Source: an uncultured Actinomycetota bacterium (lineage in GTDB: Bacteria; Actinomycetota; Thermoleophilia; Gaiellales; Gaiellaceae). Taken from it: a DNA stretch of 64,000 nucleotides. This document shows, piece after piece, positions 1 through 64,000 of the stretch. Where the stretch lies: assembly GCA_963765345.1 (NCBI GenBank), contig CAVXWI010000001.1, forward strand, positions 114,572-178,571, written 5' to 3'. The notes under the pieces were generated by a model. That model worked only from the letters and a program-made list of their open reading frames with translations. It did not search any database and was not told where the DNA came from. The first letter of the stretch is position 1. Every line of letters begins with the position of its first letter. Made by a program: the position numbers and the translations under genes.

Positions 1-57
1 AGAGTCCCTCGAGATAGAGAGATATGGTCCCAGTCGCTCACGGCGACATGCAGGGAG
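1..57 (+). other. 3' end of a putative group I intron at an L1917-like site in helix 69 of 23S (partial)
   Basis: Positions 1-57 do not match the universally conserved H69 sequence. The stretch ends in a hairpin (gtcgctcacggcgac) plus a short tail ending in G (cagggaG), directly before exon-like aactgcctaaggtagcg. Its layout parallels the 3' end of the second insertion. Confidence 0.45.
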
Positions 58-90
58 AACTGCCTAAGGTAGCGAAATTCCTTGTCGGGT

Positions 91-413
91 AATACGAATC
101 TGCCCGAGCCGGAAGTGATTCCGGTCAACAAACCGGCTAATAACGGAAGAAGCCCTCCTCGTAGTCGCGGCGCTTCAAGGACGCTCGTGGCAGCGAAAGG
201 GTAATCCCGTGGGCAAGTCTGCTCGATCGCACAGAGCTCTGAGTTGACCGTAACCGACTGAATCGTCACACTTGATCGGAACATGAGATCGCATATCGCT
301 CGCGGCCCTCGACACAGGAATCTATGAATGTGATCAGACGCCGGCCCTTGGCAGGAATGCTGCAGCCAAGGTGAAGGGATAGTCTGCGCCTCCGGAAACG
401 GAGGATGAACGCG
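91..413 (+). other. Putative group I intron, 323 nt, at an L1951-like site of 23S (no ORF)
   Basis: The insertion splits the invariant GGGU|AAGUUCCGACC. The upstream exon ends in U (pos 90) and the insert ends in G (pos 413), matching group I splice-site rules. The 3' region has a P9-like GNRA hairpin cctccgGAAAcggagg followed by a short tail. It is too short to encode a homing endonuclease. Confidence 0.65.
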
Positions 414-880
414 AAGTTCCGACCTGCACGAATGGCGTAACGACTTGGGCGCTGTCTCTTCGAGGGATCCGGTGAAATTGTAGTCTCGGTGAAGATGCCG
501 AGTACCCGTGGTTGGACGGAAAGACCCCGTGAACCTTTACTACAGCTAGATATTGGAGTTTGGGATTCGCTGTCCAGGATAGGTGGGAGGCTGTGAAGCG
601 GGGGCGTCAGCTCTCGTGGAGCCAACCTTGGGATACCACCCTTCGTGTTCTGGGCTTCTAACCCGCTGCCGTGATCCGGGGCGGGAACAGTATCTGGTGG
701 GTAGTTTGACTGGGGCGGTCGCCTCCCAAAATGTAACGGAGGCGCGCAAAGGTTCCCTCAGCACGGTTGGAAATCGTGCGTAGAGCGCAAAGGCATAAGG
801 GAGCTTGACTGCGAGACAGACATGTCGAGCAGGGACGAAAGTCGGCCTTAGTGATCCGGCGGTAACTAGTGGACGTGCCG

Positions 881-922
<42 letters not shown>

Positions 923-1310
923 ACTTCCCAAGAGTCCACATCGACGGAAGTGTTTGGCACCTCAAATCTGGGGTGGGTCGTCAGAGATGGCGATCTCGCA
1001 TCGGCTAATAACGGTGGAACCCAATGCCTGGGTGTCGATAGACGCCAAAACGTGGGCAATACCGTGGGAAGTCCGTCGGAAGCGAAGCAGCACTCGTGCT
1101 GCGGCCAGGGTTCGACGCTTTCGCAAGTGACCCCGTAACGACTGAGGCCCGCAAGGGCCGAGGTAGCGTCTCCGCCTTTCGAGGCAATCTATGAGCGCTA
1201 CAACACGCCGACCCCTCGCCTCTGGCCAGGCAGGGTGAAGATATAGTCTGCGCCCGCCGGTAACGGCGGTGAGCGTGCGATGTCGGCTCGTCGCATCCTG
1301 GGGCTGGAGT

Positions 1311-1372
<62 letters not shown>

Positions 1373-1511
1373 CGAGACAGTTCGGTCCCTATCCACCATG
1401 GGCGTTGGAGGCTTGAGAGGAGTCGTCTCTAGTACGAGAGGACCGAGACGAACGGACCTCTGGTGTATCAGTCGTCGTGCCAACGGCGTTGCTGATTAGC
1501 CACGTCTGGAT

Positions 1512-1548
<37 letters not shown>

Positions 1549-1746
1549 CTCGAGATGAGGCCTCCCATCTCCTAGAGAGAGTAAGAGCCGTGGGAGACCA
1601 CCACGTTGATAGGCGGGACGTGCAAGCACAGCAATGTGTTCAGCGGACCCGTACTAATTGCTCGAGGTCTTGATTTAGAACTCGCGAAAGGCTGCTATGG
1701 AGTTTTGAGGGTGAGCGCCGGAACGGCTGCTCAGCGACCTCACAAA

Positions 1747-1863
<117 letters not shown>

Positions 1864-1870
1864 TCTTCAG

Positions 1871-1895
1871 GGCCCCGCAAGGGGCCCTTTTTGCT
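1871..1895 (+). terminator. Rho-independent terminator of the rRNA operon
   Basis: GC hairpin gggccccgcaaggggccc followed by a ttttt tract. Confidence 0.7.
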
Positions 1896-2626
1896 TAGGC
1901 CGCGCGGAGCTTCTCGCGCCAGGAGGGATCGAGCGCACGCAGCCGCTGGACGCGCTCGCCGAGCGGCGGATGCGTCCGGAAGAGCGCGGCGATCCCCTCC
2001 TCGGCGAACGGATCAGTCGCATAGAGCGGCTCGGTCGCCGGGCTCGCCTGGAACGAGACGAGCCCCATCGACTGCTCGAGCCGGAGGAGTCCATCGGCGA
2101 GCCCGTGCGGCGAGTCGCAGAGCTCGGCGGCATAGCGATCGGCCTCGTACTCACGGTTCGGCGAGAGGACGAGATGGACGAACGACGCCGCAATGGGCGC
2201 GAGCACGAAGAGGAAGCCGCGCTGGAAGTAGCCGCCGATCCGCGAAGAGTCGATGATCGCCGCGGCGACGACCGCGGCGACGGTCTGGGTGAGGACGTCA
2301 CGGTTGCGCAGGTGGGCGATCTCGTGGGCGACGAGCCCTGCGAGCTCCGCGGGCGTCGCGACGCCGAGCAGGCCCGAGGAAACCGCCAACGCCGCGCCCC
2401 CTCGTGCGCCACGGCCGGCCGAGAGCATCCGCGGGTAGCCGTCGGGAATGAGGTAGAGCCGCGGCCGGATCACGCCGGCCCGTCCCGAGAGTGAGTTGAC
2501 GGCGGCCGCGAGCGCCGGCGCCTCCGCCGGCAGGAACTCACGCGCGCCGACCATGCCCATGACGATCCGCTCGGCATACCAGTAGAGCACCGCCCAGAGC
2601 AGGAAGATCGAGCCGCCGAAGAGCAA
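1895..2626 (-). CDS. htpX: M48 family zinc metalloprotease HtpX-like
   Basis: HEIAH zinc-binding motif (LVAHEIAHLRNRD), downstream E, and N-terminal hydrophobic helices; TTG start. Confidence 0.8.
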   Translation of the reverse strand: MLFGGSIFLLWAVLYWYAERIVMGMVGAREFLPAEAPALAAAVNSLSGRAGVIRPRLYLIPDGYPRMLSAGRGARGGAALAVSSGLLGVATPAELAGLVAHEIAHLRNRDVLTQTVAAVVAAAIIDSSRIGGYFQRGFLFVLAPIAASFVHLVLSPNREYEADRYAAELCDSPHGLADGLLRLEQSMGLVSFQASPATEPLYATDPFAEEGIAALFRTHPPLGERVQRLRALDPSWREKLRAA

Positions 2627-2748
2627 CGCCAGGCGGTAGTCGCCGATGCGCCAGCCGATCGCCCCCAGCGCGACCGCCGGGAATCGCGAAGACGAGCCAC
2701 GTTTTCAGGAGGTTGCGCGCGACGGTGACGCGGTGACTCAACGTGGCC

Positions 2749-3006
2749 TCAGGCGTCGTCGTCGCGCTCGTCCGGCTCGTCTTCGGCGAGGCCCTGCGGC
2801 GGCCAGTCGGGCTCGGGCGCGTCACAGCGGCTCGAGCAGTGGAGCGACGCGATGTTCTGCAAGGGGATGAGGATGTGGCCGTTGAGCTCGATGTGGGCGA
2901 CATCGTCGACGTAGCAGTACGCCGTGAGCACGCCGTCCTGGTACTCGCCGCCGAAGAGCGCCACCTCGACCTGCTCACCCTTGTACTTGTTCGTGTAGTC
3001 CTCCAC
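2749..3006 (-). CDS. Hypothetical small acidic protein
   Basis: 85-aa ORF with protein-like composition (MEDYTNKYKGEQVEVALFGGEYQDG...); no recognisable family. Confidence 0.4.
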   Translation of the reverse strand: MEDYTNKYKGEQVEVALFGGEYQDGVLTAYCYVDDVAHIELNGHILIPLQNIASLHCSSRCDAPEPDWPPQGLAEDEPDERDDDA

Positions 3007-3581
3007 AAGTTGAGTCTAGCCACCGCATACGACCCCCCCGGACGGCGAGCGCATCGACCTCGCAGTTCGCGATCCGGTGCGAGTCCTCACGCGTGCATCC
3101 TGCGGTCGCGCGAACCGTTCGGACGGGCCCCCCGTGCGTGACGACGAGCACGGTGGCGCCGGCATGGCCGGCGGCGATCTCGCGGAGCACCTCCTCGACG
3201 CGCGCGCCCATTGCCTCATAGGTTTCCCCGTGCTCCCAACCGAGACCGCCAGCCCGCCGACGCTCGGCCCCGGCCGGAAACCGCGCTTCGGCCTCGGCGG
3301 TCGTCAGCCCGGACCACTCGCCGACGTCGACCTCCCGCAGGCGAGCGTCGAGCTGGACCGGGAGCCCGAACGAACGAGCGACGAGCTCGGCCGTTTGACG
3401 AGCGCGTGCTAGGTCGGAGCTGTACACCGCCTCGATCTTGCGTTCGGCGAGGCAGCAGACCGAGCGCCTGTGCTTGCGCCCGCCCAGTCTCGTTGAGCGG
3501 CGGGTCGGCGTGGCCCTGCCAGCGCCGCTCGAGGTTCCAGTCGGTCTCGCCATGACGGGCAAGCAGGAGCGTCGTGGCCAT
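2975..3581 (-). pseudogene. Histidine phosphatase (phosphoglycerate-mutase family) gene split by a 1-nt frameshift
   Basis: The N-terminal frame has the catalytic RHGETDWN motif (MATTLLLARHGETDWNLERRWQGHADPPLNETGRAQAQAL). A second frame continues with ...LAERKIEAVYSSDLARARQTAELVA...VLVVTHGGPVRT. The frames cross near 3455 in a ctgctgcc run. Confidence 0.6.
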
Positions 3582-3601
3582 GGAAGCTAACGTAGCCGCG
3601 C

Positions 3602-4348
3602 ATGGAGCTCGGGCTGACGGACAAGGTGTGCGTCGTCACCGGCTCGACCGAGGGGATCGGGCTCGAGACCGTCGTCCTGCTCCGGGCCGAAGGGGCGCGG
3701 GTCGTGAGCGCGAGCCGGGGCGAGGAAGGGCCGGGCGACCTCCACATCGCCGCCGACCTCTCACGCCCCGGCGAGCCCGAGCGGGTCGTCGACACGGCCC
3801 TCGAGGCGTTCGGTCGCGTCGACTGCCTCGTCAACAACGTCGGTTGGGCGGAGATCCACCGCTTCGAGGAGCTGACCGAGGAGATCTGGGAGCGCTCCTG
3901 GCAGATCAACCTGATGAGCGCGGTGCGTGCGACGAAGGCCGCTCTGCCGCCGATGCGCGAGCACGGCGGCGGCGCGATCGTCAACGTCTCCTCGACCTCC
4001 GCCAAGCGGCCCTCGGTCGGCATGCCCGAGTACTCGGTCACGAAGGCGGCGATGCTCTCGTACTCGCGGCTCGTCGCCGACCTCTACGCGAAGGACGGCA
4101 TCCGCTGCAACGCCGTCACGCCTGGCCCCACCGCGACGCGCGCCTGGCTCGGCGAGGGTGGGCTCGCAGACCAGCAGGGCGAGCGCGACGAGGTGTTTGC
4201 GAAGGTGGGCGCGGGTCGGCCGCTCGGACGCCTCGCGGCCCCGGCGGAGATCGCCGCCGTGATCGTCTTCCTCTGCTCCGACCGGGCGAGCTACGTCACC
4301 GGTGCGGCCTGGAGTGTCGACGGCGGCACCGTGCCGATCATCATCTGA
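3602..4348 (+). CDS. SDR family NAD(P)-dependent oxidoreductase
   Basis: TGSTEGIG Rossmann motif, NNVG, and catalytic YSVTK (YxxxK). Confidence 0.85.
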   Translation: MELGLTDKVCVVTGSTEGIGLETVVLLRAEGARVVSASRGEEGPGDLHIAADLSRPGEPERVVDTALEAFGRVDCLVNNVGWAEIHRFEELTEEIWERSWQINLMSAVRATKAALPPMREHGGGAIVNVSSTSAKRPSVGMPEYSVTKAAMLSYSRLVADLYAKDGIRCNAVTPGPTATRAWLGEGGLADQQGERDEVFAKVGAGRPLGRLAAPAEIAAVIVFLCSDRASYVTGAAWSVDGGTVPIII

Positions 4349-4408
4349 GGCTCGCGGTGGCCAAAATGGACGTCTGGCGGCCGCCGCCTGCGCGGATACG
4401 CTGACCGC

Positions 4409-5362
4409 ATGTTCCCGCCCGGAGGCCTTCTTGCGGACTCGTTCGCCGAGCGGATGCGCAAGATCGAGGAGGAGAGCCTCTCGCCGCTCGCCGTCCGGTC
4501 GTACGAGACGCGCGGACGGCTGCGGGCAGAAGCCGAATCCGACGTGCGCACGCCGTTCCAGCGGGACCGCGACCGGATCGTGCATTCGAAGCCGTTCCGG
4601 CGCCTGAAAGGAAAGACGCAGGTCTTCATCGACCCCGCCGGCGATCACTACCGCACGCGGATGACGCACACCCTCGAGACGACCGGAATCGCACGGGTCG
4701 TCGCCCGCGCGCTGCGGCTGAACGAGGATCTCGTCGAGGCGATCGGGCTCGGGCATGACACCGGGCACACGCCGTTCGGCCACGCCGGCGAGGAGGCGCT
4801 CGACGCCGCGCTTGCGGAACGGTTTGGCGGCCGTTTCCACCACAACGAGCAGTCGCTGAAGATCGCCGAACGGCTGAACCTGACCTACGAGGTGCGCGAC
4901 GGCATCCTCACCCACACCGGCGACCGCGAGCCCGAGACGCTCGAGGGGCGGATCATCCGGATCGTTGACCGGGTCGCTTACATCAACCACGACATCGACG
5001 ACGCGATCCGCTACGGGATCCTCTCGGAGGGAGATCTGCCGCGCGAAGAGATCGAGATCCTCGGTCCGACCGGCTCGAAGCGGATCGACCGGCTCGTCCA
5101 CGACCTGGTCGAGACGTCCTCGGCGGAGGGCGAAATCGCCCAGAGCGCTGAGATTGGCGGCGCAATGCTCTCGCTGCGAGCGTTCATGTTCGAGCGGGTC
5201 TACCTCGGCCCGGAGACCGAGGTCGAGCACCAGCGGGCGTACGCCACGATCCGGGCGATCTTCGAGACGCTGGCCGAGCGTGGGGAGGGGCCGGAGGTGA
5301 TTACCGAGTTCATCTCGGGCATGACCGACCGCTACGCGCTGACGTACGCTGCTGCTCTCTGA
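4409..5362 (+). CDS. dgt: dGTPase-like HD-domain phosphohydrolase (short Dgt)
   Basis: FQRDRDRIVHSKPFRRLKGKTQVF, the HD motif in THTLETTGIARVVA...GLGHDTGHTPFGH, and FHHNEQSLKIAERL. Its stop overlaps the dnaG start (tgATGg). Confidence 0.85.
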   Translation: MFPPGGLLADSFAERMRKIEEESLSPLAVRSYETRGRLRAEAESDVRTPFQRDRDRIVHSKPFRRLKGKTQVFIDPAGDHYRTRMTHTLETTGIARVVARALRLNEDLVEAIGLGHDTGHTPFGHAGEEALDAALAERFGGRFHHNEQSLKIAERLNLTYEVRDGILTHTGDREPETLEGRIIRIVDRVAYINHDIDDAIRYGILSEGDLPREEIEILGPTGSKRIDRLVHDLVETSSAEGEIAQSAEIGGAMLSLRAFMFERVYLGPETEVEHQRAYATIRAIFETLAERGEGPEVITEFISGMTDRYALTYAAAL

Positions 5363-7018
5363 TGGCGCGAATCAAGGACTCGACCGTCGAGGCGGTGCGC
5401 CAGAGCGCCGACTTCGTCGCCATCGTCGAGGAGCGGACACCGCTGCGGAAGTCGGGCGGCGCGCCTCGTCGGGCTCTGCCCCTTCCACGACGAGCGCACG
5501 CCGAGCTTCTCGATCAATCCCCTCGACAAGCTCTACTACTGCCACGGCTGCCACAAGGGTGGCGACATGATCGGCTTCGTCCGCGACACCCAGGGGCTCG
5601 ACTTCGTCGAGGCGATCGAGTGGATCGCCGGCCGCTCGGGAATCACGGCCGAGTACGAGGAGGGCTCGCCGGCGGAGGACGCAAGGCGCCGTCGCCGCGA
5701 GCGGCTGCTCGCGGTCCTCGACGACGCCGCGTCCTTCTACGAGCGCTACCTCTGGGAGAGCCAGGCCGGCTCGTTCGCGCGCGACTACCTCGCCGGGCGC
5801 GGCCTGCACGAGCCGGTCTGCCGCGAGTTCCGCCTCGGTCTTGCCCTCGGCGGCACGACGCTGACCCGCAAGGCCCTCGACCGCGGTTTCAGCGCTGAGG
5901 AGCTGCGGGCGGCCGGCCTGACGCGCGCGCGGGGCGGCGACTACTTCGAGCGGCGCCTCGTCTTCCCGCTCACCGACGCACGCGGCCACGTCCTCGGCTT
6001 CCAGGCGCGCCGGCTGCACGACGACGATCCGCTGCAAGCGAAGTACGTGAACACGGCCGAATCCGAGCTCTTCACGAAGGGGGCGATCGTCTACGGCCTC
6101 GACAAGGCCCGCCTGGCGATCTCACGCGAGGACCGGGCGTGCATCGTCGAGGGCAACACCGACGTGATCGCGCTCCGCCAGGTGGGGTTCGAGCCCGTCG
6201 TCGCGTGTATGGGGACGGCGCTCACCGAGCAGCAGCTCCGCGAGCTCGCCCGGCTGACGAGGCGGCTCTGGCTCGCGTTCGACGGCGACGCGGCAGGAGA
6301 GTCGGCGGCGCTGAGGGGAATGGAGCTGGCAGTCGCGCACGGGTTCGACGTGAAGGTCGTCGCCCTGCCCGCCGGGATCGACCCCGCCGACGATCCGGCC
6401 GGGTTCGAGGCGAGGCTCGGCGCCGCCAAGCCCTACGTCCTCTACCGCGCCCAGGTCGAGGCGAAGCGCGCGGACGACCGCGAAGCGGGACGGCGAGCGG
6501 TCGAGGCGTTTCTCGCGGGAGTTCCCGACTCGCTCGACCGCAGGGCCGCCCAGCGCTGGGCGAACGACTTCTTCGGGATGCCGATCCAGCTTCGCGGCGG
6601 CGGGACGGCGACCGCGGCCACGGCGCCCTCACCGCGCGTCGTCGCGGCCGGCGACCGGGTCGAGCGGGGCGCGCTGGCCGGCGTCGTCGCACATCGGAGC
6701 CTCGTACCGGTCCTCGCCGAGATCACGCCGGAGCACTTCCGGGACGAGAGGAATCGGGCGCTACGCGAATACCTCGTCGACGGCGCCGCCGCCGAGCCCG
6801 ATGTCTTGGCGCTCCTCGCCGAGCTCGACGCGTGGGCGCCTCGGGAGGGGATCGACAAGGCGACCGCGGAGGAGTACCTGCTCAGGCTCCGCGAACGCGA
6901 GCTCTGGGCGGAGCTGCGCACCGCCGGGATCGAACGGACGAAGGAGCTCCGCGAGGCCCTCGCACGGATCGAGGGCGCGATCGCCGGGCTCGGCGCGCAA
7001 ACGACGACGCCGGGGTGA
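5362..7018 (+). CDS. dnaG: DNA primase DnaG (contains an apparent 1-nt frameshift near 5462)
   Basis: The N-terminus MARIKDSTVEAVRQSADFVAIVEERTPLRKSGG is followed, in the +1 frame, by the zinc-binding RLVGLCPFHDERTPSFSINPLDKLYYCHGCHKGGD, then the TOPRIM and C-terminal domains (5567-7018). The frames cross in a gcgcgcc run. Confidence 0.85.
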
Positions 7019-7059
7019 GCCGGCGTCGTCGCGCACGTGGAGCGATGTGGTGGAACCCC

Positions 7060-7515
7060 CTAGGAAACGCTGGTGGTGCTGGTGCCGCCGCCGCGCAGCC
7101 CCTGCACGGCGTTCTTGGCCTGTTGGGCAGCGTCGCGAATATCGGTGATCTCGGCCTTGTCGGCGGCGAGTGCCGCCTTGACCGCGGCGCCCAAGCCCGT
7201 GAGATGAGCGCCCCGCGCAGCCTTCAGGTCCGACACCAGCTGGCTTCGGTCGGTCCTGATCGCCGGCAGCAGGTTGGCCGCGTCGGATTTGGCCTGCTTG
7301 ATGTCGGTCATGACCCCGGCTTTGTCGCCCTTCTGGGCGGCGGCGGTGATCGCGTCGAAATCGGGGATCAGCGTGGAGTGGGCCGCCGAGATGTCGCCGG
7401 CGAGCTGGGTGAGGTCGGCCTGGACCGTGGAGCCGGCGTCCGCCGAGGCGAGTGCCGCCCCGAGCGTGAACGCGAGGGCGACGAGCGTCAGGGCGAGAAT
7501 CGTTTTTGTCTTCAT
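7060..7515 (-). CDS. Secreted alanine-rich hypothetical protein
   Basis: Signal peptide MKTKTILALTLVALAFTLGAALASA; GAGG 9 nt upstream of the ATG. The longer listed ORF extends upstream without a signal peptide. Confidence 0.6.
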   Translation of the reverse strand: MKTKTILALTLVALAFTLGAALASADAGSTVQADLTQLAGDISAAHSTLIPDFDAITAAAQKGDKAGVMTDIKQAKSDAANLLPAIRTDRSQLVSDLKAARGAHLTGLGAAVKAALAADKAEITDIRDAAQQAKNAVQGLRGGGTSTTSVS

Positions 7516-8231
7516 GGGCAAGCACCTCAGGACCGGTCCTGGACGCTGCCAGCATCCGGCGCCCGCGTCAGCTGGAGATACGGTGGCTGTAAGCGCCGTG
7601 TAAAAAGCGACAAGCCGCGGTCGCTCGGCGCCCGATCCAGGCGATCTGAGAGCCTGGTCCCGCGCGGCAGCTGGCCACCATGCTCGCACCGGCGCTGCGC
7701 CACTCGGGCTCGCCGGATCGGCAGCCGCGGCGCCGACCCCGCTTCCCGCTGTGTTCGCGACGACAGTGAACGGGAGTACCCCGACCACCGCGCTTCACCT
7801 GAAGATCATCCGAACGGGCGATTGTCCCGGCACCGGCGCTCCGCGTAGCGTCGACCGTGTACCTCCCGAGCCCACCCGGGTTTCCCATCCTCGCCACAAG
7901 GACGGGGCCGGGTGGGCTCAGTCGTGCGGGGCGGGGAGTACTCGGGACTGACCGAGGAACTTCCGGTCACCGAGTTCGCTAGGAGGGTGCATCCGTACCA
8001 CCACCTCAGCGCCCCCCTGTCGAGCACCAGACGAGTCAGCCCAAGGCGACGCAGGGCCTGACGCCCGTTCGGGGTCGGACTCGCGGCATACCCGGACTGG
8101 CCCGCGATGGAAAATCGCGCGTACGACAGCCGGCTCGCGGTTGTCGATGGACATTGGTGCCCGGATTTGGGAGACTCGTCTGCGGACCGATCGGTCGCGA
8201 GCTAGACGCGAGGCGGAGGGAGACAAGAGCG

Positions 8232-9053
8232 GTGGATGAGACAGAGCCCCCCGGGGCTATCAATGCGCTGACCGGGCTGGTTGATCGAGATCTCGTCGAG
8301 CCGCTGCAGAACTTCCAGGATCCGAGTCAGGAGTGGCGGCGCCTCTTCTCGGAGCTTCTCGGGACATTTTTCCTCGTGCTGGTCGCCGCGGGTGGCGGGA
8401 TGATGGGTCAGGCGTTCCCCGACACGATTACTCGCACAGCCGCGGTCGTCGCGCCTGGATTGATGGTGATGGCGATCATCTTGTTCATGGGCAAGGTGTC
8501 GGGCGCCCATCTGAATCCGGCAGTGAGCGTTGCCTTTTCGCTCCGCGGCGATTTTCCATGGCGGCGGGTGCCGGCATATGTGGTCGTGCAGTTGGTCGGG
8601 GCGACGCTCGCGGCGCTCTTTCTTCGCGGCGTGGTGAACGTCTCCGCGAAGTACGGGTCCAACTATCCGGCGGCAGGCTGGGCGGACTGGAGGGCGTTCC
8701 TGATGGAGGCGGTGCTGACGCTCGGGCTCGTCAGCGTCATTCTCGGGACCGCGTCCGGGGCGCAGAACATCGGCATCTTCGGCGCCATCGGAGTCGGCGC
8801 CTACATCGCCCTGGCGGGGCTGTGGGGTAGCCCGATCTCCGGCGCGTCGATGAATCCTGCGCGCACATTCGGGCCCGATCTCGTCGGCGGTGATTTCGGC
8901 AGTTACTGGGTCTACGTCGCGGGGCCGCTGGTCGGGGCGGTGTTCGCGGTCGGGGCGGCGTGGGTTCTGCGCGGCGCGGGTGGAGGCCGCTCCGGCTCTG
9001 GCGCAGCACAGGGCGACCTCTTCACCGAGGTCGCACACCCGGACAAGCAGTGA
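8232..9053 (+). CDS. MIP family aquaporin/glycerol-type channel
   Basis: Two NPA boxes (HLNPAVS and SMNPAR) and six hydrophobic segments; start is uncertain (GTG at 8232 or TTG at 8154). Confidence 0.85.
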   Translation: MDETEPPGAINALTGLVDRDLVEPLQNFQDPSQEWRRLFSELLGTFFLVLVAAGGGMMGQAFPDTITRTAAVVAPGLMVMAIILFMGKVSGAHLNPAVSVAFSLRGDFPWRRVPAYVVVQLVGATLAALFLRGVVNVSAKYGSNYPAAGWADWRAFLMEAVLTLGLVSVILGTASGAQNIGIFGAIGVGAYIALAGLWGSPISGASMNPARTFGPDLVGGDFGSYWVYVAGPLVGAVFAVGAAWVLRGAGGGRSGSGAAQGDLFTEVAHPDKQ

Positions 9054-9517
9054 GTGGAGTCCAGCCAAGGCTGTTGCCGGAGAATCGCGCCTAGGGGATA
9101 CCTAGGGTCATGGCGCCGAGGCGCGAGAGCCTGGCCAGCCGTGTGAGCGGTCGCCGTTGGCCGAATTGGGCTGCGGGCCCGGAGGGCCTGCGCTCACTGC
9201 TCGGCAAGATCCAAGGATTCTCAAGCATGCCGGATGCCCTCGACTTCACGGTGCCCGCGGCAATATCCCGCCGCGGTTCCGTACGAGAAGAGGTGACGCT
9301 GGTTGTGAAGCCCGCATAACGGGCATGGTGCAGTGGGGGCCGCAGGGGGAAGTCCGCAAACCCCCACCGCAGCAAAGGGGTTCACCCTCCGGTTAGATGT
9401 CCCTCCCCGCGGTTGCAGGCCGGGGTCACGGGATGCACGGCGGCCGCTCGGCCGTGGCATCCATTACCCGACCCGGGGTCAGACCGGTAGACGGCGTTGA
9501 ATCCAGCGATCTGAGCG

Positions 9518-9990
9518 TCAGACCTGGCGCACGAGATACGCCGACACGATCTGGACAGCGATCTCGCGTCCCGCGCCCTTCAGCCCGTCGATCAAACCGC
9601 GAAGCCGTGCCTTCTCCGCCGGTTCCTCGGCGACAGCCTCGGCGGTCTCGAGCGCCGTGACGAGTTGGTCGAGGAGCACCTCGGCCGAGGGCCACGACCA
9701 AAGCCAACCCGAGAGCTGCGCGAGAAGCGACCGCGCCCGACCGCCCGCTATCTGCACCGCGAACTGGCTCGACACGGGCGAGAGGTAACCGAGAGGCTGG
9801 AACAACCTGGCGAACTCCGCTTCGACCGGAGTCCCTGCGACGAGCGAAGTGCAAGCACCGAGAATGCGGTTGTACGTCTCCATGAGAGAGGGCGTCGCGC
9901 TGAAGGAGTCCACCGGCGCTACCGCAACAGGGGGTCGAGCCGCCTTCGACCGGATCACCGTGTCGAGCCATTTGGGTTGGCGCAGAGCGT
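9518..9990 (-). CDS. Hypothetical protein (start uncertain)
   Basis: The C-terminal ~160 aa of the 9518..10294 ORF look protein-like (…RILGACTSLVAGTPVEAEFARLFQPLGYLSPV…); upstream it overlaps the next gene in another frame. Confidence 0.3.
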
Positions 9991-10008
9991 AGGCGATCCT
10001 GATCGACG

Positions 10009-10593
10009 TCAGTCGCTGGTCTTCTGCGAACGCTTCGAGCGCAGGACCTCGATACGGATCGTGTATCCATTCTCGTCGGACTCGAGGATCGTGCGGCGTC
10101 TCCTTCGGGCGACCCAGAGGCTGTACGCGACGCATACCGCGACCGTGAAGCCGTACGCAGTGAACGCCGACACCTTGTCCGAGTGCCTCATGTGGGCTGT
10201 GGCAATGAGGTAGGGAAACCAGAAGAACATACTCGTCGCGAAAAGAACCATCGCGTACCCGAGCCAGGGCGGGAGGAGAAGCATCCGCCACCACGGAGGC
10301 CTGGAAGCAGCTCTCCGGGGTGAAATTCCCTGCGCAGATTCGCGCGTGAGGGGAGACGTTTCGGCCTCAATGACTGGGGGTGCGACTTGCCGGGCCGGGT
10401 GCGCCGGCCAGGGTCGCCGGCGAGTTGGCGACGGCGTCCGGTTGGCGCTCACCGATACGGACTCGACATGGGCTGGCGGCCGAACGGCCGCTGAAGGGCT
10501 ATCCGAAGGCGCCGCGATCGGCCGCCCGCACGCGGAGCAGAATTCTGCGTCCGCGGAGACCCGGATGCCGCAGTTGGAACAAAAGGACGCCAA
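10009..10593 (-). CDS. Zinc-ribbon domain membrane protein
   Basis: N-terminal CxxC...CxxC (MASFCSNCGIRVSADAEFCSACGRPI), a Pro-rich linker, then two TM helices. Confidence 0.6.
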   Translation of the reverse strand: MASFCSNCGIRVSADAEFCSACGRPIAAPSDSPSAAVRPPAHVESVSVSANRTPSPTRRRPWPAHPARQVAPPVIEAETSPLTRESAQGISPRRAASRPPWWRMLLLPPWLGYAMVLFATSMFFWFPYLIATAHMRHSDKVSAFTAYGFTVAVCVAYSLWVARRRRRTILESDENGYTIRIEVLRSKRSQKTSD

Positions 10594-10727
10594 TCTGCGC
10601 CCAGTCTCGTCCAGTTCGGCTCGCGATTCAAGCCCGACAGACGCCGTGCGCCTTCTGAATCACCAGCGGTCCCGTAACCCACTGCCTTGGCTGAAGACTC
10701 ACTCGAAGTGAGGAAAACCGCTTGCCG

Positions 10728-10943
10728 ATGACCAAACACGATATGACCAACGCCACCCTCATCGGCCCGCGACTGAACGCGATGCTTCGAAGGCTGTCGC
10801 TCGCGATCCTGCGTGAGGAGGGACAGACTCTTGCGGAGTACGCGATCATCGTCTCCCTGGTCGCCGTCGTCGTCGTCGGTGTGGTCGCCCTTGTTGGTGC
10901 CCCGATCAGCAGTATGTTCTCTAACGCCGCGCACAAGATCTGA
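10728..10943 (+). CDS. flp: Flp/Fap family type IVb pilin (prepilin)
   Basis: Leader ending ...REEG followed by QTLAEYAIIVSLVAVVVVGVVALVG fits the G/XXXXEY Flp processing motif and hydrophobic stretch. AGGA lies upstream and the ATG is at 10728. Confidence 0.7.
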   Translation: MTKHDMTNATLIGPRLNAMLRRLSLAILREEGQTLAEYAIIVSLVAVVVVGVVALVGAPISSMFSNAAHKI

Positions 10944-11075
10944 GCTCACTGAGCAAGTTTTGCGCGACGGTGAGAACAGGGGGGCGCGGGCCTTGAGGGT
11001 TCTGCTTGGCATGTCGCGGTTGCATCCCCGGTGTTCGAGGCCGGCGTACGCGGCTCGGGTCGCCGTCGACGTGGC

Positions 11076-11630
11076 CTAGATCCCACGGCTCGCGGCTGAG
11101 GGTGAGACGTCCGCAGCGGGCGCAGTTGACGGTGCCGGCCGCGACCTGCGGGGCAAGGGTCTCCCGGAGACGCTTGTGGTTGGACGTCTAAGGAGCTCAC
11201 GGTTGATCGCCTGACGCGCTCGGTTTCGACAGGCGATCGAGCAGAACCGATGGATCCGGTTCACAGGCACAGACGGTGTCGAGCACAGGTCGCATGGACG
11301 CGACCCCGCGACGAAGCGCGGCACGACGCGGCCCGGCGGATACGCCGGGCGGCCCGGGCACGTCGTCCTGCAGAACCGCCGCGAACCGGTCTTCGGGTAA
11401 TAGACGCGGCTGCAGCCCTCAGAGTCCTTCTGCACGGGCTCTGCGCCGGCGGATCGGTCCGGCGACCCGGTTACGCCGGTCCCGGCCGTGCTCCTCTCCG
11501 CAGATGAGTTGCCTGCGAAGCCGCCCGGCTCGAGCCCGCAGACGACCGACGGGCAGTACAGCAGCGGCGTCTTCCGGTCGCACGTTCGGCGCGCTAGCAA
11601 CGGGTCGGCCCTCCGTTTGGCGCTCGTGCA
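11076..11630 (-). CDS. Cys-rich ORF with a CGNR-like zinc-finger C-terminus (doubtful)
   Basis: C-terminal CDLCSTPSVPVNRIHRFCSIACRNRARQAINRELLRR resembles the ABATE/CGNR zinc-finger signature (Cx2C...NR..R.FCS..ACRNRA). The N-terminal part is not convincingly protein-like, and the listed ORF start overlaps tRNA-Asn. Confidence 0.25.
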   Translation of the reverse strand, partial: CTSAKRRADPLLARRTCDRKTPLLYCPSVVCGLEPGGFAGNSSAERSTAGTGVTGSPDRSAGAEPVQKDSEGCSRVYYPKTGSRRFCRTTCPGRPAYPPGRVVPRFVAGSRPCDLCSTPSVPVNRIHRFCSIACRNRARQAINRELLRRPTTSVSGRPLPRRSRPAPSTAPAADVSPSAASRGI

Positions 11631-11642
11631 TGTATAGAGAGG

Positions 11643-11715
<73 letters not shown>

Positions 11716-11834
11716 AGGCGCGGCGGGCCATTGTAGCCCCTGGCGGCAGCCGCCTGATCGCCGCGGGTGCTGCGAGCGAGGTTCCCCGGTAAAGCCGATA
11801 GACCGAATCGGCCGACGGCGGGTATCCTTCGGGC

Positions 11835-12068
11835 ATGAGCCCGATAGCGATCGTGTTATTGGTCGCTGCGGTGGTGCTCGTCGTCGCCGCGGAATGGCCG
11901 CGGGTCGCCTCAGCGATCGGCGTTGACGCGCGCCGCGAGCGCACCCGGAGGAAGCAGAAGGCGAAGCTTCGGGTCGTCCCGTCGGAGTCGGAAGAGTTTG
12001 CTCGCTCGGTCGAGCGGGATCTGGCTGCCTTGCCGACGATCGACGAGCAGGACGCGAAGCGCCGCTAG
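11835..12068 (+). CDS. Small membrane-anchored hypothetical protein
   Basis: N-terminal TM helix (IAIVLLVAAVVLVVAA) then a charged tail; weak RBS. Confidence 0.35.
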   Translation: MSPIAIVLLVAAVVLVVAAEWPRVASAIGVDARRERTRRKQKAKLRVVPSESEEFARSVERDLAALPTIDEQDAKRR

Positions 12069-14455
12069 CGGCTGACGACGACCGTCTCCCGCAGCGTGGC
12101 GGTGTTCGGTTTGATCGCCGCAACGTCCTCCATGTTCTTCAGCTCCTGGTAGTCGGAGGCGGTCACGATCAAGAGGTGGTGCCCCGGGGGCGTCTTGAGG
12201 ACGAGGTGCCCGTCGTGGTAGCGCAGAACGATGCTGCGACCATCGAGGGAGGCGCTGATCGACTCGGGGTCGACACCGGCGCCCGCGTCCGTGATCGAGA
12301 CCGAGACCTTCGCGCCTCGCGTGGAGACGACGCGGATGGTTGGCGGCGTCGTGTCGTTCAGCCAGAAGCGGAATCTGAACGGGCCCGCCACGGCGGCCGA
12401 GCGGGTGTCGAAGACGACGTCGTAGTTTCCCGGTGACGGGAGGACGACACCCGAGACCGGGCGGGGGGTGCCGAAGCTCTCGAGGTAGGGGTTGATGTCC
12501 TGCGGGAGGGCAGCGAAACCGGCGAGGTGGTTCTCGTCACCCGCGAAGACGATGTGGGGAATCGCACTCCCGGAGAGGACGGCGACGCCGAAGTTCGCGA
12601 TTGGCTTGCTGATGTGCACGCGGTAGACGACCTCGGGCCCCGGGTAGAAGCCGTCTCCTATCGTCGGGTATTGGTAGTGGTCGATCTTGCTCTCGCCACC
12701 AGCCGTCGTCGCCGTGTAGATCCCGGGGGTGGTCAGAGGCCTCGACGGCTCGGTCGGCAGCACCGGATGGTCGACCTCGACCCAGTAGGGGATCCGGCGC
12801 GTGTCGGAACCGTGCGTGAGCAGGACGAAACCGGTTGCGTTGCCATTCGGCGCGTTCGACGCCACGGTGGCGGAGACTGAAATCTGGTTCGGGACGGAGA
12901 CACTGTCGGGGACGTTGATCGTCACGCCCGGGTAGGGCTCTTGGAGTGGCGCTGAGACCGACCAGTTGCCGGAGCCGCCGCCGGCGTCGCTGATGTTGAC
13001 GGGCACGGTGCCTCCGTTGACCGGGAAGCTGATCGACGTCGGATCCGCGAAGATCAGCGGGTTGTCGGCCTTGACGAGGTCGATCAGGCCGCCGCCCTCG
13101 CGGAGCACCGACACCTCACCTCCCTGCGCGCCGTGCACCGGGTCGCCGGTCTGGACGAGCGCCGACTTGATCTCCTCCACAGTCCAGGTCGGATGGCGCT
13201 CCATCAGGAGAGCGACCGCCCCGGAGACCTGAGGCGCCGCCATGCTCGTGCCGGACATGGCGCCGAACGGGCCGGACTGGTTGACCGGTAGCGACGAGGT
13301 GATCGCGACGCCTGGGGCGCTGACGTCGGGCTTCAGCTCGAGCGAGATCGGCGTCGGCCCGCCCGAGGAGAAGTCGGCGATCGTGTCGGAGAGCGTCGTT
13401 GCGGCGACCGTGATCGCATCAGGGGAGTTGGCCGGCGAGCTGATCGATCCGTACCCGTACTGGTCGAACTGGTTATCGCCCGCGATCACCGGGACGACGC
13501 CCGCCTGCGCGGCAGCGTCGATCGCGTGGACGACGATGTCGCGTGAGGGCGAGACCTCGGGCTCGCCGAGCGACAGGTTGATCACGTTCATGCCGTCCGC
13601 GACCGCGGCCTCGATTGCCGCCGTGATCTGGGCCGAGTTGCCGTCCAGGCCGAACCCGGGTGTCGGGATGGTCAGTGCCTTGTAGTTACCGAGGTAGGCG
13701 TCGGGAGCGATGCCGGAGAGGAAGAGCGCCCCGTCCTGCGTGTTGTAGTCGCCCGCGGCAATACCGGCGACGTGCGTGGCGTGAAACGAGCCGTTCTCCG
13801 AGGGGTCGAACGGCGCGGTTGCGTAGCGGTAGGATGGCTCGCCGGGCGCGAAGGCCCGCTCGACGATCACCTTGGCGGTGGCGTCCTTCGTGATCCCTTT
13901 GGGAAATCCCGCCGGATATGTGAAGCTCGCAGGGTCGAAGTAGACGTGCTGCGTGTCGATCCCGTCGTCGATGATGCCGATCTTGATCCCCTCCCCAGCC
14001 GTCGAGAGGTTGGCGCCCCAGAGCTTGTCGGCGCCGATCACCTGAGGGCCCTGGTTCATTGCCTGAGCCCGCGTCACCGTCGTGCGCGTGACCGAAAGGG
14101 AGTGGTAGACGAGGTTCGGCCAGACCTTCGCGATCCCGCGAATCGAGGTCAGCTTTGCGACGTCGGCGGTCGGTACGACGATCGCAAACCCGTCGGCGAC
14201 GATCCGGTAGCGATAGAGGATCTGAGCGCTCGGGATCGAGGAGAGGAGGTTCGAGCGCGCCTGCGCCTGCGCCCGGGCAAGTCGTTTGCCGTAGGAGACG
14301 GTGCCGGCCGAGGTCAACGACCGGCCCTCGGCGAGCAGCGAGGGCGCGTTCAGCGTGACCACGACCTCGGTCGTCGGCACCGCTTGTGCCGCGAGACCGC
14401 TGCCCGAAAGGCAGGCGACGGACGCGGCCGTCGCGACGAGGAGGGCTAGACGCTT
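12065..14455 (-). CDS. S8 family subtilisin-like serine peptidase, secreted, with N-terminal I9 inhibitor domain and C-terminal extension
   Basis: Catalytic triad blocks IIDDGID, HATHVAGIAAG and GTSMAAP; signal peptide LKRLALLVATAASVACLSGSGLAAQA. The listed ORF start (14503) lies inside tRNA-Leu, so the true start is unclear. Confidence 0.9.
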   Translation of the reverse strand, partial: KRLALLVATAASVACLSGSGLAAQAVPTTEVVVTLNAPSLLAEGRSLTSAGTVSYGKRLARAQAQARSNLLSSIPSAQILYRYRIVADGFAIVVPTADVAKLTSIRGIAKVWPNLVYHSLSVTRTTVTRAQAMNQGPQVIGADKLWGANLSTAGEGIKIGIIDDGIDTQHVYFDPASFTYPAGFPKGITKDATAKVIVERAFAPGEPSYRYATAPFDPSENGSFHATHVAGIAAGDYNTQDGALFLSGIAPDAYLGNYKALTIPTPGFGLDGNSAQITAAIEAAVADGMNVINLSLGEPEVSPSRDIVVHAIDAAAQAGVVPVIAGDNQFDQYGYGSISSPANSPDAITVAATTLSDTIADFSSGGPTPISLELKPDVSAPGVAITSSLPVNQSGPFGAMSGTSMAAPQVSGAVALLMERHPTWTVEEIKSALVQTGDPVHGAQGGEVSVLREGGGLIDLVKADNPLIFADPTSISFPVNGGTVPVNISDAGGGSGNWSVSAPLQEPYPGVTINVPDSVSVPNQISVSATVASNAPNGNATGFVLLTHGSDTRRIPYWVEVDHPVLPTEPSRPLTTPGIYTATTAGGESKIDHYQYPTIGDGFYPGPEVVYRVHISKPIANFGVAVLSGSAIPHIVFAGDENHLAGFAALPQDINPYLESFGTPRPVSGVVLPSPGNYDVVFDTRSAAVAGPFRFRFWLNDTTPPTIRVVSTRGAKVSVSITDAGAGVDPESISASLDGRSIVLRYHDGHLVLKTPPGHHLLIVTASDYQELKNMEDVAAIKPNTATLRETVVVSR

Positions 14456-14460
14456 CAGAG

Positions 14461-14544
14461 TGCGGATGAGAGGACTTGAACCTCCACGTCCAAAAGGACA
14501 CACGGACCTGAACCGTGCGCGTCTACCAATTCCGCCACATCCGC
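14461..14544 (-). tRNA. tRNA-Leu (CAG)
   Basis: GCGGATG acceptor, anticodon loop UUCAGGU, long variable arm, T-arm GGTTCAAGTCC. Confidence 0.9.
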
Positions 14545-14643
14545 GTGACGCTCCAGTCTAGCTCCGGCGTGCTTTCCGCCGGACATGCTGCAAAGTCGCC
14601 GACCGCTCCGCGCGCGGCCCCCGCGCCGCTACCATCAGCGGCG

Positions 14644-14874
14644 GTGAGTGCGGAGAGGCTTCAGACGCTGCTGGAGGGTGCGTTTCCGGACGCGTCCGAA
14701 GTGCGGGTGATCGACCGAGGCGGGGGCGACCACTTCGAGGTTCGCGTCACCGCGCCGGCCTTCAACGGCCTGACACGAATCCAGCAGCACAAGATGGTGT
14801 ACGAAGCGCTCGACGAGCCTTGGCAGGATGGATCAATTCACGAGCTGCGGATCAACACGAAAGGGACTCCCTAG
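14644..14874 (+). CDS. BolA family protein
   Basis: C-terminal FNGLTRIQQHKMVYEAL...IHEL.I.T BolA signature; GTG start. Its stop overlaps the Grx start (taGTG). Confidence 0.75.
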   Translation: MSAERLQTLLEGAFPDASEVRVIDRGGGDHFEVRVTAPAFNGLTRIQQHKMVYEALDEPWQDGSIHELRINTKGTP

Positions 14875-15254
14875 TGACCGAGAAGACAGCCACCTACACC
14901 GAGAAGATTCAGGACGTCATCGACGGCGCGGACGTCGCATTGTTTATGAAGGGCACCCCGGAGGCGATCATGTGCGGCAATAGCGAGCGGGCTCTCGGCG
15001 CGCTTCGCCGCGCAGGCGCGCCAATCACCGCGGTCGACGTGCTTCTCGACATGCAGATCCGCGAGGACCTCTCGGCAATCTCGGGTTGGCCGACGATCCC
15101 GCAGGTGTTCGTGAAGGGCGAGCTCGTAGGCGGCGCCGACATCGTCGAGGATATGGAGCGGTCGGGTGAGCTCGAGCAAGTTCTCGTCGCAAAGCTCGGC
15201 GATAACTACTGGGACAGCCGGGGCGAGAATGTCGTCGCCATAGTCGAACGCTGA
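14874..15254 (+). CDS. Monothiol glutaredoxin (Grx4 family)
   Basis: VALFMKGTPEAIMCGNSERA (CGFS-type variant), WPTIPQVF and GELVGGADIV; translationally coupled to bolA. Confidence 0.85.
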   Translation: MTEKTATYTEKIQDVIDGADVALFMKGTPEAIMCGNSERALGALRRAGAPITAVDVLLDMQIREDLSAISGWPTIPQVFVKGELVGGADIVEDMERSGELEQVLVAKLGDNYWDSRGENVVAIVER

Positions 15255-15419
15255 CCGAGTCGAACGTTCGGTTCTGACCGACGATCCTCGGTCGCGCTTA
15301 GATGCTCGGCGCGACCGGATGTGGGTGGGTCAGCAACCTCGCTCAGCTGACAGGCTTTACCCTCGGCGTCCAGGCGCGACGTTTAGAGATGCTTCAGACG
15401 CTTCTGTTCTACTGAGCGG

Positions 15420-16062
15420 ATGGACCGTCGACGCCTTGCCCTGCGCGGTGCTGTGTTCGCGGCGGGGCTTGCGAGTTTCGTGCTGGTTGCATCCGGCTGC
15501 GGCGGGGGCTCGAAGTCGCCGTCGATCGCGAGCCTCGGAACGACAACCTCGAACGATGTTGGCAGCGGCGCGACCAACTCGGGTGCGTTCTCGTTGCCAC
15601 CGGGATCAGGGATCGGAGCGAGCATCTCCACGAGCCTGGGCACGGGCGCGGCTGGCGTCAGGTTCACAGCTTGCATGCGCTCCCACGGGGTCGCCAACTT
15701 TCCCGACGCGGACTCGCAGGGGACGATCACGATCACCGTGTCGGCGTCGCTGAATCCGAGCTCGCCCGCGTTCCAGCGAGCAGTAGCAGCCTGTCACGAT
15801 CTCATTCCGTCCGGGATCGGAGGCTGGACACACGCTCTCCCAGGCGCAGCAGCAGCAGATGAAAGCCCGCCTGCTGGCGTTCGCCGCGTGCATGCGTTCG
15901 CACGGGGTGCCGAGCTACCCCGACCCGAAGTTCTCGAACGGAGGAGTCAGCCAAGGGTATGGCCCGAAAGACGGGGTCGACCCGAACTCACCGATCTTCC
16001 AGGCAGCCCAGAAGACCTGCCAGAGCAATGAAGCACCTTCATCGAACGAGACATCAGGCTGA
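15420..16062 (+). CDS. Two-domain lipoprotein (CMRSHGVxxFPDP repeat family) with an apparent 1-nt frameshift near 15838
   Basis: Lipobox LVASGCGGGS. Domain 1 (RFTACMRSHGVANFPDA...NPSSPAFQRAVAACHDLIPSG) is in frame 1; domain 2 (AFAACMRSHGVPSYPDP...DPNSPIFQAAQKTCQ) is in the +1 frame (15859..16062); the join is in a ccggg run. Confidence 0.6.
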
Positions 16063-16074
16063 ACGGACCGCCGG

Positions 16075-16374
16075 TCAGGCGTCTCGTGACTCGGGCAGGC
16101 GCCACACCTTTCTTCCGATCGCCCTTCTAGCCTGCTTCCCGGGTGGTCGTGGACGCTTGTGGGAGTGTGTCTCCTCTCGCGCTTGCTGGCCCACCGGAGG
16201 GTGGAGGGCGACGCAGTCGGGGCAGAACTGTATGTCCGCGCCCTCAGAGAGCCAACCCTCGAGCGGGCTCTTAGCAAGGTCTGGCTCGAGAGCCGACTCG
16301 CCACAGTTGTCGCACGTGTGAAGCGCGATGCCGTAAGGCACCGATCCGTACGAGACACCGAAGCGAACGCTCAT
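16075..16374 (-). CDS. Hypothetical zinc-ribbon-like small protein
   Basis: HTCDNCGES...(24 aa)...FCPDCVALH pair of CxxC motifs; protein-like composition; no RBS checked. Confidence 0.3.
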   Translation of the reverse strand: MSVRFGVSYGSVPYGIALHTCDNCGESALEPDLAKSPLEGWLSEGADIQFCPDCVALHPPVGQQAREETHSHKRPRPPGKQARRAIGRKVWRLPESRDA

Positions 16375-17154
16375 CGACCGCGACCATCGCACGGACCAAT
16401 GGCCGTGTCAACGGACGACGGGATTCCGATCTAGCCAGACGAGCTGCCATTGCGGACCAACCTCGATTCTGCGACCCGACGGTCTCGGGGCGTGCTCTCG
16501 AACGCCGAGCCAGGCGACTGTGATCTCGCTCGCGCGTCCCGGGTGACTCCCCCGGACTGCGGCGTACCCAATCGGAGATCGCCGTCCGCCGAGTGGGCCG
16601 AACCTGGCGCAAGTAAGCTTTCGGAATGAAAGGTCTTCGCGCCTTCCTCGACGGCCTCCCTGGTGGGCACCGACCGCCGACCGGCCCGTTGACTACTTCG
16701 GAGACAGCCGAAGCCGAAGAACTCCGACAGGAGGCTCTGGCTAAAGACGAAGAGCGGATCGAGCACGAAGCCGGAGCCACCCCGAAACCAGACTCCAGTT
16801 CCTCGTAATCGCGAGGGGCATGGCAGCCGGTATCAAGCCTTCTCGGCTCGTCTATTCAGGGCGGCCCAGCAATGTGGATCGGGCGACAGTTCGGACACTG
16901 CCTCCCATCGCGCTGGTTTCAGGATCCGCACCAACCGGCTCCGAGTGCGCCGCCGCCTGGAACACGGGCGCCTCGGTGCCGGAAGGAAGCTGTTTTAGCC
17001 GTACCGACCAACTCCCAGCGCCCTTGCCTTCACATCCGCTCGCCGCAGCGCCGCCGCACGCAGGCATGTTTTTGAAACGAAAGGCCCGTGGCAGTCAGTC
17101 TCGTCACATCGGACGCTGCAAGGACTGCCGGAGGGCACGCTCTGTGAACTCCGC

Positions 17155-17367
17155 TCACGGACCGCTGGAACTGCTGTATGGCAGACCCGCCGGCATCAGC
17201 TTGTCGCAGATCGCAAGTGCGTTCTTGAATTGGGAAGAGTTTGTGTCGATCGCCGACGAGCCGCGGAACGTGACGGTGTTGTTGGGGGCACGCCCGGAAA
17301 CTGAAGAGCCGGCAGATCGGCCCACACAGCGACTTGCTTCCCGGGTTCCCTTATCTCGGGCCGGCAA
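17155..17367 (-). pseudogene. Relic of the CMRSHGV/FPDP lipoprotein family (domain C-terminus only)
   Basis: ...IDTNSSQFKNALAICDKLMPAGL aligns with the domain ends NPSSPAFQRAVAACHDLIPSG and DPNSPIFQAAQKTCQ of the 15420 and 25032 genes; no intact upstream part. Confidence 0.35.
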
Positions 17368-17729
17368 GAACGGACGGCTATCTGGGCCGGCACACCAGAA
17401 CCGGACGACGACGACCTAGAGAGGCCGCTGCACCGCATGACGTCGACCCTTCAGGGGGTCGTCATCATCTCGCATGCCTTCCGATCGCTGAAGTGCACGA
17501 CGTCTGCTCGATGAACGCGAGGTCGCTCCGGGGGTCAACCAGGCACCCTGGCGCAGACGAGTCGCCCGAGGCCGGGACTAGCGACTCGCAGTCCTTCCGC
17601 TCCGAAAGATCCAGTAGCCACCAGCGGCGGTAGCAAGACCAAGATCGCCGCAGCGACAGCAAAGCTCCGCAAGGGCTGCCGATCGAGACTGCCGCGACAA
17701 TCGGCACTCCCGGCGGACATGCAGGCCGA

Positions 17730-18002
17730 CTAGTAGCCCAAGGGAAACCAGACGCCGCGAACATGAGGTGGCCCCATGTTCGGCAGAACGTGCCCGTGGT
17801 CGAGCAACGAAACGTCCACGTCCTTGCGAATCTCCTTGACGGGCGGAAGCGATCCGTCGCTGAACACTCGATGAGCAATAAGTTGAAGTGCATCGCGTTG
17901 GTCGATCGCGGTCACGCCGAAACCGATACGCGTACCCACCGGAGGCTCTGCCTCGGCGGCGTAGTCGAACTCGACCCAGAAGCGAGTCAGCCCCTCGAGC
18001 AT
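17730..18002 (-). CDS. Orphan hypothetical protein
   Basis: 90-aa ORF with a balanced, protein-like composition (MLEGLTRFWVEFDYAAEAEPPVGTRIGFGVTAIDQRDALQLIAHRVFSDGSLPPVKEIRKDVDVSLLDHG...) in an otherwise incoherent region. Confidence 0.35.
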   Translation of the reverse strand: MLEGLTRFWVEFDYAAEAEPPVGTRIGFGVTAIDQRDALQLIAHRVFSDGSLPPVKEIRKDVDVSLLDHGHVLPNMGPPHVRGVWFPLGY

Positions 18003-18823
18003 GCTTCGAGCATATGCATGCTCGGGTGCCCGGGTGGCTTGGTCCCGAAGGTCTCAAGACTCCCAATGCGCCGCCACGGCTGAGCTTCGTCGCGATCTCG
18101 TCTCCGCTCCGTCACTGGGTACGCGCGAGCAGAGGTCGGAGTTCGCCCATCCTACGATCTCGTAATCCGACCGAGGTACGAGCAGCTGGCGTAGGTACTG
18201 GGAGCCCTTGGGTAAAGGATGCCTCGCAAGTCAGGACGAGGCCAGAACGTTTACAGCACCCGCGAATGGATGTTCACCTACGAGGGAACAGGCCGCCGGC
18301 CGCAGAGCTCACACACAATCCCGTACCGCTTGACACCTGCCGCAGTGACTGCGATCTGTCGCCGGACAAGGCTATGCGTACACGCACTGACGGGCCCCAG
18401 AAGTCTGTGGAGCGGCGTCACCTCGGGAACAAGTCGCACCGCGCCGCCCACAGCCGGGCAGGCAGGCACGTGCTCCGCCCACACCAGGTTCGGCCCCTGG
18501 CCCGTTACGGCCATCCAGCCGCATGCATCACATACGACCTCGATCAGAGGAGCACCGATAAGAACGAGTCGCGCACCTTCAGTCAGAATACCCGCCTCCT
18601 CTCGCCCGGCATGTCCTTGGGATCTCTGGAAGGTGTCTCGTTCGAGACTCTCAGATCCGCGTGTGGTCGATGACGATCGCGCGTAGCTGCTCAGGGCGGA
18701 GGCTGCGGGTGTCGGGTTTATCTTGCGACGCGTTCGCCTCGGAGGAGCGGTAGTCGAGATGGGGCGGGCTTCAAGTCTCCCGGCGCCTGGCACCGCCCGA
18801 CTGCGGTTCATCACTTCGAACAC

Positions 18824-19258
18824 ATGGCCATCCGGCTGATGGATCACGTCGGCATCGTGGTTGACCACCTCGCGGCCGCGATTGAGTTCTTCGTCGAGCT
18901 CGGAGTCGTGCTGCAGGGCGAGGGGCCCGTCGAAGGTCGCTGGGTGGACCGTCGTTGGGCTCGAGGGCGTACGGGCGGATATTGCGATCATGCAAACACC
19001 GGACGGTACCCGGCGACTCGAGCAGACGAAGTTCCACTCGCCGTCGAACCAGGGCGACAATCGACGCGCGCCGGCGAATACGCGCGAATCCGCCACGTCG
19101 CATTCGCCGTCCAGAACATCAACACCGTCGTTGCCGGCCTCGGAACCCGCGGCGTTGAACGTGTCGGCGAGCTCGAGCGCTGCGAGGACAGGTACCGGCT
19201 TAGCTATGTCTGCGGCCCGGAGGGGAGCAACATCGAGCTGGCGGAGCAGATCAGCTAA
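18824..19258 (+). pseudogene. VOC/glyoxalase family gene with two frame disruptions
   Basis: Frame 1 reads MAIRLMDHVGIVVDHLAAAIEFFVELGVVLQGEGPVEG; the +1 frame reads VVGLEGVRADIAIMQTPDGTRRLEQTKFHSPS...APANT; the text then returns to frame 1 with RIRHVAFAVQNINTVVAGL...GPEGSNIELAEQIS. Crossings are near 18945 and 19085. Confidence 0.6.
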
Positions 19259-19441
19259 CGGTCGAATCGATTGCCGCCCTGTCACGGGGGGCGCCGTCGC
19301 GGGGATCGGAGCCCCCTGGATGATCACGTCGCCGCCATCGGCCGGTCGCTTCCGCACCCATGACCGACGCCGACATGAGAGTTCCCGAAGAGTCGCGACG
19401 GATACGTCGTCATCGCCGCGAGAACAGGCTAGGTTAAAGGA

Positions 19442-20179
19442 ATGGCGCCGTACCCCTTCCGGATAGCTGCGTGCGCCTCTGCGACGGCTGCGGTTGCGGT
19501 CGGCGTCGCCGGGTGCGGCGGCTCCACGACTACGAAATCGGCTTCGAACAAAGCATCCGGGCTGACGGTGGTTGTCGCCGGCGATCAGGTCACCCTCAAG
19601 CGGTCTGCAACGAGCACGGCTGGCACAGCCGGTGTCTCCGGCCAAATCGCCTGCACCGATGATTACCGCAAGCTCCTGACGGCCAAAGCGGAGCCGGCGC
19701 CGACACAGGCATGGTATGCGGTGACGCTCATCACCTGGCCGGGAGCACATAAGCAAAGTACGGCGACACTTTCGCACTCGCTGAAGGATCCCGAGCTCTG
19801 TGTCGTACAGACCGCGGACTCGAGCACCCAGGTGGTCGTCTACTTCCGACCGGGCGTGAAGACCGACACCGAGAAGCTACAGCAGGCCTTGCAGGCAACG
19901 GCCGCGTTGAAGGCTGCAGCGCATGTCGCCGCCAGCACGGTCAAGACGGGCTCCTTCCCGACCGTGAGTTCGCTCGTCAAGACACTGGCCGCGCAAGGCC
20001 TCTACGTCAAGCAGGCGGCCACGCTCGGCGACGTGACGGACGTCGGCACGATCTACCTCATCACGCCGCAGACGACGAAGAACATGTTCGTCGCCGCGGT
20101 AAAGGGTGAAACTGGCGACGTCGACACGGTCACGCAAGGCGTCAAGGGCTCACCGAAAATCACAACGGCAAAGTCGTGA
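19442..20179 (+). CDS. Lipoprotein, hypothetical
   Basis: Signal plus lipobox AVAVGVAGCGGS; 245 aa, T/A-rich. Confidence 0.7.
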   Translation: MAPYPFRIAACASATAAVAVGVAGCGGSTTTKSASNKASGLTVVVAGDQVTLKRSATSTAGTAGVSGQIACTDDYRKLLTAKAEPAPTQAWYAVTLITWPGAHKQSTATLSHSLKDPELCVVQTADSSTQVVVYFRPGVKTDTEKLQQALQATAALKAAAHVAASTVKTGSFPTVSSLVKTLAAQGLYVKQAATLGDVTDVGTIYLITPQTTKNMFVAAVKGETGDVDTVTQGVKGSPKITTAKS

Positions 20180-20639
20180 CCTCGAGCGCAACTCGCATCC
20201 TCTGCGGGTTGCGGCGAAGGACGGGGACGGACGTGCTCCCCGTCGCGGTTGCCAGTTCACGCCGCGATGTTGCAGATCTTCCCGGTCTCCTTGACGTCCT
20301 AAGCCCTTGCATGCTCCCGCGTCAGCCACGGTGGCACGCCGAGAACGCCGCAGCGGGGGAGCAAGCAGCCCATCTGATGCCTCAGGCGTTGTCCGGAGCA
20401 CGAGATCTGCGAGCAAGTATCATGGCGGTGACGCGAGGCGATCGTGGTCGCTCATTTAGCAAGCGAGCGCGCCACCGTTCGAGCCGGTCGCGGCGTTGCC
20501 AGCCAGGTCGGCGCCGAGCAGTACCATCTCAACGCCAGCCGCCTCCCCAGCAAAGGAGCTGACGTCGCGGTGAACCCGGCGGGGTCAACAGAACCGGAGG
20601 CATATTGACCGCCGACGACAAGCGGCGCCGCTCGCCGGC

Positions 20640-21302
20640 ATGAGCGACTACGACCGGAGCTTCTGGGAAGAGCGCTGGTCGCAAGCCTTGCGCGAGCACG
20701 GGGATCGCGCCGCGCAGCGGCCCCCGAACACCCATCTGGTCGCCGAGATTGGCGACCTGCGTTCCGGACGTGCTCTCGACGCGGGCTGCGGCCACGGCTC
20801 CGACACGCTCTGGCTCGCTGCGCGCGGATGGCTGGTCACCGCGGTCGACTTCGCCGCGACGGCCCTGGCATCTGCGCGGTCGACGGCCGAGGCCATCGGT
20901 CCGGGCATCGCCGAGCGCATCGACTGGGTCGAGGCCGATCTTGCGACCTGGACGCCTCAGCGGGGCGGATACGACCTCGTCGTCTGTCTGTATGTCCACG
21001 TGGCCGGGTCGGTCGAGGCGATGGTTCAGCGGCTGGCGACCGGGGTCGCTCACGGCGGGACCCTGTTTCTGGTCGGCCATCGGCCGATCGACCCGGGCAC
21101 CGGAGCGGCGACGGCCGCGGCCGGGCAGTCGCAGATCTCCGTCGAGGCTGCCCTCGCCGCCCTGGATCCGGATCGGTGGGAAGCGATCGTCGCCTCTGAC
21201 CGGTCCGCGGCCGGTCGCGGGGACCGGTGTCGATGCCGTGATCCGAGCGCGACGCCACTGCTGACGAGGGAGGAGGCTGAGCGGCAAGCCGCCACGTCAT
21301 AG
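20640..21302 (+). CDS. Class I SAM-dependent methyltransferase
   Basis: Motif I LDAGCGHGSDTLWLA and motif II/post-I blocks. Confidence 0.8.
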   Translation: MSDYDRSFWEERWSQALREHGDRAAQRPPNTHLVAEIGDLRSGRALDAGCGHGSDTLWLAARGWLVTAVDFAATALASARSTAEAIGPGIAERIDWVEADLATWTPQRGGYDLVVCLYVHVAGSVEAMVQRLATGVAHGGTLFLVGHRPIDPGTGAATAAAGQSQISVEAALAALDPDRWEAIVASDRSAAGRGDRCRCRDPSATPLLTREEAERQAATS

Positions 21303-21593
21303 GAGACGCATGAGACAGCGCTCATGCCGTGGAGGCACTCGTGATCCGCCGTCCGACCTTCATTCGCTGTATCGCCGGGCACGCCGGTTTTCGATCCCTA
21401 AACTGCCTTCGTTTCTCGGGCCCCGACGCGTCGGCGGTCTGCCTCCGCGCTGGTTGGGGATCGGGCGTGACCGAGGTGCGTACGCAAGGTGGGGGCAGCG
21501 CTCGTCCTGGTGTAGGCGTCGCTTCAGCCCGGTGTCGGGCCGTTTCCAGGTTCAACGCAGAGAGGGTTGCGGTTGGGATTGGCGGGCGCGGGG

Positions 21594-22442
21594 CTAGAGC
21601 CGTTCGGCGACGTAGAGCATCGCCAGATACGTCTTCCGCACCGTGCGTTCCGGACGCGCTTCGATCCGCTTGTGGATGCGTTCGAGAAGGAGCTCGCGGG
21701 CCTCGTCGTCGAGCGCCCGATGGTGTGAGTAGGTGCTGAGGACGGCGATGTAGTCGTCGGCGGTGTAGATCACGTCCCAGAGGTAGCGCCTCGCGCCGAC
21801 GTTGTGAAACCGGCGGCTCGCCTCGATCTCGTTGGTCACGACTTCATCGCTGTGATCCCCGAGCGCATCCGGATGCGGCAACCGCCAGGGACGCGAGTAG
21901 AAGGTGCCGTCGGCGCCAGCCTTCCTCGTCGGATCATCCGGTATGACGGCTTCGTAGTCCGCCTGGACTTCAGTGAAGAACGGATCGCCACCGGATGGAA
22001 GCACGTGTGCCGTCGAGACGAAGGCAAGCTTCCCGCGCACGCGGAGAAGATCGGCCGTCTTCGTGTAGCGCAGATCGGGCGCGAGCCAGTGAAATGCACT
22101 GAAAGCAACGACCGCATCGAATCCCAGACGCTCGGCCTGCCAGGTCTCGAAGTTCGCGTTGATCACCGAGACGCTCGGAAAGGCCGCCAGCTTGCTCTGC
22201 GCGGTGGCCGCGAGTCGCTCCCCGAGTTCGACACACGTGATCGCATAGCCGCGCTCGGCAAGCGGCAGCGTCGCCTGGCCGGTGCCGCAGCCGATCTCGA
22301 CGAGACGCGCCTGCGCCGGAAGCTGCGCGAGCGTAGCGAGGTCGTCGAAGATTTGCGGCGGGTAGTTCGGCCGGGCGCGGTCGTAAAGCTCCGGCACCTG
22401 CTCGAACGTCGTCCTCAGAAGCTCCCGTGGCGTGTCCGACAC
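21594..22442 (-). CDS. Class I SAM-dependent methyltransferase
   Basis: VEIGCGTGQATLPLAERG motif I, followed by DAVVAFSAFHW. Confidence 0.85.
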   Translation of the reverse strand: MSDTPRELLRTTFEQVPELYDRARPNYPPQIFDDLATLAQLPAQARLVEIGCGTGQATLPLAERGYAITCVELGERLAATAQSKLAAFPSVSVINANFETWQAERLGFDAVVAFSAFHWLAPDLRYTKTADLLRVRGKLAFVSTAHVLPSGGDPFFTEVQADYEAVIPDDPTRKAGADGTFYSRPWRLPHPDALGDHSDEVVTNEIEASRRFHNVGARRYLWDVIYTADDYIAVLSTYSHHRALDDEARELLLERIHKRIEARPERTVRKTYLAMLYVAERL

Positions 22443-22745
22443 GGCTCGATGATGCCCAAGGCGGCGCGTTCGCTGCCGGCCGCTTCGGTGGCATCGGGCG
22501 CACCCCGGCCGGCGGCGACCGGCCCGAACGAATGTCCGAACGTGCGCGTCGTGGCGGCCTCGCCGTCTACGAGGGGATTCTCCGCCCAGCGGAGCACCCC
22601 ATCGAGAAGCTCTCGACTCGCTGCGGGGAGGCTGAAGACGCGGGCGTCATGCGCGCGATCACCGTCCGGTTCATCTGAGCGCGCGTGACCAAGCCCTCCC
22701 TCGTCGCGGAACGAGACTCGGGAGGCATGCGCTTGCCGTCCGAGG

Positions 22746-23153
22746 CTATCGGGCGATCTCCCAGATGTGCCCCCCAGGGTCCATGAAACTCGCGGTTCGG
22801 ACTCCCCACGGGCGGTCCATCGGCCCGTTGAGCAGCCTCGCCCCACGCGCGATCAGCTCTGCACACATCGCGTCAACATCATCCACCTCGACAGTGAGCT
22901 GAAAGCGCGCTCCAGCCTCGCGGTCCCCGACGGACGCAGGCTCGACAAGAGGCACCGCCGCTTCCGTCTTCAGCAGGTTGACAAGCGTGCTCCCGAACTC
23001 GAAGACGGCGGAGTTCGCGTCCTCGAAGATGACGGGTAGCCCGAAGACCTCCTGGTAGAACCGCTTCGCCACCTGGAGGTCCTCGACGAACAACGTGATC
23101 GCTCTGATGCTTCTCGGCCAGGCAGCTGCTTCCGTACTCTCTTCGTCGGTCAT
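22746..23153 (-). CDS. VOC family (glyoxalase/bleomycin-resistance fold) protein
   Basis: ITLFVEDLQVAKRFYQEVFGL...RPWGVRTASFMDPGGHIWEI; start probably at the internal ATG (MTDEEST). Confidence 0.8.
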   Translation of the reverse strand: MTDEESTEAAAWPRSIRAITLFVEDLQVAKRFYQEVFGLPVIFEDANSAVFEFGSTLVNLLKTEAAVPLVEPASVGDREAGARFQLTVEVDDVDAMCAELIARGARLLNGPMDRPWGVRTASFMDPGGHIWEIAR

Positions 23154-23245
23154 CCGGCGAATGATGCACGACACGGTGGTGGAGCTTGTTAGCGCAGCCG
23201 ACGACCTTCATACCGGGTGCTTCGACCCGGTCGCCCGGGTCACGG

Positions 23246-23689
23246 CTAGGAGAGCTGGGCGAGGCCGTCGGTGATCCAGGCCCGGAGCTCCTCCGAGCGG
23301 ACGAACGGCGCGTCGTCCGCATCCGCGCGGGCGAGCACGTCCTCGGCCGATGCGCCGGCGCGGAGTCCGGCGTAGAGATAGATCAACGCGGCGGAGCGCG
23401 GCCCGGTCCGACACGTCACCAAGGTGGGCCGGGGCAGACCGTCGAGCGCTTCGATCTGCCGACGGGCGAGGTCGAGGTCGAGCGGGGTTGGCGGGTCGGA
23501 GACGACGTTTGCGGACAGGGGAACTGCCCGCTCGACGTCCGCATACGACATGCCGCCTTCCACCGAGGCGAACTCCTCGCCGCACAGGAAGAGCCACGAC
23601 GCCGCGGCGTGTTCCCGGGCGAACGCTTCCGGGTCGGCTATCAGCCCCCGGTTGTGCATCAGATCTGTCGGCTTCTCGAAGTCGGCCAC
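23246..23689 (-). CDS. Phosphatase-like protein with CX5R P-loop (DUF442/DSP-like fold)
   Basis: LVTCRTGPRSAALIYLYAG carries the CX5R signature of the tyrosine/dual-specificity phosphatase fold. Confidence 0.55.
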   Translation of the reverse strand: MADFEKPTDLMHNRGLIADPEAFAREHAAASWLFLCGEEFASVEGGMSYADVERAVPLSANVVSDPPTPLDLDLARRQIEALDGLPRPTLVTCRTGPRSAALIYLYAGLRAGASAEDVLARADADDAPFVRSEELRAWITDGLAQLS

Positions 23690-24104
23690 GACACGATCCT
23701 ACTCTCGCCCAGCCGCAGCCTTGACGTTCAGCGCTGCCCGTGGCCTCGTCTTCTGGTTCACGAGGCCGCGTGTCATCGCCGCTCCGGGCGCCGCTGGCGC
23801 CACGTGCGCTACGACCTGAATCGCTACAGGCGCTGAGTGCGTAGGGAACGCGGCGAGGAGGTGGAGGTTTACGACCCCGGTGTCACCTGCCGTTCGCCGA
23901 CACTCTTTCACATGAGCCCTCGGGTCTGGCATTCGACGGCGTCGTGGAGTGCGGTAGCGGGCAAACGAAAGCTTGCCATTCTGTTGGCCCGATATCGCCT
24001 GTCGCGACGCCGACAGCGTCAGTCGAGACGAGGTGTTAGGGTCGCGCCCGACACCCCGCGGCGCCGGGCGACCCGGCCCGGAGATCAAAGGAGGAGAGCT
24101 AGAG

Positions 24105-24614
24105 ATGGATGCGTGCGGCCTTTCGACGATCCCGCTCCGCACGAGGCTGCTCGCGACGCTCGCGGCGACGGCCCTGGCGGGCCTCGCCTTCGCGGCTGCT
24201 TCCTCGGCACGGGGCGTCTCGCTTCCGAACCCGTGCACGATCCTCGCCTCGGCGCACGCCCAGAGCTTGAGCGCCACGTCCGCCGCCACGGCCTCTCCGG
24301 GCAAGCTGAAGACGTATGGCTCGGGGAAGTTCGAGCAGCTGACCTGCGACGAGTCGGTCGGGACGATCTCGGTCTACCTCTCCTACTACCTGAACCAGGG
24401 CGGCTCCGGCGGCGTCCGGATCACCAGCCAGTCGCACCCGACGGGCTTCGGCGGTACCGCCACCCTCACCGTCGGGACGGGTGCTGGGAATAACGCCCCC
24501 GTCGACTACATCGAGTTCCGCAAGGGGACGCTCTACGCGGATCTCTCCGCGAACGGGGCCGAGCCCGCGAAGCTCACGACCCTCGGGCAGGAGGTCTACA
24601 AGCTCACGCCCTGA
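24105..24614 (+). CDS. Secreted hypothetical protein
   Basis: RBS aaaggaggag then ATG; signal peptide LRTRLLATLAATALAGLAFAAASSA. Confidence 0.6.
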   Translation: MDACGLSTIPLRTRLLATLAATALAGLAFAAASSARGVSLPNPCTILASAHAQSLSATSAATASPGKLKTYGSGKFEQLTCDESVGTISVYLSYYLNQGGSGGVRITSQSHPTGFGGTATLTVGTGAGNNAPVDYIEFRKGTLYADLSANGAEPAKLTTLGQEVYKLTP

Positions 24615-25031
24615 GCTGGCCGGCGGCCGCGGCTCGCGCACGCCGGCGCCCTGTCGATTTCGCCGCGCCGAGCATTCTCGGACAGCTCGGCCAGGTACCG
24701 AACGAACGTCGGCTCGTGTCGGAACCGACCTCGCGTCTGCGGCGGGATGCGAGGTCGGCGCTCAGGAGATCTGGACGCCAGCGCTCGTCGCTCTTCACGC
24801 AGCCCTCACGTCGGACGAACCGGGAGCGGTGCCCCAGACCCGTCCGGGCCGCCTTGACTGTCTGGGATCCGTCACAGATCACTCCCGAACAACCACGAAC
24901 AAGCCAGCGCAGCCCTTAAGCAAACTCTCAGCAACCTCTCAGAAAGATCCGCGCCCCGTTCAGGGTGTCGTGGTGAGCTTCCATACTGTGAACCGAAAGG
25001 AACCGAGCAGCAGGCGTCGCGGACGCCCAGT

Positions 25032-25593
25032 CATGCTCGCCTCGGTCGTCGTGGCCGTGGCCGCGTTCTCGCTACTCGCGGCCGGCTGTGGCGGCGGCGG
25101 CGGCTCTTCGGGGGTTGCAAGCGTCGCCTCCACCACGACCGCTACCACGACGTCGACGACACAGAATGGACTGCTCGCCTTCTCCGAGTGCATGCGCTCC
25201 AACGGCGTACCGAACTTCCCTGACCCGCAGCGCTTCGTCGGAGGGAACGTCAAGCTGACCCTCCACCAACTCGCACCATCCCAGGCAGCCTTGAACGCCT
25301 GCAGTCACCTGCTCCCGACGAATGGCGGCAGCGGCTCACAGCAGACGGCCCAGCAGCAGCGCACCCAGGTCGCGGACGGGCTGTCGTTTGCCAGATGCAT
25401 GCGCAGCCACGGTGTGTCCCACTTCCCCGATCCGACCGCGCAGGGTCAGCTGACGGTCGAGATGGTGCAGGCCCAGGGCATCGATGTGCACTCACCTGCG
25501 GTTCTGCAGGCCGTGCAGGCGTGCCTGCCGGCCTCGCACGGCCTGCTCACGCCGGCGAAGGTCAGAGCGGCGCTCAACAACGCCGGCGGCTGA
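25032..25593 (+). CDS. Two-domain lipoprotein, paralog of the 15420 gene (CMRSNGVPNFPDP / CMRSHGVSHFPDP)
   Basis: Lipobox LLAAGCGGGGG, then LLAFSECMRSNGVPNFPDP...ALNACSHLLP and LSFARCMRSHGVSHFPDP...LQAVQACLPASHG; possible upstream GTG start. Confidence 0.7.
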
Positions 25594-25619
25594 CGCGGCC
25601 GCCCGCGACGGCCGTTTCG

Positions 25620-26191
<572 letters not shown>

Positions 26192-26526
26192 TGAGCCGGA
26201 CGGTTGCCGCCGTTCGGCGGCAAGCGTAACGTTCGGGGTTCAACGGGGGCGGTCAGAGGCGAATTCTGGGGGCTCCTGACTGCGAATCGGGCCCTTCGAG
26301 AGAGTCGAGGCGGGGGACGAGACGCCAGTCCGTCGGGGCGGTTGGACGACCTTTCTCGGGATGGGAGTGGCAGGAAGAAGACCGTTCGTCATGCTGCTCA
26401 GCTGGGGCGTCAACTGGCAGCACGATCACGCCTGTCAGACACGGTCCCTTTCGGCTGCTTGCCCCGAGGCGAGCCTGCGCCTATGCTCGCGTACACGCCT
26501 GTACACCGGTCGCGAAAGGAGTCTCG

Positions 26527-26931
26527 ATGAAGCGGAATCCCTCGCTGTTAGTGCCAGTGCTTCTGGCTGTTGTGGGCGCGGTTCTCGGCGCGACGTCGGT
26601 CGCGAAGGCGGCCCCGGTCGCATATCAGACGCATGCTCCGAAGCACAAAACGACGACGCTTGCAGGCACCTGGTCTGGAAAGTACAGCGGCGCTTTCACC
26701 GGTACGTTCACGCTGCACTGGACGCAGACGGGGTCGGCGCTCAGTGGATCGATCACGCTGTCGAGCCCGAGTGGAAAGTACAATGTCAGCGGCAGTGTGC
26801 ACGGCACCGCTATCAGCTTCGGGGCCGTTGGTGCTGGCGCAACCTATACGGGGTCGGTCTCGGGGACGTCGATGTCAGGCACCTACAAGAGCCCTGTCGG
26901 AGGGGGGAGCTGGAGCGCTCAAAAGACCTGA
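26527..26931 (+). CDS. Secreted beta-rich hypothetical protein
   Basis: RBS aaaggag then ATG; signal peptide MKRNPSLLVPVLLAVVGAVLGATSVAKA; G/S/T-rich mature part. Confidence 0.7.
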   Translation: MKRNPSLLVPVLLAVVGAVLGATSVAKAAPVAYQTHAPKHKTTTLAGTWSGKYSGAFTGTFTLHWTQTGSALSGSITLSSPSGKYNVSGSVHGTAISFGAVGAGATYTGSVSGTSMSGTYKSPVGGGSWSAQKT

Positions 26932-27334
26932 CGGATCGCCGCTCTCGTGGGGGCACCTCAGCTGGCGCGACGGGCATCTTCGACGGCCTCGTAGCCGTCG
27001 TGGTGTCCCCACTCGCTCGCCCGTGCAACCGACGTCGCGTCGCTGCCCGGGCTGAGTTGGCTGCTCGACAGTCGGGTGGCACGACGGCCTGTGCGTGCGG
27101 GCGACCGAATCCCCGTCGACGTCCTCAGCGGGCGGGGGCCATCCTGGCGACGTGGCTCATGGCACGGAGTGGCTCTGCCGTTCCCCACGTGTGAGCTCTC
27201 CTGGGAACGTTCCTGGCTGCTAGCGAGTACGACCGTGCTTGATCCGATGCAGGCCGTTTCGCTCGTCGCCTGATCGGGTCAGCGAACCGCTCGCTCTGGA
27301 AGCGCGGAGCAGGCGCCTGTACCGTTGCCTCGTC

Positions 27335-27508
27335 ATGGGTCGGTTCTCGCGCTGGGCTTCGTCGACGCACGCTCTCTGGGTTCTGGCCGCGGTATTCGCC
27401 ATCGGCGCCGTGGTCGATGCAGCGCTCGGGCACCGCACATCCGCGATCCTCTCTGCCGTGCTGGCGTTCGCCGTCTACCTGCGCGCCCGGCCCCGCCGCC
27501 CGCGTTAG
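27335..27508 (+). CDS. Small two-helix membrane protein (hypothetical)
   Basis: MGRFSRWASSTHALWVLAAVFAIGAVVDAALGHRTSAILSAVLAFAVYLRARPRRPR. Confidence 0.35.
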   Translation: MGRFSRWASSTHALWVLAAVFAIGAVVDAALGHRTSAILSAVLAFAVYLRARPRRPR

Positions 27509-28178
27509 TGCACTGGCCCGCGGCGGGGCTGACGAGGTTCGTGCCGGCGCGGGCCTCGGCTCGTTCCTCTGATCGACAGCTCCGGCCGACGTTCGATCCG
27601 GGCCCGGAGCATCCAGACGGGGCTCACCCGCCGGTCAATCCTGGGCCGACTCGTCGCAACCAAAATCCTCGAACCGCGGGGCATACGGCCCACGTCGTCG
27701 CACGTCGGAACGCCATCTCAGCCACCGGTAGGGATGTCGAAGCCAGCGGAGGTCGATCGGCTCGGTTGTCCTGAACCAGCTGAGCGGAAGGCCGAGGGCG
27801 CGCGGCTCGGTTGCTTCCATTCGTAGCCGCCTGCGGCCGTCCTCCAGAGGCAGGCCCGCCACGCGGCGATCGGGCTGATCCCGTTCCTCGGTCATGAGCT
27901 CTGCGCTAAAGGATAGGCCCGACACCGCGGCCCGAGCGTCTCGTTTCGTGTCTCGGTCCCGATCCGGCGCGCTTCGGTGTTCCGGCCACGATCGCTCGAC
28001 TGCCCGGTTCCACTCCGGCTCGGTCTCGGCCAGTAACCGGCCGGAATGGGATCTGGGTTGTGATCGTTCCCATAGGCAGATAGCGATAAATCGCAGGCGG
28101 CGGCATGCTTTTTTGGTGAACTGACCCCCCGACGCGGGGAGTGTTGGAGCCGCACGCCACAGCAAGGAGGCTTTGCGT

Positions 28179-28307
28179 ATGAGAGACACGACGACGAGTG
28201 AACGGCCCGAGCATTACAGGCTGATGCTGCTGATCGAGCAGCTTCGGCGGCAGGGTAAGACCGAGGCTGAAATCGCCGACGCTGTCCGTGAGGCGAGCGC
28301 GAGGTAA
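28179..28307 (+). CDS. Small ORF (42 aa) with strong RBS
   Basis: aaggagg lies 8 nt before the ATG; MRDTTTSERPEHYRLMLLIEQLRRQGKTEAEIADAVREASAR. It is not in the ORF track because it is under 60 aa. Confidence 0.35.
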   Translation: MRDTTTSERPEHYRLMLLIEQLRRQGKTEAEIADAVREASAR

Positions 28308-28371
28308 GCCGCCCGGAGGGTGAACGCATCGGCGACGGGCGACGTGGGGAGTTGCAGGCGGTCGGCTTTGC

Positions 28372-29256
28372 TCAGCGGGCCGGCGGTGACCAGATGTAGG
28401 GCGTCGTTGTCGTCACCGGCACGAAGCCGAGCCGTTCCAGGATCGGGCGGCTCTCGACGGAGGCGTCGACCTGGAGGTAGCGGAACCCGCGTCTCGCGGC
28501 CAGGCTCGCCCGGTAGGCGACCATGGCGCGGTAGATCCCGCGGCGGCGCCAGAGAGGCAGCGTCGAGCCGCCCCAGAGGGACGCGAAGTCCGTGCCGATC
28601 ACGAACCGCACCCAGCCCGCACAGACGATCTCCGCGCCGGACTCGACGACGGCGATCGCGAGCGAGTCGGGGGCGGCGGCCAGTTGGCCCGCGAGCCTGT
28701 CGGCAAGCCCGTCGCGGTCGGTGCCCCAGATCTCCCCTTCGAAGCGCGCGATCCGGTCGAGGTCTGCGCGCGCGCTGACCCGGCGAAGGGCAACCCCGGC
28801 AGGGAGCTCCGGGTCTCCTGCAATCGAGGCCGCCAACGCGATCTCCACGGTCTCCCGCTCCTCGGCGACGAAGCCCGCAGCCTCGAGCCGGTCTGCGAGG
28901 TCAGCCGGCCGGTCGTGCCCGTAGAGCTTCCACTCGAACCGCTCGCGGCGCTTCGCGTACCGGGCGATACACCGCTCGATCAGCGCGTCGAGCTCGGCGC
29001 CCTCGACGCCGGCGAGGTCGCGGTAGCCGACAAAGCCGCCGCGCAGGGCCCCGGAGACGCAAATCAGCGGTCCGATCCGCTCGACCTGCTCGCCCTCGAT
29101 CAGCAGGTCGGCGAACGAATCGCGCAGCTGCTCGTCGAAAACCGCGAGATCAACCACACCCGGGAGGCTATCGCCGGACCACCGCCACGGCCGATGCCTC
29201 CCACGGCCGAGGCACCCGACTGTCGAGGATTCCTGATGCTCGCGGCTCAGGGTCAT
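28372..29256 (-). CDS. GNAT family N-acetyltransferase (start uncertain)
   Basis: C-terminal acetyl-CoA-binding block RRRGIYRAMVAYRASLAARRGFRYLQVDASVESRPILERLGF. Confidence 0.7.
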   Translation of the reverse strand: MTLSREHQESSTVGCLGRGRHRPWRWSGDSLPGVVDLAVFDEQLRDSFADLLIEGEQVERIGPLICVSGALRGGFVGYRDLAGVEGAELDALIERCIARYAKRRERFEWKLYGHDRPADLADRLEAAGFVAEERETVEIALAASIAGDPELPAGVALRRVSARADLDRIARFEGEIWGTDRDGLADRLAGQLAAAPDSLAIAVVESGAEIVCAGWVRFVIGTDFASLWGGSTLPLWRRRGIYRAMVAYRASLAARRGFRYLQVDASVESRPILERLGFVPVTTTTPYIWSPPAR

Positions 29257-29265
29257 ACTGAGGAC

Positions 29266-29403
29266 ATGGACGACGAGCGCCCGCCGATCTGCCCCGTCTG
29301 CGGCGTCACGATGGTTCCGGCCGCACTCAGCGCGGAGAAGGCACCTGCTGGTGACTGGACCTGCCTGGAGTGCGAGGCGACCGCCGAGCCCGACGGCAGC
29401 TGA
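29266..29403 (+). CDS. Small zinc-ribbon protein (45 aa)
   Basis: MDDERPPICPVCGVTMVPAALSAEKAPAGDWTCLECEATAEPDGS has two CxxC pairs; GAGGA lies just upstream. Confidence 0.4.
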   Translation: MDDERPPICPVCGVTMVPAALSAEKAPAGDWTCLECEATAEPDGS

Positions 29404-29443
29404 ACACGCGGGACTCGCACTGATGCGCGCGGGACTCTTCGAC

Positions 29444-30031
29444 TAGGTGCGGTTCTGCGGGTAGATCGTCTCGCCGCGGGTGAGCATCTCGACGAATTCG
29501 CGGATGCGTCGCGCTCGCGTCTCTGCCCGCTTGGCGGTGCCGATCCGATAGAGGATGGCGTAGCGGTTCTGGCCGACTCAGCTGCTCGAACATCGTCTGC
29601 GCCTTCGGCTCGGCGGCCAGAGCGACACCGAGGTCGGGAGGCAGCTCGATGCTGGCAGAGCCGGCGTACGCAGCTTTGGCGCGGCCGTCCGCCCTCGCAC
29701 GCTCCAGCTCGGCGATCCCGGCCGGATGCATGCGACCCTCGACGAGCAACCGCTCGGCGGTCTCGAGGTTCCGTTTCGACCAGGCGCTACGCGGCCGGCG
29801 CCGACCAAAACGCTGGGCGTAGGTGCGCGGGTCGCGGCGGCGGAGCTGACCGTCGATCCAGCCGTGGCAGAGCGCCTCTTCGAGGGCTTGATCGTGCGTG
29901 AGCCGGGTCGGCTCGACCGTGTCCTTCTTGGCGAGAACGAGCCAGACCCAGGCCGATGCGTCGTGATTCTTCGCCAGCCAAGCGCGCCAGCGTGCGGCAT
30001 CGCGCACGATCAGCTCGGCCGGATCCGCCAC
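29444..30031 (-). CDS. YdeI/OmpD-associated family protein (DUF1801-like) with an apparent 1-nt frameshift near 29580
   Basis: Frame 1 reads ...LCHGWIDGQLRRRDPRTYAQRFGRRRPRSAWSKRNLE...MFEQLS. The canonical C-terminus QNRYAILYRIGTAKRAETRARRIREFVEMLTRGETIYPQNRT* is in the adjacent frame; the crossing is at agtcggccagaacc. Confidence 0.65.
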
Positions 30032-30603
30032 GATCCCAGTCTGGCAGGACGATGCAGATCGCCCGGCTGGGCCGGGCAGGCTCCCGCCGTCCGAGCCGTC
30101 TTAGCGTCGTGTCAGCCCGGTTGGGCCGATCAGGAACCCATGGCGCGGGCTCGAGACGACGCAGCGCACTCCGACCGGCGAAAGACGTGCAACGGGACGG
30201 TCCCACTGCGACGGGACTCGCCGTGGGCAAGGATCGTCGCGCCTCCGGAGGGTTGCTCAGGCAGCTGCGACCACGGCAGATCTTGCGGCTCCCCGATGCC
30301 GACACCTGCACGCTCGGCGCATGGTGGGGACCGATCACCCAATACGCGAACGTTCCGAGCCCGGGACGGCCGAGCAAAACCCACAGCTCATGGCGTTCGC
30401 TCCCGGCTAAGAAGGAAGCGGCGGGTTCGCGGCGACGTGCCGGCAGTCCGTGCAGAGCGTGCCGCCGACAGCCAGCAGCGCCAGTCGCGGGAGGAGCCTC
30501 ACTCGAGCGCCACCGTCGCATTCCCATCCGCGCGTTGCCCCGGCGTCAGGCCGGCACACCCGCGACGGCTGAGGTTCTCGGTGCCCTTGACGCGCCGGAC
30601 AAC

Positions 30604-31029
30604 GTGGCGGAGGATGGGCCGGTGGTCGAGTACGCAAGCCTCACGGCGGCGCTTGCCGGTCTCTTCGCATCGCTCAGCGTCGCGATCGGCCCGGGACGGC
30701 TCCCCGCCAATGACCTCAGCGCGGCGGCCCTCGTTTCGGCAGCGGCGCGTTCGAGCCACGTCTCCAGCTCCCAGGCACGCGGCGCCTTCGAGGCCGGGCC
30801 GTACCACACGCCGGCACTTCGGTACCTCTATTCCGTCGGCTGGGTCTGGGCCGACTCGAATGCCACTACCTGCAAGGCCGCTCTGCTCTTCGGGGCGCAG
30901 CCCTCCGACGCCGCCGCCCAGGCCTTCCAGCAGGCCCCGAAGCTTGTCGAGCGACTCCGGACGGATCGAATCAGCCTGACGCGGGCGGCAGCGGCCGTCG
31001 GGCAAGGCATCAGCGCCGGTTGCCCGTAG
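30604..31029 (+). CDS. Ala-rich hypothetical protein with a pilin-like hydrophobic N-terminus (doubtful)
   Basis: GTG start, then MAEDGPVVEYASLTAALAGLFASLSVAIG (an ...G-x3-EY-hydrophobic pattern reminiscent of Flp/TadE), followed by an Ala/Ser-rich tail; convergent with the flotillin gene. Confidence 0.3.
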   Translation: MAEDGPVVEYASLTAALAGLFASLSVAIGPGRLPANDLSAAALVSAAARSSHVSSSQARGAFEAGPYHTPALRYLYSVGWVWADSNATTCKAALLFGAQPSDAAAQAFQQAPKLVERLRTDRISLTRAAAAVGQGISAGCP

Positions 31030-31274
31030 CGGCCTTCGCGGCTCCGGGCCGCTCGCGGACCGTCCGCCGAGGACGGTTCGGCGCGTCGAAGCTGATGGTT
31101 GCCGAGCGCCGGGTGGCGACATCGGCTCGGGCGAGGGAGAGGTCGGCGCGAAGCTGGGTGGGGGGCACGCGTGCACGCGCTCGCCAGACGTCGTCCGGTG
31201 GGCGGCCCCGTCGAGGCCTCGACGGCCGAGGGCTGCGCGTCAGGCGGCCGCCCGCGAGAGAGTGGCAGCGGCCG

Positions 31275-32726
31275 TCAGGGTGCTTCGTTGATCGCCGGCG
31301 GCTCGCTGACGCTCTGCGGTCGGCGGGGGCCTCGCCGGCGGGGCGCGGCGTGGTCGGAGCCGGCGGGGGAGCTTGGCGCCGTCTGCAGGCTCGCGACCTC
31401 ACCGTCGGCGACGTTCTCGTTCGCCGCAATCGACGGCTTCAGGGTTTCGTAGATCGAGAGTCCCTGGCCGACGAGACCCGAGATCAGCTGGGAGACGCCA
31501 TCGGCGCCGTTCAGGATCGTCAAGTTCGAGCCGGACAAGCCCTTCGACGCGGCCTCGACGAGCCCGGGCAGCAGGTCGACGAGCTTGTTCGCTGCGATCA
31601 GGCCCTGGTTTTCGCCCTGCAGCGCCTCGGCGCGGACGTTGATCGCCTCGGCCTCGGCGCTCGCCACCGTCCTCTGCGTGTAGGCGGCGCCGTCGGCCTG
31701 CGACTTCGCTGCCTCCGACTGCCCGACCGCTTGTGCCCTGGCGGCCTCCGCGTCGGCCTCGGCGAGCGCGCGACGTCGGCTCGCCTCGGCCTCGGTGTTG
31801 AGCGCGGTCGTGTCCCGGGCCGCCTCGGCAAGTGTCCGCTGCTTGAACGCCTCGGCCTCCGTCTCGAACTTCGTCTTGTCGCGCTCCCCCTCGGCGATCG
31901 TTCGCGTCTTGTAGGCCTCGGCGTCGGCCGGCCTGCGCACCTCCGACTCGAGCTTCTTCTCGGTCAGCTGCGCCTCCTTCTCGGCGAGAAGCGTGCGCTG
32001 CCCGATCACCTCCTGCGAGGCGTGGGCCTCCGCGAGGGGGCCAGACTGTGCCGATACCGCCTTCGCCTGCTCGATCTCGGCCATGAACCCGGCCTGCTTG
32101 ATCTCGGTATCGCGGACGTACTGGGCCTTCAAGGCTGCCGCCTCCTGCTCCTTCTCTGCAGCCACCTGGTCGGCCTGCGCCTTGGCGATCCGCGCGTCGC
32201 GCTCGATGGCGGCGACGTGAGGGGCAGCGATGTTGTCGATGTACCCGGAGGGATCCGTGATCTCCTGGATCTGGAACGCATCGAGGTCGAGCCCCATCTT
32301 CTGCATCTCGTCCGACGCCGAGCTCTTGATCTGCTGCGCGAGGGCGTCCCTGCTGGAGATGATCTCCTCGACGGTCATGTTGCCGATCGTCGAGCGGAGG
32401 TGCCCGGCAAGGACGCGGCCGATCGTCGTCGCGACCTGATCCTGCTGATCGAGGAAGCGGGTGGCGGCGTTGATGATCGACTCGCTGTCGTTTCCGACCT
32501 TGAACACCGCTACCGCCTGGACGCCGAGCGTGATGCCCTGCTTGGTCACGCACGGCTCGTTCAGCTGCGCCTGGCGCAGGTCGAGCGAGACGCTTCGGGC
32601 GCGCGAGCGCCAGGGCCAGACAAACACGCCCTTCCCCGTCGCGACGCGTAGGGGAGCCCCGTCGATCCCCTTGGCGCCGGCGATGACGAGAGCCTCATTC
32701 GGCGCGGGAACCTTGTAGAAGAGCAT
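31275..32726 (-). CDS. Flotillin/SPFH (band 7) family protein
   Basis: N-terminal SPFH domain (MLFYKVPAPNEALVIAGAKG...), then a long EA-rich coiled-coil region. Confidence 0.85.
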   Translation of the reverse strand: MLFYKVPAPNEALVIAGAKGIDGAPLRVATGKGVFVWPWRSRARSVSLDLRQAQLNEPCVTKQGITLGVQAVAVFKVGNDSESIINAATRFLDQQDQVATTIGRVLAGHLRSTIGNMTVEEIISSRDALAQQIKSSASDEMQKMGLDLDAFQIQEITDPSGYIDNIAAPHVAAIERDARIAKAQADQVAAEKEQEAAALKAQYVRDTEIKQAGFMAEIEQAKAVSAQSGPLAEAHASQEVIGQRTLLAEKEAQLTEKKLESEVRRPADAEAYKTRTIAEGERDKTKFETEAEAFKQRTLAEAARDTTALNTEAEASRRRALAEADAEAARAQAVGQSEAAKSQADGAAYTQRTVASAEAEAINVRAEALQGENQGLIAANKLVDLLPGLVEAASKGLSGSNLTILNGADGVSQLISGLVGQGLSIYETLKPSIAANENVADGEVASLQTAPSSPAGSDHAAPRRRGPRRPQSVSEPPAINEAP

Positions 32727-32745
32727 CGGCGTGGCCGTCCCCCGC

Positions 32746-32961
32746 TTAGACCGCCGTCACCAGAACCGTACGGGCTCCCGTCTTCTCGACGACCGCCGCC
32801 CGTGCGTTGCGAGGGAGTGCCTCATCGCCGAGGGTGTAGGCGGTGAATGCCTCGCTCCCGCCGCGGACGCTGATGATGATCTCGCCGGATCCCCCGATGG
32901 GGACAGGAACGGAGATACGACCGATCATTCCGATGAGGTCAGCCTCCAGATCGCCATGCAT
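32746..32961 (-). CDS. NfeD-like C-terminal (OB-fold) domain protein, upstream partner of the flotillin gene
   Basis: MHGDLEADLIGMIGRISVPVPIGGSGEIIISVRGGSEAFTAYTLGDEALPRNARAAVVEKTGARTVLVTAV; its stop lies 20 nt before the flotillin start. Confidence 0.5.
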   Translation of the reverse strand: MHGDLEADLIGMIGRISVPVPIGGSGEIIISVRGGSEAFTAYTLGDEALPRNARAAVVEKTGARTVLVTAV

Positions 32962-33128
32962 CTCCCACCTCGCCTCTTGACGAACCCATGATCGCACAAC
33001 CCGGCGGTGCCACAGCGTCGAGCGCCTCGCGCCGCCGGCCTCCCTCGAGCGTGCCGGGCGCCACCCGTTGCCGGCGCCGTCCCGTATGCTCGCCGCTCTC
33101 AGGAGACAGACGGCGAAGGGAGCTTGGC

Positions 33129-33485
33129 ATGTGGGCGCGAGTGGCGAGGTTTGACGGTGATCCGGCCGACATCGACGCGAGGATCGAGCGCCTCCGGGCG
33201 ATGCGTGACTCCGGGGGATTTCCGCCCGAGCTTGGCGATGCGAAGCTGCTCCTGCTCGTCGATCGCGAAGGGGGCGGCATGCTCGGGGTGACGCTCTTCG
33301 ACAGCGAGGAGGCCATGCGCAGGGGAGACGAGGTGATGAACGCGGGTCCCGGGAACGCCGGCAGCCGCTCCGCCGTCGAGTTCTACGAGGTGCCGATCCA
33401 CACGCTCGTAGAGCGAGGCCGGGCAGTCGAGCCGCGTTGGTGGCCAAACCGTCCGAGGCGCCCGTTTGCTCGCCTCGTCGCGTGA
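33129..33485 (+). CDS. Hypothetical protein
   Basis: RBS gaagggag then ATG; MWARVARFDGDPADIDARIERLRAMRDSGGFPPELGDAKLLLLVDREGGGMLGVTLFDSEEAM... Confidence 0.4.
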   Translation: MWARVARFDGDPADIDARIERLRAMRDSGGFPPELGDAKLLLLVDREGGGMLGVTLFDSEEAMRRGDEVMNAGPGNAGSRSAVEFYEVPIHTLVERGRAVEPRWWPNRPRRPFARLVA

Positions 33486-33512
33486 TCGTCCCGCGAGCGA
33501 TACGCTGGGTCG

Positions 33513-33797
33513 ATGCGCCTCCTCGTTTCCGAGCCTGCGGCCCGGCTGATCGGGTCGCGCGGCGGTCGTCTCTATGTCTGGCCGAAGAAAGCCCGCTGCT
33601 GCGGAGGTCTGACGACGCTCGCGACCTCGACCGAGCCGGGGCCGGGCAGGGAGTTTCGGAGCGCCGCCTCCCTCGATGGCGTCGAGCTCTTCGTGCCGGC
33701 GACGCTCGCCCCGCTTCCCGACGAGCTCCACGTCGAGCTCCACCGGTTCCCGCGCCGTGTCGAGGCGTACTGGAACGGCTGCGCCTGGGTGAACTAG
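33513..33797 (+). CDS. Hypothetical protein
   Basis: 94-aa ORF, protein-like (MRLLVSEPAARLIGSRGGRLYVWPKKARCCGGLTTLATSTEPG...). Confidence 0.4.
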   Translation: MRLLVSEPAARLIGSRGGRLYVWPKKARCCGGLTTLATSTEPGPGREFRSAASLDGVELFVPATLAPLPDELHVELHRFPRRVEAYWNGCAWVN

Positions 33798-34032
33798 GCG
33801 CCGATCGGGCCCATCGTCGGCAGCTCGGAGCGTCCGCTGCGTCAGGGACCCTTCGTCTGTCCTGCGCCCGCATCGGCGACTACCCGCGGCTCTGCGGAGA
33901 CGCGTGCGCCCGGTCGCGGGCGTCTGGTGAGCCGGGCAGCTCCGGCTCGGCCGCCGTGTCAACGCCCGTGGCCGGCGGTCAATCCCGGCGGGGCAGCAAC
34001 GAGCAGCCGACCGCCCCTCGCCATCCTGCCGC

Positions 34033-34647
34033 TCAGCGCTGTGCGGTGCGGCGGAGCGCCCAGAAGTCGAGGCCGCTGACGGGCTCGACGCCGTCGACGA
34101 GCACCTCGAAGCCGTGGGCGAGGTAGAAGCGGACGGCCCGGCCCGAAAATGTCTCGAGGGTGACGGGCCGGCCGCTCGCGTCGGCTCGCCGGAGCCCGTA
34201 TCCGAGCAGGGCGGCGCCCAGACCGCTGCCCTGGGCGTCAGGGTCGACTGCGAGCAGACGGAGGTGCCAGTGCGGCCCGGGGGCGGCGCGGGCGACAGCG
34301 GCGCCGATCGCCTCGAGGACGGATTCGAGCCGAACGAGCGGCACGGCACGGGGGAGGTCGGCGAAGCCGGCCCGAGCGAGGCGCTCGGGCGTCTCGCCGG
34401 GTCCGTCCGGGAGCTGCCAGGCGGCAACGGCGCGGAAGTCCCCGAGCCGGTCGACGTGGCCGAAGAGCCGGTCGTAGCGGAGAAATGCGCTGAAGAGCAA
34501 GGGCGCCAACCGGCCGCGGTCGCCCTGATTCGGGAAGAGGTGGGCGGCGAGCGGGTCCTGGTCGAAGGCGCGGGCGATCAACCCCCCCGCCCGATCGCTC
34601 TCGTCGGGTCCGAGTGGAACGACGGCAGCCGAACCCGGCAACGTCAC
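34033..34647 (-). CDS. GNAT family N-acetyltransferase
   Basis: HLRLLAVDPDAQGSGLGAALLGYGLRRA (Q/RxxGxG/A block) and ...RFYLAHGFEV. Confidence 0.8.
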   Translation of the reverse strand: MTLPGSAAVVPLGPDESDRAGGLIARAFDQDPLAAHLFPNQGDRGRLAPLLFSAFLRYDRLFGHVDRLGDFRAVAAWQLPDGPGETPERLARAGFADLPRAVPLVRLESVLEAIGAAVARAAPGPHWHLRLLAVDPDAQGSGLGAALLGYGLRRADASGRPVTLETFSGRAVRFYLAHGFEVLVDGVEPVSGLDFWALRRTAQR

Positions 34648-34759
34648 GAGCCCCGGCAGGTCACGAGGTCGCGATCCTCACCCGTGCGGCGATCCGACGA
34701 TCCGCCGGGAGCTGGCAGCGACCGGGCTCTCGCGGGGACGTGGGCCGTCCGCCGTGCGC

Positions 34760-35188
34760 TCAGCCTGCAGCGAGCGTCTCGTCGGCCGGAATGCGGCGGA
34801 CGAGCGCCTGGATGACCGTCCACTGAATCTTCGGTGCGTCGCGGAGGAGCTTGTTGAAGCTCCCGCGCGTGACGACGAGGACGCGGGCCGCCGCCGTCGT
34901 CGTCACGGTCGCGGTTGCCTCCCGATTGGCGAGGAGGGCGATCTCGCCGAAGAAGTCGCCCGGCCCGAGCGTGTTCACCTTGCGTCCGCGCCGGCGGACC
35001 TCGGCCTCGCCGTCGAGCAGGACGAAGAACTGGCTGCCGGGCGCGCCCTCGCGGATCAGCTCCTTGCCGGCCGGCAGGTCGAGCTCGTCGGCGATCCGGC
35101 CGACTGCGGTCAGGTCGCGCTTACTCATGTCCGCGAAGAGGGGCACCGCCTTCAGCGCGGCGAGCTTGCTGTCCTTGCGGCCGACCAT
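34760..35188 (-). CDS. Cyclic nucleotide-binding domain protein
   Basis: cNMP-binding signature GDFFGEIALL...RTATV-like block (GPGDFFGEIALLANREATATVTT). Confidence 0.8.
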   Translation of the reverse strand: MVGRKDSKLAALKAVPLFADMSKRDLTAVGRIADELDLPAGKELIREGAPGSQFFVLLDGEAEVRRRGRKVNTLGPGDFFGEIALLANREATATVTTTAAARVLVVTRGSFNKLLRDAPKIQWTVIQALVRRIPADETLAAG

Positions 35189-35273
35189 CGGCCAATCCTA
35201 ACGCTGCCCGGACACGCGCTCCTCCTCGACCTCGGTCCGGCCCCGAGCTCGCGCCGGGTCCGGCGCGGAGCGA

Positions 35274-35756
35274 TCAGCCGCCGCTGCCGGCGCCGAGGGT
35301 CGCGAGGACTGCGAGCACGTCGTCGGCGTGCGTTGCGGGCTTCACGTTGCGCATCGCCTTGACAACCGTGCCGTCCCCGTCGATCACGAAGGTCGAGCGA
35401 ACGATCCCCAGGTAGGTACGGCCGTAGCGAGACTTCTCCTGCCAGACGCCATAGGCCTCCGAGACGGCGTGGTCCGGGTCGGCCAGCAGGGTGAACGGGA
35501 GGTCGAAATCGTGCTTGAACCGCACGTGCGACTCGACGCCGTCGGGCGAGACGCCGAGCACGACCGCGCCCGTCTGCTCGAACTCGGTCCAGGCGTCGCG
35601 GATCCCGCACGCTTGGGTCGTGCAGCCGGACGTGTTGTCCTTCGGATAGAAGTAGAGGACGACCGGGCGGCCGCGCAGGTCGGAGAGGCGCACCGTCTCG
35701 CCGGCGTCGCCTGCGAGCGCAAAGTCGGGAGCGGAGTCACCGTCGGCAACCGGCAT
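35274..35756 (-). CDS. bcp: Peroxiredoxin (Bcp/thiol peroxidase type)
   Basis: APDFAL...GRPVVLYFYPKDNTSGCTTQACG with the peroxidatic Cys motif; start at the internal ATG (MPVADGD). Confidence 0.85.
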   Translation of the reverse strand: MPVADGDSAPDFALAGDAGETVRLSDLRGRPVVLYFYPKDNTSGCTTQACGIRDAWTEFEQTGAVVLGVSPDGVESHVRFKHDFDLPFTLLADPDHAVSEAYGVWQEKSRYGRTYLGIVRSTFVIDGDGTVVKAMRNVKPATHADDVLAVLATLGAGSGG

Positions 35757-35820
35757 TCCAGCCACGAGGCTACCGGGCGAGACACGGGTTCGACGGCGAT
35801 GCTCGCTAGGGTGGAGACGG

Positions 35821-36171
35821 ATGCTGACGATCCACCACGTCAATGCCTTCCTCGTCATCGGTGTCTGTCTCGCCGCGAGCGTCGCGGCGTTCATCGCACG
35901 CCGTCGCGGCGCCGGCCGCGGGGTCGCGCACCTGCTCGCGCTCGCCCAAACCGTCGTCGTCGCCCAGGTCCTGCTCGGGCTCTTCCTGCTCGCCGACCAT
36001 AAGCGCGCCGCCGAGAAGCTGCACTACGCGTACGGAACGTTCGCGCTCCTCGCCGTCTTCGCGCCGTGGCTCTACGCGCCCGCCGACCCCCGCGCGCGCC
36101 TGCTCTGGTTCGGGATCGCGACGCTGCTCGCCGCCGCGCTCGGCGTCCGCGCGTACATGACCGCGACATGA
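35821..36171 (+). CDS. Membrane protein, hypothetical
   Basis: Four hydrophobic helices; its stop overlaps the next start (ATGA). Confidence 0.6.
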   Translation: MLTIHHVNAFLVIGVCLAASVAAFIARRRGAGRGVAHLLALAQTVVVAQVLLGLFLLADHKRAAEKLHYAYGTFALLAVFAPWLYAPADPRARLLWFGIATLLAAALGVRAYMTAT

Positions 36172-36533
36172 GGCGCATCTCGGGCTTCTGGCGCGGCATG
36201 GCGGCGATCGCGCTCGTCGCGGTGCTGATCGTCGTCTTCGATCAGCAGCGCTCGCTCGTCACCGCCGGGACGCTCCTCAGCGTCGCGTTCTACCTCGCGA
36301 TCGCGGTCGTCTGCTACCTGCTCTGGCGCGACCTCGGCCGGCGTGAGATCGCGACGTGGCCGCGCCGCCAGCAGTGGGTCATCTACGGCGCGCTCGCCCT
36401 GTTCCTCGCCGACCTCGGCTGGTGGCTCTCGGTCTCGCTCAGCGGACGCGACCTGCTCGCGTTCATCCTCGTCGCCGCGGCGTGCGTCTTCGTCGGCGTG
36501 CGCACCTGGCGCGAGCAGCACCGCTACAGCTGA
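36168..36533 (+). CDS. Membrane protein, hypothetical
   Basis: MRRISGFWRGMAAIALVAVLIVVF... multi-TM; coupled to the upstream gene. Confidence 0.6.
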   Translation: MRRISGFWRGMAAIALVAVLIVVFDQQRSLVTAGTLLSVAFYLAIAVVCYLLWRDLGRREIATWPRRQQWVIYGALALFLADLGWWLSVSLSGRDLLAFILVAAACVFVGVRTWREQHRYS

Positions 36534-36537
36534 GCCG

Positions 36538-37248
36538 CTACGCGGTGACGCGGGCGCCGACGCCGTCGAGCCGGTCGAGCGCCGCGCGGATCTCCATCAG
36601 CTGGCCGACGAAGATCGGTGTGTCGCGCTCGGTGTAGCGGGACGCTTCCGACTCGCGCAGGGTCAGCATCAGGTGCATGAAGTCGGCCGGCTCGTCGCAT
36701 TCGAAGACGGTCATGAACTCCTGGTCGTCGATCCCGAACGAGTAGGTCGTGTGGTTGTGGATCGTCGTCCACTCGTGCCCGATCCGCATGTGCTCGTCCA
36801 TCGCCCGCTGGCGGTCATCCTCGGGGAGCGCGTACCACGGCCGCAGCTTCACGAACGGGTAGACGACGAGGTACGGGGAGCCCTTGGGGGTGATCCGCCG
36901 CGGCCGACGCGCGTTCGTGTAGGAGGAGGCCTTCGTCGTCGCGAGGTAGTTGTAGGTGACGTCGAGCCAGCCCGCGAGCGGGGTCGCGTTCAGCGCGGCA
37001 CCGAACTCGCCGAGGTCCTCGTAGCTCGGGGTGATCTTCCAGAAGAAGAAGTCGCAATCGGGCCGCACGCCGGTGGTCGAGTAGGCGTTCAGCGTCTCGA
37101 AGCGGGAGGCGAACTCCTCGACCGTCTCGGCGAAGGCGTCCTTGGCCGCGGCCCGCTCCTCCACCGGCAGCCGCCGCCATTCCGGGCGCGCTTTGAAGAA
37201 CGTGTAGGTGACGTACTGGCCGACCGGCTGCTCGCCCATCAGCTGCAT
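36538..37248 (-). CDS. hemQ: Chlorite-dismutase family protein: HemQ (coproheme decarboxylase / H2O2-dependent heme synthase)
   Basis: YVTYTFFKARPEWRRLPVEERA...PYLVVYPFVKLRPWYALP...MDEHMRIGHEWTTIHNHTTYSFGIDDQEFM, a typical HemQ. Confidence 0.85.
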   Translation of the reverse strand: MQLMGEQPVGQYVTYTFFKARPEWRRLPVEERAAAKDAFAETVEEFASRFETLNAYSTTGVRPDCDFFFWKITPSYEDLGEFGAALNATPLAGWLDVTYNYLATTKASSYTNARRPRRITPKGSPYLVVYPFVKLRPWYALPEDDRQRAMDEHMRIGHEWTTIHNHTTYSFGIDDQEFMTVFECDEPADFMHLMLTLRESEASRYTERDTPIFVGQLMEIRAALDRLDGVGARVTA

Positions 37249-38369
37249 CGTACCTGGCCCGTTTCGGCCGCCTCGGCCGAGGCGGCGACCCGGCCGAGGC
37301 TCGCTTTTGGCTTGTCATCCGGGTAGAAGAGCCCCGTCTGCAGGCCGGTCAGCTGCGACTCGTCGGTGACGTGGAAGAAGATCAACATCCGAACGAGCGG
37401 CTGGCAGGCGGCAAGGGCGATCGCCGCGACGTAGTCGTCGGCCTGGCGGAGTTCGCTGACCGGCCTGATCGAGGCGGGCCGCACGCCGGAGTAGAGCGAG
37501 AGCTCGGCGCGCGGGATCTGGGTCTGGATGCCGTACTCGCCATAGACGATCGGCGGGGCGGTACGAAACGCCGCCGTCAGCAGCCGCACGAGCCTCGGGT
37601 AGTCGGCGATCCCGATCGCGGTCGAGTGGGGGTGGGGCACGGTCGGGGGGATCGAGGAGTTCGCCGGGTAGGGGTGGATCGAGAACAGATCGAGCGGCGG
37701 CTTCGCGAGACCGCTCGCCCGGAAGGCCTTGCCGAGGTCGGCGATGAACCGGCTCGGTGAGTGCCCGGGGCGGCCGCGCCGCGGGCTATCGCTGCCGCGC
37801 GCGGCGAGCGAGCCGCCGATCACCGTGACGCGCGGGTCGGCCCGCTTGACTGCCCGGTAGCCGAGCTCGAGCAGCTTGAAGTAGGCGGCGGCGGCGGCGT
37901 CCGAGCCGTCCGGCCCGAACTGGGGCATCCAGAACAGGTCGGAGTTCGGCTCGTTGCCGAGGCTGATGTAGCGCAGCTCGGGGATCTCCCTGGCGATCGC
38001 GGCGGCGTAAGAGGCGAACTGCGCCCGGTCGCGTGCGCTGAGCGGCGTCTCGCTGCTGAAGGAGTAGACGGCGACGATCGGGCGGATGCCGTCGGCGTCG
38101 GCGGCGTCGATCGCGCCGCGCAGGCTGTCGAGCTCGACCGCGCCGGGCGCCCAGAGCGGCCGCCGCCAGATCGAGCTGAGCACGATCACCCGGAACCCGG
38201 CGCGCCGGGCGAGCGCCATGTTCCCGTTCGGGTCGCCCCACTTCGCCGCGTCCTCGACGCCGCCGACGATCAGGACGTGCCGCGGCGCCGGGCCGAGCTC
38301 GCTCTCGAGCAGCCAGGCCGTGAGGGCCGCGACGAGGAGAAGCGCGCCGACGATCGCGAGGCGCCGCAT
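37239..38369 (-). CDS. Secreted hypothetical protein (TIM-barrel glycoside-hydrolase-like)
   Basis: Signal/TM MRRLAIVGALLLVAALTAWLL; 376 aa; overlaps the hemQ start by 10 nt. Confidence 0.55.
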   Translation of the reverse strand: MRRLAIVGALLLVAALTAWLLESELGPAPRHVLIVGGVEDAAKWGDPNGNMALARRAGFRVIVLSSIWRRPLWAPGAVELDSLRGAIDAADADGIRPIVAVYSFSSETPLSARDRAQFASYAAAIAREIPELRYISLGNEPNSDLFWMPQFGPDGSDAAAAAYFKLLELGYRAVKRADPRVTVIGGSLAARGSDSPRRGRPGHSPSRFIADLGKAFRASGLAKPPLDLFSIHPYPANSSIPPTVPHPHSTAIGIADYPRLVRLLTAAFRTAPPIVYGEYGIQTQIPRAELSLYSGVRPASIRPVSELRQADDYVAAIALAACQPLVRMLIFFHVTDESQLTGLQTGLFYPDDKPKASLGRVAASAEAAETGQVRCS

Positions 38370-38422
38370 TCGGCGGATTCCATCAGAATCGGCCTGGCCA
38401 GGTCCGACAGTACCCTGGCCTG

Positions 38423-40283
38423 GTGCCGACCCCCGAGGTCACCGCTGCGCTGAAACGGCTCCCGGCCGGGCCGGGCGTCTACCTCTTCCGCGACGAGCGG
38501 GACGAGGTGCTCTACGTCGGCAAGGCGAAGTCGCTGCGTCCCCGCGTGCGTCAGTACTTCCAGGCCGGGCGGAGCGACAACCGCCTCGGGATCGACCAGC
38601 TCGTCGACCGGGTCGCGCGGATTGAGACGATCGTCACCGGCACAGAGGTCGAGGCGCTGCACCTCGAGCAGAACCTCGTCAAGCGGCACCGGCCGCCGTT
38701 CAATGTCCGGCTGCGCGACGACAAGTCGTTCCCGTACATCGCGGTCACGCTCGAGGACGACTACCCGCGCGTCATGTTCACGCGCAAGCGCCATCGCCGC
38801 GGTGTCCTCTACTTCGGGCCGTACGCGAACGCGAAGAAGGTGCGGGAGACGCTCGACGTCCTCAATCGCGTCTTCCGCTACCGCCCCTGCGAGGGGCCGA
38901 GCCCCGGCCGCCGCAGCGGCGTGCCATGCCTCGACTACCACATCGAGCGGTGCCTCGCGCCGTGCGTCGGCTTCGTCTCGCAGGAGGACTACCGGCAGGT
39001 GATCGACGGCGTCGTCGAGTTCCTCTCGGGCAACGACCGGCCGATCAGGGCCGAGCTCGAGCGGCAGATGCGGGCGGCCGCGGCCGAGGAGCGCTTCGAG
39101 GATGCGGCCCGCTACCGCAACCGGCTGCATGCGGTCGAGCGGCTCGCCGAGCGCCAGGCGGTCGAGCGGGCCTCGATCGGGACGATCGACGTGATCGGCC
39201 TCGCGGTCGGAGGCCGAGCGTGCCGCCGTGCAGGTGTTCCCGCTCCGCGAGGGCCGCATGGTCGACCGCTACTCGTTCCACCTCGAAAACGCGGCGGGCG
39301 ACGACCCGCTCGAGGTGCTGGAGGGCTTCTGCCTCGAGTACTACGGCCAGGCGCCCTCGGTGCCGCCGCAGATCCTCGTCCCGCGGGATCTCGGCGAGCT
39401 CGGCTCGCTCGCGGGGTTCCTCTCCGAGCTGCGCGGCTCACGGGTCGAGGTGCGGGCACCGGAGCGGGGGGAGAAGCGGCGGCTCCAGGAGCTCGCCCAG
39501 CAGAACGCCGAGCTCGCGCTCTCCTCCGAGTCGTTCGTCGCCGAGACGAAGCGGCTGCGCCGCGTCGAGGCGCTCGAGGAGCTGCGCGAGGTGCTGAACC
39601 TGGAGGCGCTGCCGCTGCGGATCGAGTGCTTCGACATCTCCAACATCCAGGGCCAGGAGATCGTCGGATCGATGGTGGTGTTCGAGGACGGGGTCGCGCG
39701 GAAGTCCCACTACCGGAAGTTCGCCGTCCGCGGCCAGGCCGGCCAGGATGACTTCGCCGCGATCGCCGAGGTCGTCTCGCGCCGGTTCGCCCGGCTCGCC
39801 GCCGGTCTCGGCGCCGCCGACTACGACGAGTCGTTCGCCTCGACGCCGAACCTCGTCGTGATCGACGGCGGCAAGGGCCAGCTCGCGGCAGCGCTCGCGG
39901 CGATGAGCGCCTACGACCTGCCGCGCGTCGCGGCGGTCTCGCTCGCCAAGCGGGTCGAGGAGGTCTTCCTGCCCGAGCGGGCCGCGCCCGTGCTCCTGCC
40001 CGACCACTCGCCGGGCCTCCAGCTCCTGCAGCGGCTCCGGGACGAGGCGCACCGCTTCGCGATCACCTTCCATCGCTCGCGCCGCGACCTCGCCGCGCGC
40101 GAGTCGATGTTCGACCAGCTCGACGGGGTCGGGCCGGTGCGGCGGCGGGCGCTCCTCCGCCACTTCGGCTCGGCCGAGAAGCTGCTGACGGCCTCGGCCG
40201 AGGAGCTCGAAGGCGTTCCGGGAGTGCCGGCGAAGACCGCCCGTTCGATCTACGCCCAGCTCCACCGGGCCGGCAGGGCGTAG
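38423..40283 (+). CDS. uvrC: Excinuclease ABC subunit C UvrC (apparent 1-nt frameshift near 39210)
   Basis: GIY-YIG N-terminus (GVYLFRDERDEVLYVGKAKSLRPRV...), Cys-rich region and UvrBC motif in frame 1. RNase-H-like and HhH domains (…NIQGQEIVGSMVVFEDG…LDGVGPVRRRALLRHFGS) are in the frame of 39228..40283. Confidence 0.85.
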
Positions 40284-40288
40284 CGAGA

Positions 40289-40888
40289 ATGCCATCGATG
40301 GCGAGACCGAGCCCAGCGGGAGGCCGGCCGGGGCGCCGCCGCCGCCTCGGGCTCCTGCTCGCGGTGGCGGTGCTTGCCGGCTGCGGCGGCGGCTCGAGCG
40401 AGCGGCCGCAGACCTCGACGCAGACGGAGCCGGTCCAGAGCCCCGCCGCTGCGATGCGGCTGCTGATCGCGGCGGAGCCGCAGCTCGCGGGCACGGTGCG
40501 GACGCTGTATGTGAGCAGCTCGTGGGCGGTCGTGCAGTCGACCGCCGCCGGGCAGGCGCACGCGGTCGCCTTCCACCTCGTCGGCGGCCGCTGGCGTCCC
40601 GATCGCTCGGGCCGCGTCAAGATCGAGATCCTCGGGCCCCGGCCCGGCGCGACCGCCCCGAGGCTGCCGCAGGTCGCGATCCAGTTCGCGGGCACGACGC
40701 CGTTTGTCGAGTCGTCGATCTGGGTCGACGGCAGCGGCCTGAACGTGCAGGGGGGAGGATCGCCGACGCGCGGCACGATCTACGGCGCCCCGGCGGCGAA
40801 GCTGAAGCCGGGCGACCACGTCGCGGTCGGCTACGCGCGGACGAGGACGACGGGTACCGCCATCGCCTGGGTCTTCAAGACGCCGTAG
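40289..40888 (+). CDS. Lipoprotein, hypothetical
   Basis: Lipobox LLAVAVLAGCGGGS. Confidence 0.7.
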   Translation: MPSMARPSPAGGRPGRRRRLGLLLAVAVLAGCGGGSSERPQTSTQTEPVQSPAAAMRLLIAAEPQLAGTVRTLYVSSSWAVVQSTAAGQAHAVAFHLVGGRWRPDRSGRVKIEILGPRPGATAPRLPQVAIQFAGTTPFVESSIWVDGSGLNVQGGGSPTRGTIYGAPAAKLKPGDHVAVGYARTRTTGTAIAWVFKTP

Positions 40889-41151
40889 GCGACGCCGAGC
40901 CTCGGCGGCGCTCGCAGGTGACCTGGTGGATCGCGTCGGTCAGGAGGTCAATCTTGGCGGTCAGCTCGGTGTTCACGTCGAGCGGCTTCCTCAGCTCCGC
41001 CGAGCGCTCGACCTGGTCCCTGGCGATGTCCCGCGATGACGGGCGTCGGCCTCGGCGACGAGCGTGTCGCGGCCGGCCTGCCGCGTCTCGAGCGGCGCCT
41101 CGGGGTGGGCGGCGCTCGTCGTGCGCGGCGGCCTCTCCATCGCCCGGGCGC

Positions 41152-42789
41152 TCAGTCGCCGAGGAACGGGTAGCGGTAGTCGCCCGGCGGCACGAACAGA
41201 TCCTTGATCGTGCGCGGGGTGACCCAACGGATCAGGTTCCAGATCGAACCGGCCTTGTCGTTCGTGCCCGAGGCCCGGGAGCCGCCGAACGGCTGCTGGC
41301 CGACGACCGCGCCGGTCGGCTTGTCGTTGACGTAGAAGTTGCCGGCGGCGTAGCGCAGTCGCTCGGAGGCCTGCTGGACGGCGGCGCGGTCGTCGGCGAA
41401 GACGGCGCCGGTGAGCCCGTAGGGCGCCGTCTCGTCGATCAGGTCGAGCGTCTCGCCGAAACGGTGCTCGTCGTAGACGTAGGTGGTGACGACGGGCCCG
41501 AAGAGCTCGTCGCGCAGGAGCCGGAACCCGGGGTCGCGCGTCTCGATCACGGTCGGCTCGACGAAGAAGCCGGTCGAGTCGTCGGTGCCCCCGCCGACGA
41601 CGACCTCGGTGCCCTCGTGGGCGCGCGCCTCGGCGATCGCGTCCCGCTGGGTCTGGAACGAGCCCGCGTCGATGACGGCTCCCATGAAGTTCGAGAAGTC
41701 GGTCACATCGCCCATCCGGATCGTCGCCACCTCCTCGGCGAGCCGCTCGCGCAAGGCCGGCCAGAGGTTCGAGGGCGCGTAGACGCGCGAGGCGGCCGAG
41801 CATTTCTGGCCCTGGTACTCGAACGAGCCGCGCACGATCGCGGCCGCCACCGCGTCGAGGTCGGCGGAGGGGTGCGCGACGATGAAGTCCTTCCCGCCCG
41901 TCTCGCCGACGATCCGCGGGTAGTTGCGGTAGCGCTCCATGTTCTCGGCCACCGACCGCCACATCCCGTTGAAGACACCGGTCGAGCCGGTGAAGTGGAT
42001 GCCGGCGAGGGAGGGGCTCGCGAGCGCCGCATCGCCGATCTCTGCGCCCGGGCCGTAGACGAGGTTGATCACGCCGTCGGGGAGACCCGCCGCCTGCCAG
42101 AGCCGCATCAGGTAGTGGGCCGAGAGCATCGCAGTCGAGGCCGGCTTCCAGAGGACGACGTTGCCCATCAGCGCCGCCGAGGTGGGCAGGTTGCCGGCGA
42201 TCGCGGTGAAGTTGAACGGCGAGACCGCGAAGACGAACCCCTCGAGCGGCCGGTACTCGATCCGGTTCCAGACGCCGGGCCCCGAGAGCGGCTGCTCGGC
42301 GTAGATACGCGTCATGAACTCGACGTTGAAGCGGAGGAAGTCGACGAGCTCGCAGGCGGCGTCGATCTCCGCCTGGTGGGCGGTCTTCGACTGCCCGAGC
42401 ATCGTCGCGGCGTCGAGCGTGTCGCGCCAGGGACCGGCGAGGAGCTCGGCGGCGCGCAGGAAGACGGCGGCACGCTCCTCCCACGGCCAGCGCGACCAGT
42501 CCTGCCAGGCGGCGGCCGCGGCCTCGATCGCGGCGGCGACCTCCTTGGCGCCGCCCTGCTGGACGTCGGCGAGCACGTGCTCGCGCGCGTGCGGCATCAC
42601 CGCCGGGCGCGTCCGCCCGGTCGCGACGTCCTTGCCGCCGATCACGAGCGGCGCCTCGATCCGCTCGCCCGCCATCTGCGCCAGGCGCGCCTCCAGGGAG
42701 CCGCGCTCGGGGCTCCCCGGCGCGAACTCGCGGACCGGCTCGTTGCGGGCAGGCGGCACGCGGAAGATCGCGTGCGTGCCGGCGCTCAA
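41152..42789 (-). CDS. pruA: L-glutamate gamma-semialdehyde (1-pyrroline-5-carboxylate) dehydrogenase
   Basis: Aldehyde dehydrogenase blocks FTGSTGVF, catalytic Cys in QGQKCSAASR and ELFGPV; 545 aa, typical of RocA/PruA. Confidence 0.9.
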   Translation of the reverse strand: MSAGTHAIFRVPPARNEPVREFAPGSPERGSLEARLAQMAGERIEAPLVIGGKDVATGRTRPAVMPHAREHVLADVQQGGAKEVAAAIEAAAAAWQDWSRWPWEERAAVFLRAAELLAGPWRDTLDAATMLGQSKTAHQAEIDAACELVDFLRFNVEFMTRIYAEQPLSGPGVWNRIEYRPLEGFVFAVSPFNFTAIAGNLPTSAALMGNVVLWKPASTAMLSAHYLMRLWQAAGLPDGVINLVYGPGAEIGDAALASPSLAGIHFTGSTGVFNGMWRSVAENMERYRNYPRIVGETGGKDFIVAHPSADLDAVAAAIVRGSFEYQGQKCSAASRVYAPSNLWPALRERLAEEVATIRMGDVTDFSNFMGAVIDAGSFQTQRDAIAEARAHEGTEVVVGGGTDDSTGFFVEPTVIETRDPGFRLLRDELFGPVVTTYVYDEHRFGETLDLIDETAPYGLTGAVFADDRAAVQQASERLRYAAGNFYVNDKPTGAVVGQQPFGGSRASGTNDKAGSIWNLIRWVTPRTIKDLFVPPGDYRYPFLGD

Positions 42790-43307
42790 CTCCGCACCAG
42801 GTAGGTGGAGGTGATCAGGACCCAGATCATGAAGCCGAGCGAGGAGGCCCAGAAGGTCGAACCGACGAACGTCCAGTCGGCCGCCGCCTCGCAGACGCCG
42901 AGGAGGAGCACCGCGATCCCGCCGGCGATCCCGAGGCGGCCGAACCAGCGCGGCACCTTGCGCGCGCTCAGCGCCGCGAGCGAGGAGCCGATGATCACCG
43001 TGGCGGCGCAGGCGGCGCCCGGCGCAGCAACGAGGGCATTCTTCGACGCGAGCGCAGCCGCCTGCAGCGCGAGCAGCGCCGCGCCGCCGAGCACGACGAT
43101 GCTCGCGAAGAACCCGTCCGGGTCGTAGCGGATGATCCGCGCGTGCAGGCTGCCGAGGAACCAGAGGAGCGCGAACGCCGCCCCGACGAAGATGGCGCTC
43201 GCGGCCTGCGGATGCTTACTCCCGAGGGCGAGCGCGACCACCCCGAGCGGCACGTAAACGAACCCGAGAAGCGGGGCGTAGGTCCGCACCAGGCTGCGGC
43301 GGGGCAT
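42786..43307 (-). CDS. Membrane protein, hypothetical (operonic with pruA)
   Basis: Multi-TM; its stop overlaps the pruA start by 4 nt; start at 43346 or the internal Met at 43307. Confidence 0.6.
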   Translation of the reverse strand: MPRRSLVRTYAPLLGFVYVPLGVVALALGSKHPQAASAIFVGAAFALLWFLGSLHARIIRYDPDGFFASIVVLGGAALLALQAAALASKNALVAAPGAACAATVIIGSSLAALSARKVPRWFGRLGIAGGIAVLLLGVCEAAADWTFVGSTFWASSLGFMIWVLITSTYLVRS

Positions 43308-43527
43308 ACGCGACGACGCTACAACATCGGGCTCTAGGCGCGGCATGACACCCCGTCATGCCGCCGCCAAGACCGAGGCATGAAGCGGGTCAGCCGCTCC
43401 ACGTGAAGCCCAAGTGCCGCCACCTCCGATCGTTTACGACCGGTCCCTTCGCAGCCCGTCAGCACCCGGGCGAGCGCGACGGAACAGGCGCCTGGCTTCC
43501 GACCGTCGGTCTGTCGGTAGCGTCTCG

Positions 43528-43806
43528 ACGGTGCGTTTCCATTTCACGCTCGAGTCGCGGGAAGTCGTCGAACTGGCGGTCGGCGAGAATCGTGGCGAGG
43601 TCGAAGCGGCGCTTTCTCAGCTCGGCGCCGAAGGCATCGTGCTCGGTCACCTTCCCGCCCGCGACCTGATCGCTGTCGAGTTCGACCTCGAGAGCGGGAA
43701 CGAGGTAGAGGCTCGCACGCGGGTCGAAGACGCGATCGACGCCGGAACCCGTCTCGCCTCGCTCGGCGGGGGTGGGTGGACGATCCTCAGCGCTGGTCCT
43801 TGCTGA
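43528..43806 (+). CDS. Hypothetical protein
   Basis: VRFHFTLESREVVELAVGENRGEVEAALSQLGAEGIVLGHLPARDLIAVEFDLESGNEVEARTRVEDAIDAG... from a GTG start. Confidence 0.35.
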   Translation, partial: TVRFHFTLESREVVELAVGENRGEVEAALSQLGAEGIVLGHLPARDLIAVEFDLESGNEVEARTRVEDAIDAGTRLASLGGGGWTILSAGPC

Positions 43807-44146
43807 ATCGTCTCGATCCCTTTCGATGATGCGGAGGCCGGTCGGCCCGGCCCGGCTTGCGATCACCCCGAGACGATCGCTGCGCACCGCGAGCGCCAGC
43901 TGCGCGCGGGTGCCGCCACCGGCGACGCCGACCTCGACCACGACCCGATCGTCGCCGACGAGCTCGGCGGTCGCATCTGTCTGGCCCGGCTCACCGACTT
44001 CTCGGCGCGAGCGTCGACGCGCACGTGTTGCCGAGGGCCGGGGCCGCCGTGATCGCGGAAGGTGGTCGGTTCGCGATCCGTTTGCAGATGCGTGCGCGAC
44101 GAGGCGTCGAAGGGCGGGTTCGCTACAACATCGGGTGGTGAGACCG

Positions 44147-44602
44147 ATGCTCGTCCGGTACCCCGCACCCGGCTTCGGCGTCGGGGAGCTCTGGCTCGAC
44201 GAGGAGCGCGTGCTCGTCTCCGAGCTGCCGCGGCCGCTCCCCTGGAGCGGCGCTCCACCGGCGGACGGCCTCGGCGCGAGGCTGGCCGCGTTCTTCGCCG
44301 GCGCTCCCGACGACTTCGCCGACGTCGAGCTCGACCTCGACCTCGACTCGGGCTTCGCGGGGGCGTGCGCGCGCGCCCTCCGCGCCGTACCTCGCGGCGA
44401 GGTCGTCACCTACGGCGAGCTCGCCGCGCTCGCCGGCCACCCCGGCGCGGCCCGCGCCGCCGGCACCTTCTGCGCCCGCAACCGGCTCGGGCCGTTCGTG
44501 CCCTGCCATCGGGTCGTCGCCGCGAACGGGATCGGCTCCTACGGCTCCCTCGGCGTCGACTACAAGCGCCGGCTGCTCGCGCTCGAGCATGTCGCTCTCT
44601 GA
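44147..44602 (+). CDS. Methylated-DNA-protein-cysteine methyltransferase-like (MGMT/Ogt family) protein
   Basis: C-terminal VVTYGELAALAGHPGAARAAGTFCARNRLGPFVPCHRVV contains the PCHRV active-site motif. Confidence 0.7.
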   Translation: MLVRYPAPGFGVGELWLDEERVLVSELPRPLPWSGAPPADGLGARLAAFFAGAPDDFADVELDLDLDSGFAGACARALRAVPRGEVVTYGELAALAGHPGAARAAGTFCARNRLGPFVPCHRVVAANGIGSYGSLGVDYKRRLLALEHVAL

Positions 44603-45554
44603 CGAGCTGCGCGACGAGCTCGCCGCGATCGCGCCCGCGCGCGCCTGCTGCCGGCTCGCCGAGCTCTCGGCGCTCTACCACGCTGCCGGCACGTGGCACC
44701 TGCACGGCCACGGCGAGCTCTCTGTTCACCTCGACCTCGGCAGCGCCGCCGCCGCCCGGCGCGCGTTCAGCCTCCTGCGCGACCTCGGCATCCGCTCCGA
44801 GATCCGCACCCACCCCCGGCGGGCCTTCGACCGCGCGACCCGCTTCGAGCTCCTCGTCGAGGTCGACGCCGCCGCAGCGGCGCTCCTCCACGAGGCGGGT
44901 GTCCTCTCGCCGCGCGGGGCGCCGCTGCAGCGGCCGCCGAAGCGCGTCGTCGGGCGCTCCTGCTGCCGCGGCGCCTACCTGCGCGGTGCGCTGCTCGGTG
45001 CCGGCTCGCTCTCGGGGCCGCGCTCGCCCCAGCTCGAGCTGCGCGCGAGCGACGCCGAGGGCGCCCGCACGCTCGTCGCCGTCGCGGCGCGCGAGGGAGT
45101 CAGGCTCGCCATGGTCGAGCGGCGCGGCCACGCCGCCGCCTACGCAAGGTCGGGCGAGGCGATCGCCGACCTGCTCGCGCTCGCCGGCGCCAGCCGGGCG
45201 GCGCTCCGGCTCGACGAGCACGCCGTCGTCGCCGCGACGCGCTCGCAGGCAAACCGCCTCGCAAACGCCGACGAGGCGAACGTCAAACGCTCGGTGCGGG
45301 CGGCGCAGCGCCAGCTCGAGGCGATCCGGCAGCTCGACCTCGACGCGCTGCCGCGCAAGCTCGGCGAGATCGCGCTCCTGCGCCTCAGGCACCCGTCGCT
45401 CTCGCTCGCAGAGCTCGCGGCCAAGTGCCGGCCGCCGATCACGAAGGCCGCCGCCCACCACCGGCTGGCGGCGGTCGTCCAGCTCGCCGACGCGGAGGAG
45501 GGGGAGCTCCGAGGACGAACTCCCCCTCTGTCAACGCACGCTCTTTCTCGCTGA
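44589..45554 (+). CDS. whiA: DNA-binding protein WhiA
   Basis: MSLSDELRDELAAI...RACCRLAELSALYHAAG... (LAGLIDADG-like domains) plus a C-terminal HTH; canonical position upstream of gap-pgk-tpiA. Confidence 0.9.
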   Translation: MSLSDELRDELAAIAPARACCRLAELSALYHAAGTWHLHGHGELSVHLDLGSAAAARRAFSLLRDLGIRSEIRTHPRRAFDRATRFELLVEVDAAAAALLHEAGVLSPRGAPLQRPPKRVVGRSCCRGAYLRGALLGAGSLSGPRSPQLELRASDAEGARTLVAVAAREGVRLAMVERRGHAAAYARSGEAIADLLALAGASRAALRLDEHAVVAATRSQANRLANADEANVKRSVRAAQRQLEAIRQLDLDALPRKLGEIALLRLRHPSLSLAELAAKCRPPITKAAAHHRLAAVVQLADAEEGELRGRTPPLSTHALSR

Positions 45555-45718
45555 CGCCGAACGGGGTCTGAATTCGGCGTCAGGGGAACGTGGTCCCTCC
45601 GCGGGGTGAGTATCTCGCACGGTCAGGCGGCAATTCCAGGCGACTTGCAACCGATATTTCCGCAGCGACCGCGGCAGAGGGGACTGCGGGCGTGGCAGGT
45701 GCGCTACGGTGCGGCGCG

Positions 45719-47236
45719 GTGACCACCCCGTTCGAAGAGCTGCGCCAGCGACTGGCCGAGATCAGCGACGTCTCGCGCGCCGCCGCGCTGCTCAGCTGGG
45801 ACCAGAACGTGATGATGCCGCCGCGCGGGGCGCCCGCGCGGGCCGAGCAGCTCGCGACGCTCGGCCGGATCGTCCACGACAAGTTCGTCTCGCCCGAAAT
45901 CGGCCGCCTGCTCGACGAGCTCGCCCCCTTCGCGGCCGAGCACGACCCCGACTCGTTCGAGGCGCGCCTGATCACGGTGACGCGCGAGGACTTCGAGAAG
46001 GCGAGCAAGGTGCCGACCGAGCTGCGGGCCGAGATGTCGCGGTCGGCCTCGCTCGCGCTCCCCGTCTGGGTCGAGGCACGCAAGAACAACGACTTCGCGA
46101 GCTTCCTCCCGGCGCTGCGTGAGAACCTCGAGCTGCGCCGCCGCTACGTCGCCTGCTTCGAGGGCGACTACGCCGAGCCCTACGACGCCCTCCTCGACGA
46201 CTTCGAGCGCGGCCTGACGACGGCCGAGGTGCGAACGATCTTCGACTACCTGAAACAGGAGCAGGCGCCCCTCGTCAAGCAACTGGCGGCCGCCGAGGAC
46301 GAGGCGCCACCGGCCGGCCAGGTCTTCCCGATCGAGCGGCAGAAGGAGTTCGAGCTCGAGGTCGTGCGCCGCTTCGGCTTCGACGAGACGGCGTGGCGGC
46401 TCGACCCAACCGTGCACCCCTTCGCGACGGCGATCGGCGGCGAGGACATCCGCGTCACCACACGCTACTTCGACGACCGCCTCGACGGGCTCTTCGCGAC
46501 GATGCACGAGACCGGCCACGGCCTCTACGAGCACCAGATCGACCGCAAGCTCGACCGGACGCCGCTCGGCGGCGGCGTCTCGCTCGGGATGCACGAGTCG
46601 CAGAGCCGGATGTGGGAGAACCTCGTCGGCCGCTCGCTGCCGATGTGGCGTTTCTTCTTCCCGCGTCTGCTCAAGACGTTCCCCGAGGCCCTTGCCGGCT
46701 ACGACGTCGAGCGGTTCTACCGCGAGATCAACGCCGTCCGGCGCTCGCTGATCCGGGTCGAGGCCGACGAGGCCACCTACAACCTCCACATCATCCTCCG
46801 CTTCGAGCTCGAGCAGCAGCTCCTCGACGAGTCGTTCCCGCTCGAACAGCTGCCCGAGGAGTGGAACCGGCGGATGTGGGAGTACCTCGGGATCGAGGTG
46901 CCCGACAACCGGCGCGGCGTCCTCCAGGACACGCACTGGGCGATCGGCGCGATCGGCTACTTCTCGACCTACGCGCTCGGCAACCTGATCTCGGCGCAGC
47001 TCTGGGAGCGGATCACCGCCGAGCTGCCCGACCTCGAGCAGGGATTCGAGCGCGGCGAGTTCGACCCGCTGCGGGAGTGGCTGCGCGAGCACCTCCACCG
47101 CTACGGGCGCACGTTCTCGCCGGCCGAGACGCTCGAGCGGGCGACCGGGAGCCGCGGGATCGACCCCGAGCCGTACGTGCGCTACCTGCGTCGGAAGCTC
47201 GGCGCGGTCTACGGGCTGCCCGCGGCAGCGGGCTGA
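45719..47236 (+). CDS. M32 family carboxypeptidase (carboxypeptidase Taq-like)
   Basis: HETGHGLYE zinc motif plus HESQSR and IRVEADE blocks; GTG start is my choice (the ORF extends to 45590). Confidence 0.85.
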   Translation: MTTPFEELRQRLAEISDVSRAAALLSWDQNVMMPPRGAPARAEQLATLGRIVHDKFVSPEIGRLLDELAPFAAEHDPDSFEARLITVTREDFEKASKVPTELRAEMSRSASLALPVWVEARKNNDFASFLPALRENLELRRRYVACFEGDYAEPYDALLDDFERGLTTAEVRTIFDYLKQEQAPLVKQLAAAEDEAPPAGQVFPIERQKEFELEVVRRFGFDETAWRLDPTVHPFATAIGGEDIRVTTRYFDDRLDGLFATMHETGHGLYEHQIDRKLDRTPLGGGVSLGMHESQSRMWENLVGRSLPMWRFFFPRLLKTFPEALAGYDVERFYREINAVRRSLIRVEADEATYNLHIILRFELEQQLLDESFPLEQLPEEWNRRMWEYLGIEVPDNRRGVLQDTHWAIGAIGYFSTYALGNLISAQLWERITAELPDLEQGFERGEFDPLREWLREHLHRYGRTFSPAETLERATGSRGIDPEPYVRYLRRKLGAVYGLPAAAG

Positions 47237-47290
47237 GGGCAGCGACGCCTGGCGGCGGTTCTCCGGGCGCGTTTTCGCCGCTCTGACTAA

Positions 47291-48307
<1,017 letters not shown>

Positions 48308-48312
48308 GGCCG

Positions 48313-49362
48313 TTGCGTCTGCCGCGCTCGGTAGCCGAGGCCGACGTCGACGGGAAGGTCGTGCTCGTTCGGGCCGACCTGAACGTCCCGCTCGACGAGG
48401 GCCGGGTCGCCGACGACGCGCGCATCCGCGCCTCGCTGCCGACCGTGCGGCTGCTGCTCGACCGCGGCGCCCGCGCCGTACGCATCTGCTCGCACCTCGG
48501 CCGCCCCAAGGGCGAGGAGGACCGGGCCAGGTACGCGATCGCCCCGGTCGCCGCCCGGGTCGGCGAGCTCGTCGCCGACGGCCGGGTGACCGTGCTCGAG
48601 AACACGCGCTTCGACCCCGGCGAGACCGCCAACGACCCCGGCTACGCGCGGGTGCTCGCCGCCGGTTGCGATCTCTACGTCAACGACGCCTTCGGCTCGG
48701 CCCACCGGGCGCACGCCTCGACCGAGGCCGTCGCCCACCTCCTGCCCGCCTACGCCGGCCTGCTCCTCCTGGCTGAGCTGGAGCACCTCGGCCGCCTGCT
48801 CGGCGAGGTCGACCGTCCGTTCGTGATCGTCGCCGGCGGCGCCAAGGTCGACGACAAGGTCGGCGTCCTGAAGAACCTCGGCGCCCGCGCCGACCGGGTC
48901 CTGATCGGCGGCAAGATGGCCGAGGACGTGCGGGCCGAGAACCCGTTCTCCTTCCCGGTGCTGCTTCCGAGCGACGTCGTCGCCGCCGAGTCGTTCGCCG
49001 CCGACGCGGAGGCGCGGCTCGCCCCCTACGACGACCCGCCCGCCGGCTGGCTCGGGCTCGACATCGGCCCCGTCGCCCGCGAGGAGTTCGCCGCTGCGAT
49101 CGCGGACGCCGGGACCGTCTTCTGGAACGGCCCGATGGGCGTCTTCGAATGGCCCCGGTTCGCCGAAGGGACGCTCGCGGTCGCCCGCGCGGTCGCCGCC
49201 TGCCCCGGCTTCACCGTCGTCGGCGGCGGCGACTCGGTCCGTGCCGTCCACGAGGCCGGGCTCGCCGACAGCATCTCGTGGGTCTCGACCGGCGGCGGCG
49301 CGTCACTCGAGCTGCTCGAGGGCAAGGAACTGCCGGGCGTCGCGGCGATCCCGGAGCACTAG
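48313..49362 (+). CDS. pgk: Phosphoglycerate kinase
   Basis: KVVLVRADLNVPLDEG, ...SHLGRPKG, FVIVAGGAKVDDK and VGGGDS. Confidence 0.9.
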   Translation: MRLPRSVAEADVDGKVVLVRADLNVPLDEGRVADDARIRASLPTVRLLLDRGARAVRICSHLGRPKGEEDRARYAIAPVAARVGELVADGRVTVLENTRFDPGETANDPGYARVLAAGCDLYVNDAFGSAHRAHASTEAVAHLLPAYAGLLLLAELEHLGRLLGEVDRPFVIVAGGAKVDDKVGVLKNLGARADRVLIGGKMAEDVRAENPFSFPVLLPSDVVAAESFAADAEARLAPYDDPPAGWLGLDIGPVAREEFAAAIADAGTVFWNGPMGVFEWPRFAEGTLAVARAVAACPGFTVVGGGDSVRAVHEAGLADSISWVSTGGGASLELLEGKELPGVAAIPEH

Positions 49363-49363
49363 C

Positions 49364-50071
49364 GTGCTGATCGCCGGGAACTGGAAGATGTTCAAGGGCC
49401 CGGACGAGACCGGTGCCTTCTGTCGCGCCCTCCGCGAGGCCGACCTCGGCAGCGTCGAGGTGGTCGTCTGCCCGCCCTACGTCTCGCTCGGCGAGGCGGT
49501 GCAGGCGCTCGCCGGCACCGAGATCGGCGTTGCCGCCCAGAACGTCCACTGGGCGCCCGCAGGGGCGTTCACCGGCGAGGTCTCGGCGCCGATGCTGCGC
49601 GAACTCGGCGTCTACGGCACGATCGTCGGCCACTCCGAGCGGCGGCAGTACTTCGGCGAGACCGACGAGACCGTCGTCCGCCGGCTCGTCGCGGCGCGCG
49701 AGCACGGCCTGCACGCGATCGCGTGCGTCGGCGAGACCGAGTCGGAGCGCGAGGCGGGGGAGACCGAGGCCGTCCTCGCGCGGCAGGTGTCGGCGATCGC
49801 GGAGGGAGTCGCGGAGCTGGACGAGCTCGTCCTCGCCTACGAGCCCGTCTGGGCGATCGGCACCGGCCGGACGGCGACCCCGGAGCTCGCCCAGGAGGCG
49901 CACGCGTTCGTGAAGACGATCCTCGACGTGCCGGTGCTCTACGGCGGCTCGGTCAAGCCGGAGAACGCCGCCGAGCTCGCCGCCCAGCCCGACGTCGACG
50001 GCGCGCTCGTCGGCGGCGCCTCGCTCGACCTGGCATCGTTCGCGGCGATTTGCCGGGCAGCGTCCCCCTAG
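49364..50071 (+). CDS. tpiA: Triose-phosphate isomerase
   Basis: LIAGNWKM, VGHSERR, AYEPVWAIGTG and GGSV. Confidence 0.9.
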   Translation: MLIAGNWKMFKGPDETGAFCRALREADLGSVEVVVCPPYVSLGEAVQALAGTEIGVAAQNVHWAPAGAFTGEVSAPMLRELGVYGTIVGHSERRQYFGETDETVVRRLVAAREHGLHAIACVGETESEREAGETEAVLARQVSAIAEGVAELDELVLAYEPVWAIGTGRTATPELAQEAHAFVKTILDVPVLYGGSVKPENAAELAAQPDVDGALVGGASLDLASFAAICRAASP

Positions 50072-50079
50072 TCGCGCTC

Positions 50080-51495
50080 GTGATCGCCGACGGCTGGGGG
50101 TGCGCCCCTCCCGGCCCCGGCAACGCGGTCGCGCTCGCGGCGACGCCGGTCTTCGACTCGCTGCTCGCCCGCTACCCGCACACGACCCTCGCGGCCTCGG
50201 GCGAGGCGGCCGGGCTGCCGCCGGGACAGATGGGGAACTCGGAGGTCGGGCATCTGACGATCGGCGCCGGGCGGCGGCTCTACCAGGACCTGATGCGCGT
50301 GAACCGCGCCGTCGCCGACGGCTCCCTGGCCGCGAACCCGGCCCTGCAGGCGGCGTTCGCCCGCGCCGGCCGCGTCCACCTGCTCGGGCTCGTCTCCAGG
50401 GGCGGTGTGCACTCGCATCTCGACCACCTGCGGGCGCTCCTCGACCTGGCGCCGGAGGACACATGGATCCACGCCTTCACCGACGGCCGCGACGTCTCCC
50501 CGCACGCGGCGCTCGCCGACCTGGCGACGCTGCCCGGCGAGCGCATCGCGACGGTCGCCGGGCGCTACTACGCGATGGACCGTGACAACCGACCCGAGCG
50601 GACAGAGCAGGCGCTCGACGCGCTCATGCGCGGCCGCGGCGCCGAGGCGCCGAACGCCCTCGCGGCGGTGCAGGCGAGCTACGACGCCGGCATCAGCGAC
50701 GAGTTCATCAAGCCGACGGTGATCGAGGGGACACCGCGGCTCGCGCCCGGCGATACCGCGGTCTTCTTCAACTTTCGCCCCGACCGGGCCCGCCAGCTCG
50801 CGCGGGCGCTCGTCGTCGCCGGCGTCGAGCTGACGACGATGACCCGCTACGGGGCCGACCTCGACACCCCCGTCGTCTTCGCGGAGCAGACTGTGCCGGC
50901 GACCCTCGCCGAGGTGCTCGCGGACGCCGGCGTCCGCCAGCTCCACGTCGCCGAGACGGAGAAGTACGCGCACGTGACCTACTTCTTCAACGGCGGGATC
51001 GAGGAGCCGAGGCCGGGGGAGACGCGGATCCTTGTCCCGAGCCCGCGCGATGTCCGCAGCTACGACCTGCGGCCCGAGATGGCGGCGGAGGAGGTCACGG
51101 ATCGCTTCTGCGCCGAGGTCGGCGACGGCTACGGCTTCGCGCTCGTCAACTTCGCGAACCCGGACATGGTCGGACACACGGGCGTCCTCCCGGCCGTCGT
51201 CGCGGCGGTCGAGACGACCGACCGCTGCCTCGGCCGGGTCGTCGAGCAGGTCGGCCGCCTCGGCGGCGTCTGCCTGGTCACCGCCGATCACGGCAACGCC
51301 GAGCAGACGCTCGAGGCGGACGGCGTCTCGCCGCACACGGCGCACACGACGAATCGCGTGCCCCTGATCGTCAGCGGCGAGGCGGCTTTGCGGGAAGGCG
51401 GCGAGCTCGCCGACCTCGCCCCGACCGTGCTCGCGCTGCTCGGACTCGCCCCGCCGCCGGAGATGACCGGTAAAGATTTGTTGAAGCACCCTTAG
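50080..51495 (+). CDS. gpmI: 2,3-bisphosphoglycerate-independent phosphoglycerate mutase
   Basis: IADGWG, GNSEVGHLTIGAGR, ...HAFTDGRDV and ADHGNAE. Confidence 0.9.
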   Translation: MIADGWGCAPPGPGNAVALAATPVFDSLLARYPHTTLAASGEAAGLPPGQMGNSEVGHLTIGAGRRLYQDLMRVNRAVADGSLAANPALQAAFARAGRVHLLGLVSRGGVHSHLDHLRALLDLAPEDTWIHAFTDGRDVSPHAALADLATLPGERIATVAGRYYAMDRDNRPERTEQALDALMRGRGAEAPNALAAVQASYDAGISDEFIKPTVIEGTPRLAPGDTAVFFNFRPDRARQLARALVVAGVELTTMTRYGADLDTPVVFAEQTVPATLAEVLADAGVRQLHVAETEKYAHVTYFFNGGIEEPRPGETRILVPSPRDVRSYDLRPEMAAEEVTDRFCAEVGDGYGFALVNFANPDMVGHTGVLPAVVAAVETTDRCLGRVVEQVGRLGGVCLVTADHGNAEQTLEADGVSPHTAHTTNRVPLIVSGEAALREGGELADLAPTVLALLGLAPPPEMTGKDLLKHP

Positions 51496-51514
51496 GTTTC
51501 CCTAAAGAGTTCAA

Positions 51515-52123
51515 TTGCCAGGCGTACAGTGGTTTGCGGTGTCACTCCCCCAGCCGGACCCGGACGTCCTCCGCAAAGCACAGCAGGGTGATCGCGAGGC
51601 GTTCGCGTCGATCGTCCGAGCCTACGAGACGCCGATCCACAACTACATCCTCCGGCTGACCGGCGACCGCACGCTCGCCGAGGACCTGACGCAGGAGGTT
51701 TTCCTCCGCGTCTACAACGGCTTGCCCCGCTTCTCGCTGCGCTGCAAGTTCACGACCTGGCTCTTCCAGGTGACGAAGAACCGCGTGCTCGACGAGCTGC
51801 GCTCCCGCGAGCGCCGCCCCTCCGGGATCAGCTTCGACGAGATCCCGCCGCTCGAGAGCTACGACCAGCCCGCCGAGCGCGGCGAGACGATCGACGCGAT
51901 CTGGCGGGCCGTCCACGAGCTCAACCCGGATCTGAAGATGGCGCTCCTCCTGCGCGACATCGTCGGGCTGCCCTACACCGAGATCGGCGACGTGCTCGAG
52001 ATCACGCTCTCGACCGTCAAGTGGCGCATCTTCAAGGCGCGCGAGGAAGTCCAGCTCTCGCTGGCCCGCGAGGGCTACACGTTCGAGAAGTCCGTGCGGA
52101 CGCCCGGCGAGATCCTCGTCTAG
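51515..52123 (+). CDS. ECF-type RNA polymerase sigma-70 factor
   Basis: Region 2 (YILRLTGDRTLAEDLTQEVFLRVY) and region 4 HTH (GLPYTEIGDVLEITLSTVKWRIFKAR). Confidence 0.85.
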   Translation: MPGVQWFAVSLPQPDPDVLRKAQQGDREAFASIVRAYETPIHNYILRLTGDRTLAEDLTQEVFLRVYNGLPRFSLRCKFTTWLFQVTKNRVLDELRSRERRPSGISFDEIPPLESYDQPAERGETIDAIWRAVHELNPDLKMALLLRDIVGLPYTEIGDVLEITLSTVKWRIFKAREEVQLSLAREGYTFEKSVRTPGEILV

Positions 52124-52137
52124 CCCGTCGGCGACTC

Positions 52138-52867
52138 TCAGAGCCCGTGGGCCAGGCGGCCCGCGAGCGTCTCGGGCAGGCCGGCCGCCCTGATCTCCGC
52201 CTGCGTCCGCTCGAGCGGATAGGCGGTTCGGCGGAAGCTGGCACGGCCGGCGGCGAGGTCGAGCAGCAGCCACGCCGCCCGCGGGTCGCCGCCGCGCGGC
52301 TGGCCGACCGACCCCGGGTTGACGAGCCAGCGCGAGGCGGCGAGGTCGATCTCGTCGCCGGCGTTCGCGAGCCCGCCCGAGAGGGCGCCGCCGTCGAAGC
52401 CGATCTTGAGGGCGACGTGGCTGTGGCCGACGAGAACGAGGGGGGCGGTGGGTGACCTCGAGGCTCGGCCGCGCGGCTGCCTCGCTGAGGACGTAGTCCC
52501 AGACCGGGTCGAGCGGGCTGCCGTGGAAGAGCTCGGCGCCGGGGCGCGCCGCCTGCGGGGCAAGCCCGCCGAGGAAGCGCCGAGCCTCCTCCGAGAGCGC
52601 CCCCTGCGTCCAGCGGACGGCGACGGCGGCGTCGCCGTTGAAGTCGTCGACCGGCAGGGCGCCGATGACCGCCAGGTCGTGGTTGCCGGCGAGGCAGAGC
52701 GCCGCATCCTGCTCGACCCGCTCGCAGCAGCGGTTCGGCTCGGGCCCGTAGCCGACGACGTCGCCGAGGCACCAGAGCTCGTCGGGGGCCTCCGCCGCCA
52801 CCTCGGCCAGAACGGCCGAGAGCGCGTGGTGGTTCCCGTGGATGTCAGAGACGACGGCGACTCTCAT
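52138..52867 (-). CDS. Metallophosphoesterase (calcineurin-like, YfcE type) with an apparent 1-nt frameshift near 52445
   Basis: MRVAVVSDIHGNHHAL...CLGDVVGYGP...LAGNHD is in one frame; ...APLVLVGHSHVALKIGF...VNPGSVGQPRGGD is in the adjacent frame; the crossing is at a gaggggggcgg G-run. Confidence 0.7.
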
Positions 52868-53133
52868 CGGCTGCCCGAGCGGGCGCTAACCCTAGCGCCG
52901 CCGCAGGCCGGCGGCGCCGGCAATTGCGAGGGGAGTCCGCCCGTCCGCGCGTCTGCGCCCGACCGCCCCGCGGGAGGCCGCGGAGGCGACCGTCCTGCCT
53001 GCACCGGGCCGCATGGCAAGCTTCGGCGACGCGGCCACCCGGGCCGACGGCGCGGGTACCGCGCGCGCAAACGGGCGAGGCGAGGACGGAGAGGAGGGCC
53101 GAGGCATGATCGAGAGACCCGGCGGCGGGGACG

Positions 53134-54664
53134 TTGGCGCCTAGCGCCCTCGGCCGCCTCGAGGCGGCGCTCGGCGGACTCGCCGGCAGCGAGGTGTCGC
53201 TCGAGCGGCCGCGCGACGCCGCCAACGGCGACTACTCGACGAACGTCGCGATGCAGCGCGCCCGCGAGCTCGGGCGCTCGCCGCGTGACATCGCCGAGGA
53301 GCTGGCGAAGCGCGCGGTCGAGGTGCTGCCCGAGGTCGAGCGGGCGCAGGTCGCGGGGCCGGGCTTCCTCAACCTCTGGGTCACCGACCCGTTCATCGGC
53401 GAGGTGCTCGCCGAGATCGACTCGGGCTACGGCGGCGGCTCCGCCGAGGAAGCCGAGCGGATCCAGGTCGAGCTCGTCTCGGCCAACCCGACGGGGCCGC
53501 TGACGGTCGCCTCGGGCAGGAACGCCGCCTACGGCGACACGGTCGCCCGCCTGCTCGCCTTCGCCGGACACGAGGTCGAGCGCGAGTACTACTACAACGA
53601 CGCCGGCGCCCAGATGGACCGGTTTCGCGCCTCCGTCGAGGCGGTCCGCGCCGGCAAGGAGCCACCCGAGGACGGCTACCACGGCGCCTACATCGCCCAG
53701 ATCGCCGCCGAGCCGGGCGACCCGGTGCCGCGGATGCTCCACGAGATCGAGAGGACGCTGAAGCGGTTCCGGATCCACTTCGACTCGTGGGCGCGCCAGA
53801 GCGAGCTCGAGCGAGACCTGGAGTCGATTCTCGACGGGGCTCCAGACCTACGAGCGGGACGGGGCGCTCTTCGTGCGCTCGACCGACTTCGGCGACGACA
53901 AGGACCGCGTGCTGGTCCGCTCGGCGCGGATGGGCGGGCTGCCCACCTACGAGGCGGCCGACGTCGCGTACCTGCGCGACAAGCTCGAGCGGGGGTACGA
54001 CCGCGCCATCTACGTGCTCGGGGCCGACCACCACGGCGTCGCGGGCTGGTACGGGGTTGTCGCGCGGATGCTCGGGTACGCGCCCGAGCGGGTCGAGGTC
54101 CTCCTCTACCAGCTCGTCCACCTGACGCGGGGCGGCGAGCAGGCGAAGATGTCCAAGCGGCGCGGCGATGTCGTCTTCCTCGACGAGTTCCTCGACGAGG
54201 TCGGGGTCGACTTCGCCCGCTGGTTCCTGATCGACCGGGGCCACGACCAGACGATCGAGATCGACATCGACCTCGCCGTCGAGCGGTCGCGCAAGAACCC
54301 GGTCTACTACGTCCAGTACGTGCATGCGCGGATCAGCGGCATCTTCCGCGAGGCCCCCGACGGCGCCGCGCTCGATCCGGCGCCGCGGCTGCCGCTCGCC
54401 TCCGAGGAGCGTGAGCTCGTCAAGCGCCTTGCCGAGTTTCCGGGGATCGTCCGCGAGGCGACCGAGCGGCGCGGCCCGCATGCGATCGCCGTCTACGCGA
54501 TCCGGCTCGCCGACGACTTCCATCGCTTCTACCACGCTCATGTCGTCCTCGCGGCGAAGGGCGGCGACCACGAGTCGTTCCGGCTCGCGCTGGTCGGCGC
54601 CACGCGTGACGTGGTCGCCCGCTGCCTCGACCTCCTCGGCATCGACGCGCCGGAGCGGATGTAG
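53134..54664 (+). CDS. argS: Arginine--tRNA ligase (apparent 1-nt frameshift near 53835)
   Basis: N-terminal add-1 domain, PTGPL (HIGH-class motif region), ...DGALFVRSTDFGDDKDRVLVRSARMGGLPTYEAADVAYL..., the KMSKRRG (KMSKS) motif and the anticodon-binding C-terminus; the frames cross in a gacgggg run. Confidence 0.9.
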
Positions 54665-55026
54665 TGCCCGAACGGCTCGCCGACCCGGCGGTCGTCCCGG
54701 CCGCCGGCACACCCGCGAAGCGGATCGAGGAATACGTTGGCCGCGTCAGCACGGGCGAGAGTGCCGTCAGCATCGCGCGCATGCGCAGCCCGCAAGGTTG
54801 GTCCGAGCCGGCACAGGCGCCCGCGTTCGACGAGTACACGCTCGTCCTCGCGGGCTTGCTGGTTGTCGAGCACGAGGGCGGCCGGCTTGAGATCCGCGCC
54901 GGCGAGGCTGTCCACACGAGACCGGGGGAGTGGGTGAGGTACAGCTCACCCGACCCGGGCGGCGCCGAGTACATCGCGGTCTGCGTGCCGGCGTTCTCGC
55001 CGGCGATCGCTCACCGAGAGCGCTGA
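54664..55026 (+). CDS. Cupin domain protein
   Basis: Small beta-barrel (…YTLVLAGLLVVEHEGGRLEIRAGEAVHTRPGEWVRYSS…); its GTG start overlaps the argS stop (taGTG). Confidence 0.7.
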   Translation: MPERLADPAVVPAAGTPAKRIEEYVGRVSTGESAVSIARMRSPQGWSEPAQAPAFDEYTLVLAGLLVVEHEGGRLEIRAGEAVHTRPGEWVRYSSPDPGGAEYIAVCVPAFSPAIAHRER

Positions 55027-55074
55027 GCGGCCTTCCAGGCGCGTGCTCGGTGCGTCGTAGTCGGCGGAAGGGGA

Positions 55075-55262
55075 TGCCGGCTCGACGAGGGCCGAAGCTC
55101 ACGCCGCGCGACACACGCGACGCGTTTGCGTCGCAGGCTGGGGATCAGGACTTGATCTCAGCCGACCTGGTGCCGATCCTTGGTCACAGCAGTGCTGGCA
55201 TCACGGCGGCGATCCCTTTGCACACCTTCAATCGTGAGGCGCGCGAGCGGCGGCGTGGGTGA
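55075..55262 (+). pseudogene. C-terminal relic of a tyrosine recombinase (phage-type integrase)
   Basis: LTPRDTRDAFASQAGDQDLISADLVPILGHSSAGITAAIPLHTFNREARERR aligns with integrase box II (…LRPHDLRHTFAS…LLGHSS…T…Y.H…). Catalytic H and Y are substituted (D, P), and there is no N-terminal part. Confidence 0.5.
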
Positions 55263-55266
55263 CGCC

Positions 55267-55281
55267 ATGACGATCGCGGCT
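55267..55281 (+). repeat. Direct repeat copy 1 (catgacgatcgcggc)
   Basis: A 14-15 nt exact repeat of 55674-55688, directly after the integrase relic's stop. Confidence 0.5.
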
Positions 55282-55480
55282 GGAGGCGCCTGATGTTCTG
55301 GAGGAAGCGGATACGTCGAGCTCCGCGAGGAGCTACAGCGCAGACAGACAGAGGCGGAAGAACGGCCGGTCTGGCACGGATCCATCAGCCCGCCTCCTGC
55401 GCACGAGATGAGCCCGGAGGAGGCGGCGAAATACGAGGCTCGAACGGGCGATCTGCAGTCCGACGAGTGGGACGGCTGAC

Positions 55481-55678
55481 ATGCCTGATCTCCAGTTCTG
55501 GCGCCAAGCATATGCGCGGGAGCTTCGCGAAATCAGCGCCATCATCGACCGGCTCGCGAGCGAACTTGAAGACGGGGTCGGGGTAGGTGGCGGCCTCGTC
55601 GACCGTCTCCGCATCCTGGAGATGAAGGTTGGCGAACTGAAGATCAGCGTCGAGGAGGACTGGCGGCACGCGCGATGA
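55481..55678 (+). CDS. Small coiled-coil hypothetical protein (65 aa)
   Basis: MPDLQFWRQAYARELREISAIIDRLASELEDGVGVGGGLVDRLRILEMKVGELKISVEEDWRHAR; the upstream protein-like ORF ends TGAcATG. Confidence 0.3.
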   Translation: MPDLQFWRQAYARELREISAIIDRLASELEDGVGVGGGLVDRLRILEMKVGELKISVEEDWRHAR

Positions 55679-55688
55679 CGATCGCGGC
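55674..55688 (+). repeat. Direct repeat copy 2 (gatgacgatcgcggc)
   Basis: Matches 55267-55281; the two copies bracket the small-ORF pair about 190 nt upstream of tRNA-Gly. Confidence 0.5.
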
Positions 55689-55871
55689 GGGGCCCGACGA
55701 GGGCCCGCGAAGTCGAAGACCGCCTGAAAGGTGCGCAGCGCGACTGACGCTGCCAGCCCGATGCCCGAGAGGACGAGAGTTCGAGGCCCGGCGCTCGGCT
55801 GTCAAAGAGCCTGGCCGAAAAGCGTCGGTCGACCAGACGGGCCTCAGGATTTGGCTACGCTAGATGCTCTT

Positions 55872-55944
55872 GCGGGTGTAGCTCAGTTGGTAGAGCATCA
55901 GCTTCCCAAGCTGAGGGTCGCGAGTTCGAGTCTCGTCGCCCGCT
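55872..55944 (+). tRNA. tRNA-Gly (CCC)
   Basis: GCGGGTGTAGCTCAGTTGGTAGAGCATCAGCTTCCCAAGCTGAGGGTCGCGAGTTCGAGTCTCGTCGCCCGCT; anticodon loop UUCCCAA. Confidence 0.9.
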
Positions 55945-55948
55945 TCGA

Positions 55949-55974
55949 TCTTGGCCCCTCGCGGGGCCTTTTTT
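55949..55974 (+). terminator. Rho-independent terminator after tRNA-Gly
   Basis: Hairpin ggcccctcgcggggcc followed by tttttt. Confidence 0.65.
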
Positions 55975-56381
55975 CGCTCAACGGTTCCGTTCCTAGCACC
56001 GACCGGGCTTACGGGCTCTGGTGGGTCTTCAGGCCGATTGCTCGCCGCGAGTCGATTGCGGGGGTGTCGACGGCGCCTACTGTGCGGCCGCCGAACGCGG
56101 GCAGGTGCTTGTCGAGCGCGGAGCGATGTAGACCGACGCGCGAGGCAGTTCATCCGTCGCGGCGCGCGACCCTGCCGGTGCCGAGGCACTTGATCGAGAA
56201 AACGCACTCGTCCGCCGTGCCGTGCGCACTACTCGCAGTTTTTCTGGAGCACGCAGACAGGGTTCTGCCGGTCGCTGCGCCTGTCTTGCAAACCCCTCGA
56301 ACGCAGTGCTAGGCAAACCAGACAACGCGTGTCAGGCTCCCGGGGTCTGCGGCCCATCCAAGGCGAGACGAAGGAGGCACC

Positions 56382-58334
56382 GTGGCAAGACTTCGGTTGT
56401 TTGTCCAGCTGGGCGTCGCACTGCTCATGTCTGTCTTGGCGCTCGGCGGGCCGTTAGGGGCGCAGGCAAACCCGGGCACCGTAACGATCACGAAGCACGC
56501 CGATCTCGGCTTCACTACGAGCGTCCCCGTCGACGTGGACACCGGGGTGGCGAGCCCACCGTGTCTGTTGAGCTTTGTCGGCTGCCTCTTTCACGGTGCG
56601 GTTGCCTTCCACGGCACGCTCAAAGTCGATGTGACTCTGGGGACCGACGTCGCGCTGACGATACGACCCTGGTGGACCTGAACACGCCGAACGGGCCTCT
56701 ACCGGTGTCGGTCACGTATGCGCCGACGCCTGGTGGATCGACGGTCAACTACGTGCTCAGCGGCAACATGATCTTTAACTTCGACTGGGTGTTCCGGGTG
56801 CCCGACAACGTTGCCGTTCACTGCGACGTCGGCGTCCAATACGTTCACGGCGCCGATGGACGCTGATGCACCGGTCACCATTCCGGGCTCCAGCTCGGGC
56901 ATCACCCTCAACGTCGGCTCGCTCGATGTGATTACCGCATCGCTCGGGAGCGGCCTGACGCTGGCGCCGGCTCCTCCCGGCCTCGTTCCCGGGCTGGGCG
57001 GAGCCGCGGCCCTGGTTCAGGTCTCGGGAGCGAGTGGCGCGCCAGTCCTTCCGATCGAGTGGGACTCTTCCGGTTCGTCGCAGAGTTTCACGCTGACGAC
57101 GCCGGCGAATCCGACGCCGCTTGGGATCTCGCTCGGACCGCTCGTCAACTGGGTCGATACATCCGGAAATGCGCAGATCAATCTCCACTGGACCAGCGAC
57201 TTTCAGAACACGGTGGCCGTTGTCGCAGACATCGCCAGCGCCGGCGTCTGCCTCGTCGTCGACTGCTCGATCAGTGACCCCAATCCAATCAGCCTGTTTT
57301 CCGGAGGGCTGGGGCCGGCGTATACGGCAGCAGGCCTCGACACGACTCTCGGGAATGCAATCGGCGGCACAGCGGATCGCTCGTCGCGAGCAGGGTCGCG
57401 GCCGGATTCGTTCCCGTACCGCTGACCTCGCCACCGCACGACTCGATTCCGCCGCTGACAACGGGCGCAGTCGACTTCGCCGTGCCGTCTGTGGCGATCA
57501 CGGGCGTGCCGGCCGGGGTCGTGCTCAAAGGCGACGCGGTCAGCCTCGCGGCTGCCCGCGAACGGAGGGACCGGTCTGTACACCTACGCCTGGACGAAGA
57601 ACGGTGCCCCGTTTGCGACGACGCAGAGCATCACCGACACACCAGCACTCGGAGACACGACTTACGCGGTGACCGTGACCGACTCGCAGGGGGCAGTCTC
57701 CAACACTGCGACCACGCTGGTGCACGTCTACGACTTCACGGTCGCAGGCAGTCCGACGAGCCTCACGACCCTCACAACGGGAACGAACACCTACGGGGTG
57801 ACGGACAGCTTGTTGGCCGGTTCGCCGACGTCTGGGCTACCCACGATTGGGCTGTCGTTGTCCGGCCTGCCCTCCGGAGCATCGGTGGGCTTCAGTCCCC
57901 CGAGCGGGAGTGCGGGAGGTTTTTCCTCGACGGCGACGATCACCACCGCCAGCGCGCCGCCTGGGACGTACGCTCTCACACTTACTGGCACCGACGCCAG
58001 AGCACTGATCGGCGGGTCACGGTCGGCCACCTTGAGTCTGACCATTCTCACCCCAGCCCAGGCAATCCCGAACGTGATCGTGACCGTGCAAGGACTTCGG
58101 ACCTCCGGCGTGCTCAACGGAGGCCAGGCGAACTCGCTCAGTGTGAAGTTGAGTCACGCCATCGGCAGCCTCACCTCGAAACCCGATCAACCGACCGGCT
58201 GCAACCAACTGCAGTCGTTCGTCAACGAAGTCAACGACTACGTGTCGACGGGAGTCCTGACGCCCGCGCAGGCAACCACCTTGCTGGGCGGCCCGCTCGG
58301 GATCCTCGCGATCATGGCAGCGGTGCCATGCTAA
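56382..58334 (+). pseudogene. Large secreted surface protein (~650 aa) with a PKD/Ig-like domain, broken into at least 5 frame segments
   Basis: Strong RBS (aaggagg) plus GTG; signal peptide MARLRLFVQLGVALLMSVLALGGPLGAQA. Coding continues through frames 56382-56681, ~56640-56866, 56811-57425, ~57426-57560 and 57560-58334. The last segment contains TGLYTYAWTKNG...TYAVTVTDSQGAVSNTATTLVHVYD, an Ig/PKD-like signature. Confidence 0.6.
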
Positions 58335-58365
58335 GAGCCGCGATCTGAACCGACCAAAGCAGAGA

Positions 58366-58393
58366 GAAGGCCCGCACCAGCGGGCCTTCTCTC
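58366..58393 (+). terminator. Putative terminator hairpin after the surface-protein gene
   Basis: gaaggcccgcaccagcgggccttc inverted repeat. Confidence 0.45.
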
Positions 58394-58551
58394 AACCCTC
58401 TGACTCTCGATCCACCGTTAGGCCCGCCGTTGCCATTACACACCCGAGGTCGTGGAGGGGTGGGCCGGGCCGCAACCGCGGAAGCGTTTCGAGCTGCCAG
58501 CGGGCCGGCGGGGCGGTTTCGAGAACACGGGGCCCGCCGAAGGCGTGCCGG

Positions 58552-58968
58552 GTGTCCTCTACACTCCAAGACGCCGTGCCAGATCAACACCACCTCGAGT
58601 GGTCTGCTGCCGCGGTCCGATCCACGGGAGGGACTCTCGAGCTCCGCGTCAGCATCGACGGCCAACCTGACGAGTTGTGGCTCAGGGCGTTCTGGGACTG
58701 CTGGGGCGAAGTCAAGACGTTCGATGCCAGGTGGGGAACGCTAGAGCTCTTGGGTCAGACCGTCGAGGTACGGGGCATCCTGGAGGATGCGGACACCGAA
58801 GCGCTCAGGACAGAGCTTGACGCAATTGTTGAGCGCGCGAACGCGCTGGCGGAGGAGATGCGGAGCGAAGACACAGCTGCGGCCGCTCGGTGGCAAGCGC
58901 AGCGCGAGGAGAGCGCGCGCCGGGCGGGCGAGATGACCGATGCATTCCGCGAAGACTCGGACGGGTAG
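58552..58968 (+). CDS. Acidic hypothetical protein
   Basis: 138-aa ORF from a GTG start (…LELRVSIDGQPDELWLRAFWDCWGEVKTFDARWGTLELLGQTVEVRGILEDADTEALRTELDAIVERANALAEEMR…); no family recognised. Confidence 0.45.
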   Translation: MSSTLQDAVPDQHHLEWSAAAVRSTGGTLELRVSIDGQPDELWLRAFWDCWGEVKTFDARWGTLELLGQTVEVRGILEDADTEALRTELDAIVERANALAEEMRSEDTAAAARWQAQREESARRAGEMTDAFREDSDG

Positions 58969-59251
58969 GCGAGTGGGGCTCGGGCAAGCCACCGCACCGC
59001 CGCGGCGTCGTCCCTCGTCGGCTCGGCCGAGATGAGCCGCGAGCTCTCCGACGAAACGGGTCTCGCCGCGCGCTCGTTCGGCGGCGACGTCGACCCGATC
59101 CTCTCTGTTGCGAGCTTGACGGTGTCGCTGTCGTCGGCCCGAACGACGCGGTCGCGACGGTCAGGTTCTATGGACGCTGCCGGCTGCGTGAATTTGCAAA
59201 GCCGGGAAGGCCGACGATTTGCCGGTTGACACAAAACATGGAGGCAACGAG

Positions 59252-59461
59252 ATGAGCATCGATTACGACAAGGATCTTGAGCTCACTGTTGGGGACGCGG
59301 AGGGCGTGGCCGGCGGACGCAGCACAAAGCGCACCGCGGCGAAGTCCTCGGCCCACGCATCATCGGCCTCGGTCATGCCGAGCCTCGGCGGAACACCCGC
59401 TCCTTCGACCAGCGGTCCCGAAGACAATCAGCCTTACCCGGACGAAGACATCGAGTGCTAG
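59252..59461 (+). CDS. Small ORF (69 aa) with double-glycine-leader-like N-terminus
   Basis: GGAGG lies 7 nt before the ATG. MSIDYDKDLELTVGDAEGVAGG | RSTKRTAAKSSAHASSASVMPSLGGTPAPSTSGPEDNQPYPDEDIEC: the first 22 aa resemble GG-type leader peptides (L.ELT...V.GG), the rest is Ser/Thr/Ala/Pro-rich and ends in Cys. A strong hairpin follows at 59468-59505. Confidence 0.45.
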   Translation: MSIDYDKDLELTVGDAEGVAGGRSTKRTAAKSSAHASSASVMPSLGGTPAPSTSGPEDNQPYPDEDIEC

Positions 59462-59467
59462 ACGGGT

Positions 59468-59505
59468 AGGGCGACTGGCCCGACCTGAGAACCTCGGGTC
59501 GGGCC
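59468..59505 (+). terminator. Strong stem-loop directly after the small ORF
   Basis: gactggcccgac / gtcgggccagtc, a perfect 12-bp inverted repeat with a 12-nt loop. Confidence 0.5.
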
Positions 59506-60038
59506 AGTCCGGGCAGAACCGAACGGCACGCTCCGGGCTCTCTCTGCTCGCCGTCCGCGAATGTTCCGGCCTCGTGGGGGGTTACCCTGCACGCCTGGAC
59601 CGGATCGCCCGGGGCTAACCGGCAGGAGAGTACTCACCGCTCCCGTCGGGCCCAGCGTCATCACGGCCGTCTAACGGAGAGGATCCACACTGGCTTCAGG
59701 AGCCGTGATGCCGAGGGTCGCCGGTGCGAGCGCACGGCCCGTTTGACCCTCGTCGCTCGTCGTTGGGCGGCAGGGACATCGAGGGCTCGGGCGTGTGAGA
59801 CGGACTGCAAACGATCTCGCGTCGTTTTGGTGAATACGGTCCCGGCCCGAATCGACAATCGGTAGATCCACTCCCAGCGTGCTGGGGCCCGGTCGAGCAC
59901 CGCGGGCTCGTCGTCGATCGGGACCCGCTTGCTCGAAGCACGGTGACGAGGTCGTCGTACCCGCCACACCTGAAACCAGGGCACATCTCGGCTCCCGGAG
60001 GGTGTCAGCACCTTCCGACACGAGTGAGTGGATGGTCG

Positions 60039-60410
60039 TCACAGCGCTCGCCCGAGCACGAGGCCGACATACGCGAGCGTGATCCCAGCACCGAGTGTGC
60101 CGAGCGCATACACCGCGGCGATCATGGTCGAGTCTCGCTGACCGAGCTGAATCGTCTGGGCCGCCAGCGCCGAGAATGTCGTGTACGAGCTCAGAAACCC
60201 GACAAGGAGCAGGTTGCGGAGTTGGGGGTGCTCGGAAAAGCGGGGTGTGAGCGCGCCGGTCAGGATTCCGATGGCCAGCGCCCCGCTGAGGTTCACCGTC
60301 AGGGTTCCGATGTAGTGCGTGCCGTCTTGGCCGTTCGGCAACACCTTCTCGACGGCGTAACGCGAGAGTGCTCCAAGGGCCGCAGCTGCGGCGATCACAA
60401 GGGCAGTCAT
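60039..60410 (-). CDS. crcB: Fluoride ion channel CrcB/FluC
   Basis: 123 aa with four TM helices (MTALVIAAAAALGALSRYAVEKVL...GTLTVNLSGALAIG...LLVGFLSSYTTFSALAAQT...), typical of CrcB; preceded by a fluoride riboswitch. Confidence 0.85.
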   Translation of the reverse strand: MTALVIAAAAALGALSRYAVEKVLPNGQDGTHYIGTLTVNLSGALAIGILTGALTPRFSEHPQLRNLLLVGFLSSYTTFSALAAQTIQLGQRDSTMIAAVYALGTLGAGITLAYVGLVLGRAL

Positions 60411-60436
60411 GGCGTGGACTCCTTTGACATCTCGAC

Positions 60437-60485
60437 TAGGAGCCATCAGCCGTGACGGCGGTTCTAGGCGAGCCCCATCGCCAGT
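60437..60485 (-). promoter_or_regulatory. Fluoride riboswitch (crcB RNA motif)
   Basis: The mRNA-sense sequence GGCGAUGGGGCUCGCCUAGAACCGCCGUCACGGCUGAUGGCUCCUAG matches the crcB consensus GGnGAUGGnnuuCnCC..AACCGCC..GCUGAUGAUnCCU. An aaggag RBS and the crcB ATG follow. Confidence 0.8.
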
Positions 60486-60705
60486 ACACAGCGTACCGGC
60501 GTGCGGCCCCGAATGCACGCGGTTGGGATGATGGCGACGTAGGAGTGCACGCCAGGCCCGGTTTTCGCCGGGTCACGCCACGAAACCATTTCCCGACCGC
60601 GGCCGCGCTTGAGCTGCCCCTCCCCTCCGGTCGAGCTCGATGCCGCCGTTTTCGTCGCCGCGGCGCCGCGGGATTCACGAGATCTTGCAACAATCATGGC
60701 TGAGC

Positions 60706-60915
60706 ATGTGGACGCGAGGAGTTCGCGGGGCGCTCTTGTGTGTCACCGGCGCTGTGTGGATCGCCCAGGGCACGAACGTCTTGCACGGGTCGGGGATGAG
60801 CGGTGAGGGAAGGTGGGCCGTGATCGGCGTCGTCACCCTCGTGATCGGCGTGGCCCTCCTCGCCTGGGCGTGGCAGATCCATCAGAGTCACGCGGGGAGC
60901 ATGGGCGCCTCGTAG
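60706..60915 (+). CDS. Small membrane protein, hypothetical
   Basis: MWTRGVRGALLCVTGAVWIAQG...RWAVIGVVTLVIGVALLAWAWQIH has two TM helices. Confidence 0.4.
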   Translation: MWTRGVRGALLCVTGAVWIAQGTNVLHGSGMSGEGRWAVIGVVTLVIGVALLAWAWQIHQSHAGSMGAS

Positions 60916-61055
60916 GCCGAGAGGATCAACGCCTCGGTGGCACCGACCTGCGCTGCCGCGGCGCTGGACTCGGTCTCGGCATGGGGAGGCCCGCGGGTCG
61001 GCGCTGGCGAACCGGCCGAGCAAAGGGATCGACTGCGGCGAGGGGCCCCGGAGGC

Positions 61056-62560
61056 TCAGTTGTAGTGCCGGAGCTTCGGCCAGAGCGTCGCCCACGGTGC
61101 GCTGACGCGACAGAGCAACACCGGCAGGCCCTGCTCGTCGTTATTGAGGCCGACGCCGTCGTCGACTGTCGCGAGCGTCCGACACCGGTCGAAGTACGGC
61201 GCGGCATCGGCGTTGTCGTCGAAGCCGACCACGAGTGCGTAGTCGTCACTCTCGGGCGGCATGCCCCATTCGCTGAAGCCGTTGTGCCCGCTGAAGGCGC
61301 GGGGAAGCCCACGTCTGCGACCGAGGAGGTCGATCGCCCCGGCTTCGCCGTAGTTCGCGGTGAAGATCGCCGTGTGGCGCCGCTCGCCGGCCGGAACACG
61401 TCGCCACGCCCTCGACACCGTCTCGGCGAAGCGCGGCCACCCGACCGTCTCGCCCTGGTCCGGGTTGACGGCCATGACGACGCTTCCCTGCAGGTCGGTC
61501 TCGGGCAGGAGCGGCAGGGCGAGCACGCCGCTGACGGCCGCGCTCAGGACGACCACGGCAACGAAGAGGACGGTCCGCCGCCGAGCACGCGCGAGCCAGT
61601 CGGCGGTCGGGAGAGCGCCGACGCCGAGCAGCAGCGGGTACAGGCTCGCCAGGTAGTACGCCTTGCCGTTCCCGACGAGGTAAGCGACCGCGAGGAGCCC
61701 ATAGGTCAGCGGCAGGAATCGCAGCTGCCGCAGCGCGGGTCGGCGGAAGGGCGCGAGGAGCCCCGCGGCCCAGACCGGCACGAGCAGCGGGCTCACCATC
61801 ACGAACTGGAAGGGGATGAAGCCTGCACGTCCGCCCTCGGCAGAGCCGGCAATGTTGCGGGCGACGGTCAGCTGCGGCCAGCCGTGCTGCTGCTGCCAGA
61901 CGACGTAGGGTGCGGCCAGGGCGGCGGCGACGACGACGCCGGCGGCCGTCCACCAGCTCCGCAGCGGCCAGCGGGGCCCGACGAGGGCGAGGGCGAGGAG
62001 GATGACCGCGGCGACCAGCCCCACCTGGGGTTTTGCCTCGACGCCGACGCCGGTGACCACCCCGGCGAGGAGGATCAGCGCGGGGCTGCGGCGGACGACC
62101 GCGCGGATCATCAGCCAGCCGAGGAGGGAGGTGCTGAGCAGGTCGAACGTCGTCGTCGTGACGAAGTGCCCGACTGCGAGCGCGAAGCCCGAGGTGGCGG
62201 TGCAGGCCGCGGCGATCACCTGTGCCCGCCGGGAGCCGCCGACCTCGCGGGCGACGAGGGCCGCGACCACCGTTGTCGCCGCGGCGACGAGCGCGGAGGG
62301 AAGCCGCAGCACGAACAGCGATCCCGGCGCCAGCTCGTTCATCGCCCAGGAGAGGAGCGGCACGAGCGGCGGCTGGTCCGGATACCCGAGCGCTGGATGC
62401 GAGCCGGCGACGATGAAGTACAGCTCGTCGCGGTGATAGCCGTAGCGCGTGCTCGTCGCGAGGAGCACCGCGAGCTGGATCGCAGCGACCGCGCCGACCC
62501 AGCCCGAAAAGGGCGCGCGACTCGGTGCCTCGCCCTGCGGGTCTCCGCTCACCGCGGCCA
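61056..62560 (-). CDS. Glycosyltransferase family 39 (ArnT/PMT-like) integral membrane protein
   Basis: N-terminal DE-containing loop ...YGYHRDELYFIVAG... then ~11 TM helices, a GT-C architecture; start uncertain (ORF extends to 62702). Confidence 0.75.
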
Positions 62561-62722
62561 AGCTTGACACCCTCCGGCGGGCGGCGATCGAGGAGCGTGC
62601 AAGAGCGGAGCGCGGGAGTACGCCACCTGGCGGGCGCCAGGCCGTCGCAACGGGTCGCGTACGCGAACGCTTAACCGACGGGCAATGGTTGCGACGAGGC
62701 ATCTGGTGCGAGCCTCACCCAT

Positions 62723-63418
62723 GTGCGAGGGTCTGGTATGCGCGTCTCCGCGGTAGCTCGGACGACGACACGCCGTGGGGCGAGGCTGGCCCGGAATGCG
62801 TGGCTCGACCTGCGATACGGAAGCTTCCTCGGCGGGACGGTCACGACCCGGTTTGCGCACCTCGGCGCATTCGATACGGCGAACTCCGACTACGACGACC
62901 TAGCCGGACTCTTCGCCGCGGCATGCCTGAGCCCCGACGACGTCATCGTCGACGTCGGGTGCGGCAGGGGCCGGGTGATCAACTGGCTGCTCGCCCATCA
63001 CCCCGAGAACGCCGTCTACGGGATCGAGCTCGACCCCGAGATCGCGGCCGCGACCGCCAGGCGCCTCCGCCGCTACCCGTCCGTCCGGATCAGCTGCGGT
63101 GACGCGACGGAGCTGCTGCCGGTCGAGGCGACCGTCTTCTACCTCTTCAACCCGTTCGAGGAGCACGTCATGCGTCGGTTCGCGGCATCGGTGCTCCAGC
63201 TCGACGACGACGGGCTGACGCGGGAGCGGAGGATCGTCTACTACCGCAGCAAGTTCCTCGCGCCGTTCCGCGACTCGGACCGCTTCCGCGTTGAGCGGAT
63301 CGAACTCCCCTCACGCTCGCACGATGCCGCGCTGATCACGGTCGGCGCGGCCGGAGCGGCGGCAGACCGAGGCGTCGGCGGACCGTCGGCCCGCTCCGTC
63401 GCCCCTCGCGTCTCTTAG
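62723..63418 (+). CDS. Class I SAM-dependent methyltransferase
   Basis: Motif I VIVDVGCGRGRVINWLL. Confidence 0.75.
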   Translation: MRGSGMRVSAVARTTTRRGARLARNAWLDLRYGSFLGGTVTTRFAHLGAFDTANSDYDDLAGLFAAACLSPDDVIVDVGCGRGRVINWLLAHHPENAVYGIELDPEIAAATARRLRRYPSVRISCGDATELLPVEATVFYLFNPFEEHVMRRFAASVLQLDDDGLTRERRIVYYRSKFLAPFRDSDRFRVERIELPSRSHDAALITVGAAGAAADRGVGGPSARSVAPRVS

Positions 63419-63828
63419 GAAACCCCAAGCGATGCCTCACCAGTTCCTCATGCGCCTCAGCGACGGTATTCACCAGCGATGGATGCTCCGGACGGGCAGC
63501 GACATGCGATCGAGGCACGTGATGCCGCACAGCGGCGAGTTCGCCGGCTGACGCTTGCGGCGGCTGCGGTCGCCGCGGCGGCGCACCGGCCTGCTCGCCT
63601 CGGTCAGCGCCGGCACGGCAACGGTGGCCCGCAAGGTCGTCGGTCAGCTGACCACACAGACGCCGGAGAGTTCACCGGCGGCCCGGACGGTGCCAGCAGT
63701 GGCGGAGCCGGCCGCGACCGTCCCCGTCGAGTCCGCGCCCTCGGCGCCCGCCCCGTCTGCGTCACCCCCGGCAAGTGTCGTGAGCTCCGGCTCTGCGACC
63801 CCGGTTGTCGTCTCGGGCGGCTCGTGAC

Positions 63829-64000
63829 GTGGTCGGCACCGTCTCGATTCGCGCGCTCGGCACGACCGCGACCGCGGTTCTCACCGATCCGGCGGGTCTC
63901 GTGCTTGCCCGTTCGCGCCTCGTCCGCGGGCTTCGCGCCCTCGACCTCGCCTGCAGCCGCTTCCGGACCGACTCCGAGCTCGCCCGCCTGAACCGAAGCG
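63829..64000 (+). CDS. FAD:protein FMN transferase (ApbE family), N-terminal part; runs off the window
   Basis: IRALGTTATAVLTD...LVRGLRALDLACSRFRTDSELARLNRS matches the ApbE N-terminal RxMGT...SRF..dSELsrLN signature. Confidence 0.5.
   Translation, partial: MVGTVSIRALGTTATAVLTDPAGLVLARSRLVRGLRALDLACSRFRTDSELARLNRS

Follow-up and report, generated by a model that had tools for sequence, protein, structure and literature searches.

Group I introns in bacterial rRNA genes have so far been described in a handful of non-CPR lineages, namely Coxiella, Simkania, Thermotoga and a few thermophilic cyanobacteria (PMC1995217), and they are abundant in CPR bacteria, for which they are treated as a hallmark (PMC11270868). 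Within the LSU gene, the Coxiella introns occupy L1917 and L1951, the latter being 720 nt long with a 157-aa LAGLIDADG ORF (PMC1995217); Simkania carries an intron at L1931 and Thermotoga at L1917 and L1931, and the thermophilic cyanobacteria use L1917, L1931 and L2593, with up to three introns per gene (PMC1995217, PMC4990558). The list of non-CPR bacterial introns in PMC1995217 includes neither L1923 nor L2500. Our literature searches for rRNA introns of Thermoleophilia, Gaiella and Actinomycetota found no report in the library searched, and those for L1923/L2500 introns returned unrelated matches only.

Here we analysed a 64,000-nt stretch of DNA (hereafter the window) from an uncultured member of the Gaiellaceae (Thermoleophilia, Actinomycetota). 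Sequence comparison indicates that the 23S rRNA gene of this genome very probably contains three group I introns in the part that the window covers, after U1923, U1951 and U2500. Three such introns in one 23S gene are rare in described bacteria and common among the uncultured relatives of this lineage.

Organization of the 23S rRNA gene

A bacterial 23S rRNA gene, truncated at its 5′ end and represented by its last ~1060 nt, occupies positions 1-1677 of the window (Rfam LSU, 912.8 bits), and the Rfam alignment has an unaligned start and two internal gaps of ~320 nt. The exon blocks were set by aligning the window to E. coli 23S (L001:551-3453, in which the local numbering is the standard one minus 1) and to an intron-less relative; where a junction base was ambiguous (a shared A or C), coordinates were chosen by the group I rule that a U precedes the intron and a G is its last base. 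The features are listed below.

1-62, + strand: 3′ end of the putative L1923 group I intron, clipped by the window edge (alignment of relatives)
About 16-30, + strand: J8/7 and P7 3′ strand of the L1923 tail, AGAGAGAUAUGGUCC
35-55, + strand: P9 region of the L1923 tail, loop GGCGAC at 42-47
62, + strand: omega-G of the L1923 tail
63-90, + strand: mini-exon C1924-U1951 (CCUAAGGUAGCGAAAUUCCUUGUCGGGU), 28 nt (exact match to the intron-less reference and E. coli numbering)
91-413, + strand: putative ORF-less group I intron at L1951, 323 nt (alignment to E. coli, Intron_gpI, MFE fold, covariation)
414-962, + strand: 23S exon A1952-U2500 (Rfam LSU, alignment to E. coli and the intron-less reference)
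963-1277, + strand: putative ORF-less group I intron at L2500, 315 nt (Intron_gpI, homologue alignment)
1278-1677, + strand: 23S exon from C2501 to the 3′ end (Rfam LSU, alignment to E. coli and the intron-less reference)
1747-1863: 5S rRNA, after the 23S gene (Rfam)

On both E. coli 23S and the intron-less Gaiellaceae reference, the exons of the window are contiguous at 1923/1924, 1951/1952 and 2500/2501, and removal of the introns restores the canonical sequence. The insertion sites lie beside H69, within H71 and in the peptidyl-transferase loop adjoining A2503, and all three belong to the most conserved, functionally central part of 23S domains IV and V. The named homologues of a dGTPase-like protein encoded at 4409-5362 come from Gaiellaceae MAGs and are 81-83% identical to it, and a 283-kb ENA contig encodes a 99% match; an exact-protein look-up of the SDR ORF at 3602-4348 returned no match. 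An earlier reading of the same DNA without database searches (the sequence-only reading) had proposed two group I introns in the 23S gene of an actinobacterial lineage. The U/G ends, full-length model matches, covarying fold and Gaiellaceae dGTPase homologues agree with the kind of element and the host, and both introns that it named are retained; the total was too low by the third intron, at L2500 (963-1277).

The L1951 intron and evidence for a group I fold

The insert at 91-413 splits GGGU from AAGUUCCGACC exactly after E. coli U1951, as had been read from the sequence and as the alignment to E. coli 23S confirmed. Its predicted elements are as follows.

P1: exon UCGGGU 85-90 with internal guide sequence GCCCGA 102-107, including U90·G102
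P2: 109-114/119-124, GUGA loop
P3: 133-137/340-344
P4: ACGG/CCGU, 143-146
P5: with a P5a/b extension
P7: GACU 256-259/AGUC 381-384
P7.1/P7.2: between P7 and P3′
P8: 346-352/365-371
J8/7: 372-380, UGAAGGGAU
P9.0: GCG/CGC, 386-388/410-412
P9: 389-394/399-404, GAAA loop, the hairpin lying 9 nt before the 3′ end
Omega-G: 413

The exon-final U, the insert-final G and a GNRA-capped P9-like hairpin were likewise noticed from the sequence, the last corresponding to the GAAA hairpin of P9. An unconstrained MFE fold of this intron recovered P1, P2, P3, P4, P5, P8, P9 and P9.0.

The Rfam model Intron_gpI (RF00028), the check that had been suggested, returned hits below its gathering score of 50 bits for all three introns: 21.1 bits for L1951 (permissive filters, positions 56-405), 31.4 bits for L2500 and 30.1 bits (E=1.1e-5) for the full L1923 intron of the relative L002. 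The E-values of 0.01 (L1951) and 8.4e-6 (L2500) are significant and derive from a 1400-nt search, and the matches span the full model length, with the conserved J8/7-P7 box (GAAG..AUAGUC) and the J3/4-P4 box aligned. A single Rfam group I model is weak for divergent subgroups, and because the covariance-model scores are sub-threshold, the support for a group I fold is carried by covariation.

A metagenome scan with the L1951 exon-intron signature matched at least 120 contigs from independent assemblies. Among the matches listed, 110 contained complete L1951 introns, 107 of them unique, and all 107 have a U before the 5′ junction and end in G; about 34 were ORF-less (240-380 nt), about 75 measured 700-830 nt, and 63 loci had the L1951 intron together with an intact H69 and no L1923 intron. 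Thirty-two ORF-less L1951 introns were aligned with MAFFT (alignment A5) and folded with RNAalifold, which recovered the group I helices, and pairs were then counted on a named structure of 87 pairs in 16 helices (P1-P9 plus P7.1, P7.2 and P9.0, with P7 added as a pseudoknot). RNAalifold cannot draw the P3/P7 pseudoknot and yielded spurious invariant pairings, of exon UGUC with GAUA of J8/7 in A5 and of P3 with the 3′ exon in alignment A6; the former was replaced by P7 in the named structure, and P10, which has no single register across the family, was excluded from the counts.

In A5, 96.3% of cells were paired, against 34-43% with slid partners. Compensatory change was found in 48 of the 87 pairs, and compensated cells numbered 331, whereas shuffles gave 92±9; on no measure did any of the 500 shuffles come up to the observed value. 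The covariation lies mostly in P2, P6, P7.1, P7.2, P8 and P9, and P3 changes from C-G to U-A in three sequences. P4 and P7 are invariant, so that P7, with all of its 4 bp unchanged, is uninformative in this respect. The U·G at the 5′ splice site is present in every homologue (32/32). Owing to its private indels, the row of the window itself was misaligned by MAFFT in P6-P7 (columns ~155-222), and it therefore counts against the structure there.

These results bear on whether the inserts could instead be IVSs or expansion segments, either excised by RNase III without ligation, so that the 23S is left in pieces, or retained in the mature molecule. IVSs are known from the 23S genes of bacteria such as Coxiella and Salmonella (PMC4990558), and a 44-62-nt extra segment near 23S position 273-277 of the relatives may be of this kind. 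However, positions 1923, 1951 and 2500 lie in the universally conserved core and not in variable helices such as H9, H25 or H45; the inserts show a full-length group I model match, covarying P1-P9 helices and the U·G and terminal G, with no single long processing stem; and the introns of relatives contain homing-endonuclease genes. We consider the IVS explanation very improbable and treat the inserts as group I introns.

The L2500 intron, ribozyme type and predicted splicing

The L2500 intron shares its core, GGCUAAUAACGG ... AUAGUCUGCGCC, with the L1951 intron, with 75% column identity between the two. Its P1 is formed by exon CACCU together with intron C1 on one strand and GGGGUG on the other, its P9 has a GUAA loop, and its omega-G is at 1277; it also contains the hairpins GGCCC-GCAA-GGGCC and a second one closed by GUAGCG/CGCUAC. 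Among 13 homologues folded with RNAalifold, the U·G was present in 13/13 and 23 pairs had compensatory changes. In A5, P7.1 and P7.2 lie between columns 204 and 303, that is, between the P7 5′ strand and the P3′ strand, as in IA-type introns, and both covary (P7.1, 5/5 pairs compensated; P7.2, 10/13). By sequence, the L1951 and L2500 introns are thus assigned to one IA-type ribozyme lineage with a P7.1/P7.2 insertion, of which they represent ORF-less members.

No credible homing-endonuclease ORF was found in 91-413 or 963-1277, the ORFs listed there being antisense, high-GC artefacts. The L2500 introns of the relatives L003 and L005 are longer (811 and 824 nt), and that of L003 contains a LAGLIDADG_2 ORF (PF03161, E=1.7e-18). 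Since relatives of the same ribozyme lineage often carry LAGLIDADG genes, the L1951 and L2500 copies of the window are most likely descendants of mobile introns after loss of the endonuclease gene.

We infer the chemistry and order of splicing from the family. Each intron would fold into a P1-P9 core, in which, within P1, a G of the internal guide sequence would be the partner of the final U of the exon. The attack after this U would come from a free guanosine in the binding pocket of P7; the terminal G of the intron (bases 62, 413 and 1277 in the three introns) would then take the place of the guanosine there, with P9.0 and P10 setting its position, and the freed 3′-OH of the exon would attack after this G, ligating the exons to the canonical 23S and releasing the intron.

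The upstream intron at L1923 and the mini-exon

The window was said to open in non-rRNA sequence, and indeed positions 1-62 align to the last ~60 nt of the L1923 introns of L002 (699 nt) and L003 (698 nt), with AGAUAUGGUCC...GGCGAC...GGG..AACUG in common. In both relatives the exon AACUAUAACCGU is followed by the insert, which ends in AACUG, and then by CCUAAGGUAGCG. Related tails end in AACUG directly before CCUAAGG in 16 of 17 loci and in a terminal G in 17/17, and wherever the 5′ junction is present in relatives, it lies after exon ...AACUAUAACCGU (position 1923). Because this junction falls outside the window, the L1923 site is derived from the relatives.

The sequence-only reading had placed the upstream intron at an L1917-like site, ending at base 57, followed by a perfect 33-nt exon (58-90) that was 1 nt short, perhaps through an assembly indel. 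That placement implies GUAACUAU directly before the intron, whereas L1923 implies ...GUAACUAUAACCGU there. On the one hand, bacterial introns at L1917 have been described from Coxiella, Synechococcus C9 and Thermotoga subterranea (PMC1995217), a G stands at base 57, and the window assembly does have indel errors. On the other hand, the complete junctions of the relatives and their AACUG ends both oppose it. Moreover, the uninterrupted H69 3′ strand of the lineage reads AACCGUCC in L004 (where the lineage has the uninterrupted sequence AACCGUCCUAAGG), and AACUGCC of the window matches neither L004 nor E. coli; relative to the L004 strand it would need a substitution and a deletion in a universally conserved helix. 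The chance that the intron is at L1917 is therefore slight, and we retain L1923. As the introns of relatives end in AACUG and continue with CCUAAGG, bases 58-62 (AACUG) are assigned to the upstream intron and the mini-exon to 63-90, with no 1-nt indel needed; the apparently missing nucleotide was a boundary error, since AACUG belongs to that intron.

The short mini-exon would serve both introns, its 5′ part as the 3′ exon (P10 partner) of the L1923 intron and its last 6 nt (85-90, UCGGGU) as the exon strand of the L1951 P1.

In the L1923 family, P9 is CCUCAY/RUGAGG around a GGCGAC loop, with covarying forms CCUCAC/GUGAGG, CCUCAU/AUGAGG, CCCUAU/AUAGGG and CCCCAU/AUGGGG; this replaces the hairpin previously drawn at 33-47 (GUCGC/GCGAC). 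The P9 of the window copy is imperfect, with mismatches. The L1923 intron of the closest relative, L002, contains a 215-aa ORF with a single LAGLIDADG_1 motif (PF00961, E=1.4e-12), whose best single-domain solved relative is I-CeuI (2ex5, 81.5 bits, E=6.8e-22), and ORF-less alleles of 236-246 nt occur in other relatives. Hence, of the two introns earlier called ORF-less, the description holds for L1951 and does not stand for the upstream one, of which the window contains the last 62 nt.

Condition of the window copy

The window and L002 are 98.15% identical over 11.6 kb, and 25 of the 56 gaps between them fall within window positions 1-365. The L1951 copy has private changes at otherwise invariant core positions, GGGC for GGG and UUGACC--GUAACCGACUG for UUGACCCCGUAAC-GACUG, which cut the base stem of P6 from three G-C pairs to one. 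Positions with private indels include 148, 163-166, 185, 214 and 250-255. Among the ~110 L1951 homologues listed, the UUGACCCCGUAAC-GACUG motif occurs in 88 loci and the window version in none. Because of these private core changes and the clustering of gaps at 1-365, the L1951 copy may be impaired, or the consensus may be wrong.

If the former applied, the introns would be real and the L1951 copy, perhaps also the L1923 copy, would be a decaying, splicing-defective allele in an rrn copy that is non-functional or trans-dependent. The private indels, which are located in the P6 3′ strand, J6/7 and the P7 5′ region, with extra bases in P5b and J4/5, and which are unique among the ~110 homologues listed, are in favour of this, as is the mismatched L1923 P9. 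Yet identity to L002 is 99-100% over the exons and the L2500 intron (99% for the intron), where a dead rRNA gene should drift everywhere, and the unconstrained MFE fold of the L1951 copy still yields P1-P5, P8, P9 and P9.0. Furthermore, a 1-nt insertion breaks dnaG (5461), and single-base indels break other genes too, all of which are intact in L002; given the dnaG frameshift in the same assembly, consensus errors are a simpler account than decay, which we regard as unlikely.

That the inserts are foreign sequence brought into the rRNA operon by a chimeric assembly is even harder to credit. It is true that rRNA operons are hard to assemble in metagenomes and that the first ~400 nt resemble a patchwork of alleles, the P9 3′ strand of the L1923 tail matching the L1931 allele of L004. 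However, long-read and short-read assemblies made independently from many samples have the same three insertions at the same nucleotides, and the exon junctions are base-precise. Part of the divergence of the window copy is real: its L1923 tail has GGCGACAUGCAGGGA in common with the L1931 intron of L004 and not with L002. The simplest reading of the core defects is consensus error or a mosaic of strain alleles.

Distribution among relatives

Syntenic rrn loci were reached through homologues of the dGTPase of the window, and six Gaiellaceae loci, sampled without regard to introns, had the following sites occupied.

Window, L002 and L003: L1923, L1951 and L2500
L004 and L145: L1931 only
L146: L1931 and L2500

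All six syntenic loci thus carried one to three introns between 1917 and 2500, and four or five were found in some MAGs. Where the rrn operon was whole, the 23S genes measured 4308, 4791 and 3779 nt. The same introns occurred in relatives with or without LAGLIDADG genes and in varying combinations, and in L014, which has two inverted rrn copies, the L2500 intron was present in both.

A 24-nt core signature of the ribozyme lineage was found in 19 species-representative genomes, nearly all of them MAGs assigned to Actinomycetota, Thermoleophilia, Gaiellaceae or Solirubrobacterales; the sites were L1951, L2500, L2511, about L2552 and the sarcin-ricin loop. A search of viral and phage contigs for the signature found no copy. 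It also occurred in L018, labelled Patescibacteria, and in L020, a 764-kb chromosome that is probably of Patescibacteria as well; the introns with this core in both genomes are AT-rich and lie at about L2552 and in the sarcin-ricin loop. A further copy, on the 2-kb 'cyanobacterial' contig L022, is probably mis-binned, because its flanks are the same as those of the Actinomycetota MAG L007.

Taken together, Thermoleophilia (Gaiellales, Solirubrobacterales and relatives), free-living Actinomycetota that are abundant in soil, may constitute a previously undescribed non-CPR hot-spot of rRNA group I introns, in which one IA-type lineage occupies at least five sites; the presence of the same lineage in the two likely Patescibacteria genomes would point to site-hopping and cross-phylum transfer. 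We hold the chances for and against this broader proposal to be about even.

Implications and comparison with known systems

For the window itself, the outcome is mainly a correction (L1923 instead of L1917, and three introns instead of two) and a warning about consensus quality. More broadly, a multi-intron 23S in a common soil lineage would allow intron gain and loss, endonuclease decay and movement to new sites to be followed in a large natural data set, with more than 100 L1951 alleles from one scan. In practical terms, 23S genes of 4.3-4.8 kb can break short-read assemblies (L147 and L148 stop at the operon), annotation programs for rRNA that take colinearity for granted may describe such genes wrongly, and 23S-based primers or probes could be affected.

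Coxiella had been cited as a precedent for two ORF-less introns at these positions, which it is not, because its L1951 intron has a listed LAGLIDADG ORF (PMC1995217). It resembles the window in having a very short exon between two ribozymes, but the partner intron is at L1917 instead of L1923 and the mini-exon is 34 nt instead of 28 nt; compared by listed site, size and ORF, the L1951 introns are 720 nt with the 157-aa ORF in Coxiella and 323 nt and ORF-less in the window. The hosts differ as well, Coxiella being an intracellular gammaproteobacterium and the window deriving from a free-living soil actinobacterium, and the window has an extra third intron at L2500.

Synechococcus sp. C9, likewise a bacterium outside the CPR, has three group I introns within a single 23S gene (L1917, L1931 and L2593), and the short P2 and ~65-nt P7.1/P7.2 extension of its L2593 intron (PMC1995217) match the architecture of the L1951 and L2500 introns of the window. 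However, all three sites differ, and the cyanobacterial introns all contain full LAGLIDADG genes, whereas two of the three window introns do not. The chloroplast LSU intron of Chlamydomonas eugametos that encodes I-CeuI lies at L1923, which we take to be the same insertion site as in the window; its host is an organelle instead of a bacterium, and I-CeuI, as noted above, is the best single-domain solved match to the product of the L002 ORF. In CPR/Patescibacteria, a single rRNA gene can contain many group I introns, which often encode single-domain LAGLIDADG proteins (PMC11270868), but the window derives from a normal-sized, high-GC actinobacterial genome, and L018 and L020 share the core signature of its introns at other sites. 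Elements of a well-known kind thus have a new host lineage in the Gaiellaceae, where L1923 and L2500 are sites new to the non-CPR list of PMC1995217.

Introns and inserts of the 23S rRNA gene

The 23S rRNA gene of the window that holds the other two introns also carries a group I intron at L2500 (E. coli numbering), adjoining A2503, a residue of the peptidyl-transferase centre; the sequence-only reading made no mention of this third intron. L014, an Actinomycetes MAG contig, has two rrn operons in divergent orientation, separated by about 0.5 kb; each of the two has an L2500 intron, and these two introns differ slightly from each other.

963-1277, window: L2500 group I intron, 315 nt
306-608, minus strand, L014: L2500 intron, 303 nt
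6337-6642, plus strand, L014: L2500 intron, 306 nt

At L1931 of the 23S rRNA in Gaiellaceae-like loci, many of the LAGLIDADG-bearing inserts show no terminal G at the sole boundary that restores the exon. At their 3' end a conserved ...(G/A)UAAG precedes a variable stretch of 4-7 nt, for example UAAGACAUC with AGCG beyond the boundary.

L004:5515-6305 and L146:2582-3368: L1931 LAGLIDADG inserts without terminal G
L005, L040, L053, L070, L127 and others: the same

The relatives L002, L003 and L004 all contain an extra segment of 44-62 nt close to E. coli positions 273-277 (domain I of the 23S), which falls upstream of the window; this segment probably represents an IVS or an expansion segment of the lineage.

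L002:3237-3298, L003:2100-2143, L004:3775-3818: extra domain I segment

Consensus quality and other RNA features

Conserved or essential genes of the window appear frameshifted, namely dnaG (5362-7018) and uvrC (38423-40283), as do positions 2679 and 3382. In L002, a relative with 98% identity, dnaG is intact and encodes 551 aa, whereas in the window one extra nucleotide at 5461 splits it; the uvrC frame changes around 39200. These frameshifts probably stem from indel errors in the assembly. Relative to L002, 12 gaps cluster within ~160 nt (9108-9265), all of them deletions on the window side (11 single-base and one two-base); either the consensus is locally of low quality here, or this part is non-coding and divergent.

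60430-60491, minus strand: fluoride riboswitch (crcB motif; 51.4 bits, exceeding the gathering score)
11643-11715, minus strand: tRNA gene (Rfam)
14461-14544, minus strand: tRNA gene (Rfam)
55872-55944, plus strand: tRNA gene (Rfam)

Distribution of the ribozyme core

L022, a 2.2-kb contig binned as Thermosynechococcaceae, is probably mis-binned: the flanks of its L2511 intron are identical to those in the Actinomycetota MAG L007, and the isolate names are similar (YX2bin24 versus YX3bin19, respectively). L018, a genome labelled Patescibacteria, and L020, an unlabelled 764-kb chromosome that probably also belongs to Patescibacteria, have AT-rich introns that share the core boxes of the window introns but lie elsewhere in the 23S, at about L2552 and in the sarcin-ricin loop.

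L018:5138-5379 and L020:3922-4177: AT-rich introns with the shared core boxes

These shared core boxes hint that one ribozyme lineage has spread across phyla.

Follow-up and report, generated by a model that had tools for sequence, protein, structure and literature searches.

Does the DNA around a tRNA-Gly(CCC) gene in an uncultured soil actinobacterium record one old integrative element, as was first supposed? The initial annotation of the locus had proposed a single tRNA-targeted element in decay, from an integrase relic, short direct repeats, the tRNA itself and lineage-atypical, partly decayed cargo. The window is the whole stretch of DNA analysed, 64,000 nucleotides from an Actinomycetota bacterium of the Gaiellaceae (assembly GCA_963765345.1, contig CAVXWI010000001.1, positions 114,572 to 178,571, forward strand), and its relevant features are as follows.

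54664 to 55026, plus strand: cupin gene, left flank (Pfam Cupin_2, 6.3e-6; GC3 0.87)
55095 to 55262, plus strand: probable tyrosine recombinase C-terminal stub, about 55 amino acids (profile, decoy and phage-database comparisons)
55267 to 55280, plus strand: 14-mer ATGACGATCGCGGC, copy 1 (exact repeat)
55481 to 55678, plus strand: orfB, 65 amino acids, without known family (start codon, coding-like codon pattern)
55675 to 55688, plus strand: 14-mer ATGACGATCGCGGC, copy 2, overlapping the orfB stop codon (ATGA)
55872 to 55944, plus strand: tRNA-Gly(CCC) (ARAGORN; Rfam 70.4 bits)
55953 to 55975, plus strand: terminator-like hairpin GGCCCC-TCGC-GGGGCC then TTTTTT, after the tRNA
56382 to 58334, plus strand: secreted-protein gene, about 650 amino acids, frame-broken in this assembly
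58362 to 58393, plus strand: perfect 14-bp hairpin (inverted repeat) after the secreted-protein gene, likely terminator
58552 to 58968, plus strand: acidic ORF, pI 4.3, without known family
59252 to 59461 (alternative start 59219), plus strand: small ORF of 69 amino acids with a GGAGG ribosome-binding site
59473 to 59509: strong hairpin (inverted repeat) 3' of the small ORF
59462 to 60038: non-coding DNA before crcB, about 577 bp
59856 to 60677, unstranded: strain-variable slot, an 822-bp cassette in the window (sister-contig alignment)
60039 to 60413, minus strand: crcB (Pfam 1.9e-22)
60430 to 60491, minus strand: fluoride riboswitch (RF01734, 51.4 bits)

The locus is best explained, with a probability of roughly 0.6, as a fixed, non-mobile remnant islet of at least three layers around a native tRNA-Gly(CCC) that acts in Gaiellaceae as a hot spot of recombination, and not as one recognisable element.

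The tRNA gene is native and is syntenic with argS across Gaiellaceae. Of 31 Gaiellaceae loci, 22 have it downstream of argS (17 of these on the argS strand), and the native gene order is sigma factor, metallophosphoesterase, argS, glpX, (c17), fba and tRNA-Gly(CCC). Its Rfam score is well above the threshold of 29, ARAGORN folds it into a cloverleaf with a CCC anticodon, and a family-typical TAGAT(G) -10-like box lies directly 5' of it. The hairpin and T-run directly 3' agree with the terminator first assigned to the gene, and in several relatives, too, the tRNA is directly followed by a hairpin. Nearly every genome has different DNA 3' of the tRNA, and all relatives vary on this side, even those in which the tRNA is inverted. 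Three relatives (L010, L061 and L030) repeat the tRNA 3' half over 45-48 nt, perfectly in L010 and L061, at 1.1-2.2 kb downstream of the tRNA, and the repeat bounds an islet of that length. A shorter, 28-nt repeat of the 3' half was found in L004, and in L025 an integrase stub lies 43 bp from the tRNA 3' end. tRNA-Gly(CCC) is a demonstrable, recurrent integration site in Gaiellaceae.

In the window, no att-like repeat of the tRNA 3' half was detected. The best downstream match scored 11, equal to the shuffle mean, whereas the relatives, used as positive controls, scored 45-47, and the partial repeat of the tRNA 3' end that was expected of an integrated element is therefore absent. A match on the upstream side, at 52340-52367 (score 16), is part of a conserved core gene.

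The relic upstream of the tRNA has fared better. The ORF tail that ends at 55262 reads ...KLTPRDTRDAFASQAGDQDLISADLVPILGHSSAGITAAIPLHTFNRE... and spans box II to the Tyr position of a tyrosine recombinase, the N-terminal 85% or so being gone. The spacing and several residues of the catalytic motif HxxR...LGH...Y are retained, among them the second catalytic Arg and the LGH histidine, while the HxxR histidine is replaced by Arg and the nucleophilic Tyr by Pro, a state that would fit a relic rather than a functional member of the family. When the stub was aligned by hhalign with two integrase profiles, P was 1.7e-4 and 5.9e-5, and the alignments were in register with the C-terminal end of the profiles. 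Of the 1044 six-frame fragments in the window it scored highest (9.6 bits, E=0.021; runner-up 4.7), and its score was matched by 1 of 20,000 shuffles (empirical P 5e-5). With 15,501 decoy fragments mixed with integrases (1.7% of the database), integrases took the first 8 non-self ranks and 41 of the first 60. When 2.3 Gb of phage DNA was searched, the best match (E=0.01) was an integrase C-terminus, LTPHQLRHAFAT...LLGHS...DVYTH, and the stub is conserved in the sister contig described below. The initial claim of a recombinase C-terminus with mutated catalytic residues is thus upheld by integrase profiles (P of about 5e-5), six-frame rank and phage match, and the stub is probably genuine on these comparisons. 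Searches of the relic against integrase families were positive with such targeted profiles but gave no match in Pfam, PHROGs or NCBIfam (E up to 1-10), nor were there matches in PDB by phmmer or in a word search of 5.8 billion proteins; the stub does not reach any curated family threshold, and its window-level E-value is 0.02-0.2. No further integrase-like fragment and no intact site-specific recombinase gene were found in the 64-kb window.

The stub precedes the tRNA 5' end by 610 bp and has the same orientation as the tRNA. As an element integrated in the 3' end of a tRNA lies downstream of it, as it does in the relatives, the stub is on the wrong side for a tRNA-integrating element. Its position is off the canonical layout, so that a link between stub and tRNA is no more than putative.

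Between the stub and the tRNA, the two copies of ATGACGATCGCGGC are identical, 408 bp apart, and do not touch the tRNA. The window has 7 exact direct repeats of 14 nt or more whose copies are no more than 500 bp apart, against 0.9 in shuffles, and this pair is one of them. Therefore, the short repeat noted about 410 bp apart does exist but is not evidence for an att site. One of the two small ORFs reported between the copies, orfB, has a start codon and a coding-like pattern (GC1/2/3 of 0.74/0.39/0.74), its protein is 100% identical in the sister contig, and it has no match in Pfam, PHROGs, NCBIfam or viral contigs; the other, the reading frame ending at 55479 just 5' of orfB, has no start codon in either strain.

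The composition of the region is distinct from that of its immediate flanks, as had been anticipated. GC is 0.64-0.68 in the islet against 0.70-0.77, and GC3 is 0.72-0.80 against 0.85-0.95 in the flanking genes; both drops are beyond chance, lowered GC3 extends over about 55030-60680, and the GC3 shift is identical in the sister contig. The low-GC3 genes begin past the tRNA terminator, so distinct DNA adjoins the tRNA 3' end. The stretch of about 580 bp of non-coding DNA before crcB is present (59462-60038), but with a GC of 0.67-0.68 it is like the remaining islet and not lower. As similar low-GC3 zones occur in the window at 8-11 kb and 14-23 kb, gene-specific or expression-related composition could also be the cause of the low GC3.

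The largest gene 3' of the tRNA encodes a secreted protein, in which a signal peptide is followed by a middle part of Ig/PKD type and a C-terminus weakly similar to FIMAH. The Pfam matches to FIMAH (E=0.005) and Ig_3 (E=0.096) are both below cutoff, and the intact sister-contig protein, at 17.8 bits, does not reach the PF22888 (FIMAH) gathering score of 24.8. More than 200 homologues were found; the 120 matches listed are all full-length (629-754 aa) and 73-82% identical, one of them being named as Gaiellaceae and one homologue labelled 'FIMAH domain' by JGI, which contradicts the view of this cargo as lineage-atypical. These homologues occur in six different non-mobile contexts, in host genomes of 0.64-0.68 GC, and match the GC of their own genomes; the window gene has a GC3 of 0.76-0.80. 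Downstream, the orphan acidic protein is present as annotated, called as 168 aa in the sister contig, with only a sub-threshold DUF1840 match, no known family and no viral relatives found. The small ORF that ends at 59461, before the non-coding DNA, was likewise recovered; its 69-aa protein contains a GVAGG motif, has a tail rich in Ser and Thr, ends in Cys and is 100% identical in the sister contig.

The only close relative is this sister contig, which is 98.7% identical and has the same content up to 59855. The surface-protein gene was reported as large and frame-broken, and the broken frames are there, caused by single-base indels at 56661, 56670, 56786, 57374 and 57555 that are net in-frame, but the gene is not decayed, being an intact 634-aa ORF in the sister contig; its signal peptide is also disrupted there. 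The two contigs differ by 20 indels and 59 substitutions in the islet and by 5 and 112 in the core, so that indels are about 8 times denser in the islet. Many indels lie at homopolymer edges, and core genes are broken by indels as well: argS (intact in the sister contig) and the metallophosphoesterase gene in the window, and the M32 peptidase gene in the sister contig. For real decay, the indel-to-substitution ratio of about 1:3 is excessive; the frame breaks are therefore not old decay, and their likeliest cause is indel error in a long-read metagenome assembly or, failing that, mutation that is very recent. The 8-fold indel excess of the islet is not obviously explained by sequencing error alone.

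At the right edge, the slot at 59856-60677 holds crcB and, upstream on the same strand, its fluoride riboswitch (threshold 34 bits) in the window, and an 8,668-bp NuoH/L/CD/B-like plus Usp (hydrogenase-like) cluster in the sister contig, with collinearity returning at 60678. No flanking repeats, integrase or IS element were seen at the slot junctions. As both flanks of the slot are collinear, the cassette difference is a clean replacement and not a chimeric join. On the left, the cupin gene has core-like codon usage and an identical protein in the sister contig, yet it is missing at all 31 Gaiellaceae argS loci compared, its position being occupied by glpX and fba in relatives. An arrangement in which argS and the cupin gene are directly followed by crcB, suggested as the possible state of related genomes, was not seen in any genome compared, and the sister contig has no crcB at this locus. 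The same gene order and content exist in a relative, but only in this near-identical strain, which is too close to show an islet-free state; relatives with 60-76% ArgRS identity carry none of the islet genes here and are too rearranged to define an empty site.

Three other explanations can be weighed against these results. A single old element at tRNA-Gly, with the stub, the direct repeats and the 3' cargo as its decayed parts, would account for a real integrase stub near a tRNA that is a proven att site in relatives, and for the atypical composition. It is unlikely, however, because the stub is 5' and the cargo 3' of the tRNA, whereas the relatives' elements lie wholly 3', between the intact tRNA and the 3'-half repeat. 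In addition, the att repeat is missing from the window, the 14-mer does not rise above background, the cargo gene is conserved, with an intact copy in the sister contig, and the indel ratio in the frame breaks is implausible for decay. The original interpretation of the locus as one element can thus not be maintained. The locus could instead have no mobile history at all, being rearrangement-prone chromosomal DNA in which the stub is a chance similarity in an Arg/Ala-rich, high-GC frame and the low GC3 comes from gene-specific composition and much non-coding DNA. This is quite improbable: the lack of a curated family match, noise at 8.6-8.8 bits among the 15,501 fragments against 9.6 for the stub, the other low-GC3 zones and the six non-mobile contexts of the secreted-protein homologues all agree with it, but a chance similarity would not be expected to align in register with the very end of integrase C-termini, with the 15-residue FAS-LGH spacing retained, at an empirical P of 5e-5, to find the catalytic motif of an integrase independently in a database-wide search, or to rank integrases first among the decoys.

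The frame breaks, the indel clustering and the abrupt loss of similarity at 59855 could also come from a chimeric or poorly polished mixed-strain long-read assembly. Frameshifts in argS and other core genes of both assemblies, with many indels at homopolymer edges, would be expected from such an artefact. As an account of all these peculiarities it is very unlikely, since both flanks of the slot are collinear with the sister contig, and two independent assemblies agree exactly in stub, tRNA, gene order and GC3 shift.

We therefore return to the layered remnant islet. On the 5' side of the tRNA, ancestral glpX-fba would have been replaced by the cupin gene, the dead integrase stub and one or two small ORFs. 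The 3' side would be a second layer of about 3.9 kb of low GC3 with apparently functional secreted Ig/FIMAH-like, acidic and small-peptide genes, whose codon usage, similar to that of lower-GC relatives, suggests acquisition from within the lineage. The third layer would be the strain-variable slot, with crcB and its riboswitch here and the hydrogenase-like cluster in the sister strain. The likeness of the stub to integrases, the synteny of the tRNA, the lack of att repeats, the shift in composition, the intact orthologue and the variable slot are direct observations; from these we infer that the stub and the 3' cargo arrived via integrase-mediated events at or near tRNA-Gly(CCC). Nothing in the islet is mobile now, as it contains no intact integrase and no att pair. 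A more speculative and rather improbable extension is that tRNA-Gly(CCC) serves as a family-wide dock for integrase-less cassettes of 1.1-2.2 kb with 45-48-nt att repeats, moved in trans by an integrase encoded elsewhere; the 3' genes of the window, and perhaps the crcB/hydrogenase slot, could then belong to the same traffic with their att sites erased.

The dead stub and the roughly 5 kb of genes, odd in composition but probably still functional, are a commonplace trace of earlier DNA insertions, and the locus has little significance beyond annotation. It illustrates that targeted profiles and decoy fragments can validate an integrase stub that scores weakly and below threshold, and that 'frame-broken' genes in long-read metagenome assemblies should be called decayed only with a sister genome or raw reads at hand. 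The recurrent att site at tRNA-Gly(CCC), with its small repeat-bounded islets, may aid the mapping of genomic islands in the abundant, uncultured Gaiellaceae.

Compared with known systems, the stub resembles PF00589 in that its box II is in register (LTPxxxRxAFAS, 15 residues, LGHS, 8-9 residues to the Tyr position, H), but it keeps only about 55 of some 350-400 residues, has Pro for Tyr and Arg for the HxxR His, and falls below the Pfam reporting thresholds. A further comparison is with tRNA-associated genomic islands and degraded integrative elements, examples being actinomycete elements of the pSAM2/SLP1 type and mycobacteriophage L5, which integrates into a tRNA-Gly. The window shares with such islands the variable, compositionally distinct DNA at the tRNA 3' end and a nearby tyrosine-integrase remnant, and the relatives share with them the intact tRNA and a repeat of about 45 nt of its 3' half. 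The window differs in having no att pair, intact integrase, or replication, transfer or excision genes, in the position of its stub on the 5' side of the tRNA, and in its cargo, which is a lineage-typical, conserved gene. Although its slot junctions show none of the flanking repeats, integrases or IS elements, the right edge is closest to flexible genomic islets (strain replacement polymorphisms), as an 822-bp cassette and an 8.7-kb cluster occupy the same slot between collinear flanks.

Composition is uneven along the window, which has an overall GC of 0.69. Between about 55000 and 60700 the GC drops from 0.70-0.77 to 0.64-0.68, and the genes of this islet have a third-position GC (GC3) of 0.72-0.80, below the 0.85-0.95 of the flanking genes (sigma factor, argS, cupin, mem91, glycosyltransferase and methyltransferase). 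The best matches of the C-terminal half of ArgRS (53873-54664) were Gaiellaceae MAGs (class Thermoleophilia), with up to 76% identity.

Features of the islet in the window
55095-55262, + strand: stub, a probable C-terminal remnant of a tyrosine recombinase
55481-55678, + strand: orfB
55872-55944, + strand: tRNA-Gly(CCC)
55953-55975: terminator-like hairpin and T-run, 3' of tRNA-Gly(CCC)
56382-58334: secreted-protein gene, read in several frames
58552-58968, + strand: gene for an acidic protein
59252-59461, + strand: 69-aa ORF, strong ribosome-binding site in front, 17-bp hairpin downstream (59473-59509)
60039-60413, - strand: crcB (Pfam, 1.9e-22)
60430-60491: fluoride riboswitch of crcB

The tRNA-Gly(CCC) with its terminator, correctly recognised at the outset, is native. 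Across 31 Gaiellaceae argS loci, the sigma factor, metallophosphoesterase and argS form a conserved upstream order, and in 22 of the 31 a tRNA-Gly(CCC) follows argS at a distance of 1.1-9.3 kb (on the argS strand in 17). It is this position, together with the usual order of argS, glpX, (c17), class I fba and tRNA-Gly, that identifies the tRNA as native. Its sequence is typical of the family, with a TAGA(A)T box upstream as conserved in relatives. Neither glpX nor fba was found anywhere in the 64 kb, and their place is taken by the cupin gene, the stub and small ORFs.

The stub gave no match in Pfam, PHROGs, NCBIfam, a PDB phmmer search or a word-indexed search of 5.8 billion proteins. As these libraries and direct searches were silent, custom profiles were built from Solirubrobacterales-type integrases, and the stub was tested against decoy fragments. 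With a first profile of 40 integrases related to the genuine integrase of the relative L038, hhalign placed the stub on the last 55 columns, which run from box II up to the Tyr position (P = 1.7e-4), and a second profile with greater diversity, built from 113 representatives, gave P = 5.9e-5 with a probability of 65%. Using hmmsearch --max on 1044 six-frame fragments of the window, the stub ORF ranked first (9.6 bits, E = 0.021; runner-up 4.7), and in the full set of 15,501 fragments (81 loci and the window) it ranked third, after the L038 integrase and a C-terminal integrase fragment of L025. Only 1 in 20,000 composition-preserving shuffles matched its score. When the stub was used as the query against 266 integrases and the 15,501 decoys, integrases made up the top 8 non-self matches and 41 of the best 60, although the 266 belong to one family and the ranks do not amount to many independent tests. 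In 2.3 Gb of phage DNA, the top tblastn match (E = 0.01; 55 aa aligned at 38% identity) fell on LTPHQLRHAFAT...LLGHSKVELTMDVYTH, unmistakably the catalytic C-terminus of a tyrosine recombinase.

The stub retains the second catalytic Arg and the histidine of the LGH motif, but carries Arg in place of the HxxR histidine and Pro in place of the nucleophilic Tyr; around 85% of the integrase protein is absent. Taken together, the integrase relic proposed in the initial annotation holds up, and we consider it probably genuine, with a confidence of about 80%. A fragment resembling an integrase N-terminus at 59470-59862 (4.5 bits, E = 0.7) lies in a region without coding signal and was treated as noise.

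A near-identical contig, contig_17787 of ENA ERZ25039482, encodes the same cupin protein and matches 44663-59855 of the window at 98.7% identity. It shares the stub, orfB, the tRNA, the secreted-protein gene, the acidic protein and the small ORF. In this sister contig argS is intact (509 aa), as is the 634-aa ORF of the secreted-protein gene; the several reading frames noted in the window are present there, but are probably not a sign of old decay. Between the two sequences there are 171 substitutions and 25 indels. Substitutions are about equally dense throughout (1.1-1.2%), whereas 5 of the indels lie in the 10.3-kb core and 20 in the 4.9-kb islet.

Long-read indel errors appear to be present in both assemblies, since single-base indels shift the frame of two genes in the window, argS and that of the metallophosphoesterase (53835 and 52447), and in the sister contig that of the M32 carboxypeptidase gene and the secreted-protein signal peptide (L081 positions 2088 and 11740). 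Any pseudogene call in the window therefore needs caution. The secreted-protein gene of the window carries five single-base indels (+1, +1, +1, -1, +1; net in-frame), located at 56661, 56670, 56786, 57374 and 57555, and about a dozen substitutions. This ratio is far above that of neutral decay, which leads us to interpret the frame breaks as noise in the assembly or as very recent events, although this does not fully explain the roughly 8-fold higher indel density in the islet.

The description of the cargo, the genes 3' of the tRNA, as atypical of the lineage does not apply to the secreted protein. More than 200 homologues match its intact form; all of the 120 listed are full-length, with 629-754 aa and 73-82% identity, and one of them is named as Gaiellaceae. 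The family, which shows high conservation in soil metagenomes, comprises proteins of about 650 aa with a signal peptide, an Ig/PKD-like domain and a weak FIMAH-like C-terminus. In six genomes (L104, L105, L107, L108, L109 and L110) the gene occupies six different, non-mobile neighbourhoods, and in four loci scanned (L104-L107) neither the acidic protein nor the small ORF was found nearby. Its GC equals that of the host in three of these genomes (0.64-0.68) and its GC3 in the window is 0.76-0.80, compared with 0.87-0.95 in neighbours such as the argS, cupin and glycosyltransferase genes, which fits acquisition from a lower-GC relative.

Pfam, PHROGs and NCBIfam gave no family assignment for orfB, the acidic protein or the 69-aa ORF. 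Scans of viral contigs with three proteins (secreted, acidic and orfB) returned only a generic match to the Ig/PKD-like domain of about 60 aa, and literature searches on FIMAH and on integrases or tRNAs in Gaiellales found nothing relevant. The sister contig carries an identical copy of the 69-aa ORF. The N-terminus of the peptide is acidic and leader-like and ends in GVAGG; its tail is rich in Ser, Thr and Pro, with Cys at the C-terminus. Judged from its sequence, it looks like a precursor of a modified peptide (RiPP); no modifying enzymes were found nearby.

At the right edge, crcB is on the minus strand with its own riboswitch, so that the non-coding DNA reported next to it (about 577 bp) is present, but lies downstream of the gene rather than upstream. 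Similarity to the sister contig ends at 59855 and restarts at 60678 with 96.9% identity. The slot between (59856-60677) holds 822 bp with crcB and the riboswitch in the window, and 8,668 bp in the sister contig (L111 10604-19271), with NuoH-, NuoL/M-, NuoCD- and NuoB-like subunits and Usp, a cluster resembling group 4 hydrogenase or complex I. The two flanks are collinear, so the difference is a genuine replacement polymorphism that separates near-identical strains, rather than the product of a chimeric assembly. No direct or inverted repeats were found at the junctions. A metagenome scan for synteny of the right-flank glycosyltransferase gene found no relative with crcB adjacent and was uninformative, and exact-protein look-ups of crcB and the glycosyltransferase found no record.

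Low GC and GC3 with weak codon periodicity and many short ORFs were also observed in two other parts of the window, each beside a tRNA, and the composition of the islet is therefore not unique.

tRNAs adjoining the other low-GC zones
11641-11715: tRNA-Asn, adjoining the zone at about 8000-11000
14460-14544: tRNA-Leu, adjoining the zone at about 14500-23000

These zones could be further islets or error-rich stretches. At the left end of the window, a partial 23S rRNA gene (1-1677) spans 1677 nt and covers only 1063 model positions, leaving about 600 nt of extra sequence. A match to the group I intron family (RF00028) at 953-1270 on the plus strand (31.4 bits, E = 1e-5 in an E-value scan, below the gathering score of 50) may be such an intron in a Gaiellaceae 23S rRNA.

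The initial annotation had explained the whole locus as a single decayed element that had targeted the tRNA. Its short direct repeat exists: the 14-mer ATGACGATCGCGGC occurs exactly, and solely, at 55267-55280 and 55675-55688. As the footprint of an element it fails, being one of seven exact direct repeats in the window that measure 14 nt or more and have their copies within 500 bp of each other (0.9 expected from shuffles) and clear of the tRNA; it was rejected as an att core and is real, yet unremarkable for this genome. The predicted att repeat of the tRNA 3' end was not found, as the best local alignment of the 3' half with the 8 kb downstream scored 11, the mean of dinucleotide shuffles. 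Three other candidates were rejected: a possible attR at 59710-59730 (17/21 matches) scored at the shuffle mean, a tRNA-like fragment at 55771-55797 (21/27 matches) rests on a shared T-loop 9-mer at chance level, and 52340-52367 upstream (score 16, reached by 0 of 200 shuffles) is inside the conserved metallophosphoesterase gene. The same test was positive in relatives, with scores of 47 in L010 (+1786), 45 in L061 (+1084), 45.5 in L030 (+2135) and 25.5 in L004.

Islets and integrase stub at tRNA-Gly(CCC) in relatives
L010, 14629-16531: islet from the tRNA to a perfect 3'-half repeat
L061, 16837-18037: islet from the tRNA to a perfect 3'-half repeat
L030, tRNA +2135 to +2182, reverse strand: 3'-half repeat bounding the islet
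L004, 5926-6208: islet from the tRNA to a 28-nt 3'-half repeat
L025, 17482-17721, + strand: C-terminal integrase stub (…LLGHANVQTTATRIYAG…), 13.3 bits, Tyr kept

These small islets (0.2-2.2 kb) lie between an intact tRNA-Gly(CCC) and the 3'-half repeat, of 45-48 nt in L010, L061 and L030; BLAST gave 47 nt in L010 and 45 nt in L061, each at 100% identity. ARAGORN calls the second L010 copy a tRNA, and its 5' half is unrelated. The L010 islet, judged by eye from its translation, codes for a GNAT-like acetyltransferase. The four islets contain no integrase-like sequence and have nothing in common with that of the window. A regular-expression scan and jackhmmer on the 81 loci found one integrase, in L038; close to tRNA-Gly, the relatives had none except the L025 stub, which converges on the tRNA (17764-17837, - strand) 43 bp from its 3' end.

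The stub of the window lies 610 bp upstream, on the 5' side of the tRNA and in the same orientation, a layout at odds with integration into the 3' end of the tRNA. With no att site found, a stub on the 5' side and a conserved cargo gene that is intact in the sister contig, a single decayed element is not supported. The locus is a remnant islet of an ordinary kind, sited at a tRNA hot spot, and its composition is shared with other zones of the window. The hot spot itself, as first suggested, holds true for the family: the repeats in L010, L061, L030 and L004 and the L025 stub beside the tRNA 3' end establish tRNA-Gly(CCC) as an integration site in Gaiellaceae, always at its 3' side.
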